Positions 1-64,000 of a stretch of DNA of 64,000 bases are shown piece after piece. The position numbers were made by a program, and so were the translations under genes. Location: contig NC_045717.1 of NCBI RefSeq assembly GCF_009834535.1, positions 16,864,001-16,928,000 of the forward strand, read 5' to 3'. The stretch comes from Camelus ferus. Lineage: Eukaryota. The notes beneath the pieces were generated by a model, which was not told the origin of the DNA, ran no database searches, and worked only from the letters and a program-made list of their open reading frames with translations. The first letter of the stretch is position 1. Each line of letters starts with the position of its first letter.

Positions 1-331
1 CGCCCCCTCCTCCAACTTCCCACCCCGGGATGGGCTGGGTCCCCCACCCCACAGTACAAGTCTGGGGATCTACGACGTGGAACCAGCTGGGGATGCCTAA
101 TGTGATGGGAGGTGGAGGGGAGAGGGCCAGAGAGCAGCAGACAAGGGTCAGCTCAGGACCCTGCAGGGCCGGATATGGATGCCAGTGTGGAGAGTGGGAG
201 GGTCCCAGGGAAAGCTGGGCTTCCCGCTGTTCCCAGGGTCTGGGAGCTGACCAGCTTCCCACAGGTCCCTCCTGCACCACCCTCTAGCCCATCCCCTGGG
301 CAGCCAGGATGGGATGACAGAGGCCACTTAC

Positions 332-5058
<4,727 letters not shown>

Positions 5059-6129
5059 CTTTTGTTTTCTCCGTCGCCGCCTCAGCCACCGCCTCAGCCG
5101 CCGCCACCGCCACCGCAGCCGCCTTAGCCGCCGCCGCACAGTAACTTCCAGCCACGGCACAGCCCACACTGATGGTGCGGCCGCCCTTCCGTCATTGGCC
5201 CGCCCTCTAGCCCCGCCTCCAGGTTATGCGGTATTTGCGCGCTCCCATTGGCCAAATCCGGCTAAGTCACGCGCCCATTGGTCGTCACGCCTCCACCCTT
5301 CGTGGTCAAGTTCGGTTGAGAGAGCAAAACCCCGCCCGGGACTTGCAAGCGGTGAGGAGTAAAATCCGGAAGTGGGCGGGGGCCCCGCCCCCAAAGCCTC
5401 TTGGGATTTGTAGTCCACAACTCTCGGAGGTCCTGTAGGTCTGTTTCTAGCGTTTGCTACCCTTTTTCATATGGTAGCTTATGGGATTCTCACGGCAACC
5501 CCGGAATAATGCGGACTCACCGTAACAATACTCCCAGCCTCCTCCCTGGAGTTCCAACCTTAGGTTTCAGTGTATCTAAGCTGCTCCCTCACTAGCTTCT
5601 TGAGTATCTTTGAACTGACAGCTCAGACTCTTGTTCAAACACTTCCTGTAGCTCCCTAGTACTCCAGAGATCCAGTTCCACCTCCTCGGCCCCAAAATCT
5701 GGACCTCTCCGGCCACCCTCGACCACCTTTTATCCCTATCCCTGTCCAATCCCTCCTCCCTGTGGCCGTCCCAGATCTTACCACCTCCTCCAGGAAACCT
5801 TTCCTGGCTGCGTTCTTCCCAAGACTAAATCAGGTGCCTCCTCTAGGCTCCAGAGCCCTCACAATCCTCCGCCCAGCCCTGACTCCACTGTGTCCAAACT
5901 TCCTGGGTACGATCAAGCTTCCCACCCCCTCACCAGCCTTACAGCCTGGAGAGAACAAGGACTTATTGAGGAAGTACTCAATATGACAACGCAGTGAAAG
6001 AGAAAAGAGCACCTCATTTTATAGGAACCAAATGCACCTCAAAGAGCTAAGGTCTTGCTCAAGATCACACAGCCCATTTCCAAGGGATAGGTGATGAATT
6101 CAAACCCTTCCCACCTCACTACAAGCCTT

Positions 6130-6460
6130 TCTGGAACTGAGAATTATGACATTTTATAAGACAAGTAGAAATTTAAATATTTATTAGACTTTTAATGACA
6201 TTAGGAATTACTGACCATTTTTCTAAGCTCTGAAAAGTTTTGCGAATATGTATTAAAGGGTCTTTATCTTGGAGAGATGCGTTCTGAAGTATTTACAGAA
6301 GAAATAACCTGATGCCTGAGATTTGCATCTCAGGAGAGGGCAGGATGTGTTGCAGGTATTGGTGGTCAGAGAGGTGTACAAGGTCACACGGGCGTTCACT
6401 GTACCATTCTGTGGACTGTTGCTTATGTTAGAAATTCTTCCTAATTCAAAAGCGTAAAAA
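6130..6460 (+). mobile_element. Old L1 (L1M-type) 3' end fragment
   Basis: AT-rich; 'gaagtattta...ttcactgtaccattctgtggactgttgcttatgttagaaattcttcctaatt' resembles an L1M 3' UTR end. Confidence 0.5.
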
Positions 6461-6625
6461 GGCACTTGGCAAGGTCTGAGTTCCCATTCCGCCTTCCAGA
6501 CCAATCCAAGATTTCTCCCCCTGGGCCACCAGAAATTTGAGGAGGATTCATGTCCGTCCGAGTCCGACTCGTCGCTGCTCTCCAGCTCCCAACAAAAACG
6601 GTGGTAGGCTAAGCGAGGAAAATGC

Positions 6626-6631
6626 TTTAAT
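6626..6631 (-). terminator. MRPL34 poly(A) signal (ATTAAA)
   Basis: tttaat on the + strand, about 45 nt past the stop codon. Confidence 0.65.
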
Positions 6632-6675
6632 AGTGGCGGGGGGGGGGGGGATCCCCGCCGGCAGCGTCGCGCTCC

Positions 6676-7205
6676 TCAATGGCTCAATGATTTGCGGCCC
6701 TTGTGCATGCGGCGAAGAATGACCTGGACGCCAGCTGGCGTGCTCAAACGCCGTATCCAACCGTGCTTGTGCTTGCGTTTGATGTTACTCGGCTGATACT
6801 CGTTCCCGCGCGCCTTGCCCCGGGTCTGCTGCATGGCGGGGTGTCCCCAAGCGTCGGGAAGACCCAGCCAGGCCCGGGGCTGGAGCCACCTGCAGGGGTA
6901 GAGAGACGGCGAGAAAGGTCAGAGGGGGCGCTGTGTTACTTCTGCGTGGAGCTCAACCTCTTCGAGCTTCGGCTTCCCGATTCGTGCTGTGCCCGGACAG
7001 AGCCTGGCAACAAAACACGCTTCAGGAGTTCGCAAGGCATTGGCAGGTCATGTAGTCAGTAAACAGCTGGCGCCAGCCCCCGACACCGCCCTTACTCCCA
7101 GATTTGGGAATGGGTCCCCCTGAGGACTCACCTGTCACCCAGTAGCGCCGCTGACCTACTGACGGGGCCCAACAGGCGACCCACAGATCTGACAAAGAAA
7201 GCCAT
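6676..7205 (-). CDS. MRPL34: 39S mitochondrial ribosomal protein L34 (95 aa, 2 exons)
   Basis: Exon 1 7205-7132 ([24 protein letters not shown], Arg/Ser-rich presequence). Exon 2 6889-6676 ...[44 protein letters not shown] (bL34 signature). 288 nt in total, in frame. Confidence 0.97.
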
Positions 7206-7229
7206 GTCCAACTGCGTGTCACGTTGTCC

Positions 7230-7500
7230 CGCGGCCACTTTTCCAAAGCCGGTAGGTTCCGCAGTGCGGAATGAGGACTTCTGGGCAACGTAGTTTCTCC
7301 TACAGCGGAGCACGCATGCCGCGGGGGCCTCCGGAAGTTGTAGTTCTACGTCTGCACTGTATACTTCAGACGAGAGCGTCTGTGCCCACAGAGGTGTGTG
7401 GACCAGCAAGTGGTAGGCGAAGGGCACCTCCTCCGCATGCGCGTGCATACTAGCTCTTATATCCTGGGGTCTGCTGGGAGTTGTAGTTCTTTCTCCTGCA
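7230..7500 (-). promoter_or_regulatory. MRPL34 promoter (divergent from ABHD8)
   Basis: CCGGAAGTTGTAGT (ETS plus ACTACA) 7331-7344, NRF1-like GCATGCGC near 7435, ACTACAACTCCC (- strand) 7476-7487. Confidence 0.75.
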
Positions 7501-8949
7501 GACCTGCAGAGGGCGCCCTGGGGTAACGGTGGCGCAGCTGGTGGCAGTCTCAGGAAACGGCTGGTTGAATCTCCCACGCCCAGCGGGAGTCGGGCAGATG
7601 GCACACAGCTGGCTGGCAGCTATCCTTTGGCCCCAGCCAAGTCTCCGCCCCTTGGCTGGGAGCCCAGGAGGTCTGAGTTCGAGTTGGCTGGATGTCCTTG
7701 GGGTGGTCATTCAATTTCTCAGTCTGCAAAACTCAAGGTTTGCAGGCTTGTCCTTGGCAGTGCCTCCATTCAGGCCCTAGAAGAATTTTTCTAATTCTCC
7801 TATCTGAGCCCTTTCCCTTCTCACACACCCTCTATGGCTCCCTATTGCCCCAAGGAAAATATCCAGCTCCTCTGGCAGGCATTTGAAACCCACTCTTAAC
7901 ATACGCACACACCCTAAATTTCAGCTACACCCTCCTTTGCCTGGTACACCCCTATTCATCTTTTAAAAATCCTCCTCAGATGCTCTCCCTTCCACCAGTC
8001 CTCTGGCCCATCACTGCTCTCCCCAGACTCTCCTGAAGCCCAGGGGGGCCGTCAAGGGCCAGGCTTGCAGCTGAGTCCCTGCAGGCACCCCAGCATCTCC
8101 CAGTTTGGGGAGGGAGGGAGATTTTTCTGCATGAATAAACTGTAGTCTCCTGGGAGCACCCTGAGTGGGCAAGAGTGGGTGACTGGACCTAATCCAGCTC
8201 TGGCAGCAAATTCCAGGGGATGGGAGTGGGCAAGAAATGGTTAACCCCTTGTCCTCTGAAGCCTGTCCTACCTGCATCATCATTTGGCAAACCACTACAA
8301 TACTACATCGGTACAATAATGCCAATAATGTATCGAATACTTTCCCTGCTGAGTGTTTTACCTGCATGGCAAATTCATGAGGGAATTACTTCATAGGGAA
8401 ATAAATGAAGTCTCTGGACAGAGACTTGCTCAAGGTCACATATCAGCAAAGGGCAGAGACTGAATTTGAACCCTGGGCTCTCTGACTCCAGCTGAGACCA
8501 CAGAGTCACCATTTAAATTGGCCAATGGTTAAACTCTATCTATCTGTGAAACTCTAAATCCCTAATTACCCATAGCTCCAAGACGTCCGTTTACTGGTTA
8601 AATAACAATTTCTGGGACTTGCAATCACACAATCGTGGTTCCAAGTCCCATCTCTGTGCCTCCCCCGCCCCTCCTCAGTTTGCTTGGAGGCCCTTTATGA
8701 GCCTCAGTTTCCCCTGCCTGAAATTACAAAGATCTGGGAGACTGTAGAACAGAAAGGTCAGCACAGAGAGAGGGACATAGGGGCTCAGTTTGGAGGGACA
8801 GGGCAGTTCGGAGGCAGAGGCTGGCCAAGGAGATCCTATTTGCGGTGAGGAGGATTCAGCTGCCGCCTCACAGGAGCCCCGCCGACCTCAGGTTGAGACC
8901 CCTTCTCTGCCCTGGACTAGGCCCAATCTCTCCCTCCACCTCTGTAAGA

Positions 8950-9292
8950 TCCCTGAGGGAGGCGGGGCCGTTGCACCCAGATCCCGCCCCCATCCAGAAG
9001 CTTCCGCCCCTGATTGGTAGTCTAACTAGGCCAGGTCATTCCGCAGTTGCTATTGGCCAAGGCGCCAGTCCGTCGGCGCGCGGTCCCGCCTCCCCCGGGG
9101 AGAGACTTAAAGGGCTGGCCCGCTCCGCGGCAGCGGGATGTCCCCGCGCTGACCGCCCCGGGCCCGTGCCCACCCATGTGGATGCGCCCGGTCCGACCCC
9201 GCGCCACCATGTAAACGGCGCCCTCAGACGGACGCTGGCTTCACCGCCTGGGACCCCTCTGCCCTGCCCCGGGCCTCGGGGCCCTCAATGAG
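8950..9292 (+). promoter_or_regulatory. ABHD8 CpG promoter and non-coding exon 1
   Basis: GC boxes, CCAAT boxes (ATTGG near 9013 and 9052), CpG island, donor AG|GTAAGC at 9292/9293. Confidence 0.75.
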
Positions 9293-10522
9293 GTAAGCAG
9301 GGAGGGGGCCCTGTGAGAGGGACATCGAGGCCCCCGGGTCTTCCACTTCGGAGCGGGGTGTCCACAAAGCCCATGCTAGAGCTCTTAGGAAGCCGCGGAG
9401 CCACTGTGGCCTCGACCCCGCCGCAAGGCTGTAGGGCACCCGGGAGGCGGGAGACTGGCTCTGTGGAGGGGAGCTGGCATGGCGCATCTGCGCCCCCCTC
9501 CGCAATCCCGGGCTGGAACCCTGCCGGAGGTGGGGGGCGCGGCCTGCTCCCCTTCCTCCATCAGTAAGTACGGGCCACCGCAGGCGCGGCCTTTGGCATT
9601 CATTTATCCCCGTGGCGCCCAGGATAGGGACGGCGAGGGGTTGGTCCCATCCCCAGGGCTTAAACAATGGGGGTGCACTGCACGAGTATCCCCTTCGAGT
9701 TATGTAACTGCCTGCGGTTGCCATGGACACGGTTGGGGGGGTGCCCAGAGAGCAGGATGGAGGCCTGGAGGCCCCCAGGTTCTCCATCCTCATCTTCACC
9801 ACTGGAGGCTGTGTGTCAGGTCCTCAGAACCCAGAGTACTGATCAGTGGGAACAGAACAGTTTCTCCCAGAGTGTCTGGGCCTCAGCTTGTTGGTCTGTG
9901 AAACAGACCCACTGCACTGTGGTCTTGGGGAGCTGGGCAAGGCCTTCTGGAGCTCAATTTTGAAATCCCTCTCCCAGAGCCTTGCTTTTCAGGAGCCAGG
10001 TGTAGACACCTGGTATCAGGGCTCATTGGGATCTGGGCTGTTTAGGTGCCTTTGGAGCCCTCAGAATGTGCTGGTTTAGTGAAAGTGAGTTAATGAAACA
10101 GTGCATGAATGAATGGATGGATGGATGGTTGAATGGGTTTAGTAAGACGTGACTACAATAAATCTGAGCTGGAGGGTCCTCGGGGGTTGGGCCATATTTG
10201 CCACAATGTCCTCTCCTCTGGGAAGCCTGCCCTGATTCCACCACCTTCTCTATGGATGCCTTTTAGTGTCACCCATAGCCATGTCCTTTGCTCTAGGATA
10301 GACTATGCTGGGCCAGGAAGGTGGCCAACCTCATGCAGGTACTGACCAGACAAAACATCTTAGTGCTTGGTTGGCTTTGGCCCTCCCCAAACTGGAGCCT
10401 AGATGGGGCCTCCCAGTGCAACACATCTGACACGGGTGTGGGGAGTGGGTGCTGTGGGAGTGGAGGAATCCCTGTTTAAACGGCCTTTGAGCTGGCTGTC
10501 TCCCCCAGTCACAGGACACACC

Positions 10523-13500
10523 ATGCTGACCGGGGTGACCGATGGGATCTTCTGTTGTCTGCTGGGTGCACCACCCAATGCCGTGGGGCCGCTGGAAAGC
10601 GTCGAGTCCAGTGATGGCTACACCTTTGTGGAGGTCAAGCCTGGTCGTGTGCTGCGGGTGAAGCATGCTGGACCAGCTCCGGCCCCAACCCCACCTCCAC
10701 CACTGCCGGATACCGCCCATGGGGACCAGTCCGGCTTGGTCCACTGCCAGCGCAGAATCACCGTGTACCGCAATGGGCGGTTACTGGTGGAGAACCTGGG
10801 CCAGGCACCGCGAGCTGACCTCTTGCATGGGCAGAATGGCTCTGGGGAGCCACCAGCCGCCCTAGAGGTAGAGCTGGTGGACCCAGCGGGCAGTGATGGC
10901 CGCTCAGGCCCGGGCAGTGCTGGCAGTGGTGGGCGACGGCGGCGAGCCCGACGCCCCAAGCGGACCATCCACATTGACTGTGAGAAGCGTATCACCAGCT
11001 GCAAGGGCGCCCAGGCCGACGTGGTGCTCTTTTTCATCCACGGTGTCGGCGGCTCCCTGGCCATCTGGAAGGAGCAGCTGGACTTCTTTGTGCGCCTGGG
11101 CTATGAGGTGGTGGCACCCGACCTGGCTGGCCACGGGGCCAGCTCAGCCCCCCAGGTGGCTGCAGCCTACACCTTCTATGCGCTGGCAGAGGACATGCGC
11201 GCCATCTTCAAGCGCTATGCCAAGAAGCGAAACGTGCTCATTGGGCATTCCTATGGGTGAGCCAATGCTGGGGTGGGGATGAGGGTAAGGGGTGGGGGCT
11301 GGCAGGAACTGGACACCCACATACAAAACGCTAATTTCCCTTCTTGAAAAAATCCCATTAACATCTGCCACAGAACAGGGATTCCTGCCACCAATGCTAT
11401 TGTTTCACATTGTTCTAAAGCAGTGTCTCAACCTCCAAATTATTGACATTTTGGATCAAGTAATTCTTTTCTGTGAGGGGCTTTCCTGTGCACCGTAGGA
11501 TGTTTAGCAGCATCCCTGACCTCTGCGCATTAGATGCCACTAGTGCAATGGTCTAGTGATGATCATGGCAATCAGAAATGCCTTCAGATGTTGCCAAAGG
11601 TCCTCTGGTGGGCAGAATCACCCCTGGCTGAGACGCACTGTCTTCGACGAAGTTCAAAAATTGGTTGCTCTGAAGACCCCAAGGGCTCCAAGGAAGGACT
11701 AATTGGAATTCCATACATTTTGTTTATAAGGGCTCAGGTTGCTGTAATTCACTATCCCTTAAATGAGTGATGGATAATACCACCTTTCTTTTGATGAGGG
11801 GGGAGGTAATTAGGTTTAATTGTTTGTTTGTTTGTTTGTTTGTTTATCTAATGGAGGTACTGGGGATTGAACCCGGCACCTTATGTATGCTAAGCACTCA
11901 CTCTTACCACTGAGCTATAACCTCCCCACTCCATCTAGCATTTAAATTAGAGTCCACTCTATGGAAGGCTCTGGGTTGGGGTGACTGATCACTGCCAAGT
12001 GGTACCATTTGGTCCTTTACTCAGGAAGAAAGGCAGGATCTGATCAGCCAGCCAGGTTGAGAACCACTGTTTCAGCAGTTGCAGCCCATGCAATTAGCCA
12101 AGAAAACGAAATGTTATATAAGTTTCCAAAAGAAAGGAAGACAGACTGGAAAGTAACCTAGCTCCTATTTGTTTATATGAAAACATCCCCCAAAATGGAT
12201 GGTTATGCTAAATAATTCCTCCAGTTAAATGACCACCCATCTGTGGAAATACCTCTTACCCCTTAACTATGCTATGAAGTCAGCACAGTTACTATGTGAC
12301 AGATTTGGAGATGGAAGTTCAGAGAGGTTAAGCAGTTTGCCCAAGTGCACCAGTGAGTCACTGGCACAGTCAAGTCCACCCAACTTCTGCTTGTATCCTG
12401 TCCCTCTTTTCAGCAGGAGTTGGCAAATTTTTTTTTGAAGGGCCAAATATTACATATTTTAGATTCACAAGCCATACTGTTGGTCTCTGTTGGAACTTCA
12501 CAAGACTACTCCAGGAAAACAGTCATAATTGTAAACACATGGGCATGGCTTTGTTCCAATAAATCTTTATTTACAAAATATCTGACATATTTACAAAATT
12601 GTAAACTTAGTTGACAAAAACAAGTAGCTAGCCCACAGGCCATAGTTTGCCAAATGAACCCTGCTTTAGGGGGAATGAGGCCTGGACTGTGGGGGCTCCT
12701 CAGGCTGCACCCTTCCACCTTGCATAAGGCCGGCAGATGTGCGATGCCCAGAGGCCGATGAGAGAAGATCCTGAAAGGGAAGGGATATGCAGGAAACAGT
12801 CACCTTCTCTGAGAAGCCAAAGGATTTGTTCAATCAAATAGTTTTCCTGATACTTGGAAATTAATAATTCTTACCTCTTTGGGGGTCATGGTGACTTTGA
12901 GGATTTGATGAAAGGTCTGGATTTGGATCCTCTCCAAAAGAAAACAAAAATCCATGTTCAACACACACACACACAGACACACAATCTCACAATACCAGGG
13001 CATTTGAGGTGCCCCCCCCATCCCTCACCCCCCCCCCATCTGGTGTCCATGGATCCCAGGGGAAGAATCTTGGCCTTCAAGGACCTGCCTCTGGGTGAGG
13101 GGAGGGCATTAACCCCCTCCCTGCTTGTATCCTGCTGACCACTGCCCTTCAACCCTCCCCACCATCCACCTATGGGGCAGGGTCTCCTTCTGCACGTTCC
13201 TGGCGCACGAGTACCCAGACCTGGTGCACAAGGTGATCATGATCAACGGAGGGGGCCCCACAGCACTGGAGCCCAGCTTCTGCTCCATCTTCAACATGCC
13301 CACGTGTGTCCTGCACTGCCTGTCACCCTGCCTGGCTTGGAGCTTCCTCAAGTGAGTGACCCTGGCCCTGCCCTGGCATCTCCCCGAATCGGATGGGAGG
13401 GGAGGTTGTAATGCTGGGGCTGGAATGGGGGACACCCCTGGTGGGCGAGCTGGCACAAGGGCTCCAGCGGTGCCTCCCAAACCCCAGGGCCGGCTTCGCC

Positions 13501-14907
13501 CACCAAGGAGCCAAAGAGAAGCAGCTGCTGAAGGAGGGCAATGCGTTCAACGTGTCGTCCTTTGTGCTTCGGGCCATGATGAGTGGCCAGTATTGGCCCG
13601 AGGGCGATGAGGTCTACCATGCCGAGCTCACCGTGCCTGTCCTGCTTGTCCACGGCATGCATGACAAGTTTGTGCCGGTGGAGGAAGACCAGCGCATGGC
13701 CGAGGTAGGGGCATGACACCCCGGCCACCACACCCCACCACACCCCCCTTGCACAGCCTAAGGGGACCCTGACACAAGTGCTCCAGCCCCAAGGAAGTCA
13801 GAGCTTAGATCAAAAGTCAAAGGTGGAATCCAGGAAGTGGGGCTCCTTGGACAGGTGGTGGGATGTTTGTGCTGCCCCACTGCACATAAAAAGGCACTCT
13901 TCACAGCTGGGATTTGTGATGGGTTACATAATTCTGAGAGAGGGCTTTAAATTAGAAAGGGTCTTTAAATTAGAGTCAGAGATCTTTAGTGCTTAGACTA
14001 GCTCTGGATCAGTGGTTCTTAACCAGGGATAATTCTGTCCTCCAGGGGACATGTGGAAGTGTCTGCAGACTTTTTGGTTGTTACGACTGTGCAAGAGGGA
14101 GGTGCTACTGGTGGCTTCTGGTGTGTGGAGACCAGGGATGCTGCGCTGCCCAACACCCTAGAATGAGCAGGCCTCACTGCAGAAAAAGATCCGGCTCCAA
14201 AAGTCTCAGTAGAGTGGAGACTGAGATACCCTACCTTAGTGTGAGAGACCTTGTCTGCGTCTCTCAGTGATTTCTCACCCAGGTGACTTTGCCCCCTAGA
14301 GACATTGCCCCCTAAAGACATTTGGCAATGTCTGGAGACATTTTAAATTGTCACACTGTGGGGGGTGGCAGGGAGTGGGATGCGATTACTGGCATCTAGT
14401 GATGCTCGAGGCCAGGGATGCGGCTGAGTATCATACAGTGCATGAACAGTCCCTATCCCAGAGTATGATCCTGCCCCAAATGTCACTAGTGCCCAGGTTG
14501 AGAAATCATGCTCTGGACATACTGTAGGCACTTAATAAATGTGGAATGAGTGAATACCGAGTTGGGCTCCAGCAAGGTGACAGGTCACCCTCCAGCTCCC
14601 CCTTGGGTGGAAATGGGGGAATATAGGATAGACTGCAAGAGAGACATCCTGATAGATAGCTAGGGAGTCTCAGGGCAGCCTGGCCCCGAGGTCCGCCATC
14701 CTGCCTCTACCCATCTTGAGCCTGCGTCCTCCGCAGATCCTGCTCCTGGCCTTCCTGAAGCTCATCGACGAAGGCAGCCACATGGTGATGCTGGAGTGCC
14801 CGGAGACGGTAAACACGCTGCTCCACGAATTTCTGCTCTGGGAGCCAGAGCCCTCGCCCAAGGCCCTGCCCGAGCCCCTGCCTGCGCCCCCAGAGGAGAA
14901 GAAGTAG
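10523..14907 (+). CDS. ABHD8: Alpha/beta hydrolase domain-containing protein 8 (430 aa)
   Basis: Coding exons 10523-11256, 13181-13351, 13488-13704, 14737-14907 (1293 nt, in frame). HGVGG motif, GHSYG nucleophile elbow across the exon 2/3 junction, HGMHD and EGSH motifs, ends PAPPEEKK*. Confidence 0.98.
11421..11640 (-). mobile_element. MER20 (hAT-Charlie DNA transposon)
   Basis: Reverse complement follows the MER20 consensus (ACATCCTAC.GTGCACAGG, CAAAATGTCAATA, GGTTGAGA) with CAGTG-like termini. Confidence 0.8.
11788..11927 (-). mobile_element. tRNA-Ala-derived SINE (camelid vic-1-like)
   Basis: GGGGAGGTTATAGCTCAGTGG...GGTTCAATCCCCAGTACCTCCA, then an (AAAC)n tail and TAATTACCTCCC. Confidence 0.85.
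12414..12663 (-). mobile_element. MER58A-like DNA transposon
   Basis: Reverse complement contains GTAAATAAAGATTTATTGGAACAAAGCCATGCCCA and ATTTGGCCCTTCAAAAAAAAATTTGCCAACTCCTG. Confidence 0.75.
14010..14232 (+). mobile_element. MER20
   Basis: CAGTGGTTCTTAACCAGGG...CCAGGGGACATGTGG...CCAGGGATGCTGC... Confidence 0.8.
14265..14510 (+). mobile_element. MER20 (tandem second copy)
   Basis: GACATTTGGCAATGTCTGGAGACATTTT...GGCCAGGGATGCGGCT...GGTTGAGAAATCATG. Confidence 0.8.
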
Positions 14908-15417
14908 CGACTGAGCTGGCCGGGTATCACTTAGTGAGCGCAGGAGCAAGAGGAGGAGGCAGGAGCCGGGTCGGGTCTGCAGCGTGGATCACCTGGGCGG
15001 GCCCTCCGCTCCGGTGGGCGGGATCAGGTCAAGGAGACGCCCCCAGGCCGGCTGGGCAGGACGTGGCATTCGTGGGAGCCAGGTGCGCACAGTGCTCTCT
15101 GCTTCAGTCCTGCGGTGACCATCGGTGTTTCGGGTCCATAGCCGGGCCCCCCGCAGAGGATGACCTTGTACAGAAGCCCTCTCCTCCACAACGCCAGGGC
15201 CGAGGCAGGCCCCCACCCGCTCTCTGTCTTCCGTGTCAGCCATGCTTGATCCTGGGACTCACGAGCCCCCAGGGACCCTCGGGGCCCCTCCCCAATGCCC
15301 GAGACCCCTTACCACCCCCACCCCATTCCTCGGCGCTGGGAGCTATTGTTGCCCAAGGTGGGGAGGGTTTGGGAGGGGGCTAGCGCCACCGAACCTGCAC
15401 ATCTCAACTTGTAACTC

Positions 15418-15423
15418 AATAAA
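15418..15423 (+). terminator. ABHD8 poly(A) signal
   Basis: AATAAA about 510 nt after the stop codon. Confidence 0.8.
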
Positions 15424-15759
15424 AAGTGACAATCCAAGTCTCCGGACCAGTGCTGGATGACTTCAGGACGGGGTCGCCCTGAGCTTGTTTTCCCATGTGC
15501 GGGCTGGACTTATGGTGCCTCCCACTCGGGGCATCTAATTAGAGTAGCCATAATTGATGCCAGCTCCATGCAAGGCCCTGTGCTGGGTATCTTAAACCCA
15601 GAGGTTCGTCAATGCACACTACACAGCAAACTGGTACCTCTTACTGTCCTGTTTTTATCTTACAACTTGATCACTTTTGTCATAAAGATGGTTTTTATTT
15701 TGAATCTTTTTTTGCCTGGTGGAAGGATTTCCCTGCTCAGTGGCCTCTGTATCTTTTTT

Positions 15760-15892
15760 CTTTTTAAGGAAAAAAAACTTTTAAGACGGGAGGTAATTAT
15801 TTTATTTGCTCATTTTTAATGGAGGTACTGGGGATTGAACCCAGGACCCTGTGCATGCTAAGCACACATTCTATCACTGAGCTATACCCTCC
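15760..15892 (-). mobile_element. tRNA-Ala-derived SINE (camelid vic-1-like), second copy
   Basis: GGAGGGTATAGCTCAGTGATAGAATGTGTGCTTAGCATGCACAGGGTCCTGGGTTCAATCCCCAGTACCTCCA plus an A-rich tail with the same TAATTACCTCCC motif. Confidence 0.85.
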
Positions 15893-16035
15893 ACCCCTCT
15901 CTATTGTATTCTAATGTATATATATCTAGATTTATCTGTGGTTTGTGTGGACGGTGGGAGGAGAGATTGGTCTCCTCAGCTGCTGCACCTTTGGTCCTTT
16001 CCCCGCTGGTTTGTGACCCCACATTTAATTTAAAG

Positions 16036-16259
16036 CAGGGGTTCATACAAGGACACTGTCGTACTTTGGCAAATTCAGGAGACATTTTTGATTGCCACAA
16101 CTGGGAGTGGCGGAGGTGGGGGTGGTGAGGGAAGTGCTCCTGGCGTCTGGTAGGTGGGGCCCAGGAATGCTGCCTGACACCCTACAATACACAGGACAGC
16201 CCCCACCGCAAGGAGTAACCTGACCTCAAAGTCAGTAAGGCAGAGGTGGGGAAACCCTG
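16036..16259 (+). mobile_element. MER20
   Basis: TTTGGCAAATTCAGGAGACATTTTTGATTGCCACAACTGGG...CCTACAATACACAGGACAGCCCCC...GAAACCCTG. Confidence 0.75.
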
Positions 16260-17541
16260 TTAGACAAATACCATCTCTTCTGGGCCTTTTGGGGTGGGGG
16301 GCGTCTGGATTCTTTCTATTTGCGTATTCTTGGGAGATGGCACGCAGTTTCGATTGTTATCGCTTTATCAAGCAACTACTTGGTGTCTGGGAGAATTCCG
16401 TGTCTTACAAATGAGCAAACAGAAGCTCGGAGAGTAGTTTCTTCAGCTCAGTTAAAATGGTAGCACCCAGGCACCCTCCATGGGCAGGGACCCTAATTAT
16501 CCACAGAGTACTCAGGGGCTTAGCAGTGGAGGCAGTGGAGGAATGGAGGCCGGTAGCACCTTGGCCTGCCCCCTGCAAGCCCTGGTTCGCTGAGCTGCAA
16601 GACGGACAGGTGTTGAATCCAATGAGGCAGCAGATCTCACCAAGTCCAGAAACCCTCTAGACTGTTTTGAAGAAACAACTTTTGGAAAATTTAAATGATC
16701 CCATCAACACTATCCCAATAGTGGCTTGGCATTTACTGAAGCTCTTTGCATAAAGTCGGGGTTACTGATCTCATTTTACAGTGGAAGGAACAGGTTCAGA
16801 GAAGCAACGCCACGAGGCTCCAGTCACACAGGGATCCCTAGGAGTGCTGCTGTCTCACACTAGCACCGGGAAGATCTCCCCAGCCCTGCCCACCCCTCAC
16901 CACACACAATCGGCCCCTCGAGAACATTCCAGAACCCTCCCCCCTTCCCTCAGAGACTTTCCACCTGGGCTGCAGAGCTGCCTCTGGCTCAGTAGGGCTC
17001 TAAGCAAACACTATCCCATGACTTCATTTAATCTGATCCCCACAATGACCCCCTGAGGTAGCACCTCGCACTTTCCCCAGGCTCAGAGAGAAATTACTGC
17101 TCCGAGGTCCCATAGCTGGAAGCAGCATAACCCCGTACTTGAGCTGGGCAGATTCCCTTCGTGTAACGGATTGGAAGCCCCTGGCCCAGCCCACACTGTG
17201 GGTCTTCTGTGTCTGGGAGATAAAAAATGGATTCTTTGCACAGACAGGACCAAACTGCCAAAGCATTGGCATGTTTCAAAGCACCAGAATGTTCCAAAGA
17301 CCCATCTGGTCTACTTGTTCTCCTCTCACATCCCCTTAGTCTCCTCCCATGACAGGGAGCTCACTACCTCTCCAGCAGTTCCATCTGTAATAAAGTCCTC
17401 CCTCAGTCTACAAGGGAGACCTGCCTGGCTGTTCCCCAACTAGCCCTCTGGAGCTAGAGATGCGGGGCTGCTCTCACAGGGCAGCTGGAACATTCAAACA
17501 CTCTGCTCTCTACCTAAGCTGAATGGCCAACTCCCCAGGGT

Positions 17542-20500
17542 TCAGCCACGGGCCTGGATGTCCTGGGGCCGCAGCTCTCGCTCACCCTCAGCCAGGAAGA
17601 CAAGGAGGGCACGGTGCAGCAGATGTACCCCTAAGCGGCGGCGCCGGTGCAGTGGCCAGCCTGCCACCACTCCATAGCAGTGTCCTTGCTTCTGGTTGGT
17701 CAAGGTCTGGATCCCTGAGGAGATTGGGGGTTAGGTCACAAAGGCAGCCTCCAGGAACCCCTGGCAGAAGTATATGCCAGTGAATGCACTGGGTATTGCC
17801 CTCGAGCAGGAGTAAACCAATGGAGCAAAATATGTACATGTGCAGATACACAATTGGTGCTCAATAACTGCTCACTGAACAAATGAACAGCCCTGATGGA
17901 GGAAGGGGTGAGGAAATCAGCAGATCTAGTGCCCTTCATGTGACAACCCCCACCACCAACACACACACAAGCCAGGCACCCACCTAGAGCATCCACAAGA
18001 CATGCCTCTCGAGTGTAAGCCTCCACGGCAACCACATGCTGGAAGCAATGTAGGGAGACAACTCCGCTGACCACTGGCCCAAATGTCCAAGATCTGGCGC
18101 ACCTTGGGACAGGCCTAGGGAGGGGGGCCAAGGCAAGGGGTTAGGAGTCCGCCCCCCAGTTCCCTCCTTCTTCTGCCTGCCTGCAGCTGGGCTGCTGCTG
18201 CCATGACCCTTGTCCTTATCCTCACACCTGTTTTCCTGGCCGCCCACGGTGACTGAGGGCCTCCCAGAGGTGGACATCTGGCCGGGCCCGTGTTCCCTTG
18301 CCCACATAGAAGATGGCATGTACAAAAATCCGAAGGCATTCAGCCAGGGTCAGTGAGAAGGCCCGGGTTGGCAGGTCCTGAGTCTCCCTAGATGAAGCAG
18401 ACGGCTCAGAGAAAAAAAAGTGATGAGAGTCACCCCAGAGACAGTCTCTGAAGTCACAGAGCAAACTGAACCCACATCCAGTGACTCCCGTTACGTAAAA
18501 GGCAGTGGCGGGGGTGGGAACTGTTCCCCCAAGGACACTCAGCAGCTTCAATTGGATCCAACTGTCTTTTTTTCTTTTAATAAATTTTTTTTTAAAAATT
18601 GAATGAAAGATTCTTTAAATTCTACAGTGCTTCACAGTTTTCAAAAGTTTCACACACATGATTTCATATAATCCAAAAATAACTTTTTAAATTCTCCTAT
18701 ATCGCCCCTCCCCCATCCCCTCTCCACACTGGTAATCACTAGTTTGTTTTCTATATCTGTGAGTCTGCTCCTTTTTTGTTTTATTCACTAGTTTGTTGTA
18801 TTTTTAAGATTCCACATATAAGTGATATTGTACAGTNNNNNNNNNNNNNNNNNNNNNNNNNNNNNNNNNNNNNNNNNNNNNNNNNNNNNNNNNNNNNNNN
18901 NNNNNNNNNNNNNNNNNNNNNNNNNNNNNNNNNNNNNNNNNNNNNNNNNNNNNNNNNNNNNNNNNNNNNNTATATAAGACATATGTCACAATTATATATA
19001 TATAATTATATATATATCACACCAATTGCCTTTTGTAAATAAAGAAGCTGATGACCAGAGAAGGCCAGTTTCCTTCTTAAGGACACACAGAATATAAGAA
19101 CCAATCCCAGAATTTCCGGGTCCCACTTCCAGGTGACTTCTGCTCCAAGTACCTGGGGTCCAGGAGCAGATAAGTGAAGCTGGACTTCACAACTCCCTCC
19201 CGCCACCTTCTGGAGGGATCCGGCCGCTTAAACTGCTGGGCAAGAACATCCTCATCTGCCTGGGCATCTGGGATGCGGCCTGTCCGCAGGGCCTCGGCCA
19301 ACTCTGGGCTGTGCCCTGAAAATTCTGGGCCTGGGAGGGGAAACTGGGTCAAGAGAGACAAAGGAAGGGGTGGTTCCCAGAGATGGAGGGAGAAGTAGGT
19401 TGCACTGAGAGCCAGGGGGTCTCCAGGGACTCCTGGAGGTTCCTTGTACTCTGGATGCCCAGAAGGGACTAACCTGGAGCAGCCTGGGCTTCTTCCAGCC
19501 GTCGGAGGTAGTGTGGCCGGCTGAAGGGCGTGATGGGGACAGGGCTCTCACCAAGCGCCCGGAGTGCTTGCAGCAGCTCCAGGTCAGATATGGTGGGGTC
19601 CAGTGGGCATTGGCAAGAGGGGACGGGGTCTCTGCTCCCCATGGAGCTCGCCTCATCCTCTGTCAGCCAGAGGGCAGCCACATCACTGTCAAGGGACTGG
19701 TCATCTTTCTGGAAGTGGAATTCACAGGGTCCAGACGGTGGTTCCCAAGGGGGCCTATTGGCTGGGCTCCTGTCTGGGAAGGACTTAGGGGAGGGGGAAG
19801 CATCTGGCAAGGTCAGAGTCAGGGCTTGCAGGCGGGCATTTAGTTCTGTCTCTCTGCTCTCCATGAGGGCTTGATGCTCCAGCTGTGGGGTACCCGAAGA
19901 TCTTGGCACCCTCTGGGAGGGTTGGACACCAGTCCAGGGGTATGTGTCGGGGCATGGATCCTCAGCTCCAGAGGCCTCAACCGCGGTGACAAAGGAGGCA
20001 ACTGAGCTGCAGTCCCAGCGCCCTAGGGGGGACCCCGAGATGCCATCTGTGTCAGCAATGTTAGGGTGGGCAAGAAGGCTGGGGGGTCCAGGGCTAGCCT
20101 TCAGGTTCATGTCCTTGCTGTCACCTCTGTCCAGTGCTGTGGAGTCCAGCATCACACTGGGAGGTCCAGGGGGGCTGATACCCAGCCCCTTTTCCCAAAG
20201 GCCTGGGCCTGGAGCAGGGGATAAGAGTGAGTGTCAGAGAGGAGGGAGGAGGAAGTAAGAGACAAAGACGGAAGTCAGATCAGACAGAAAGAAGCGGCTG
20301 CAATCACGAGGAGAAGGGAGCGAGTCGGAGGCAGAGAGACTGACTGGAGATCCTGGACATAAAACTCAAACAGGGGGAGAGAGTGGACATCAGAGACAGA
20401 GATTTGCAAAGCTAGATCAGATGCTAAGCATCCCCAGCCGCGCAGGCTCCACTCACCACCAGGCTGGGGCTCTGGGTCCTGGGTGACTGCCCGGGTCCGG

Positions 20501-21688
20501 GTCGGGGTCCTGGTCTGGGTCTCCAGCTCCCGCAGGATACGCACACAGTTCTGATGCCCCTGCTGCTCCGCCAAGTCCAGCGGCCGGAGTCCATCCTGCA
20601 GCGGCTCGGTCAGCAGGGGGCGCCCGAGGCCCTCTCCTCCCTCCCTCCCTCCCTCCCTCCCTCAGGGTTGGCCCTGCTACAGCCAACGCAGGGGACCCCA
20701 CCTGGTCGCGCAGCGCGGGGTCCGCTCCCTGGCTCAGCAGCAGCTCCAGGCCGCGGCGACAGCCCCAGGCAGCAGCCACGTGCAGCGGCGTCAGCGCCTC
20801 GGCCGATCTGGGGCAGAGGCGAAGGAGGGGATCAGTGGAGGAGAGAACTCGATCTCCGCCCCGGGTCCCGGAGCCTTGGCTCTCAGCCCCCTATCTCCGT
20901 TCTCTAGCCTGAGATACCACCCTTGGAATCTAGATCCTGCGCCCTCGGGCCGGAATTCAAACCTCTGCTCTCTGACTCTAGAAACCATCAGATGCGAAAC
21001 TTTGATTCCTCACTTTGGCCCCAGCGAAACCTCATGCCCCACTATAGGTCTAGTACCCTAGCCTCTGCCGCCCTTGAACCCTCAAGATCCCTTCCCAGGT
21101 TCCCCAAGTTCCGCCCCCGGGTCCCCATCCTTGGATCTTGGGACGCCCTCTCCAAGGCTCCCAGGTCTCACCCTCGGACTCGGGAGACACCTCCTCTGCG
21201 CGGCATACCTGCCCCAAGCCTAGACCTCCTCTCACCGTGCGTTGGGGTCTCCGCCACGGCGAAGCAGGGCCTCAAGGCAACTCAGACTCCGCGGGTGCCG
21301 GGCTCTGGCCGCCAGGTGCATGGCCGCCGCGCCATCCTCCAATACCAGGTTGGGGTCGGCACCGCGGCGGAGCAGCTCCTCCACGACCCTACGGTCAAAG
21401 GGTCAGAGTGGACCGCGACACACGCCCCCCACTCCCGCCCCGCCCCCCCGGGCCCCGCCCTCACCGCAACTCCTCCTCCCGCAAGGCCACCCGCAGCCGC
21501 CGAGCCAAGCCAGCCGCAGCGCCCATGCCCCGGGGGCCGCCCAGGCCCGCGGCCAGGCGGGCTGATTTCCAACTTCCCGCGGCGCCCTTGTGCGCACGCG
21601 CCGTCCCGCCCACCGGCTGGGTTCCCCGCGCGGAAGCGCAGTGAAGGGTCTCCAACCAGGCAGACCCACGCCGCATTGTCGTCCACAT
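17542..21688 (-). CDS. ANKLE1: Ankyrin repeat and LEM domain-containing protein 1 (GIY-YIG endonuclease); carries a +1 frameshift in exon 8 as assembled
   Basis: Exons: 21526-21465 (upstream in-frame ATGs at 21688 and 21676), 21388-21236, 20807-20702, 20595-20457, 20208-19474, 19330-19153, 18387-18228, 18114-17984, 17714-17542. Ankyrin repeats, LEM motif SDLELLQALRALGESPVPITPFSRPHYLRRL, GIY-YIG motifs SSFTYLLLDPR and AIFYVGKG. The sum from the 21526 ATG is 1837 nt, one base too many. Confidence 0.95.
18572..18836 (-). mobile_element. L1 3' UTR fragment in ANKLE1 intron 6
   Basis: Poly-T head, 'ctggtaatcactagtttgttttctatatctgtgagtctg...agattccacatataagtgat'. Runs into a gap. Confidence 0.8.
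18837..18970. other. Assembly gap (134 N)
   Basis: Run of N, followed by (TA)n. Confidence 1.
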
Positions 21689-22260
21689 CGAGGTTCGGAA
21701 GCTTTAGCGCTGGCCCGACCCCGCGACACCAAGTGGCGTCCAGACAGGGCTTGGGGCTGCAGATAAGGGCCTGGAAGGGTGGAGGTCGCCGTCTGTGCCA
21801 TTATCTCTCAAAATGGTGTAAACACGAACGCACCCTGCTGGAGGGGGTGGAGCTACGATCCGGGCACTAAGTCTCAGGGCATTAAGTCTCCCGGAATCCT
21901 CTGCTCAGGCGGCCTCCATTAGCACACACATCCCTGATGGTATATAAGTCTTCAGTTAATAGCTCCCGCCTGCAGAAGCTATGCGTCTCCCGTTTTCAGT
22001 CCTGCAGGGTCGGGAGCCCATTACTTAGGAGATCCGGGACTCTTAGGGCTTTAGTTTCCCCATATGCAAAATGGGAGAATAACCCCAGGCGGCTTTGAAG
22101 TTGATCGAGGGGCCTGGCACACAGATGCCCAATAAATGCTCATGGGAAAGAAAAGCTGTTTCCCCATAAAACTATTTTTTTATGGAACTGAGAAAATCTA
22201 GCTGGTAAACTTTTTTCACAATTTCTCATTATCCAGGAAGACAATTGAATAGTGGACCTG

Positions 22261-22716
22261 TTATAAGTGTCTCCTTTCTCCCTTCCTCTGGGGAGCACCC
22301 ACACTATTTCCTAATGGAACTATAAACCTCCCTTCCCAGAGAGGCTTGACAGAGACCTGGCCAATCAGAGCATTCCACAGCTATGGCCCATGACTGGCCC
22401 AAAGCAAGGTTATATGACCCAGGCAAGGCCAGTCATATGGGCGAGCTGGGAGAGCCCTCACATCATCTGGGTTGGGATCTGGGGAGTGGTCACAGCCATC
22501 TCACCCCTTTCCACGGGTTGGGAAGAAAACAGGGCACACTGAATACCAACCATTCAGGGTATTTCACCCTTCCCCAGTGGCAACATCAGTGCACTTGGAT
22601 ACAGCCATGCCTGAAGCTGCCTAAGGCTTCCTATCCACAAGAACCAAGCCATTCTCCTTTCTGCTCAGGGGATGGGTCTTCTGTCACTTGGAACCAAAAA
22701 GATCCCAATTAACACA
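22261..22716 (+). mobile_element. ERVL-type solo LTR (LTR16/LTR33-like)
   Basis: 'ggccaatcagagcattcc...tgacccaggcaaggccagtc...cagccatgcctgaagc...ttctgtcacttggaaccaaaaaga...taacaca'. Subfamily uncertain. Confidence 0.65.
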
Positions 22717-22755
22717 AGTTGATTGTTGTGGACCTGGGTTAGGGAGTCTCCGATT

Positions 22756-22761
22756 TTTATT
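22756..22761 (-). terminator. BABAM1 poly(A) signal
   Basis: AATAAA on the - strand, about 260 nt after the stop codon. Confidence 0.75.
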
Positions 22762-23021
22762 TTGATGACAAAAATCACACAGGTAACAACAAAAATTACA
22801 ACTGAAAAACTGGGAGTGGGATGTGGGCTGGAAAACATGGGGAATGGCTGCCTAGAGTCCTTGGGATGCTTCCCGGAACCCTGGGTTTCTTTCCAGGGTT
22901 CCCCAGGTGCCTGGGGTGCCTCCTGTGACCTACTCTGGGGGTCCTACAGAGCCCAGTTTGAGAACCAGTATTCTAGGCCACAGGTTTCTTTGCACAAGAA
23001 GGTTGGATGTACAGGGATGGT

Positions 23022-26000
23022 TCAGACAGTGGCCTCAACCTCGGTGGCTTCATCGTCCTCCTCCAGCAGGCTGTAGGAGGCATGGCTTTGGCAGGGCCGC
23101 TGCAGTGGATGAGCCAACAGCTTGGCCATACAGTTGTGAAGCTCAAGGGCTGGCCCAGCCAGTGCCACTTCATACTTATAGCTGGTCCCCTTGGTGTCCA
23201 GGCTGCCCATGAAGGCAAACATGTCCTGTGGGGTCAATGAAGGGCTGTTCAGACAGAGGTTCCCCTGACAGGCCCTCCCTGTCCGGAGGGCTTCCCAGGA
23301 GGGGCCTCAGGGATGGGTTCTGAAGGGTAAAGAGGAATTTGCCAGGCAGAAAACATTCCCTTATTCAGCAAACATTTCATGCCACCCACCTAGTGCTAGA
23401 ACCCCAAAAGGTCTCAGTGCTGGAGCCCCTGGTCTGGAGAGGCATGGCTGGATACAATGATCTCCAGCCCCCATGCTGATCTTCCTTGAGGAGCAGGGAA
23501 GGCTTCCCAGAGTAGGGACTTCTAATTTGGGTATTGAAGTATAAATAGGAGCTGGGCTCAACTCCTCTGGCTCACAGCTGGGTAAACTGATGCTCAAAGA
23601 GATAAGTGCCTGACTCCATGTACCACAGTTAGTTCAGGGCTGGGATGTAAAGAACCAGCAGAACCTCACAAGGCAAGAAGGCAGCAGGCACAGAGAAAGT
23701 AATAGCAACAAGAGAGGGAAGCAATGAGGAAGTGGACAGGACCCTACATGCTCCTGGGCCACTGTCCCAACAGCCCCATTAATTCACTGCAGAAATGTGG
23801 GGAATGGTTGCTGAGTGACCATGATCCAGCAGGGCCAGGGCTGCAAAATGGAGATGTGCCCCCCACCCCCTACACTAGGGCAGGTGGATTCTGAGACATC
23901 CCATCTACACCTATACCCTCTTGCCACCCACACTCACAGCAGTCTCTCACCTTCCAGCTCATCTCCTCCTCCTTCTCATCGGTGCCATTGTGGATGTAAA
24001 CAACATCAAAGAAGAAATAAGGGCACTGGAACATTTTCTGCAGGGGGAGGAAAGCCAGCCTTTGGGACTTGGGTCACTCCAGGCCCCCAAGACCACAATC
24101 CCCCGGCTTCTGCCTTAGGCTCTGGGAACTGGTCTCAAGGCACCCCAGCTCCTATGATCAGGAAGTCCCTCCTGGGATCTAACCACCATCCTGCTGGCTG
24201 TAGGCATCCCTCCCTCTCCCAGGCCTTGCTCACCTTCATGGGTTCTGTCAGGGAGAACTGAGGCTGGCAGGGTGGACGGCTATAGACAAGGATGGTGCGG
24301 ACCACGTATGGTGGTGGAATTGTCTGCACATTCTCCGTGACTGGCAGCTCAGTCTTCTGTTGGCTACACAGGGGGAAGGAGGGAGGACGGGTCAGAGCAC
24401 ACTTTGATAGCCCACTCCTCTCATCACCCTTGAAGGCCCCACCTGACCCCTCCCAAGTTCACTGTTGCCTCTGAGCTTTCCCACATGCTGTTCCCTGTGC
24501 CCCAGCACCTCCCTAGCTTGGCCTTTCTGCCTGGCCTCTCCTGCTCCATTAGAGGCTTTGTTGACCCCAAAGCTAGAGCCTGCTCCGGCTATCCTCAGCA
24601 CCCTGAGCATCCCCCATCACTGCGTTGAGTTGGACCTGCCCTACCAGGCCAGGAGACTCTTAGGGAGGGACCACATCTTATTTTTTTTTTATCCCTGCAT
24701 GGGACCACATCTTATATGTTAAGTCAGCACACAGTTCCCCACTCAGCCACAGGTGGATCTCATGTTGAGCAGAGGACACTAGGCAGACAAAGGGCTAATA
24801 CCCTTAATATGTAAAAAGCAAATCTGATCAACAAAAACAAAGCCAACAGCCTCCTAGAAAAATAGGTAAAGGGGACGAATAGACAAATTACTGAAAGAAT
24901 AATGAATGGCTTTAAAATGAGTGAAAAGAAAAGCACAGCAAAGCAAGATGTGGCCTCTTCCCACCTATCAGATGGGCAGAACATTCAGCAGTGTGGTCAA
25001 CCCTGGTGTTGGGGGAGATAAACAGGGTTAATTTCCTGGGAAAGTACTTTGGCAAAGTCTAGCAAAATTAAAAACACACACCACCTTGTTTTTGCATGTC
25101 TTTCATTGGGAATTTATCCCATAGATTCACTTGCAAACTCTGCCGAGATGGTTGTACCAGGATAATCATGGCAAACAAGGCAAAACACACTCCACAACCA
25201 CCATCAGGGGGCTGACAAAAACAGGGCTTGGACTCCTTGGGCCCACAAGCTGAGATTTTTTTTTTTTTTTTTCATTTTTAAACTGTTGGGAAGAAAGAAA
25301 TTCAAAGGGAGACTATTTTGCCACATGTAGAAATGATGTGAAATTCAAATTTGTGTCTGTGAATAAAGTTTTATTGGCTTATAGCCACACCCACTTGCAG
25401 GCATCTGGTCTGTGGTTACTTTTAGATTACAGAGTCTAGTTGCTACAACAGAGACCATGTGGCCAACAAAGCCAAAAATATTTACTGTCTGGCCCTTTAA
25501 AGAAAAAGTTTGCTGCTGCTGCCGCCGGAGAACCACTGGGCCGTTACAGAGTAAAGGAGGGCAAGACTTGAGAAAGAACCTCTTTTGCAAAACTGCTTCC
25601 AGACAGGTAAGTGAGCAGTTGTTCCCAGAAGAAAGGGTGGGAAAGGAAGACTTCAGACCTCCCTAAAGGTCTATTTCTGGGCTGTCTGGAGCTTTTACCC
25701 AGAAGGGGTGGTGAACAATAAGTTCCCCCGGGGGGACTTACATGAGGCTGAAGAGACCTTCCAGATCTGGTGGGAACGCTAAGGAGAAGACCGGTGGCAG
25801 CAATGCGCGGGTGAGCAGGGAGAGGGGGCTTTCCTCCTCCTGATGCCAGGAGAGCGCAGATGCCTGAGCCTATTGCCAGGAGACATGCTGTGTAACCCTG
25901 GCCTGGTTGCTTGCCCTCTCTGAGCCTGTTATTCCCTCAATACAGAACATGAACTAGAGGGCCAGCATCAAATGTCCTGAAGACCCTTAGTGACTGAAAG

Positions 26001-28468
26001 CCCCCTTTCCCACGGGGCTGGAGCCATCCTCCTCTCATGAAAGAGCCATGGGTGTCCCTGTCCCCTTCTTCCCAACACATTGTTTTCTTTGTAACTCACT
26101 GGAATCATATTATATCGAAGTTCTGGACTGCAGTGAGCCTTTAATATTCAGGTTAAAGGGGCAGAAGCAGTGATTGCGACTTTTCAGTCACATATGGCCA
26201 TTTATTGTGCACCGATTGTGTACTTGGCCCTTCCTGAACTATTCCCTGTGTGGATGCACTGTTGATCTCTGGAATCCAAATCAGCAGTTTTTGCTTCTGT
26301 ACTCTGACTTTATCTTCCCAGTGACCCTGTGGGGTAGGGGGTTCAGGCCTCCCATTTTACAGATGAAGAAACTGAGGCTTAGAAGGGTGACTGGCTCAAG
26401 CCTGATGTGGCAGAACTGGGATCGGGACCTGAGCTGGGGGAGCCAGGCCCCCCACCCGCCACCGCTGCTCCTGGAGCCCTCTGCATGGAAGGATACTGAA
26501 GGTGGAGCAGGACGCCGTCTCCAGGTCGTAGAGGCAGCTGCAAAGCTCTCGGGGGTCAGAGGTCAGGCCGGACAGCTGCCAGGAAGCACAAGACTCAGCG
26601 AGGGGTGCCCTTGATCCCCAGGGGACCCCAGGGAACCCAGCCGTGCCCCAGCCTCACCCAGGCGGTGTCATCGTTCACCACCACCAGCGCGAACTCATGG
26701 CTCTTGTCGATCTTGTGTTTTGTCCGCACGAACATCTCGATCATTTTCTGGGAGACGTTGAGGGCATTGGTTTTGGAGCTGGGGGTGGCCAGAGAGTGAG
26801 GGGGTGCTTAAGCCCCAGGTAATGCAGCAGGAGGGTGGCAGAGCCCTGGTGCAAACCCATCCCAGCTGACCCTCTCCTCATGGGTCCCTGGGGCCAGCCT
26901 GGGTCTCACATCTGATCCTTGGGAGAACCCCCACCTTGGTTCAGCCATGGGTCATCAGGAGTGCCAAGGAGGGGAAGGGGGGCTCATCCTCAGCATCTCC
27001 CAGAGCTCCTTAGGCTGCTTCCAGGCCCTGCTGCCTGACCCCAAAGAGACCTTGCTGCTCAGGGCAAGGGCTTTGGGGTCAGCCAGACCTTGGTCTGAGT
27101 TTGGCTCTGCCCACTGGCTGTGAGGCCTGGGCCCAGTCACTTTGTTTCTCAGAGTTTTCATTCATTGCTGTGATACACAGCATGTGACAGCTCTTGGAAC
27201 AGAGCTCCAGTGGGCCACAGTCGTATCATTACCCATTCTCACTGCTACTTGCCGACATCGCCAGGCCCCAGAGCAGGCCATTTAGGGGTGTCTCAGAGAG
27301 AGAGAGCCCTGAGTTTTGGGGGCTGGGCCCCTCCCAGCCATGGCTGCACATTTAAGTACCCAGCGGCCCTCTCACCCATTGAATGACTCCAGCTTTGGCA
27401 GCGACATTTCCTCCGACAGGTCCAGGCAGATGATCTGTCATGAAGTTGGAGTGTGGTGAGGGCTGTGTCCAGCAGCACCTGGAGACTGGACATTAACACT
27501 GGCCCCCACACCATCCTGCTGGCCCTCTCCAGGCAGCCCCATCTAAAAAGGCTGTATGATGACCTCCAATCCCCAACCAAGCCATCCACTTTGGTAGGAG
27601 GTAGCTCAGGGAACAGAGCACTGGACTAGGAGTCCTGGTTGATGAGTGAATAAATAACCCAGAGAACATTTAACACAGAAAGAAGAAAACAGAGTGGGTT
27701 GAACCATGGCCCTCCAAAAGATAGATCTACCAAAAGCATCAGAATGTGAATTTACTTGGAATTAAGATCTTTGCAGATGCAACCAAGGGAAAGATCTTGA
27801 TATAAGATCATGCTGATTTAGTGAGAAGTGTCCTTATAAAAGAAAAGAGGAGACTTGGAGACATAAAGGGGAAGGCTAGGTGCAGAGACAGAGACGGCAG
27901 TGATGCGGCCACAAGCCAAGGAACAACTGGAGTCCCCAGAAGGCTCCTCCCCTGGGGCCTCCAGAGGGAAATGACATCTTGATTTTAGACTTCTGGCCTC
28001 TAGAACTGTGAGAGAATACATTTCTGTTGTTTTAAGTCACTTAATTTGCAGTCATATTTCGTGACAGCCTTAAGAGTCTAACACTAAAGGACTGTTTATA
28101 AGTGAATCCTGAAAGATGAGAATGTTTAACCCAAGGTTCCCTAACGCCTCAAGGCCACAGACCAAGCCATCACTTACCACTTTCTCTGGACAGTTGACCC
28201 TTGGCGTCCGCACTTGGACCTCTGGGGCTGGCGGAGGCACCTGCCATGGCTTGGGGCCAGCTCCTGGAGGGTTGGGGGTCCCGTCCTCAGCACTGGCAGC
28301 TTCACCCTCACCCTCGCTACGGCTGCCCACACTGGCCTGGGCCCCCACCGCCCGGTCCTCAGCCCCCTCAGGGTTGGAGCGGGTGCGGGGCCTGGGCTCC
28401 GTTGACTGTTCCTCTTCCTCCTCTTCCTCCTCCTCCTCTGTGGGACTGCTGGGCTCTGCCACCTCCAT
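23022..28468 (-). CDS. BABAM1: BRISC and BRCA1-A complex member 1 (MERIT40), 331 aa
   Basis: Coding exons 28468-28178, 27434-27376, 26778-26658, 26575-26497, 25766-25742, 24363-24234, 24037-23951, 23225-23022 (996 nt, in frame). Starts MEVAEPSSPT-E10, VWA-like core IICLDLSEEM, ends EATEVEATV*. Confidence 0.98.
24770..25210 (+). mobile_element. Old L1 ORF2/3' fragment in BABAM1 intron 6
   Basis: A-rich 'acaaagggctaatacccttaatatgtaaaaagc...gaatagacaaatt...cccacctatcagatgggca'. Boundaries approximate. Confidence 0.65.
25350..25518 (+). mobile_element. MER58A-like DNA transposon
   Basis: GAATAAAGTTTTATTGG...AATATTTACTGTCTGGCCCTTTAAAGAAAAAGTTTGC. Confidence 0.75.
26300..26435 (+). mobile_element. 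MIR SINE
   Basis: 'cccattttacagatgaagaaactgaggcttagaagggtgactggctcaag'. Confidence 0.7.
27694..28084 (+). mobile_element. MaLR solo LTR (MLT1-type)
   Basis: 'agaatgtgaatttacttgg...gatctttgcagatg...ccacaagccaaggaa...gacttctggcctctagaactgtgagagaatacatttctgttgttttaag'. Confidence 0.8.
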
Positions 28469-28679
28469 GGCTCCTGGGTGGCAGGATGGAGCAGGAACGG
28501 AGGAAGCCAGGATCTTTTCCTTAGGGGTTTTAAAAGCATTTGGTTATTGGGCAGAACAGGCATGAGCCTCTTACTGACTGTAAGAGTTGCTCCTCTCAGG
28601 AACTCAGTTTCTTCATCTGTAGAATAGGTGCCTTTTACACTTATCAGCCCAGCATCCACTCTGACTTAAGGTAACAGTC

Positions 28680-29060
28680 TCCCATTTTTTTCTGTAGGGC
28701 TAACTCTATTCCTTCCCCTCTTAGCTAGTGAGCACATCTGGCCACTGTGAATGGCTCAGAGATGGGGACATGACTCAACACAGGCCAGTGAGGGGTAGCT
28801 CTGGGACTTCGAATAGTTCTGTTAGAGAAGAGTGACTCGTTAGAATCGCAGAGCTGGGAGGTTACAAGTCGAGAGCTACTAGGAGCCTCTTTGCCTCCAA
28901 GAGGGGAAAGACAGCCTGCCTGAAGTGATGCTCCCCCAGAAAACAGCAGATAAGACGTCAGAGCCCCTGGATCCAGCTATGCCTAACTTCCCTTTCCTAC
29001 TGAAGCCAGACTGAGTTGGGTTTTCTGTTACCTGAAACTGAAAATGGCTTGGTAAAGAGA
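28680..29060 (+). mobile_element. ERVL-type LTR fragment (LTR33/LTR16-like)
   Basis: 'cagagcccctggatccagctatgcct...gagttgggttttctgttacctg'. Confidence 0.55.
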
Positions 29061-29414
29061 GGAATAATAACTTCTAGGATTCTCCCCAGTGGGCGCTGGC
29101 TGCCGAGTGGGTGTCTGCACAAGGGAGGGGAGCAGATCTGAGTGCTACAAGTTCCTTTGAGAAAGACCAGGACGCCAGTGGAACAGTTCGCCTATCTGGG
29201 GCTGTCGGGGGTGGTCTCTGAGCGCCTTGCATCTCCCATAACTTCCAAGGAAAACAAGGCTTAGCTGTAGCAAGAGGGATGGAGGCTAGACTGCAGGAGA
29301 AACCAGAGCTGAAGGCGGAAACCCTAGGGCAGGCGAGGGACTGAATTTTTAGGGTAAGGGAAGCTAGGGCCTCTAGGAACGGATCCCGCGCGCTTTCACC
29401 ACCCAACTGCTCAC

Positions 29415-29910
29415 CGTAGACTGAGCCTCCCTCCAACTCGGCTGCCGAACCCCTAGGAAGCCGCCATCTTTAGCAGCCGGAAGTGGTGCGGCGCGGCCGC
29501 CACGCCCCCTGGGAAATGCAGTTCGACAGGCCGTAAGAGATGAATGGGACGAGGCTGGAGAGCCTTGGAACCTGATAGGCTGGGACTTTGCTAGAAGGCG
29601 GGGTTTGGATTGTGTCAGACTGGAGTGGAGTTAAGTGGGGCGGGATCTGGAATGTGATTGGCTAAAGTGAGATTAAGGCATAGCTTTTCTGTTTCAGGCC
29701 GATTCACACTGCGCTGGTCATCGCTTCTACCGTCTTAGGCTGGGGAACGGCTGAGTAGAGTGAGGCTTTTAATGGAATAGGCTCAGAAGAATGGAGAAGG
29801 CCTAGTCTGCCTTGTGACGGCCGGAGTGGGACTTAGTTGGGCGGGATTTAGAAGAGGCGGGGCTGATTGGTGATTGGTAGAGTCGACCAGGTTCCAAGGT
29901 CCCGCCCAGC
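29415..29910 (-). promoter_or_regulatory. BABAM1 non-coding exon 1 (about 29480-29415) and promoter, head-to-head with USHBP1
   Basis: Donor CG|GTGAGC at 29415/29414, YY1 AAGATGGCGGC 29470-29460, ETS CCGGAAGT 29477-29484, ZNF143-like AACTGCATTTCCCAG 29523-29509, several GC and CCAAT boxes out to about 29910. Confidence 0.75.
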
Positions 29911-30439
29911 TATTTAATTCTGCTCCTTCTTTTACATATATTTGCAAAAATTAAAAAATACTAAACCAGAACTCTTTCAAACCACCCTTCTTTCTTCATG
30001 CACACGTCTCCTTTCAGCCCCATAACCATTTAAAAACTGACCCTTAGCTTCTTTATTTGTAAAAGAGTCAATTAAGCCTACCCACATCAGGCAGGCTCAG
30101 GTTCGGTCACGGCCCGGAGGAGTTGTGTAAAATGAGCCTGGAAGGATGGAGAATTTGCTAGAAAAAACGAGAGGGGGAAGCTCATTCCTGGCAGAAGGAA
30201 CCACTGGGCAATGTTCTGGAGGCTTTGAAGAGCTTTGGAGTGGTGAAGCCTCTCACAGGTTAACATGGCTGGAGCACAAGCTAAGAGAATTTCCATGCCT
30301 CTGGGTACCTCAAAGTCAGAGAATTGCAATTTCTCTCTCTACTACCTCTGCGGACATAGAAGCGAGACGATATGGCTTCACAGGGTCTGTCTGTCAGTGG
30401 GACCAGGAAGATTCACGCCGGGCTCTACACTGTTTAAGC

Positions 30440-30960
30440 CAAGTGCAAAAGGAAGGAAAGGGTGTTTAGGGCAGAGGTTACAGCATGGCCAAAGGCCCCA
30501 GGGTGTGAGAGAAATGAGAACCTTCAGCTGTTCATTGAGGAAGTCATTGTGACTAGAGCATGGAGTACACATTGGTGCCAGCAGCAGGCATCATTTTTTT
30601 TTTTAACGACCTTGAATGCCAGGTTAAAGAGCTTAAAATGTTTCCCAAGGGCAATGGGGAGCCATGCAGGGTGTATGAGCAGGGGAGGTGAACAATGAGA
30701 TCTCTGCCTCTGAGGTCTGGGTGGGGCAGGGAGTGGAAGGGTGGCTGGGGAGCCCAGAGAGGGAGCTGGGCTGGCATCCAGGTTAGTGGGGAGAGGCTTG
30801 GGCTGGAACTATCAATAGAGACAAGGAGGAGGCCCTTTAGAGGAGGATGCAGGAAAAATGAGCAGGATGTAGGGACCATCTGGGCTCTGAGGAATCCAGC
30901 ATTGATGGAGGAGAAACAGCAGCTGGCAGAGGAAGCAGAGATGGGGCAGTCAGAGAGGTC
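30440..30960 (-). mobile_element. L2 LINE fragment
   Basis: 'gggcagaggttacagcatggccaaaggccc...gggcaatggggagccatgcagggtgtatgagcagggga'. Confidence 0.65.
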
Positions 30961-31927
30961 ATAGGGAACAAGAAGGGTGCATTATGATTCAGTTCCCGGA
31001 TTGGTGCCGGGCATGTGCAAATTGCTTGTTAAAACTCCATGACCCTGGGTAGGAAGATAAGAAAATTGAGGCTCATCATAGACCATCACTTGCTCAAGTT
31101 TACCAATCCCAAATCTATCTGTGACTGAAACAGAATGAGAACTCTGACCCTGACACTGAAGGTATGAGCAGAGAAAAGAAGTTCACAAGGGTGTCAGATG
31201 AAGAGCATCGGCCCAGGGGAACATTCTGGCTTTTGAGAAATAAAATCCAAGGGTCAGAGTTGGAGGAGCCATGGGGTTGCTTGGAAGCAGAGGTGAGGAG
31301 GGACTGACATCTCAAGAGCTGGACATGTGTCCTCCTGCTGGGGCTGGAGGAAGCCGCTGTCCTTGAAGAGGAAACTGCATGCACAATAACAAGTCACATG
31401 GCCAGGGGAGGGGGCTTCCTGTTTCCCGGCCCCTCCCAGGCTGGCCTTGGCCAGCCCAAGGCCTGAGCGGGCAGTGGCCAGAGTGACCCCAAGAGTGTCC
31501 AGGGACTCGGTCCTCTGACCAAGATGCCCCCAGAAGAACAGAGCAGTTGAATGCGCTGAGGGGACAAAACCCCAGGATTGGGAACTCTGGCTCAGGAGAG
31601 CCCTGGAGAGGAGAGGGGACTGTTAAACTCTTGGTCCCAGGCCCAGATAGGAGAGGGAGGGGAGCAAAGAGGTAGTGAAAAAATAAAGGAGGCAGAGGAG
31701 AAGGAAGCGGTCAGGGCAACCTTGAGAAGTAGTGAGCTGCCTGTCAAGGGAGGCATTCAAATGTGCCAAATCCACATTGATAATTCCGGATCCTTTTGGA
31801 GAAGGGAAATCAATGCCCATTTCACAGAAGAGGAAATTGAGGCTGTAATTTGCTTTAAGCTGAGATCAGGCTGTGGTTTTGGTGGGTGAGGAAGGAGAAG
31901 GAGTCAGAGGACACCGATTTCTGGATA

Positions 31928-34900
31928 ATGAGTGCCAGGGCCACAAGGCCCAGAAGCCGGCGAGGGAGGCACGCTCTGCCCGTAAGTGTCCCCTCTCCCT
32001 GCCACATCTAGCTCTGAGAGACCCCAGGACCCAGACCTGCCAGGCTCAGAGCTCAGTCCTAGGGATTATTTGCAGGGTGAGCTGGACCCTGTGGCAGAGA
32101 GTTCAGAGGAGGCTGAGGCAGCCAGCAGGAGCTCTGAGCTGGGCCCAGTGCCATCTCAGGATAGCTGCAAGCCAGAGTTGCTGGGCCCTGAGGCAGAGGC
32201 CAAAGGGCAGAGCCTGGAGAGCAGGTAAGGTCTGATTGGTCCATTTCCCCCACTACGGACCGGGCACATCTTTCCGACCTATAGATCTTTTATGACCCTC
32301 CCATGTGTCCCACTGCCCTAAGCCTGACTTTTAAGACCCTGCATAATGCAGTCCTATCCTCATTACAAAGCCCCTGGATGCCAGCCACCCCTAGATGACC
32401 CCATTTCCAGAACTTTCCATCTCTCACCTCTTCACAGGACTGACAAAGAAGTTGATGGGGACTCTAGCAGGGGACCAGCCCTAGTCCCCGAGGGGCCCCA
32501 TGAGCCTGTTGAGGAAGCCCACCAGGCCCCAGGGGCAGCCCCACGAGATGGGGAGACTCTCCTCTCTGGATTTGGAGCCCCCGATGTGTTTCAGACTCTC
32601 CAGCAGGCTCTGAGCTCCCTGGAGGCAGCCGCTGCTGCCTGGCGCCGCCGGCCCCCAAGCTGTCCTGGGCCAACGGAGGCAAAGGACAGAAGCGAGGGGG
32701 AACCGAGGCCCTGCTTGGAGAAGGAGGGGGCTGGGGGTTGCCAGCGGGAGGCAGCCCGGTTGGCTGAAAGGAATGCCTGGCTGCGTTTGGCCCTGGGCAG
32801 CCGGGAGGACGAGCTGAACCGCACACAGTCTTCACTGAAGGTCATTCAGGCTGAGAAGAAGATGCTGCAGAGAGAGGTGAGTGGTGCAGGCCTGCCTCCC
32901 AGGGATCCCTGAGTGAGGAAGGAGGCAGGCCTGGCATAGGACACATTCAATCATTTGTTCATTTGTAAAACTTTATGGAGCCTTGGCTGCTAAACCCCAA
33001 ACGAAGGTTCCTTGCAGCCTTAGTTAAAGTGATCAGGGAGGCCCACTTGAATGAAGACCACAGAAGGCAAGGGAGGAGCCATGCAAGGATCCGCAGGAAG
33101 AAAGTTCCAGGGAAAGGGAACAGCATGTGCAATGAATCTGAGGTTCGAGTGTGATTGGTGTGTTAAGAGAAGAGTGGGGAGGCCAGTGTGGAGCTGAGTG
33201 GGAGGAGACATGGTTATGGAGGTGACAGGGCCTTGTGGCCGCAGGGAGGATTTGAGCTTTTGCTCTGAGTGAAGTGGGAGCCACAGAGGGTTCTGAGCAA
33301 GCAAGGGTACAGACTTGATGCAAGCGCCCTCTGGTGGCTATGAAAGGAACAGCTAGTGGAGGAAAAGGGTGGAGGCACTGGTCCAGAGATGTAGTAGTGA
33401 AAGTTGTGGAGGTAGAGAGAAGTGGGCAGATTCTGGGTGATGTTGAAGGTAGAGCTGGCAGGTGTGGGTGTGGAAACTAGAGGGGGGCTGAAGATGAGTT
33501 GGGAACCTGGGAGACCGGGAGAAAGACATCGGGAAGCTGCGGGAGGGGCATGTTTGGTGAAGGGGAAACCAGAGCTCTTTGGACCCTGATGAGCTCGAGA
33601 TGCCCTGAGCCATCCACATTGGGGCCACTAAAGGGACAGTTCTATGTCTGAGTCCAGAGCTCAGGGATGTCAGGGTGAGAAGGACACAAGTGGTGAGACT
33701 TGGGGCTATAGGAGCCCAGCACAAGGATTGGGGCCCATTTCCTGGCCTGGAAAGATTAAGTCTTTTTTTTTTAAACACATCCCATACCCCATGCCTCTGG
33801 CAACCACCAATCTGTTCCCTGTATCTGTGAGTTCAATTTTTAAATTTTGTTTTATTTTAGACTCTATATATAAGTGATACTATATAGTATTTGTCTTTAT
33901 CTGGCTGATTTATTTCACTTAGCATAGNNNNNNNNNNNNNNNNNNNNNNNNNNNNNNNNNNNNNNNNNNNNNNNNNNNNNNNNNNNNNNNNNNNNNNNNN
34001 NNNNNNNNNNNNNNNNNNNNNNNNNNNNNNNNNNNNNNNNNNNNNNNNNNNNNNNNNNNNNCATCAAGGGACACTTGGTTGCTTCCATGTCTTGGCTATT
34101 GTAAATACTGCTGCAATGAACGTGGCAGTGCAGAAGTCTTTTCAAGTTAGTATTTTGGTTTCCTTCAGATAAATGGAATCTTTGGGATTCCCTGATGAAG
34201 CTAGAGCCCTTCCCTGCTCCCTCCTGTGACCAGGCACACTGCTCAGGCAGTGGTTCCAGAAATGGAATTGCTGGATCTTATGGTAGTTCTCTTTCTCATT
34301 TTTTGAGAAACCACCATACTGCTTTCTGTAGTGTCTGCACCCATTTACAATCCCACCAACAGTGCACGAGGGTTCACTTTTCTCCACACCCTCAATAACA
34401 CTTGTTACCTCTTGTCTTTTGGATGCTGACCATTCTAAGTGATGTAAGGTAGTATCTCATTGTGGTTTTGAGTTGTGTTTCCCTGATGATTAGTGATGTT
34501 GAGCATCTTTTCATGTACCTGTTGGCCATCTGTATGTTTAAGGAAAGAGAAATCTCTGAGTGGCTGAGTGACTTGCCCAAGGTTGTATGGTGAGGGATTT
34601 GGCAGGATGCATATCTCAGGGTCCAGCCTTCAAGCTGAGGCTCTTGCCACTGCCCCAGGATAAGTCCTAGGGAAAGATGGTTGGAGCCCCTAGACCCCAC
34701 ATTCCCCCACAGGTCCAGGAGCTTCAGGATTCCCTGATGAGGCTGGAGCCCTTCCCTTCTCCCTCCTGTGACCAAGCACGCGGCTCAGGCAGTGGTTCCA
34801 GCAGCTCTGGGGTGGACGGAGAGACCTGGGGCACTCAGGTGAGTGTGGAAAGCTAAAAACCCTGATCTTAAGATCCTTACGGTTTGGGGAAGTAAGACTC

Positions 34901-37900
34901 AAATCACTGATCATGTGATCCAATAGCTTCTGGGTCAGAAAAGGCCTACACCCATGATGCTGGGCTCTCAGTGACAATCTGGGTGAATCAGTTCGCCTCC
35001 TTCTGGCAGGATCCCTTCTCCCTGGCTCACCCCCTACTCCGGCGCCTCCAGAGTGATTCCAGCACCCAGATACTCGGGCCTCTCCCCACCCAGCCCCTTG
35101 CTCCTGAGATGCACATCATAGAAACCCAGATGGGGCAGCTCCGGGGGTAAGAGCCACAAATGCTGAGCTCATAAGGGCACTGGTGCCTCCCAGCTGGGAT
35201 AGAAAGGCAGGAGTCTGGAACTGGAGTGGGTTGGGGGTGGGGGAGGGTGGAAATCAATTGAGTCCTAACTGCCCTTCAAGGCCTCGCACACTCCCTCTTT
35301 CCCACCTCCGGAGGCAGGAACATTGAGAAGCTCAAATGCTTCAACCGTCTGCTGTCGGCTGTGCTCCAGGAATACAAGGGCCGATGTGAGGGCCTCAGCA
35401 TGCAGCTGGGCCAGCGGGAGGCTGAGGCCACTGCTCTGCGTCTGGCCTTGCAGTATAGGTCAGTGCACTTCGCCCATGATAATATCACTGACTGGGAAGC
35501 ATCCTCAGAGGATGGCCCCAGTCTGCAGAGGGAGACAGGGCCCTTGCAGGAAAGTGCTTTCCCTCACCATGGAAACTGACTTAAAGCAATTTTAGTCGAA
35601 AAGCACTGAAGGAGTTTACAAACACCCTGTGGTGGAGGTGAGGGGAGAAGTGAGGGGCCCTGGAACAAGTGGGGATGTCACCTCCCCAGCAAGATGGGTG
35701 TCCTGGAGTGCTCAGAACTGCTGTCCCACAGTGAACACTGTGAGGAGGCATATGGGGCCCTCCTCACTCTGCGGGAGGCAGACTCAAGAGCAGGAGAAGA
35801 TGCCTTCATGGGTGACTTGGAGGTGGCTGAGAAGGAAGCTCAGAGGCTGCTAGTGCAAGAGAAGGCTGCCATGGACGGAGGGACACTGCAGGATCCACAT
35901 CCAAGGTACCCCTGGGAACCCTGGGAACTGGGAGGGCCAGTGAGTGGGGCTCTGATTGGAGATTGGGCTCTCAGAACTGGTCCCATGTTAGGGGTTGGCA
36001 TGGCTCCTGTAGTTGGCATGAGGCCTGCTGGTGTTGGCTGGTTGCTACTCAACAAAATTGGCATGGTGGTGACAGCCATTGGGCTTGGTGTAAGATCCAG
36101 CAGGGTTGGCATGAAGATGGACAATGGTGCCCACTGATTAAGGGGGTTGGCATGATGCTGCCTAACAGTGTTGGCAAGTTGAGTGATGGTGCCCATTGGG
36201 TTGGCGTGATGGCACCCACCATGATGGCATAAGTGATGGTGTGCATTGGCATTATTCATCACTTTTGGGTGATGTTGCCCATTAGGGTTTACATTATGGT
36301 GCCCCCCATGTTGTTTTGACTGTGCCCACCATAGATGGCATAGGAAGGACGCATCATGGTCAATAAGACAGAAGAGGATGGAGCCCACCAGGTCTGGCAT
36401 GGAGGTAGCACAACCAGGCCTGCCCGTGTTGACATAGGCCCCTCTTCTGTTTCCCATAGCCCCGAGGGCAGCAGCGTGGATAGGCCCACACCACAGGAGG
36501 TAGCTGCCCAGCTCCAGGGCTATGTCCAGCGTCTCCAGGAGCGCCGTGCTCTAGTGAAGATTACCCCAGAGCCTGGTCCCCCATTGGCACCTATATCCAC
36601 TGTGCCCCATGCGGAAGCCATGGTGCAGGCCATTCTGGGGACCCAGCCTGGCCCAGCCCTGCCCCGGCTGGAGAAGATGCAGATCCAGCAGGACCTGGCG
36701 GCCACACGGGTACACATGGGCTGTGGTCAATGTGCCAGTCTTTCCTGGTGGGACCAAGCCATTTGTTGAGTCTGAGAGAGATGTGATTGCAGGACCAAAT
36801 GTAAGGGAGAGTTTTGCTTGTCTGCAGGCAAGCTTCCTGAAGGGAGGCAAATGGGAGCCATGGTTCTGAGGGATGAATAGGAATTTGTCCTCTGGAATTC
36901 AGTTTCTTGTAAGACTCCAAATCTGGCTTTCCAAAATGCCTCTCCTATGGAAAAGAGATAGGGGCAGGGCCATAATCTAGGGTATGTAGCCTGGCATGAA
37001 AGAGCTGAGGTTCTGAATTTGGAGAAACTCCAGACACTCCCCCTGAGCTGCTACTTGACCTTGTCTAAGATACTTGCTCTCTCTGAACTGCCATTTCTAC
37101 AGTTGTTGTTTTTATGAGAGAGTATTTCCCATCAAGCTAGATCATAGTGAGGGTTTGCATTCTTGCCTGACCAGCCCTCTGGGGGTGCTTCCTAGAGCCT
37201 CAGTTTCCCCAGCAGTTGACCCAAGAGGCACAAATTCTCTGCCCGCTTCTTAATCTCTCAGGAGACCCTGGCAGACCTGATGCTGCGGCTACAGCTGGTG
37301 CGGCGAGAAAAGCGGGCTCTGGAGCTGCGGGAGGCTGCCCTCCGAGCCCAGGGTCCAGCCCATGTGCTCCTGCTGGAGCAGCTGCAGTGGGAGAAGGCAC
37401 AGCTCCAGACTGGTGGGGCCAACAGCAGTGGCGGAGACAGCAGTGGAGGTGGGAGCAGTGGGGACGAGGAGGAATGGTCCCAGGTGAGTGGCTCTGCCTG
37501 GATCTGGTAGGGATAGCAGTATACTACTGGTGATGTGGTCCTGGTTAATCATAGCCTCCCTGGAGCCTCAGTTTCCATTTTTTTTTTGCACAAAGAACAG
37601 AGTTGAATGTTTAAGTTGCTTGTCAGAGTTCACGCCTGTACTTTGGGCTTTTCTTCCTTGAGGGGATTGAGCCCAGTAAGTCCCAAGGGATTTCATGTCT
37701 TCCACTCAAACCTGTGCCTCCTTCTTCCCACCCCCAGGCTTATTCATACTCCCCTCTCTCCCTTCAACAGCATTCATCCACACTTCATCTCTTCCCAAAT
37801 TTTGGCTCCAGCTTCCTCCCTGAGGCTCTCCTTTTTGCCACTTAGTGTCTAATAATATCTATACTCAGCTTAAAGCCTTAGCAGCTTCTGGAACCCTATT

Positions 37901-39052
37901 TTGAATCATCTCTTCTACCTAAGTCCTTGACATCCTGTAGGTCGAAGCTCAGATGTCACCTCTTCTGGGAAGTCCTCCTGGACTGCCTTAAAATGAGATC
38001 CTCTATTATTTACTTTCCTTTTTAGGGAGTAATTGTACCCCTATTGGGGTATCTCACCAGACTGGCAGCTCTGTGAGGGCAGGGGCTGTGGCTACTACAG
38101 TCCAGGTGATTTCAATGTCCAGCTTGGGCTGAGCACACACACAACCTAGATCAATGTCACTACCATCCCTTCTGCCTCCCACAGGGCCCTCCTGCTGTCC
38201 CTGGTGGCAGCAGGGGTACTGATGGAAGCCAAGGGGGAAAAGTGCAGGACCCAGGGGACCTGGCCCAGGAACTATCAGCGTCACTCACCCGGTATGTGTC
38301 AGAGTCCTGGGCTGGGAGATATGCAGCCTGGGTAAGGGGAATAGGTGAGAGCCTGCGGGTGTGTTTTATACAGTGGAGGGCTGGGTGTACACTTGTGTAC
38401 AGTTGCGTTCACATAGGAGCATCTTGGGCAGGTGGGTGAGAGGAGGGAATGAAGACAGGATTTGCTCTGCCTGTGAGCCCCTCTCCATCCCTGTACCAGG
38501 GCTCTGAGCCTGCGGGAGCAGCTGCAGTCCCTGCGGGAAGAACTAGAAGAGGTGGCTCAGAAGGGGCGAGCCAGACGTGCTCAGAGTACTGAACTGAACA
38601 GTGATTTATGCAGAGCTCACAGGTGGGTCCCCATGTAACCTCAGAAGAATCTCTGGCTCTCTCTGAGCCCCTGTGTGTGACAGGTTCAATACATTTCACA
38701 CCTCCCCTGTTGCCTGATGTGTATCAGCCCCTGCTGAGTGATGCTGGGATCCCAGGAAAACCCAATCTCAAAGAGCTCCCATCTGGGACTGGGAGTACAT
38801 AGGCCCTGTCTTGGGCAGAATGGAGGGTGGCTATTTTCTGGCTCAACCTCTTACCCACCCAGTGCCCTGGTCATGGCATTCCGAGGTGCCCACCGGAAGC
38901 AGGAAGAGCAACGGCGGAAGATGGAGCAGCAGGTGGCACTAATGGAAGCCCGACAGGCAGAGGAGCTGGCAGTGCTAGAAGCCACAGCAAGGGCCCTGGG
39001 GAGGCCCAGACTGCCCTGCCGACCTCCCCGGCCAGGGGAGACCTTTCTGTAG
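31928..39052 (+). CDS. USHBP1: Usher syndrome type-1C protein-binding protein 1 (MCC2), 703 aa
   Basis: Coding exons 31928-31981, 32076-32224, 32438-32876, 34713-34838, 35010-35146, 35318-35458, 35732-35905, 36460-36709, 37262-37483, 38185-38291, 38500-38622, 38863-39052 (2112 nt, in frame). Starts [15 protein letters not shown], coiled coils, C-terminal class I PDZ ligand ETFL*. Confidence 0.97.
33025..33720 (-). mobile_element. L2 LINE fragment in USHBP1 intron 4
   Basis: 'gttccagggaaagggaacagcatgtgcaa...gccacagagggttctgagcaag...gagatgccctgagccatccac'. Confidence 0.7.
33928..34061. other. Assembly gap (134 N)
   Basis: Run of N inside the L1. Confidence 1.
34185..34259 (+). repeat. 75-bp diverged duplicate of USHBP1 exon 5 (source 34727-34801)
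   Basis: Manual alignment gives 69/75 identity with no gaps. Confidence 0.95.
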
Positions 39053-39939
39053 GCCCTGCTCTGGCCGTGTCTGGACAAGCCAGATAGCTCTGGCAGGTCA
39101 TGTCATAAACTGTCCTGGAGTAATGTTATGTTATATGGCATGACTTTGCATGTTGAGATGTGTTCAGTGTGATGGGGGCTGGTGTGCCTGGGTGTCTGGG
39201 GCCTGATGGGGGCTAGCCAGGCATTTGAGAAAGACTTGGTATCTTTGGCCTGACACCATGTGGCATGTGAAGACATGTCAGCAGGGTCATGCTGGAAGTG
39301 CTTGGGCTGTGGGGACAGGATCCCCAGGGCTGGCTGGGGGAATTCAGGGTTCAGTGAGGTGACTAGCCAGAGCTGAAATTCCAGCCCTCATCTGTCTTCA
39401 GAAGCCCAGGGCAGAGTCCTCTGGGGTAGGGCACATCTTCCCTGCCCAGCACCTTCCCAGGGAGATGCTGGGTTTGGCATGGCAGATGCTCCCAAGAGGA
39501 AGATACCCATTACCCAGAAGGAAGACTGAGGCCTGAACGGTTCAGGGTGTGGAACATTAGCTGGAAGAGCATCACTCCCTCAGTGGAGGTGGGGGAGGAG
39601 GAATCAGAGGTGGCTTTGGAACTTGCATTCTAAGAATGTGGACTTAAGATAAAGGGCTCCTGGGTGGCGATCATAGCAAAGGGAAAAAAACCCAACAAGC
39701 AGGAACTCAGAGAGGTGCTAATGGTGGGCAAGGAGGCACGCTGCGGCCCTCGAGGGCCTGGATGGCCCCTGGCTAGGCTGAGAATTTGCTTTCACCTGCC
39801 AGAGATGGGAGCTACGGGAGGTGTTAATATCAGATTAACAGCAGGCAGCTGATTAGCATGTCATTTGCATATGCCACACCCCTCACCCTTCCACTCGGGT
39901 CTGGCAGGGTTGGAAAGGGGGGCTGGGCACGATCCAGTC

Positions 39940-40700
39940 ACCCCGGATTAGTGGCCAGCTGTCCCCTCCTGGGCGGTAGCTGAAACCCAAGACGGGGATT
40001 AGAAAGATTTTCATTCCCAGCCTGGTGGCGGCGGCGGTGGTGGTGTTTCCAGGCGGCACCTGTGCAGGTGTGTGTGGCGCTGCTGCCTCTCGCAGCGGAG
40101 GGCAAGGCTGGCCTGAGGTCGGCGCTAGTCAGCCGCCCAGAGTCAGCCTGGTCCTCCTGACCCATAGACGACTCGGGAAGCGCTGGGGCTGGTGACCTTC
40201 GAACAGCACCGAGGCTGGCTTTGAAGAAAGCAGGAAAAGTCAGGCGGGCAAGGTCGCCCGGGGTGGAGCAGAAGAGCCGACTTTGCCCACCTTTGGTCCC
40301 TCTTCTGCCCCAGGGATCCAAGAGTGACCTTAGCAGCGAGTCCCCTCAGGCTCCCCGTGGAGGAGGCGGGGGCCCAAGAGGAGACAAGGTCACCTGTTGG
40401 AAGGTGGAGAAGGAGTTCGCGCTGGAGGTGGGGGCGGGAGCTGAGGCCGCTGTTGGGGAGCGGGCGCCGGTTCCCAGGCCGCCGGGAGCTGGGTCTTGCG
40501 GTTCCCACGGGTGCTCCCGCGGCAGATGGGCCCAGGCCTCTTTGTCCCCGGTCCGCGGCCGCTGCAAGGTCAAAAGTCACCTCGGGGCCGCGGGCAGGGG
40601 TCAGGAGGGCGGGGCCGGACCTCGACCGCCCTACCAGGGCCCCAGGGGATGCGGCGACGGTGGAGCTACTGGGAGGGGGCGGGGCGGCCGCTGAGGGGTT
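39940..40700. promoter_or_regulatory. CpG-rich element between USHBP1 and NR2F6 (candidate enhancer)
   Basis: High CpG density, four AAGGTCA sites and a DR1-like element. Confidence 0.6.
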
Positions 40701-42057
40701 GGATCAATCCAAGGTTCTGGAATCTACGGCAGACCTTCTCCCCAGATCACTGTTTAGGAGCCCTCCTCCCTCAGACTTGTGTCCCTCAAACCTCAGTTCC
40801 CTGCCCTCTTCCTTCTCCAGCCTCCCTCTAACCATCCCCCGAGCCTTCTCTCCTCTACAAGTCTCCCTCTGTCATCTCTTCTCTGAGACCCCCCCCCCAC
40901 AAATCCCCCAACCAAGGATCCTGGAAAGTCCAGACCAGAGACCTATGGCTCCTGTCCTCACCCTAAATATCCAGCTAACGCCCCCATATTCCCAGGCAGC
41001 CCCAGAAACAAAGGGCTCTCTCTAACCATCCAGGCCCTTTCCCCCCAGAGTGGCTTACAGGCCAGAGAACTATAGTCAGACCCATGGAAAGTCCGTGCTT
41101 ATGTCTAACCCTAGTCCTTCTTGCTTTCCATACTTGCTAAAACCTCCCCTACTTCATACCCAGCCAGACCTTCCCTGCGAGAGCCAGAGGCCCCAGGGCT
41201 GGGCGTGCATTGACTGGCTTCTCTAGAACCTTGATATCCTCAAGTGCTGCATGATCTCCAAGCATCTCCTGCCCTCACCAAGGAGGGTTCCCGCTCAGAT
41301 GTCTTCTAGAAAGGGAATGCCTTTTCCCAAGGATGCTCCCTGAGAAAAGAAGGTGTAGGAGCCCATGGGGGCAGAGGGCACCGCTCCTCTTCAGGCAGCC
41401 CTCAAAGGCCCAGGCACGTGTCCTCGTGTCCAGCTTAACCCAGGGCAGGGTGGGAGATAAGGCAGGGTGCCTGGCCCTGCAGGACTCCAAGGTGAAAGGT
41501 CACTGCAGGAAGGGCTTTTCCAGCGGGTTAAAAGTTAACAGGCTCAGAAACAGAGGCTAAGGTTTCCTTGCTCAGGGCGGCTAGGGGGCATGCAAAGGGT
41601 GCTTAATAAACACTGGCCGCCCCTGCCCAGGCTCTTGGGGGTGAGGCCCAGGGTCTTGGGGGTGACTTGGCAGCTGGGAGTCTCTGGGGGAGCCTGGAAG
41701 AGACATCTGTAGTCCGGACGGCCGCCAGGCCAAGCCCTTTCTGTAAAGCACAGAAAGAAAAGGAAATTAAAGGGGAATGGGGGCAGGCCCCAGCAGGGGT
41801 GGTGGGCATTCCTGTCGCCTCCAGCCTGGCTGGGCGGGTGGGCGCCCTGCCCCCAGAGGCCTGAAATTCTGGCGAGGGGCCCCCTGACCTCGCGCCCCCG
41901 CCGGCCACAGACCACAACATCCCTTCCCCCCGGAGATTCCGAGCACCAGGTGTTAGCCTAAGCAGAGAATAGGTGGGGTGGGGGTCGGACGCAGCGACTT
42001 TCTGGAAGAGGAAGCAAACACAATCCATCATGCAACTGTGCAAAGAAATGCCCCAGG

Positions 42058-42093
<36 letters not shown>
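42058..42093. repeat. (TG)n microsatellite
   Basis: About 17 TG units with one CG interruption. Confidence 0.95.
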
Positions 42094-42094
<1 letters not shown>

Positions 42095-42441
42095 GCGCAG
42101 GGGCGTGCCCCCCGTTGCAACTGGCCCCCCATTATTGCTTCTGCCGGGAATGCAAGGGGTGGTGCCGAGGGGCGCCTCGAGGGCGGTTGAACGACACAAC
42201 GTCCAAGGCCGGAGGTGGAGGGGAGGGCCTTAGAGAGACATCTTGGCGAGGCTGCGGAAGGGCAGAGGGCAGCAGTGGCCCAGGCTCCCGCCGCGGCCCG
42301 GCAGGGGTTAAGGCTGGAGCGGGCCGAGGGCGGGGGTGGGAGGGTGGGGGAAGGGGGAGGGGAAAGAGGGAGGGTCAGGGCTAGCGGCCCCGCGCTCCGC
42401 CCTCGCCCCTCCCGCCGGCCCGGGCGCCGGGCGCCGCGCAC

Positions 42442-42613
42442 NNNNNNNNNNNNNNNNNNNNNNNNNNNNNNNNNNNNNNNNNNNNNNNNNNNNNNNNNNN
42501 NNNNNNNNNNNNNNNNNNNNNNNNNNNNNNNNNNNNNNNNNNNNNNNNNNNNNNNNNNNNNNNNNNNNNNNNNNNNNNNNNNNNNNNNNNNNNNNNNNNN
42601 NNNNNNNNNNNNN
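42442..42613. other. Assembly gap (172 N)
   Basis: Run of N in the GC-rich promoter. Confidence 1.
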
Positions 42614-43007
42614 GAGAACGAGGCTCGGGCCCAGGCGCAGGCCCAGGCCGGGCGGGCGCGGCCGCAGCGGGGGCGGCAGCTCGGGAAGCGCCGGCCCGCC
42701 GCCCTGCAGGCCTGGAGCGGCCGCCGGGGGCCCGGGGGACTCGGGGGGCGCGGTGACCAGCCCCGGCGCGCGCCCGCTGCCCCTCCCCCCCGCCGCGGGC
42801 GGCCGCGCAACTTGCGGCCAAACTTTCCCCCCGGCCTCCCGCGCTCGGATGGCAACCCGCTAAGTTGGCCGCAGCCCTCGGCGGAGCGGCGGCCAGGCCA
42901 GAGGGCGCCCCTAGCGCAGCCTGGGCCGGGCCATGGCCCATGCTCCCCCGCCGGGGCCCCAGGGCGGCGGGACGCGAGTCCCCAGGGCCCCCGGCCCGCA
43001 CCTCTAG

Positions 43008-43155
43008 NNNNNNNNNNNNNNNNNNNNNNNNNNNNNNNNNNNNNNNNNNNNNNNNNNNNNNNNNNNNNNNNNNNNNNNNNNNNNNNNNNNNNNNNNNNNN
43101 NNNNNNNNNNNNNNNNNNNNNNNNNNNNNNNNNNNNNNNNNNNNNNNNNNNNNNN
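43008..43155. other. Assembly gap (148 N)
   Basis: Run of N in the NR2F6 5' UTR region. Confidence 1.
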
Positions 43156-43256
43156 CACCGGGGCCTGATGCGCCCCGGGTAGGGTCCCCCGGGCCGAGAG
43201 GGGTGCCCCGAGGGAAGAGCACGGAGGGGGCGCCCCGGCCCCGCTGCCCTGGGGCT

Positions 43257-46200
43257 ATGGCCATGGTGACCGGCGGCTGGGGCGGCTCTGGCGGCGGCGG
43301 CGACACGAACGGCGTGGACAAGGCAGGCGGCTACCCGCGTGCCGCGGAAGAAGACTCGGCCTCACCACCCGGCGCCGCCAGCGACGCTGAGCCTGGCGAC
43401 GAGGAGCGGCCGGGGCTGCAGGTGGACTGCGTGGTGTGCGGGGACAAGTCGAGCGGCAAGCACTACGGCGTCTTCACCTGCGAAGGCTGCAAGAGCTTCT
43501 TCAAGCGGAGCATCCGCCGCAACCTCAGCTACACCTGCCGGTGAGCCCCCTATCAGCTCAGGGCCGCCGGGCATCCGGCCCCGGCCTGGGCCGGGCCTCT
43601 GACCGCCTCGGTCACCTTGGGCCTGGCACTGACCTTCCCTGGGTCTCTACTCCCCCGGGTCTCTACTCCCCCTCTGAGATAGGGGCACAGCCCCCTCTTC
43701 CCCCTTTCCATTGCATTCCATTCCTGGATTGTGTATACAGTCGGCGCTGTATCGATGCAGGTCCCCCCCATCAGGTGGTCCCTTGTGGCTTCCGTCCCAG
43801 TTACTTGCTTCTCCTCCCTCCCTTTTCCCTGGAGAGGGGTCAACTCCGCGGAGGGAGAGGTCGGGGTTCTGTCAAGGGTGGGACCCTAACTCCAGGGCAT
43901 TCCTTCTCTTCGGAATCTCGGCGTGCGGGGGACCCCGCGGGAATCGAACGTGGAACTTGGACTGTGGAGCTCGCGGCGTCCAGGGGCCATTGTCTGCGGC
44001 CGCGCGGATCGATACGGCGCGCCCTTGGGGTCAAATATCACTTCCAAAGTCGCTCTGGCCACTGAGGCGGCCGCGGGAGCGAAACTGGGGTGGCACACGG
44101 CGGCCTTCTCATGGGTGCCCCTGCTGTGGGAGTAGTTGGGCCTGCCCATGGGGGGAACCCCTCCTGAGCTCAAGCTGGGCCTTGGGTCACCGGAAACTGC
44201 TGCTCGAGGTCCGGGAGGGATGGCTGGATGGGACCGCATCTTGGCAGCTCCACCCCTCCTCCCAGCCAGGAGTGGGTGCGGACCTGGGCTCCTGGAAAAT
44301 CCCTGAAACTTTCGTCGGCTGTGAGGCAGGGTGGGGGTGAATGTTTCCAAGAAAGAGCCCTGGGCTGTCCTAGGTTGGAGTCCCCACTGACAGGGCGTGG
44401 CCTTATTAGCTTCTCTGGTTGGTGCTGGGGCATTGAGTCTGGGGGAGAAGGCGCTGGCCTTGGGTTTCCAGCCCAGGGCCCCCTTTCCCACCACTCTTTG
44501 ATGAGCATCCTTTCGTTCCATTGACAAGCCCCTACTTCCCATTCCGGATGAACCTGCGTGGGCTCTGCAGAACCAGTAGGGAGAGTCCCATTTTCCAGAA
44601 AAGGCAAAACTGAGGTCTAGAAAGGTCCTGGTGCCTGCTCTGGGTCACCTAGAAAGAGACCTAGCCCCATTTGGGATTTAGCTAGGGGAACTGTGTGGTT
44701 GGGAAGGAGGGTGCCTTTGAGTCTGGGTCAGGATGTTTCCAGGGAGAGCTGCTGATGGAGTGCTTGTTGACAAGGCCACTGGGCGGGGCCCTGGGCACCT
44801 GAGGCAGGAGTTTGGCCCCAGGTCCAGCGTCAGGGCCTGTCTGGGGTGGCTGTGTGTGGAGGGGAGCTGGCTTACTCCCTCCTGCACTGCTAACTGGGCC
44901 ATCAGACTTTGGCCTCATTCTTGCTGCTAGAATAACTGCCTGCTCTCTGACCAGGTCTTCAGGGAGGGCAGGGGAGGGGCTTAGGTCGTCTGGGGGTCCC
45001 AGAGGCTCCCTGAGAGCGGGGGCAGGGAGCACTAGGAGAGGTGGGGCATGGGGAGGGGGACATTGTTTGGGGCTGGCAGGCTTTTCAGAAGGTCTGTGCT
45101 GTGGGACCTAGTGAAGTCACCGCTTCTCTCTGAGCTTCAGATTAATTCAGCAAAGTCCTCTCAGGGCTGAGCTTGGGTGGTTTGAGGATGGCCCCCTGGA
45201 GAGACCCCAGCTCCAAGCCCAGCCTTCATCCAGTTTGAAGGAGACACAGTGAGACACAGATGTCCGTAGCCTGTGGGGTCTGGGCTGGGCCAGAGGGAGG
45301 GATGATCTGGGTTCCCAGGAAGGAGCAAGGAACTCTGTCTGAGGGTCAGAGAGGGCTGCCTGGTGGAAGGCCACGGGAGTTAGACCTTGAAGCTTGAGGG
45401 GTTTGGCAGGTAGAAGAGGCAAAGGGCTGTCTTGCAGAGTGTTGCTTTAGCAAACACTCAGGTTTGGGGAGCAGTGTTGTTAGATGAGACCACCCAGGCT
45501 TGGGAGAAGTTAGAGCTGAGTGGGCCTGAAATGCTGGACTGAGGGTGATGGTGAGCCATGGCTGGTGTGGGAGCAAGGAAGGGCTAAGATCAAATTGGAC
45601 CAGAAGCCAGAAACCCTGAAAGAAGGCCAAGCTGAGCTGTGTGGTTGGGCCAAGCATGTGCTCTTTAGGTGGGATAACAGGTAGGACTTACTGTTTCCTC
45701 ATCTGGAGGGACAGAGGATCTGTCCTGACCCTGCAACTGGGGAAGTTGAGGCAGAAGATTTAGGGCCTCCCCTGAGGTCAGAGGATTCTGAGTCCAGCCT
45801 CTGCCTGGCTGCCTGGCTGCCTCAGGCCTGGCCGTTTCCACCCGGCTGCCCAGGACCCTCCCACTGCCTGCCTGCTGAGCTTTGTTCTGGTTCTGCCTGA
45901 GCTCCCTCTGCCTTAGCAGGGCCTCTTCCTGGGGGCTTGGGCTGGGTGGTGGGCAGAGGCCTGGGCTCAGAGGCTGGCGCTGTGGGACACAGGCACTCAG
46001 AGGCCCTCCAGAGCCTCAGCTCTCCTAAACCTGCCATTAGGACCTGCCAGCTGAGGCCTGGGTCTTGACATCCTCTCCTCCTCTCCTCTCTCCTTATTTC
46101 TCTAGAATGAGTGCATCCCATATGGAGGTGGTCTCTGGCCTCCCATTTCCAGATGAGGAAACCAAGGCTCACTGTAGAAGTCAGATATGTTTGATTTTTA

Positions 46201-49200
46201 ACTTCAAGTGTTCGTTTTACTCTGTGACTGTCTCTGGGTACCCTCTTGGTACCTGGCTGGGACTCTAGGCTGTCTACCCCTGGCCTGGGCCTCAAAAGGC
46301 CTGGGGCCCAGGGTGGAAAGAGAGAGGGAGCAGGGGCCAAGGGGAAAGGTGCTGGGGACATTTGAAGAACAAGGGCCTGAACCTTCCTGCTTGGGACTGA
46401 CCTTGGACGTGAGCTCACTGCCTCACAGGGTGGGGCCACCTGTCTCAACCCTGGAAGAAGCAACAACAATCCCCAAGGGCTGCCCAGAGGAAGCTTCCTG
46501 GGCTCAATTAGGAAGTTGGAAGTTCTTTCCAGAGGAGGGGTTTGGGATCTTAAAGGGGGATACAGGATTTCATTCATTCATTCATTTATTCATTCAATGG
46601 CAGTGGCCATGTGCAGGGTGATAATGCTGGGTCCCCACAGAGGACTGGCCCTGGCCTGGCCCCTTAGCTCACAAAGCCCTGCTCCCTGACCACATTCTTT
46701 CTCTACTCTCACATTGCCCTTGGGACAAAGACCCTGTCCCTTGGCCTGACAATGACCAAGTCAAATGAGCCCATCTAGGCCTCCATATTTTGGCATTTCC
46801 AACCTTTTGTTGTCATTACACTCTCTGCCTGGAACTGCCTCTCCATTCACCTGGGGAACTTCTATTCATCCTTCAAAACCCAGTTCCAGCCTACCCTCCC
46901 TGGTTTTGTTGCTAATCTACTTTGCCACAGACTGCTCTTCATCTGTCACCGTTCACCCAAGTTGTCTTTTCCTCTTTGCACACTTGCCACTTTGGAGCCA
47001 CCTGCTGAGTGTGGGTTGGGTGGGGCATTGGTGGTCCTCAGGTGCAGCCTTTAAAGAGAGCTTACAAGGTGGCTCCAGGAGCAGGATGTGGGTGTCACCT
47101 TATGGTGGCCNNNNNNNNNNNNNNNNNNNNNNNNNNNNNNNNNNNNNNNNNNNNNNNNNNNNNNNNNNNNNNNNNNNNNNNNNNNNNNNNNNNNNNNNNN
47201 NNNNNNNNNNNNNNNNNNNNNNNNNNNNNNNNNNNNNNNNNNGTGGGCAGGCAGTGAACAAATGACCTGCCCTCCACTCCCTCTCGGGGTCTGGGAGCTG
47301 TGGAGGGCGGGCTCTGGCGCCTGCTAACCTCATTACCACCGATCTTGACATCCCGTGGGCCTGGGCCTGGGTCTGACCCTGGGCTGGAGGAATCCAATTA
47401 TCCACGGCTGCCTGGTGGCTGTGGCAGAGCTGGGAATGTAAGAGACTCCCTGACTCCACCCCACATTAGAACTGTTCTCCTCCCTGCCCCGCCCCAGTTC
47501 CTCCCCAAGCCACTTGGACTGGGGTGGCCCTGACACCCCGGTGAACCCCTGCCCTCTAGCCTGGACACCACTTTTTCTGAACAAGGATGTAGGTTTTTAT
47601 TTGATTTGCTTTTCCTCCACCCTCCCCCCTCCACCCCCTGCCTTATGTTTGCCCAAGGCAGGAACTCACCCGATTAAGGCAAAGGGCAGCTTACCCTTCT
47701 GCCTGACCTGGGTCACGGGGAGCCAGAGGGAGGCCCAGCTTCTTGTCCCTGCCCCAGGGACTTGGGTGGACACATGTGGGGCAGCTGAGTCTAGAACTAC
47801 ACCAAACACTCTAGAATTCAAGTAGGACCCAGAGACTTCCACACAGAGCCGTTGAGAGCAGAATGTGGCCCACTGAATGAGCCCGTGCTAGACTTCATGC
47901 CTGGACTCTCATGGGCCAGGCTGGCAGTTCTTCCCTGCATCTACCCTGAATCTCTTCTGCTCTAAAGTTGGTTTCTTCTCTGCTGGGTCACTGGAAGAAT
48001 CTGGGAATAGATGCTCAGAGTCTTTCTCTTAAGATTGTCTGATCACTCCCTTTAGCAATTTTAAGTTTGGGGGTGATTCTTTCCCACCCCGCAACCTGCA
48101 TTTTGCCTCCACTTGTTGATTTGAAAATCCTGATGTATGTCAAATCAGGGTCACAGCTCTCCATAATATCTGGGTGGAAATAATAATCTCAGCTCATGCC
48201 CCAAGCACAGCCCTATCTCAGGGTCTTTGCACAGGCTGTTCCCTCTGCCTGGAATGCTCTTCCCCCAGATAACCTGCATGGCTTCCTCCCTCACCTCCTT
48301 TAAGATTTGCTCAAACAACACCTCCTCAGAGAAGCCCTCCTGATTACTCTTCACTTTCGCCCCTTTATTTCTTGCCATCTGTCTTGCTGTATAACTTACC
48401 TACTCCTCCATCAGGATATCTGCTCCTCAAGGTCAGAGACTTCTGTCTGACATATCTCCAGTGCTCAGATCAGGTCCCGGAACACAGAAGGGCCTTAATA
48501 AATGTTTCTTAGCTTGAATTACTGTCCATTTAGCTCTTATGTGCCAAGTGCATTTCTAACCCAGTTAGATACATGCTCATTTAACTCAGTGGTTGGTTTC
48601 ATCATCATTATTATCAACTGCATTTTATAGGTGGGGAAACTGAGTAGAGACCAGAGAGGTGAGACCATTTGCCAGTGTCAGAGGGCAGTAGAATGGTGGT
48701 TGGGAATTTGAACCCAGGCAGTCTGGGCTGAATGAGGCAGAAGAGCTGGGGATGGGGCTCTCAGAAAGCAAGAACAGCAAGTGCGAAGGCCCTGAGGTGG
48801 AAACCTGACTTGGTGATGGAGGAATGGTGAGGGTAGGGTTTAGAACTAAATGGGTCAGGGGTTGACTGGTGGGATTCATTCTTGGGCCTCATCCAGCTAC
48901 ACCCATTTGATAGCTGATCCTGAGACTTGGAAGTCACATGGAGCAAGGCTTGAACCCAAGCCCCTGGTTCCCCGATTAGCTCCACTGGCCCCTGGCTCCC
49001 ACTTGCACCCCCCTCCTCATCTGCTTCATGGTGGTTTGACCGGGAGTTCATGGAGGTGATGAGACAGGGCACACTGCCTCATTAAAGCTCATTAATTAGT
49101 CTCTGTCTGGCACCCAGCCCAGTCAGCCCCTCTACCCCGCCTACTGTGGCACAGGCCAGGCTGGCATAAGGCCAGCCCTCTTCCTCTTGGTGCCTCAGCT

Positions 49201-52200
49201 TCCCTCTTCCCACCTGCCTCATCACAGGGGACACTGGCCAGGGCGAGTAATTGGCCCTACTTCCACTCATACGCAAGGCTGCTGATGGAATCATGTGTTT
49301 ATTGAGCACCTACTACTGGCCAGAACTCTACTCCAAGCGCTGGGGTCACTGCAGAGACCAAGATGAGACCTGCTTTTGGGAACTGGGACCTGCAGGCTGG
49401 GGCTGGGAGGTAGAGAAGTATCGCACCTCCATAGAAAGCTCAGTGCGCAGCCCGCAGTGATCACATGTTTTAGAGGTAGGCTGGCCATGGGCCTGGAGTC
49501 CCAGGAAGGTGCTCCCTCCCTGGTCTCATGCTCAGTTCTTGAACCCCTGTGATTGACAGATGAGGGCATGACTGCCTCCCTAGCTGCCAGGGGAGCTCAC
49601 TCAGTCCAGTAGGAGGGGTCCAGGTATGAATCAAATTAGCCCTCACCTAGTGGTCCCATTCCCACCTGGGAAGGTCCCCCCAAACCCCCTTCTCTGCAGG
49701 AAGTAAGAGTCAGGTGGTAGCAGGACATGCACTCAGGTTGAGGGCACAGGGCAGAGCAGGGTGGGGCCTGCAAGACCTTGGCCTCTGTCCTCCCAACAAG
49801 CTTTGCACCCATGAGGTGGGGGTGGGGGGCTTGGAGGAGAGGGGGCTGAATGACCCTCTGATAACTTTATCTCCTCCCTTTATTCCTCCCTACGCACCCC
49901 CCATGACTCTCTCTGGGTACCCACTTTCCCCCTCATTCCTTCCTCCCTCTTCCTCACACCCCATTCTCCCCTCTCTGGTCGCCTCATGTTCCTCAATCCC
50001 CTTGTCCCATTTTCATCATTCCCTCTCTCCCATTTCCTGACTCCCCTCATCCCCTCGCCCCTCCTCCATCCCCTCCCCTCCTCCTCCCCGTCCCCATTTC
50101 CCGCTGGGGGTGACTACCTCCCTTACCCCCCACCCCCATATGCATCTTCCCCTCGCAGCGGTGCAGCGCGGCCGCATCCCGCACTCGCTGCCTGGCACCG
50201 TGGCAGCCTCCTCTGGCAGCCCCCCGGGCTCGGCGCTGGTGGCGGCCAGCGGAGACCTCTTCCCGGGACAGCCTGTGTCGGAACTGATCGTGCAGCTACT
50301 GCGCGCCGAGCCCTACCCGGCGGCGGCCGGGCGCTTCGGCGCGGGCGCGGCGGGAGCATTCGNNNNNNNNNNNNNNNNNNNNNNNNNNNNNNNNNNNNNN
50401 NNNNNNNNNNNNNNNNNNNNNNNNNNNNNNNNNNNNNNNNNNNNNNNNNNNNNNNNNNNNNNNNNNNNNNNNNNNNNNNNNNNNNNNNNNNNNNNNNNNN
50501 NNNNNNNNNNNNNNNNNNNNNNNNNNNNNNNNNNNNNNNNNNNNNNNNNNNNNNNNNNNNNNNNNNNNNNNNNNNNNNNNNNNNNNNNNNCCGGCCTGCA
50601 CGCCGCGCCCATGGCCGCCGAGCGCGCCGTGGCCTTCATGGACCAGGTGCGTGCCTTCCAGGAGCAGGTGGACAAGCTGGGCCGCCTGCAGGTCGACTCG
50701 GCCGAATACGGTTGCCTCAAGGCCATCGCGCTCTTCACGCCCGGTGAGATGTGCTGGATGGGGGAGTGGGACGGTTCTGCGGCCTTGGGGAGGAGGGAGT
50801 GACCTAGATCTTGACCTGGCCCCCTTAGCTCTCCACTCCTTGACCCACAGTTAGCCAGACTGCACGTGCCTTGAGTGCTGATGGGGGACAGTGGAGGAGG
50901 TGATGCAGGCAGTGTGACACCTTGATGGCCCCACCCCCTGATCCTAGGTCTCCTCAAGAACTTTTTGATCCAGGTCTGGACCTGTGACTCAGGTCCCCAC
51001 GGCCACTCTTCCTGATTCCCAGGCTCCCTGAGACCCCCACCATTCACCCCTCATCAAGATGCTCTTCATGCTCATGGGCACTGACAGCAGAACGACAGGT
51101 GGGGGGATGCGGGAGGGGAGGTCCCCCACCTGGTTCTGGTCCTCACTCTCTGATCTGTCCTCCTTAGACCCTCTGACCCTCTTCTGCCAAATTAAGGTGC
51201 TCTTTCTGTTACTGACCACTTATGGAGAGCTGCCAGGCAGGGTGCTCTGCCACCTGGTTCTGGGCTTCCCTGGGCTCTCCACTCTGCTGGGCACCCAGAC
51301 CTGATCAGACTCCCACTCTGCCCCCTGGACAGCCCCCATGGCATGCCCCGCCCCTCCAGATGAGCTGGATTGGGCTTGAGTGTGGCTCGGAGGTTCCTCC
51401 CACCGAGAGGCGGGACTTGGGGCGGGGCCGCTCGAATTTCTTCCTTGCTGTTAGTAACCATCCAACATCCAAAGCCCTACTTTATTCAAGGGACTGGTGG
51501 AGTAGCTGGCTCTAGACTCTGGAAGGCTCCAGGTCCCACTAGGTGTCTCCTGGGGCCAGATATGCAGGAACCAGACCCAGGCTACTCTGGGAGGTGGCTT
51601 TCATCCAATAAATATGGCTTTGCCCTCCTTATTTCCGCAGACTTTCGCTGCACCCCCACATTCATGGGCCTCCATTCAGATGCTTTCACATTCACTCAAG
51701 TTGCTGGCTTCTCTGGGGTGTCTGAATACCCACTCTAGGCTTTGCTTTCCTCCCCAAGTCCCCTCCCCAGCCCCCAGCCCCCTCTTCCCCTTGAGCTTGA
51801 TTAGAACTTGCCTCCCTGCTAACTCCCTTAGTTGGGGCCCTTCAAGCCTTGAAACATCATTGTCTGTGCCCCTGTGTCATCATCTTCGGATGAGGCTGCC
51901 TTAATCTCTCTCCAGGATTAGCACTGCCTTACATAGCCCCATTTGTGTCCTGGGCCCCCACCTCCCACCTCCTGAGTGCCCTCCTTCTGTACCAACAGCC
52001 CTGAGTGGTGCCCCCCAGTCAGCCCTGGGCTCTTGTGTCCTCTCACCACCTCCTCTTCTGACCTTTCCCTTGTCCCCCCAGATGCCTGTGGCCTCTCAGA
52101 CCCAGCACATGTGGAGAGCCTGCAGGAGAAGGCACAGGTGGCCCTCACTGAGTACGTGCGGGCCCAGTACCCATCCCAGCCCCAGCGCTTTGGGCGCCTG

Positions 52201-52356
52201 CTGCTGCGGCTCCCTGCCCTGCGTGCCGTCCCCGCCTCCCTCATCTCCCAGCTGTTCTTCATGCGCCTGGTGGGCAAGACGCCCATCGAGACATTGATCC
52301 GAGACATGCTGCTGTCAGGAAGTACCTTCAACTGGCCCTACGGCTCAGGCCAGTGA
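43257..52356 (+). CDS. NR2F6: Nuclear receptor subfamily 2 group F member 6 (EAR-2); exon 2 and part of exon 3 not visible
   Basis: Exon 1 43257-43540 (MAMVTGGW...[37 protein letters not shown], zinc finger 1). Exon 3 50159-50743 with an internal gap (ligand-binding domain). Exon 4 52082-52356 (...[25 protein letters not shown]). Exon 2 is presumed to lie in gap 47111-47242. Confidence 0.96.
47111..47242. other. Assembly gap (132 N), probably hiding NR2F6 exon 2
   Basis: Run of N in mid-intron. The second zinc-finger exon is not found elsewhere between exons 1 and 3. Confidence 0.85.
48195..48520 (+). mobile_element. L2 LINE 3' end
   Basis: 'cagggtctttgcacaggctgttccctctgcctggaatgctcttccccca...cttaataaatgtt'. 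Confidence 0.75.
48600..48730 (+). mobile_element. MIR SINE
   Basis: 'cattttataggtggggaaactgag...gaatttgaacccaggcagtctgg'. Confidence 0.7.
50363..50590. other. Assembly gap (228 N) inside NR2F6 exon 3
   Basis: Run of N. Reading frame is consistent across it. Confidence 1.
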
Positions 52357-52790
52357 CTGGACAGGGCCGGGTCTGCAGACCTCAAGGGACACAGATGCTC
52401 AGGCCTCCAGTAGGGGGCCCTGGGCAAAGGACCCTGGCTTCCCTCCTCAGACTCCTATTTTTTAAAGACTGTGAAATGTTTGTCTTTTCTGTTTTCTAAA
52501 TGATCATAAAACCAAAAAGAGACTGATTGTCTAGGCTCCAGCCAAGTCTTCCCCAGAACCCTTGGTCAAGATGAGGGGCAGGACTGAGGGTCCAATCCCA
52601 GGACAGCCTTGTCCCTCAGTGCCCCAGGCATGAACTCATGGTGGGGTTGGCTTCTCTGGTGTGATGGACAAAGTCCTGGCGTCTGGACTGGAGGGGCAGC
52701 CGCAGCCGGGCAGGGGTAGCGAGTGCCAGGCATATCCTCTGGACACGTAATCCACGTTGGACACTACATGATGAATGAATCAAGGCCAAT

Positions 52791-52796
52791 AATAAA
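52791..52796 (+). terminator. NR2F6 poly(A) signal
   Basis: AATAAA about 435 nt after the stop codon. Confidence 0.8.
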
Positions 52797-53229
52797 GAAG
52801 TTTCCTACCTGCACAGCTGCAATCATCTTTGTGAGGGGAGGGTGGGATGGAGGGTCCCCTACCCACTCCCAGCCATCTGAAACACCCATAACCTAATAAT
52901 AGCCCTACTTGCTATTTCTGTTGGACAGTTCTGTGGGGAAACTGAGGCTGGGAGCAGGAGGAGATGGGAGGAGGCTGAGGGGGTACAGAGGATAGCTGGT
53001 GAGTCTGCAGGAGGTGAGCCCAGCAGATGGACAAGCCCTGGACCAAACACTTTATTGTTTTCTTTAATTAGCTCTTAATCATGATGTCTGAGCCCCAGTG
53101 TCCTCAGGAGAAAGATCTGGGGCTAGTTCACATGATCTCAGCCTAGGCAGAGCCCTCCATTCCCCTGGCCACAGAGATTGCTTTAGGGAGGGCACATGGC
53201 CCAGAGCTGATCAATGAGAGTCAATGACA

Positions 53230-53420
53230 GGATTTGGCACTAGAAGGGTATAAAGCAAAGCAGAGCCAAAAGAAGATCAAATTTCCTAGGATGCTTTTGG
53301 AGCCCCTGGATCAAGCCATACCTGAAACCCTTGAGTGTTTCAGTTCCATGAGCCCAGAATTCCCCTTCTGTGCCTGAACCAGTTTGAGTTTGGTTTCTTC
53401 TCACATGTAACTTAAAAACA
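53230..53420 (+). mobile_element. ERVL-type LTR 3' fragment (LTR33/LTR16-like)
   Basis: 'gagcccctggatcaagccatacctgaa...ccagtttgagtttggtttcttctcacatgtaac', followed by (AAAC)n. Confidence 0.55.
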
Positions 53421-55349
53421 AAACAAAAAACAAACAAACAAAAAAACTCCTGTTTTGGAGATTGGCATTTGGAAGGTGGGGACCTCTCAGGGCAGACTTT
53501 GAAATGTGGACTTAATTGAGTTGATGTAGGGTAGGGTGATGCAGGGTACCAGGGAGTTTGCCATCCTGGCCTCAGAAGTTTGTGGCCCAGCTCAGTGGTG
53601 GAAAAGGCACCTATGGAATTTAGTGCCAGGACTGTGGCTCTAGAGGGTGGGTAGAAAGGGCCCAGATGATTGTGGTGGGTGGCACCTAAGCCCTGACTAA
53701 GATCTTATCAGGCAGAAACAAGCCCTTTATCAAAGATGCCCTTTGAAAACAATGAGGGAAGAACTCAGGTCTCATGCTGCAGATTGGGCCAGTGTTCAGC
53801 CCTAAGGCAGTCCCAATCCTCCAAAATGCTCCCCATTAGCACCCCAGTCTCCCCCATGTTCTGTCTCAGAGGTCTGGAAAGATGGGGAGGAATGAATGAG
53901 GATCTCTTATGTATGCCCTGTCCCCGAGAGGGAATTGGGATGGGAATGGGATGGAGAGGCTACCGGGCTTTCCCACTGGCGGCTGGGCTGGTTTCTGCCC
54001 TAGGTTGGCGTTTTCTGAGATGAGATGTCCTGGGCATGTGAATGTACGTCCACCCTAGTTAGGCTGGACAGCAATGCCCCATTTCTCAGATTCATAGGAC
54101 ATCTGAAGACCGAGCAAGACCATGGTGCCTGCCCTGCTTCCAAACGGCCAGTGACTTGGATGCCTGTCCAGGCCTAACTGTTGACTCCCACTTCTCCCAC
54201 AAAACCCTACTCATGGCCTCTCCTGCAGGAAGACACATTGAGCCTCCCTAGTTGTTAAGACTGCTGTCCAGCTTTCCGTTATTGCTCTACCCCACGGGGC
54301 TCTTTTCCCTGAGGACGGGGGTTCCTTGAGAACTGATCCTAGGACTGAGGCCTCTGTGACCACTGGGCTGGCCCAGCCTTCCCTGCCTGCACTCTGCCTG
54401 ACTGTTCCTGTCCCCTGTGGTTTCCCTGGGAGGCCAAGAGGCAAAGAAAGTAGCTGCTGGGCCACAATCACAGGGCCCCAGCGGAAGCCTGGTCTTACCT
54501 GTGCCCCACTAACTCTACCCAGGGCCTGACGGTGAGGGACATCAGAGGACCCTCCCCCAGGACTAGGTGCATGAAACGTACTCACACAGAGCCCGGTGTC
54601 AATCACTGTTCAGCCTGCAGTGCTTGGGGAGAAGTGGAGAATGAAGGGACCCATTATTTATCTGGGTCAATGTTGTGCCTCCTGCAGGACTCCTGGGCTG
54701 CGTCCGCCCCCTTCAGGCGGTTGGCAGCATTGCACCACATGAATTCTCCAGGACACTGCCCCTAGGGTCCTGGGCTGGTCTTGCCTCCATTACCCAAGCT
54801 GTGGAAACCCTTGACCCCTGGGGCTCCCCTGTCTCAAGCCTGGCCAAGAAGGTGATGCTGGGTGTCTGCCCCTGAGCTTCCCACTGGAAGGCCACATAAG
54901 GCTCTTGGAGGAGAGGAAGCCCCCTGGACAGACTAGGGTTCACAGCCTGCTCAGAGGCCCTGGACAAATCCCTCTCTTGGAACCTTCATTTTTTTTAACT
55001 CTGGAAGATGGAAGAACAACTTTTTCGTGATTACAGGTGAAACCAGGAGTTTTAAGCAGCTGTACACAGTAGGTATTTAATAAGTGTTTATTCTGCTGAG
55101 ATGGAAGCAGGACCTGCTTCCAGTGGGTGGGCTGAGATCTTGGGTCCCCATGGGGTCCCAGAAGAGGTTCTGGAAAGCCTTCCTTGAGGAGGGCCATCAG
55201 ATCTGGGCCTCAAAGGCGGAGGCATTTGAAATTAGGGAAGGCTACCCCAGGTAGGGGAGCGGGAAGAGCTAACACCACGAGGTAAGAAGAGGAGTGTGGG
55301 CAGGGTGGGACCCCCACCTCGATGTTTCCCCCTGCCTGTGTCAGGATAC

Positions 55350-57307
55350 TCAGAAGTACACAGAGCTCTCGCTGTCTCCTTGGTCATCGAACTTCTGGAT
55401 CTGTGTCTTGAGGTGCCTTAGTTTGCCCTTCAGGTAGTGGCAGCGAGCCTGCTTATCCAGGAAGCTGGGGTCCTGAGCAGGGCGAGAGTCAGGGAAGTCC
55501 TGTAGCAGTCTGATTTACGGCTCTCAGGCTGCTTGACACTTTGCTTTTTTCTCTCCAAGCCTCAGTTTTCCTTCCTTGAATCTGGGCACAAGCATCCCAG
55601 CCTCATGGGAGTGTGTGTGTGCGCGCACATGTGCGCTCGTAATGTGGTGCAAAGGCCAGGCTGTAGGACTCAGGAGGCATGACTTACCATCTGCTTCTTC
55701 TCAAATTCCCTCCAGACACGGGCGGCAACATGGGCCTCCTTCTGTAGGGGGAAAGGAAGTGGGTGTTCAGGGAGCACAGAACCCAAGGAGGGATGGGAAA
55801 ACTGAAGCTGAGATAGACAAAGTGGATTTCAAGGGCTGACCTTGGCCTATGTGCTGTGGTGCCCGCCCAGCCTGGAGGAGGAAGAGGCCCAGGGATCTGG
55901 ACCCAGTGGGAGGGCTGGGGTTGGGCCACCTGGACAGGCTGTAGGGTGGGGGTTTCCACCTGGGTGCTGACCTGGCTTCGGGGTGGGGGTAGTGAGTTCA
56001 GCAAGGCCTCCAGCTGCTGGAGCTTTGCCTGTGCAGAGCCCACCTCCTGCTGGAGCTCCAAGAACTCCGTGTACTGGTCCTGGAACACTGCAGCATAGCG
56101 GCTCCGATCCTTCTCACTGTTCACTGTTGGGTACTTACTACCGGGTTGAAAGAGGGTCGGAGTATGAGTGTGAAGGATCCCTCTCTCTCCCCCAATCAGT
56201 GTAATTTGGTTTTTTTTTTTTTTTTTTGTCCATGTTGGGCTCCTTGCCCAAAATGCCCCTTTTCTCTTTTTACTATTTGGTAAACTCTTACTCACTTGTC
56301 ACTTGTCAAAGTCCCAGCCTCAGTGCCCCTCCCCTGTTCCCAGGCATCAAGAACCACACGAAAGACACTCACAGTTCATAGTCAGGCACGGTATGGGGAT
56401 GGGGCCTAGGGATATGCCCCCCTGGGTCGGCTCCAATAGACTTCTTGGTACCCAGCAGAGGCAGGGAGGGAAGCTCGTCCTCAAATACAATCTTCTTGGG
56501 CCTTGCCCTGTGCGCTCCGGACTGGGCCTGGCACAGTGGGCGGGGCGCGCTGGACGTGAGGCCTCGAGGCACCAGTCGCTGCAGAAGCCGCAGGAATCAT
56601 GCTTTGGAGTTAACAAGGGTATCGGAAAGGCGGGACCCCTTAAACGGGGGGAATGAATCCTTTGCCCAGGCTTGGCCTGACAGCACTCAGACTCACCGGG
56701 GGACCAGGGTCAGGTGGGCGGGCCTGTAGGTCCCCCCGGGAGCCGCGCGTCTGGCGCGGCTCCCGGGTGGGCATTGGCTTCGGGGCGGCGCCGCTCGGGC
56801 GTCCCCGGGCCGGTGGGCGGGTCCTGCGGGGGGAGTCGTGGCCCGCGCGTGGCGGGGGCGGTCGACGGGCGGCCTATGGACACGGGAGGAGGACGCGCAT
56901 GGAGGCGGGTATAGTGCGAAGACGCAGGGAGGCGAATCGCGGAGCGGCCAGCTCTCCACCCGCGGGAGGGTTTTCCAGCTCCGCCCTTATTTGCCTAGAC
57001 GTACGCCATTGGCCTTCAAAGAACCCCAGACCCCGCCGCCGAGTGCGTAACCCGGAAGAGCGCTATGCAAATAACCCGTTACGTCACCGCGCAGTCCAGG
57101 ATTGGCTCATGTTAACCCCCGCGCTGCCACAACCTGTCCCGCAGGGGTGTGTGGCTCTGAAGGACACTGCCCCCGAGAAGACCCCCAGGATCTCCGGCCT
57201 GGCAGCGGGCCGCACGAACCACTCCAGCCCGGCGTCACCTGTCCCAGCTTCCGGGGCTCCGATTCTGGGTCCGCTCCCGAAAAGGCGCTTGAGCCCGTGT
57301 TGTGCAT
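55350..57307 (-). CDS. OCEL1: Occludin/ELL domain-containing protein 1 (264 aa)
   Basis: Exons 57307-57239, 56873-56697, 56578-56373, 56137-55972, 55741-55688, 55472-55350 (795 nt, in frame). Occludin/ELL domain VPDYELKYP...RSRYAAVFQDQYTEF...RCHYLKGKLRHLKTQIQKFD. Confidence 0.96.
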
Positions 57308-57329
57308 TAACTACAGGCTGGAATCTACT

Positions 57330-57430
57330 GGCTGGGTCGCTCCGCAGGGCGCCGGCAGGGCCTGGCGGTATGGGGCGGGGTTGACGGTGAGGGGGCGGGG
57401 CCTGGCGAACCGGAAGTGGACCCACACCCT
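57330..57430 (-). promoter_or_regulatory. OCEL1 promoter
   Basis: GC boxes GGGGCGGGG and ETS CCGGAAGT near 57411, just upstream of the ATG. Confidence 0.65.
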
Positions 57431-57639
57431 TGAAGCGCAGAGTCCAGCAGGGACCGCTGCCTGGTCTGTATTTGGGGCCGCTGACTTACCCTCTCTGACC
57501 CTCAGTTTGTCTGAAAAACTAGTGGTTTTGGAGAACTTGCATGTATCCATTTTCTCGTCGGTTATATTTTTGAAATATTTCTTTAATCACTGGAGGCATG
57601 TTTAGAGAATCCAAATAGAAAAGAGTTTTAGGGCAAAGT

Positions 57640-58620
57640 GAATTTCTCACTCAGCCTTGTCCCCAAGAGACAGCTTAATTGTGTCTCCTTCCGGAGATAT
57701 TCTACTTCAGTGACAGTTTCCTCACTACAGACAATACTAGAGAAAGAACATTCAAGTGCGCATTGGCCAATTGTGGAGGATTATGGTAGGATAAATCCCT
57801 ATAAGTGTAATTGCCCAGAATTGCCCGGGCAAAGGGATCTGTGTATTTTAATTTGGAAAAGATTCTGCCAGGCTGTCCTTCAGTGAGGTTGTGCCACTGA
57901 TGCTCTAATTAGCTGGTTTCCCCACAACCTTTGCAACCTCAATGTATCGTTTCTTGAAAATGTATTTTCAAAGTTTTAAATCTTGCCTAATCTGGTAAGT
58001 GAAAAAATTCAGAAACCATTTGTATTTCTTTTCCTGTTTATTTCCTGCAAATATTCTTTTTTCTTGTTGATTTTTAGGAGCTTTCCATATATCAAGGATG
58101 TTAGTTTAACCAGGCAGTTATGTTTTCTGTTACTGTCATAAATGGGATCTTCTAATATATTTTGCAGCTTTTTGTTTTTGGCACATAGGAAACTAATATT
58201 CATTAAGTCCCTTGCTGGTTTACTAAATTCTCTAATTGAAATAGCTTTTTAGTTACATTCCTTGGGTCTTTTATACAGACAGTTGTATCGTCTAAAAGTA
58301 ATTTTACCTTTTTTCTCACCTTTCAGTCTCATTTCTTTTTCTTGTCTAGTTGTGTTGACTAGCACCTCCGGACAATATTAAGTTATTGGAGGAGGTGGGT
58401 GTACTATGGGCATCCACCCCACCTCACTTTCTTCACTTTGATGGTAGAGCTTCCATTATTTGCCTATTAAACTCAATATTGCCTTTGGCTTGGGATTTTT
58501 TTCAGTTAAGTGAGGAAAATATCCATCAATTACTTATTTCTAATTAAGAGGCTATGAGTAACTGATGCTGTGAACAGTACAAGGTACCGTTTAACCCTAT
58601 GATTTTGTTTCCTGCTGCAT
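57640..58620 (-). mobile_element. Old L1 (L1M-type) fragments
   Basis: T-rich 'ttgttgatttttaggagctttccatatatcaaggatg', 'tcgtctaaaagtaattttacc'. Boundaries approximate. Confidence 0.65.
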
Positions 58621-59488
58621 TAATGTGGCTATTAAAAGGCTTCCTAATACTCAGCCATCCCTGAGTCACAAGCATGATGAGCCTCCTTATGATCTATATT
58701 TAAAAAGTTGCCACTAGATTTTCAAAAGGTTTTAAAAGCTGCCACTGGAGTTTTAAAAAGCTCTTCCTGGTGTTTCACACCCATACTGATGGGGGGGGGG
58801 TGCAGTCCACGTGGGCAACTCTATGCATGTCCCACAGTTCTGGGAGTGGGGGCAAGCAGAACTCAGGACCTACAATCCCCTTGGACTCCTACTCCATGAT
58901 CACTTCCAGGGTCCCAACTCCAATGCCAACCCAGTTCTTACCTGAAATGATCAGACTATGATGTGGGCAGGGAAGGGTCTCCATGATTCTCATGTGTTTG
59001 CTGAATGACTGTATGAAGCATCTACAATGTCCTGAGGTCTTAGGCTGTGGTGGTGGCTAGGCTAAATCCTGTCCCTGAATTATCACCTTCAGTCTCAAGA
59101 AAGGCCCACCAATGACACCCTTCCTCCAGGCTGACCTCCAGGCCTGGCCCTCCTCCTCCTCCACCCTCCAGGCCTTACCCTGGCTCCACAGTAATGTGTT
59201 TGGCTGTGACTGTATCACTTTAGGAGCTCCTACGGCCTCTAGGAGCCCTGCCTTGTCCAGTGTGGGGTGGGTATCGGGGGAATGGGAGACAGGTTTGCTG
59301 ACTTACTGCCCCTACCCCTGCCCACTCTCTGCCTCCTCAGGCTGACCTCCTTCCTCCCTTGCTCATGTACTCTCTGTGGCTCTCCAGGGGCTCCAAGGGC
59401 CTTTCCATCTTGTTGCCCACTCCAAAGGGTACCCCCAGACAGGGTGGAGGGCAGAGAGGGGACAGGTGAGATGGATCAGGCCAGGTCT

Positions 59489-62324
59489 TTATTTGAGTTT
59501 GGGCATGATACGGATGAAGAGGATCATGCTGATGAATATGAAGCAGACAATAATAAGCATGGCCCAGAGCAGCCAGTTGACTGACTTCTGTGTATGTTGC
59601 TCCAACCTCTCAGATTCTGTCTTCAGCTTCTCCAGGTTCTGGTCAGCCATCTTGAGTGAGTGTGACAGGGTCTATGGGTGAGGTGGGGAGAGTGTCAATA
59701 GGACCAGGTCCAAGTGTGGCTTCTCCCTACTGCCCTGGGGGCAAATCTACACCTCTTGGCCCTTGCTGGGAATGCCATTTTTGCCTTCTACCAGACTCCT
59801 ACTCATCTTGCTAAGCGCCAGCCATAATGCCCTTCTGCTGGGAAGCCTTCTCTGATGCCCCAGGGCAGAGGCTTTAGTGTTCCCATAGTCCTCATACCTG
59901 GTTGTCCTTCTTGATGACACTCTGGGCAGCCAGTGTGTTGGTCTTGAGGCTCCGGGCCAGGCCTAGCATCTCCTCCGCCAGCTTCTCCTGGAGGTTCTGG
60001 TGTCGCTGCAGGACGAGGTCTAGCTCGGCTGCTGACTGCTTCTCATCCCCTGGCCTGGGCCCTGCCACCCCACTGACCCCACAGATGGGTGGACAGCGGG
60101 GTATGAGATGGGGAGGAGGAAGGAAGAGACTGACATGTTCTCCAGGAAACCAGAGGTTATGGTTCCAGCCACTGCCCTGTTTGGGGCTATTTCCCCTTTT
60201 TTGCTTTGGCTTCTGGGAAGCACATCCTCAGAAATGGCTTTTGATTGGTGGTTTAGATGCTTGTGGTGGCACCTCAGTGGCCCAAGATTTGTCTAGCCCC
60301 CTGCTCTCTAATGCTGCCCCAGCCTGAAGATACTCACGTTCTCTTCCTCACGTCCAGTTCAGGCTCTGGAAGCAAAACAGGCCAAGCAGGAAGAAGGAGA
60401 GAGTTGCGTTTGCTGTTTTCCAGCTTCCTGACTATTGCCTGTGATGTGTCTGTTACTCAGAATGCCGTTTCCCATCTTGTCTGCTGCCCGGTGGGCTCCT
60501 GATCATACTTCAAAGCATTCTTTTCTAGGAAATGTTCCTCATCTGGGCACCCCTAGGCCCCAGGTCCTTCCCTCTAGCCAGACTTGGCCCCTTGGGCTGG
60601 GAGTGTCCAGCTTGGTTTCCTCTGGGGGAACCCTCCTCTGTCCTGGCACAACCCCCCACCCCCGCCCAGGCCTAACTCGGTAATGCCCCTGGGACACTCT
60701 TCCTTGGGCTGTGGAAGACCCTGGGGGAGTTAGGTTAGGCATGAGGGAGGTGGGGCTAAAAGGACACATGTCTGTACCAGGCCTGGAGTCCTGTTTGGCT
60801 CAGGCTGACTCACCTCCAGTAGAGTCCTGTGGGAAAAAAGGGAGAAGCACGAAGTCACCTACCTTGCCATGCCCCCAGACCTGTCCTTTCTGCTCTCAGA
60901 AACTCCCCATCCTCAGTCAGGGCCCTGGGCAAGTCTCGTGATCTCTGGGACTCAGTTTCCTAATCTATAAACTGCTAACAACAGCTCACATTTTGAAGGA
61001 TTTAGCTGAGCCACATAAAGTGCTGATAAAGGTATTTGTCATCCTGTTTTTACCGATGAAAATCTACATGTGACAAGGCAGGAGCCAAACTTTGCTCTAG
61101 GTCAGCTCTGGAGCTTAACTGGAGATGTGACATTTTTGTCCCATACCAAGCTCTTATTTATCTAGCAAAGCCTTGGCCACAAGTCCTCTCTGTTGGGAAG
61201 CCTTGTAAGATGGTCCAGGGAAGAGACTGTTGGGCCCCATAGGATCCCTGCACCTGACAGAATTTGTTGTTCTAACTACCCCAGGCTCTGAGTGCCTGTC
61301 CCTGATCGAAGCATCCCAGGGACCAGGGAGGGAGCCCTACCGTGCCTAGCAGCTCACTCCGCATCTCACTGGTGTACCGTGCCCGTGACTGTAGATGCAA
61401 TGTCTTTGTGGCAGGCACCCGTTCCTTGGCTGTGGTTGGCACACGGCCAGGGGCCAGGAACTGGTTGGCTAGTGCCTTCTCTGAGGAGGAGGTCTGCAAA
61501 AGAGGGTAGAGGGGTCACCTGAGGGTCAGATCCCAGGTGAGCCTGATGAAGGCTGAGGAGGCAGAGGTGCCCCTGCTTACCAGCTTCTCTGCCTGCAACA
61601 TCCCCTTCAGAAAATCTACCTTGCGAGAATATTCATTGATCACCTCTGAGGCCGGTTTGCTGGAAGGGGAGAAGAGGAAAAGGAAAACCTGCCCACTGTC
61701 CCCAGTTCAGGGAAGGGTCTTAGCAGGGAACGGAGACCAGGGATCCCCCAAGGGATGCTGGCTGCCTGGACTCTACTTCTCTGCCCCAGATTTGAACCAC
61801 CTGTGGCCGCTGGCACTCACCTCGCCTGGGCTTTCAGGGCCTGCAACATATCCTCGAGGGCTCCCACGTACTGGGGATGAAAAGTGGGGTGTTACCCTAG
61901 TCCACACCCTTCCCACGCCGGTCCCACTCAGATAGGTCAGAGCCAACAAGGGGCGGGGCCATGACTAGGACAGGGCTGCAAATGGGAGGAGTCAAGTGTC
62001 AAGGAGGCGGGACCAGCTGAGCCCCAAGGAGGAGGCGGGGGAGCGTCAGGTGGACGTGGTTGAGCTAACCGGAAGGGGCGTGGCCACGGTGGTAAGCCGT
62101 GGGGAATAGGGCCTGATGGCGGCTAGATTCGGGCATCGCCGTCCGGGATGCCGGCTCTACGCGGAAGGGCGGGCTTTCCTCACCTTTTCCAGACGCCACT
62201 CGTCCGGGTCCCGCCTCTCCGCTGCCATCGCCTCGCACCGGCACAGCAGCCGCACCAGGTTCAGCTCCAACCGCGACGCTGCCATCACCACCCAGAGGTA
62301 CTCCGCCCCTTCCGCCGGCGCCAT
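59489..62324 (-). CDS. USE1: Vesicle transport protein USE1 (ER SNARE p31); 260 aa, or 273 aa from the upstream ATG
   Basis: Exons 62285 (or 62324)-62184, 61870-61821, 61659-61581, 61493-61341, 60826-60814, 60365-60338, 60072-59898, 59671-59489, all in frame. [14 protein letters not shown]..., SNARE coiled coil, C-terminal TM segment [28 protein letters not shown]. Confidence 0.97.
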
Positions 62325-62520
62325 CTTAAGAGGTGGCGGAAGTGCCTTCTGTTGGCCTCCTTCCGGGCGGAAGTGCACTGCTCGTTTGCTGTTCCATCCT
62401 TGTTTGGGGCGGCGGAAGTAATGTCTTGTTTTAAAGAGAGGCGCCATTCCGTCCTTATTTACTCAGGGCTGAGTCGCTCGCTCATCCTCACGAACATCTT
62501 CCGGATTGAAAGGACCGAGT
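62300..62520 (-). promoter_or_regulatory. USE1 CpG promoter
   Basis: Repeated ETS cores (GCGGAAGT near 62336, 62367 and 62413; TTCCGG) and a YY1-like AAGATGGCG. Confidence 0.7.
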
Positions 62521-63679
62521 CCTTCGGTGTCAGGCCCACGTGCAACGCAGGACATGCTTGTTACTTTCCCCCTGCTCAAAATTCTCCCCGGTCCAGCCTG
62601 GGTTCTTCCCACACCGAACTCTTACGTATCCAGGCACTCTTCCCTGGATTCTCCCGGAGGAGAGGCCCTGATTTGGGACTTCGGAATCTAAGACTTAGAA
62701 GCCACTGCAAACTTCTGCAACTATGATTTCCGCTCCCAGCCTTGACTGACTCCACCTCCCACTGTGGACTTAGGCGAGTTTAACATTTTCTGGGTCTGTT
62801 TCCTCCCTTGGGAAACAGGCAGTGTGGCAGTGACACGGGCTAGCCCTGGGAGCAAGAGGTGGGGCCGGGTCACCCCTAATGCCCAGGACCCTGTGGACAG
62901 AACCCCACGTGGGTCCCCAGGAAGCCAAGGCCCCTTGTACGAGCCCCCCGTCCTGGAGTGGACAGGGTGAGGACGGGGATTTCACAGAGACTGAAGTCTA
63001 GCATGCAGCCCTCAACCATCTTCCCATCTGTGTGTCAGGATCACACTGGTGGGCCTGGTACCCGTAAAGTACCACGGAGGAGACTAAACTCAAGAGTATT
63101 GATAAAGGGGGACTCTAGAGGCCAAGATAGGGCAGGGTCTGAATCCCAGCCCTGCCCCATCCCAGCTGTGTGGCCTTGGACAAGCCTGCCAACTCCTCAG
63201 CATGTGCCATCTAAACTCAGGTTTTTTTGGAGTCTCCAACTCTCCTGCCCCCAAGGGCTCCACCTGCCAGCCAGTTGCCACAACTGCCCATCTGACTGCA
63301 ACCTGCGAGCTCCTCTGCTGGGGGTGGTGGTAGTAGTGGTTCTGATTCTAGTATGTCCACCAGGAACTGACTACCCACCCCTCTTCCCCGCAGATGGCTT
63401 CATCAGCTGACATTTAAGCCCCTGCTGGGGAGAGGCTAGGTGTGACAGGAGGCAGCTCCCAGGATCAATAAACAAGCCCTTATAGCAAAGCCCACCTCCC
63501 TTGTGTGAAGAGTATGTGTGAAATTCCAACAGCAAAGTCTGCTGGAGGAACAAGGGAGGTCCTCCTAGGCAAGGAACCCAATCCCCTGCCTGCACCCCGC
63601 TTGGCTGAGGCCATGATGGGGCTGACCCCCACCCGCTATTCCCACCCAGAGCCGATCTGAGTAGGAACTGCAGGCAGAC

Positions 63680-64000
63680 ACCTCTCAGGCACTTTTTCTT
63701 TATTTCATGTGGCCTCTGGGTGCCTCTGGTCCCAGACCTGTGGCCATGTGTTCAGGTGTCTGGAGAGTGGGCTGAGCCTCAGAGGGGAGCCCCACTCCAG
63801 AGATGCCAGAGGCCTAGGCTGTCACTGTTGACTTGTAGGGACGTACAACCCCAGGCCTTGCCCTCCCCACCCATGAGTGGTCCTGAACTTCGGGCTCCTG
63901 TTCTGCCACACTGGGCGGACAGTGCCAAGGGCGGCCTCCTCTGGCTTCCTGGGTCCAGGTCACAGTAGACAGAGAAGTGATGGCCACATTCGATTCGAGT
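63680..64000 (-). other. MYO9B: Probable distal 3' UTR and poly(A) signal of MYO9B
   Basis: AATAAA on the - strand at 63704-63699. Synteny places the MYO9B 3' end just upstream of USE1. No coding sequence is visible, so identity is inferred from synteny only. Confidence 0.45.

What the first reader, a model, noticed from the sequence alone, without database searches (positions are those of the whole stretch)
17588..18114. ANKLE1 has a +1 frameshift inside the GIY-YIG nuclease domain
Seen: from acceptor CTAG|GCC (18114) exon 8 reads ACPKVRQILDIWASG, then CAGC (18069-18066) where three bases are expected, then GGA GTT GTC TCC CTA CAT TGC (GVVSLHC...) in the next frame. Exon 8 is 131 nt where splice phases require 3n+1 (130). 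The shifted frame reads QRSCLPTLLPAC... into exon 9 and stops at 17588. That stop is in the last exon, so the mRNA should escape NMD. It removes the conserved Glu of TREAC and Asn of LTNQ, which as I recall are catalytic GIY-YIG residues. No upstream AG restores the frame. A cryptic CTTCCAG|CAT at 18039/18038 would restore it but delete about 25 codons. Established: ANKLE1 (LEM-3 orthologue) cleaves branched DNA and chromatin bridges. Inference: either a real nuclease-dead allele or lineage loss, or an assembly artefact. CAGC could be a merged heterozygous CAC/CGC site.
Basis: partly seen in the sequence, partly recalled or inferred. Interest (0 to 1): 0.75.

Follow-up and report, generated by a model that had tools for sequence, protein, structure and literature searches.

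The report
ANKLE1 frameshift: probable assembly error
The extra base that breaks the DNA-cutting domain of ANKLE1 is really in this wild-camel genome assembly, but it is in no other camel sequence examined, and this assembly carries many such stray bases, so it is most likely a sequencing or assembly error, not a gene loss.

Summary
ANKLE1 coding exon 8 (18114-17984, minus strand) is 131 nt. It has one extra A at 18068 (GGT C[A]GC GGA). The shifted frame stops at 17590-17588 in the last exon.

The window is 100% identical to Camelus ferus assembly GCA_009834535.1. Four other camel sources read GGT CGC GGA with a 130-nt exon:
- a HiFi C. bactrianus assembly
- two C. dromedarius assemblies
- one contig assembled from an independent sequencing run of a two-humped camel

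Alpaca proteins also carry Arg at this codon. NCBI already labels the C. ferus model "LOW QUALITY PROTEIN". That model differs from its relatives at exactly this codon.

Everything else in the gene is intact, and downstream of the shift the old frame is unchanged, stop codon included. So lineage loss is refuted.

In 24 kb around the gene, the C. ferus assembly has three private +1 insertions against only six private substitutions. A published TOGA table counts 1,888 genes with inactivating mutations in this assembly, against 689 in the HiFi sister-species assembly.

Best reading: an uncorrected insertion error (about 0.9), possibly a collapsed heterozygous CpG site. A real, young nuclease-dead allele remains possible (about 0.07); only reads can settle it. 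The scan also holds many other "+1 frameshift" notes on this genome.

The parts
21465..21688 (-). ANKLE1 coding exon 1 (ATG at 21688)
   Evidence: Exon chain rebuilt to match RefSeq C. ferus model P0178 residue by residue.
21236..21388 (-). Coding exon 2, ankyrin repeat
   Evidence: Pfam Ank E=6e-8.
20702..20807 (-). Coding exon 3
20457..20595 (-). Coding exon 4
19474..20208 (-). Coding exon 5 (large, poorly conserved middle part and LEM domain). Codon 225 (20158-20156) is Ser here and Asn in C. bactrianus and C. dromedarius.
   Evidence: Pfam LEM E=1.8e-4, below the gathering score on this piece alone.
19153..19330 (-). Coding exon 6, start of the GIY-YIG domain (FTY = human Y453)
18228..18387 (-). 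Coding exon 7 (IFYVGKG = Y486; HLWE = H498), ends in phase 0
   Evidence: PF22945 positions 16-50, E=1.3e-9.
17984..18114 (-). Coding exon 8: 131 nt here, 130 nt in every other camel sequence examined
18068..18068 (-). The extra A (GGT C[A]GC GGA), equal to CM020789.1 position 16,882,068. It lies in the codon equivalent to human 531 (camel 581), which is Arg, Cys or His in other mammals.
17542..17714 (-). Coding exon 9 (LTNQ = N565). The ancestral frame is intact to the normal stop at 17544-17542.
   Evidence: PF22945 positions 101-150, E=1e-13.
17588..17590 (-). Premature TGA of the shifted frame, 124 nt into the last exon
18224..18227 (-). Tandem GTGT at the exon 7 donor. Use of the second GT adds 2 nt and would restore the frame downstream of the extra base.
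   Evidence: Splice use is hypothetical.
18039..18040 (-). Cryptic AG acceptor inside exon 8. It would give a 55-nt in-frame exon lacking 25 codons, K519 among them.
   Evidence: Sequence.

Best explanation
[quoted passage not shown] The extra A at 18068 is most likely an uncorrected single-base insertion error of the long-read assembly GCA_009834535.1. It may have arisen where the sequenced animal was heterozygous G/A at a CpG (CGC/CAC) and both alleles were written one after the other. The animal then makes a normal 665-aa nuclease. The private status of the base, the assembly's error pattern and the RefSeq flag are shown here. The exact way the error arose is inferred.
For: (1) The window is 100% identical over 4,582 bp to C. 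ferus CM020789.1. (2) The A is absent from C. bactrianus GCA_048773025.1, a HiFi assembly according to PMC12905343. It is also absent from C. dromedarius GCA_000803125.3 and GCA_036321535.1 and from Logan contig SRR34793922_314118, which carries the two-humped allele at 18159. (3) RefSeq XP_032321216.1 for C. ferus is named LOW QUALITY PROTEIN. It differs from C. bactrianus at only two residues, one of them 581 (Ser against Arg), so NCBI dropped a base at this very codon. (4) There is no other lesion. Exons 1-7 translate exactly to the model, and downstream of the shift the old frame is identical to C. bactrianus through to the stop. (5) In 23.9 kb aligned four ways, C. ferus-private changes are 6 substitutions, three +1 insertions (18068, 8950, 29369) and one 26-bp deletion. 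Two of the insertions are outside any base run. Almost all indels of the other lineages lie in base runs or microsatellites. (6) At 29369 the assembly reads CCCT where dromedary has CCC and Bactrian has CCT, that is, both known alleles in tandem. (7) TOGA counts in PMC12905343 Supplementary Data 2 give 1,888 genes with inactivating mutations in C. ferus GCA_009834535.1, against 689 in the HiFi C. bactrianus. (8) The scan holds 91 notes mentioning frameshifts in this genome, many of them +1 in genes such as RTEL1, SLC4A2 and CD19. One was followed up as a false frameshift. These notes are leads only.
Against: No reads of the assembled animal, and no second C. ferus assembly, could be examined, so a private real allele is not excluded. 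The inserted base is not in a base run, which is the classic site of long-read errors. Ankle1-deficient mice are viable with no detected blood-cell phenotype (PMC4807109, abstract), so a real loss would be tolerated. By my own knowledge, the wild camel population is very small, which lets damaging alleles drift. The RefSeq flag is automatic. The local error estimate rests on three events, one of them the focal one.
Confidence: 0.9

Rival explanations
1. The extra A is a real, young mutation, private to C. ferus or to this animal and perhaps polymorphic. It yields a 650-aa protein: 580 normal residues plus 70 new ones. The ankyrin and LEM domains and Y453, Y486, H498 and K519 are kept, but the metal ligands E551 and N565 are lost. 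The stop lies in the last exon, so the mRNA should escape nonsense-mediated decay, and the product would be nuclease-dead.
For: The base is in the deposited sequence. E551A and N565D abolish activity. The stop is 124 nt into the last exon. Mouse Ankle1 knockouts are viable. An intact downstream frame fits a very recent event as well as it fits an error.
Against: The insertion is private to an assembly with about 1,200 more broken conserved genes than its HiFi sister-species assembly. That assembly also has three private +1 insertions per 24 kb around the gene. The insertion does not duplicate a neighbouring base, which by general knowledge is the rarer kind of real 1-bp insertion. RefSeq treated it as an error.
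Confidence: 0.07
2. ANKLE1 has been lost in camels or camelids as a lineage (a unitary pseudogene).
For: Only the frameshift itself.
Against: C. bactrianus, both C. dromedarius assemblies and an independent camel contig have the intact 130-nt exon, and alpaca proteins are full length with Arg at the site. There is no second lesion in any exon.
Confidence: 0.01
3. The extra base is real but is made good at the RNA level. Either the second GT of the exon 7 donor (adds 2 nt) or the cryptic acceptor at 18040-18039 is used, so an in-frame protein keeping E551 and N565 is still made.
For: Both routes give an open frame. The second donor reads GTGAGG, a good intronic match to the consensus.
Against: Both routes remove or scramble K519 and the surrounding helix; K519A alone is 61-fold slower. 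The exonic side of the second donor is poor (GGT). No transcript data are available. This reading is needed only if the base is real.
Confidence: 0.02

Closest known systems
[quoted passage not shown]
   Same: It is the same locus and the same assembly (L002 is 100% identical to the window). All nine coding exons match.
   Different: The model leaves out one base of CAGC and reads Ser at residue 581, where all other camelids have Arg. The raw genome sequence keeps the frameshift.
Human ANKLE1 / C. elegans LEM-3, a GIY-YIG nuclease for branched DNA and chromatin bridges
   Same: The architecture is the same: ankyrin repeats, a LEM domain and a LEM-3-type GIY-YIG domain (Pfam PF22945 on every piece). 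All six catalytic residues are encoded at the spacing given in PMC10287932.
   Different: In this assembly E551 and N565 lie out of frame. Primates carry three extra residues (PPQ) before K519.
Uncorrected single-base indels in long-read genome assemblies that break reading frames
   Same: A single base, private to one assembly, sits in an otherwise perfect conserved gene. The assembly shows an excess of broken genes. The concern is raised for camel PacBio assemblies in PMC7468183.
   Different: The inserted base is not in a base run. A collapsed heterozygous site is suggested but not shown.

Membership tests
ANKLE1 / LEM-3 orthologue | LEM-3-type GIY-YIG domain | tested here: met
   PF22945 matches the exon 7, exon 8 (post-shift frame) and exon 9 pieces, with E from 1e-9 to 1e-13, each above the 27-bit cut-off.
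ANKLE1 / LEM-3 orthologue | N-terminal ankyrin repeats and a LEM domain | tested here: met
   Ank E=6e-8. LEM scores 21.4 bits against a 24-bit cut-off on the exon 5 piece alone. Full-length camel orthologues carry PF03020, PF12796 and PF22945.
ANKLE1 / LEM-3 orthologue | Catalytic residues Y453, Y486, H498, K519, E551, N565 in one reading frame | tested here: not met
   All six are encoded at the right spacing, but E551 and N565 are out of frame in this assembly. They are in frame in all other camel sequences examined.
ANKLE1 / LEM-3 orthologue | Conserved gene order (next to ABHD8) | tested here: met
   An alpha/beta-hydrolase gene with ABHD8-type Pfam hits lies next to the gene in the camel loci, followed by MRPL34 and DDA1.
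Unitary pseudogene / lineage gene loss | The lesion is shared by related species | tested here: not met
   It is absent from C. bactrianus, C. dromedarius (two assemblies), alpaca proteins and a Logan camel contig.
Unitary pseudogene / lineage gene loss | Further lesions or decay downstream of the first one | tested here: not met
   Exons 1-7 translate exactly to the model. The old frame downstream is identical to C. bactrianus, stop codon included.
Assembly insertion error | Private to one assembly and absent from independent sequence of close relatives | tested here: met
Assembly insertion error | The assembly shows an excess of such events | tested here: met
   There are three private +1 insertions against six private substitutions in 23.9 kb. 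TOGA counts 1,888 genes with inactivating mutations against 689.
Assembly insertion error | Raw reads of the same animal contradict the consensus | not testable with these tools
   No read data can be reached. The only camel read-derived contig found (SRR34793922) is from an unidentified two-humped camel and lacks the base.

The most novel reading that the evidence does not exclude
The extra A is a real, recent frameshift allele in the critically endangered wild camel. It would be a natural ANKLE1 mutant that escapes nonsense-mediated decay and makes a nuclease-dead protein. That protein would keep its ankyrin, LEM and DNA-binding parts, so it might still sit at the midbody and compete with other bridge-processing routes.
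Probability: 0.07. Interest if true: 0.4.

Novelty: not a real feature. Interest (0 to 1): 0.07.

Why it matters
If the base were real, a large mammal would carry a natural nuclease-dead ANKLE1, which would bear on how dispensable the "last-chance" chromatin-bridge nuclease is. As it stands, the value is practical. Single extra bases in coding exons of GCA_009834535.1 should be assumed to be errors until checked against the HiFi C. bactrianus assembly or against reads. The many "+1 frameshift" notes the scan holds for this genome should be read in that light.

Tried and rejected
- **Read-level evidence through Logan assemblies.** A homology search with the intact exon 8 to intron 8 ORF found no camel ORF; the best hit was 78% identical. 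An exact look-up of the insertion-bearing 131-aa ORF and of the 228-aa exon 5 ORF found nothing. These blanks are uninformative, because the gene caller did not call those ORFs even on the one camel contig that was found.
- **A second C. ferus source.** None appeared among the 9 cluster members or in the top hits.
- **The alpaca locus.** P0175 is not on record, so alpaca rests on protein sequences only.
- **The assembly paper.** Ming et al. 2020 is not held in the library, so the polishing method is unknown to me.
- **Splice rescue.** All alternative acceptors in intron 7 of the right phase run into stops. Only the +2 donor and the internal acceptor stay open, and both lose K519.
- **Lineage loss.** Rejected.
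- **The masked N run in intron 6 (18837-18970).** It was left alone. Alignments were cut on either side of it.

Full report
**What is in the sequence.** On the minus strand, exon 8 of a nine-coding-exon gene runs from 18114 (after ccctag) to 17984 (before gtgggt) and is 131 nt long. Its first frame reads ACPKVRQILDIWASG and then nonsense. From 18065 the next frame reads GVVSLHCFQHVVAVEAYTREACLVDAL. Spliced as assembled, the shifted frame runs on for 70 codons and stops at TGA 17590-17588, 124 nt into the last exon.

**What the gene is.** Pfam places a LEM-3-type GIY-YIG domain (PF22945) on exon 7 (profile positions 16-50), on the post-shift part of exon 8 (70-96) and on exon 9 (101-150). It places ankyrin repeats and a LEM domain upstream. 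This is ANKLE1.
- PMC10287932 names the active-site residues of human ANKLE1: Y453, Y486, H498, K519, E551 and N565.
- E551 and N565 hold the metal ion, and E551A and N565D have no detectable activity.
- By counting from the motifs, the extra base falls in the codon equivalent to human 531. That lies after K519 (CPKV) and before E551 (TREAC) and N565 (LTNQ).

**Whose genome it is.**
- A profile-free search and two word-index searches returned mammalian ANKLE1 proteins. A tblastn of these against the window put camels on top, with whole exons 100% identical.
- The 90% cluster holds nine camelid proteins. One is XP_032321216.1, "LOW QUALITY PROTEIN ... [Camelus ferus]".
- Its locus (L002; GCA_009834535.1, CM020789.1) is 100% identical to the window over 4,582 bp. 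C. bactrianus differs there by 3 substitutions and 1 gap, and dromedary by about 14 substitutions.
- The window is therefore this C. ferus assembly, and the extra A is record position 16,882,068.

**The comparison that matters.**

| Source | Reading at the site |
|---|---|
| Window and L002 (C. ferus) | GGT CAGC GGA |
| C. bactrianus GCA_048773025.1 (PacBio HiFi plus Hi-C, PMC12905343) | GGT CGC GGA |
| C. dromedarius GCA_000803125.3 | GGT CGC GGA |
| C. dromedarius GCA_036321535.1 | GGT CGC GGA |
| Logan contig SRR34793922_314118 (1,695 bp) | GGT CGC GGA |

- The Logan contig was assembled from an independent sequencing run. It carries the two-humped allele at 18159. It lacks both the extra A and the C. 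ferus-private A at 16950.
- All camelid proteins, alpaca included, have Arg at residue 581. The C. ferus RefSeq model has Ser there and otherwise differs from C. bactrianus only at residue 225.
- NCBI therefore restored the frame by dropping one base of CAGC at this very codon, and that is the reason for the low-quality label.
CGC, TGC and CAC are the pattern of a hypermutable CpG.

**No other damage.** Exons 1-7 (21688-18228) translate exactly to the RefSeq model. Beyond the extra base, the old frame is identical to C. bactrianus down to the normal stop at 17544-17542. A lineage loss is excluded. The event is either very young or not real.

**Is this assembly prone to such insertions?** I aligned 23.9 kb of the window (7600-18836 and 18971-31600, leaving out the masked N run) with the three other assemblies.
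- C. ferus-private changes are 6 substitutions, three +1 insertions (18068 A; 8950 A; 29369 C) and one 26-bp deletion. The deletion lies between direct repeats, apparently in an ABHD8 intron.
- Almost all indels of the other lineages lie in C or A runs or in microsatellites (the one exception is noted at the end). Two of the three C. ferus insertions lie outside any run.
- By general knowledge, real small indels are roughly an eighth as frequent as substitutions and cluster in repeats. Half as many +1 insertions as substitutions is not what mutation gives.
- At 29369 the assembly reads CCCT where dromedary has CCC and Bactrian has CCT. This is a single case and only suggestive.

**Independent published evidence.** Supplementary Data 2 of PMC12905343 gives TOGA counts on 18,430 ancestral placental genes:

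| Assembly | Genes with inactivating mutations |
|---|---|
| C. ferus GCA_009834535.1 | 1,888 |
| HiFi C. bactrianus | 689 |
| Best vicugna and guanaco assemblies | 838-901 |

- An excess of about 1,200 broken conserved genes in a species that differs by about 0.1% in this region is best explained by base errors.
- The scan's own notebook points the same way. Ninety-one notes on this genome mention frameshifts, many of them +1 in genes such as RTEL1, SLC4A2, CD19, OTOG and IL2RB. One (OR51E2) was followed up as a false frameshift. These notes are unchecked leads, not evidence.

**Weighing.**
- If about 1,200 of the private broken genes are errors and some tens to a hundred are real, the prior for a real lesion is under 10%.
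- The insertion does not duplicate a neighbouring base, which lowers that further.
- ANKLE1's tolerance of loss (mouse knockouts are viable, PMC4807109) and the small wild-camel population raise it somewhat.
- I put the artefact at about 0.9 and a real private allele at about 0.07.

**If it were real.**
- The product would be 650 aa: 580 native residues plus 70 new ones.
- It would keep the ankyrin and LEM domains and four of the six catalytic residues, but lack both metal ligands, so it would be inactive.
- With the stop in the last exon, the mRNA should escape nonsense-mediated decay (established rule).
- Two splice routes could restore the frame: the second GT of the exon 7 donor (CAG|GT|GTGAGG, which adds 2 nt) and the internal acceptor at 18040-18039. 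Both remove or scramble K519 and its helix, and K519A is 61-fold slower. All right-phase acceptors in intron 7 meet stops.

**What could not be done.**
- No reads of the assembled animal and no second C. ferus assembly could be reached.
- Logan look-ups for ORFs spanning the site were blank for technical reasons.
- The assembly paper is not in the library.

**Verdict.** The biology is most probably ordinary: an intact ANKLE1 with one spurious base in one assembly, already flagged by RefSeq.

**Correction to two statements above.** Where the summary and the evidence say that the other lineages' indels all lie in base runs or microsatellites, the alignment shows one exception. The C. bactrianus-private 8-bp deletion at about 23925 is not in an obvious repeat. 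The contrast with the C. ferus insertions still holds for the 1-bp events.

Noticed in passing
window 8950 and 29369: There are two more +1 insertions private to the C. ferus assembly, both non-coding. One is GGG[A]TCT. The other is GG[C]CCT, read as CCCT where dromedary has CCC and Bactrian has CCT, as if two alleles were written in tandem.
   Followed up: partly
window about 13989: A 26-bp deletion is private to C. ferus. It is flanked by the direct repeat TAAAGATCTC and lies apparently in an ABHD8 intron. It could be a real slippage deletion or a collapse.
   Followed up: partly
window 18224-18227: The exon 7 donor of ANKLE1 is a tandem GTGT. The second GT is followed by GAGG, a better intronic match than the one in use. 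In intact camels its use would shift the frame.
   Followed up: partly
window 20156-20158: ANKLE1 codon 225 is Ser in C. ferus and Asn in C. bactrianus and C. dromedarius. Apart from the frameshift codon, it is the only amino-acid difference from C. bactrianus.
   Followed up: no
window 18066-18069 (codon equivalent to human 531): Across 163 mammalian ANKLE1 sequences this residue is Arg in 94, Cys in 44 and His in 24. This is the CGC/TGC/CAC pattern of a hypermutable CpG at a tolerant surface position of the nuclease domain.
   Followed up: partly
window 21615-21755 and 22461-22499: An older C. bactrianus model (XP_010970591.2) uses these stretches as alternative 5' coding exons in place of the usual first exon. 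They match the window 100% and 92% respectively. This is probably a prediction artefact.
   Followed up: no
L008 (Logan SRR34793922_314118): This is the only read-derived camel contig found over the locus. It carries the two-humped allele at 18159 and T at 18583, and it lacks the C. ferus-private A at 16950. The species of the run is unknown to me.
   Followed up: partly
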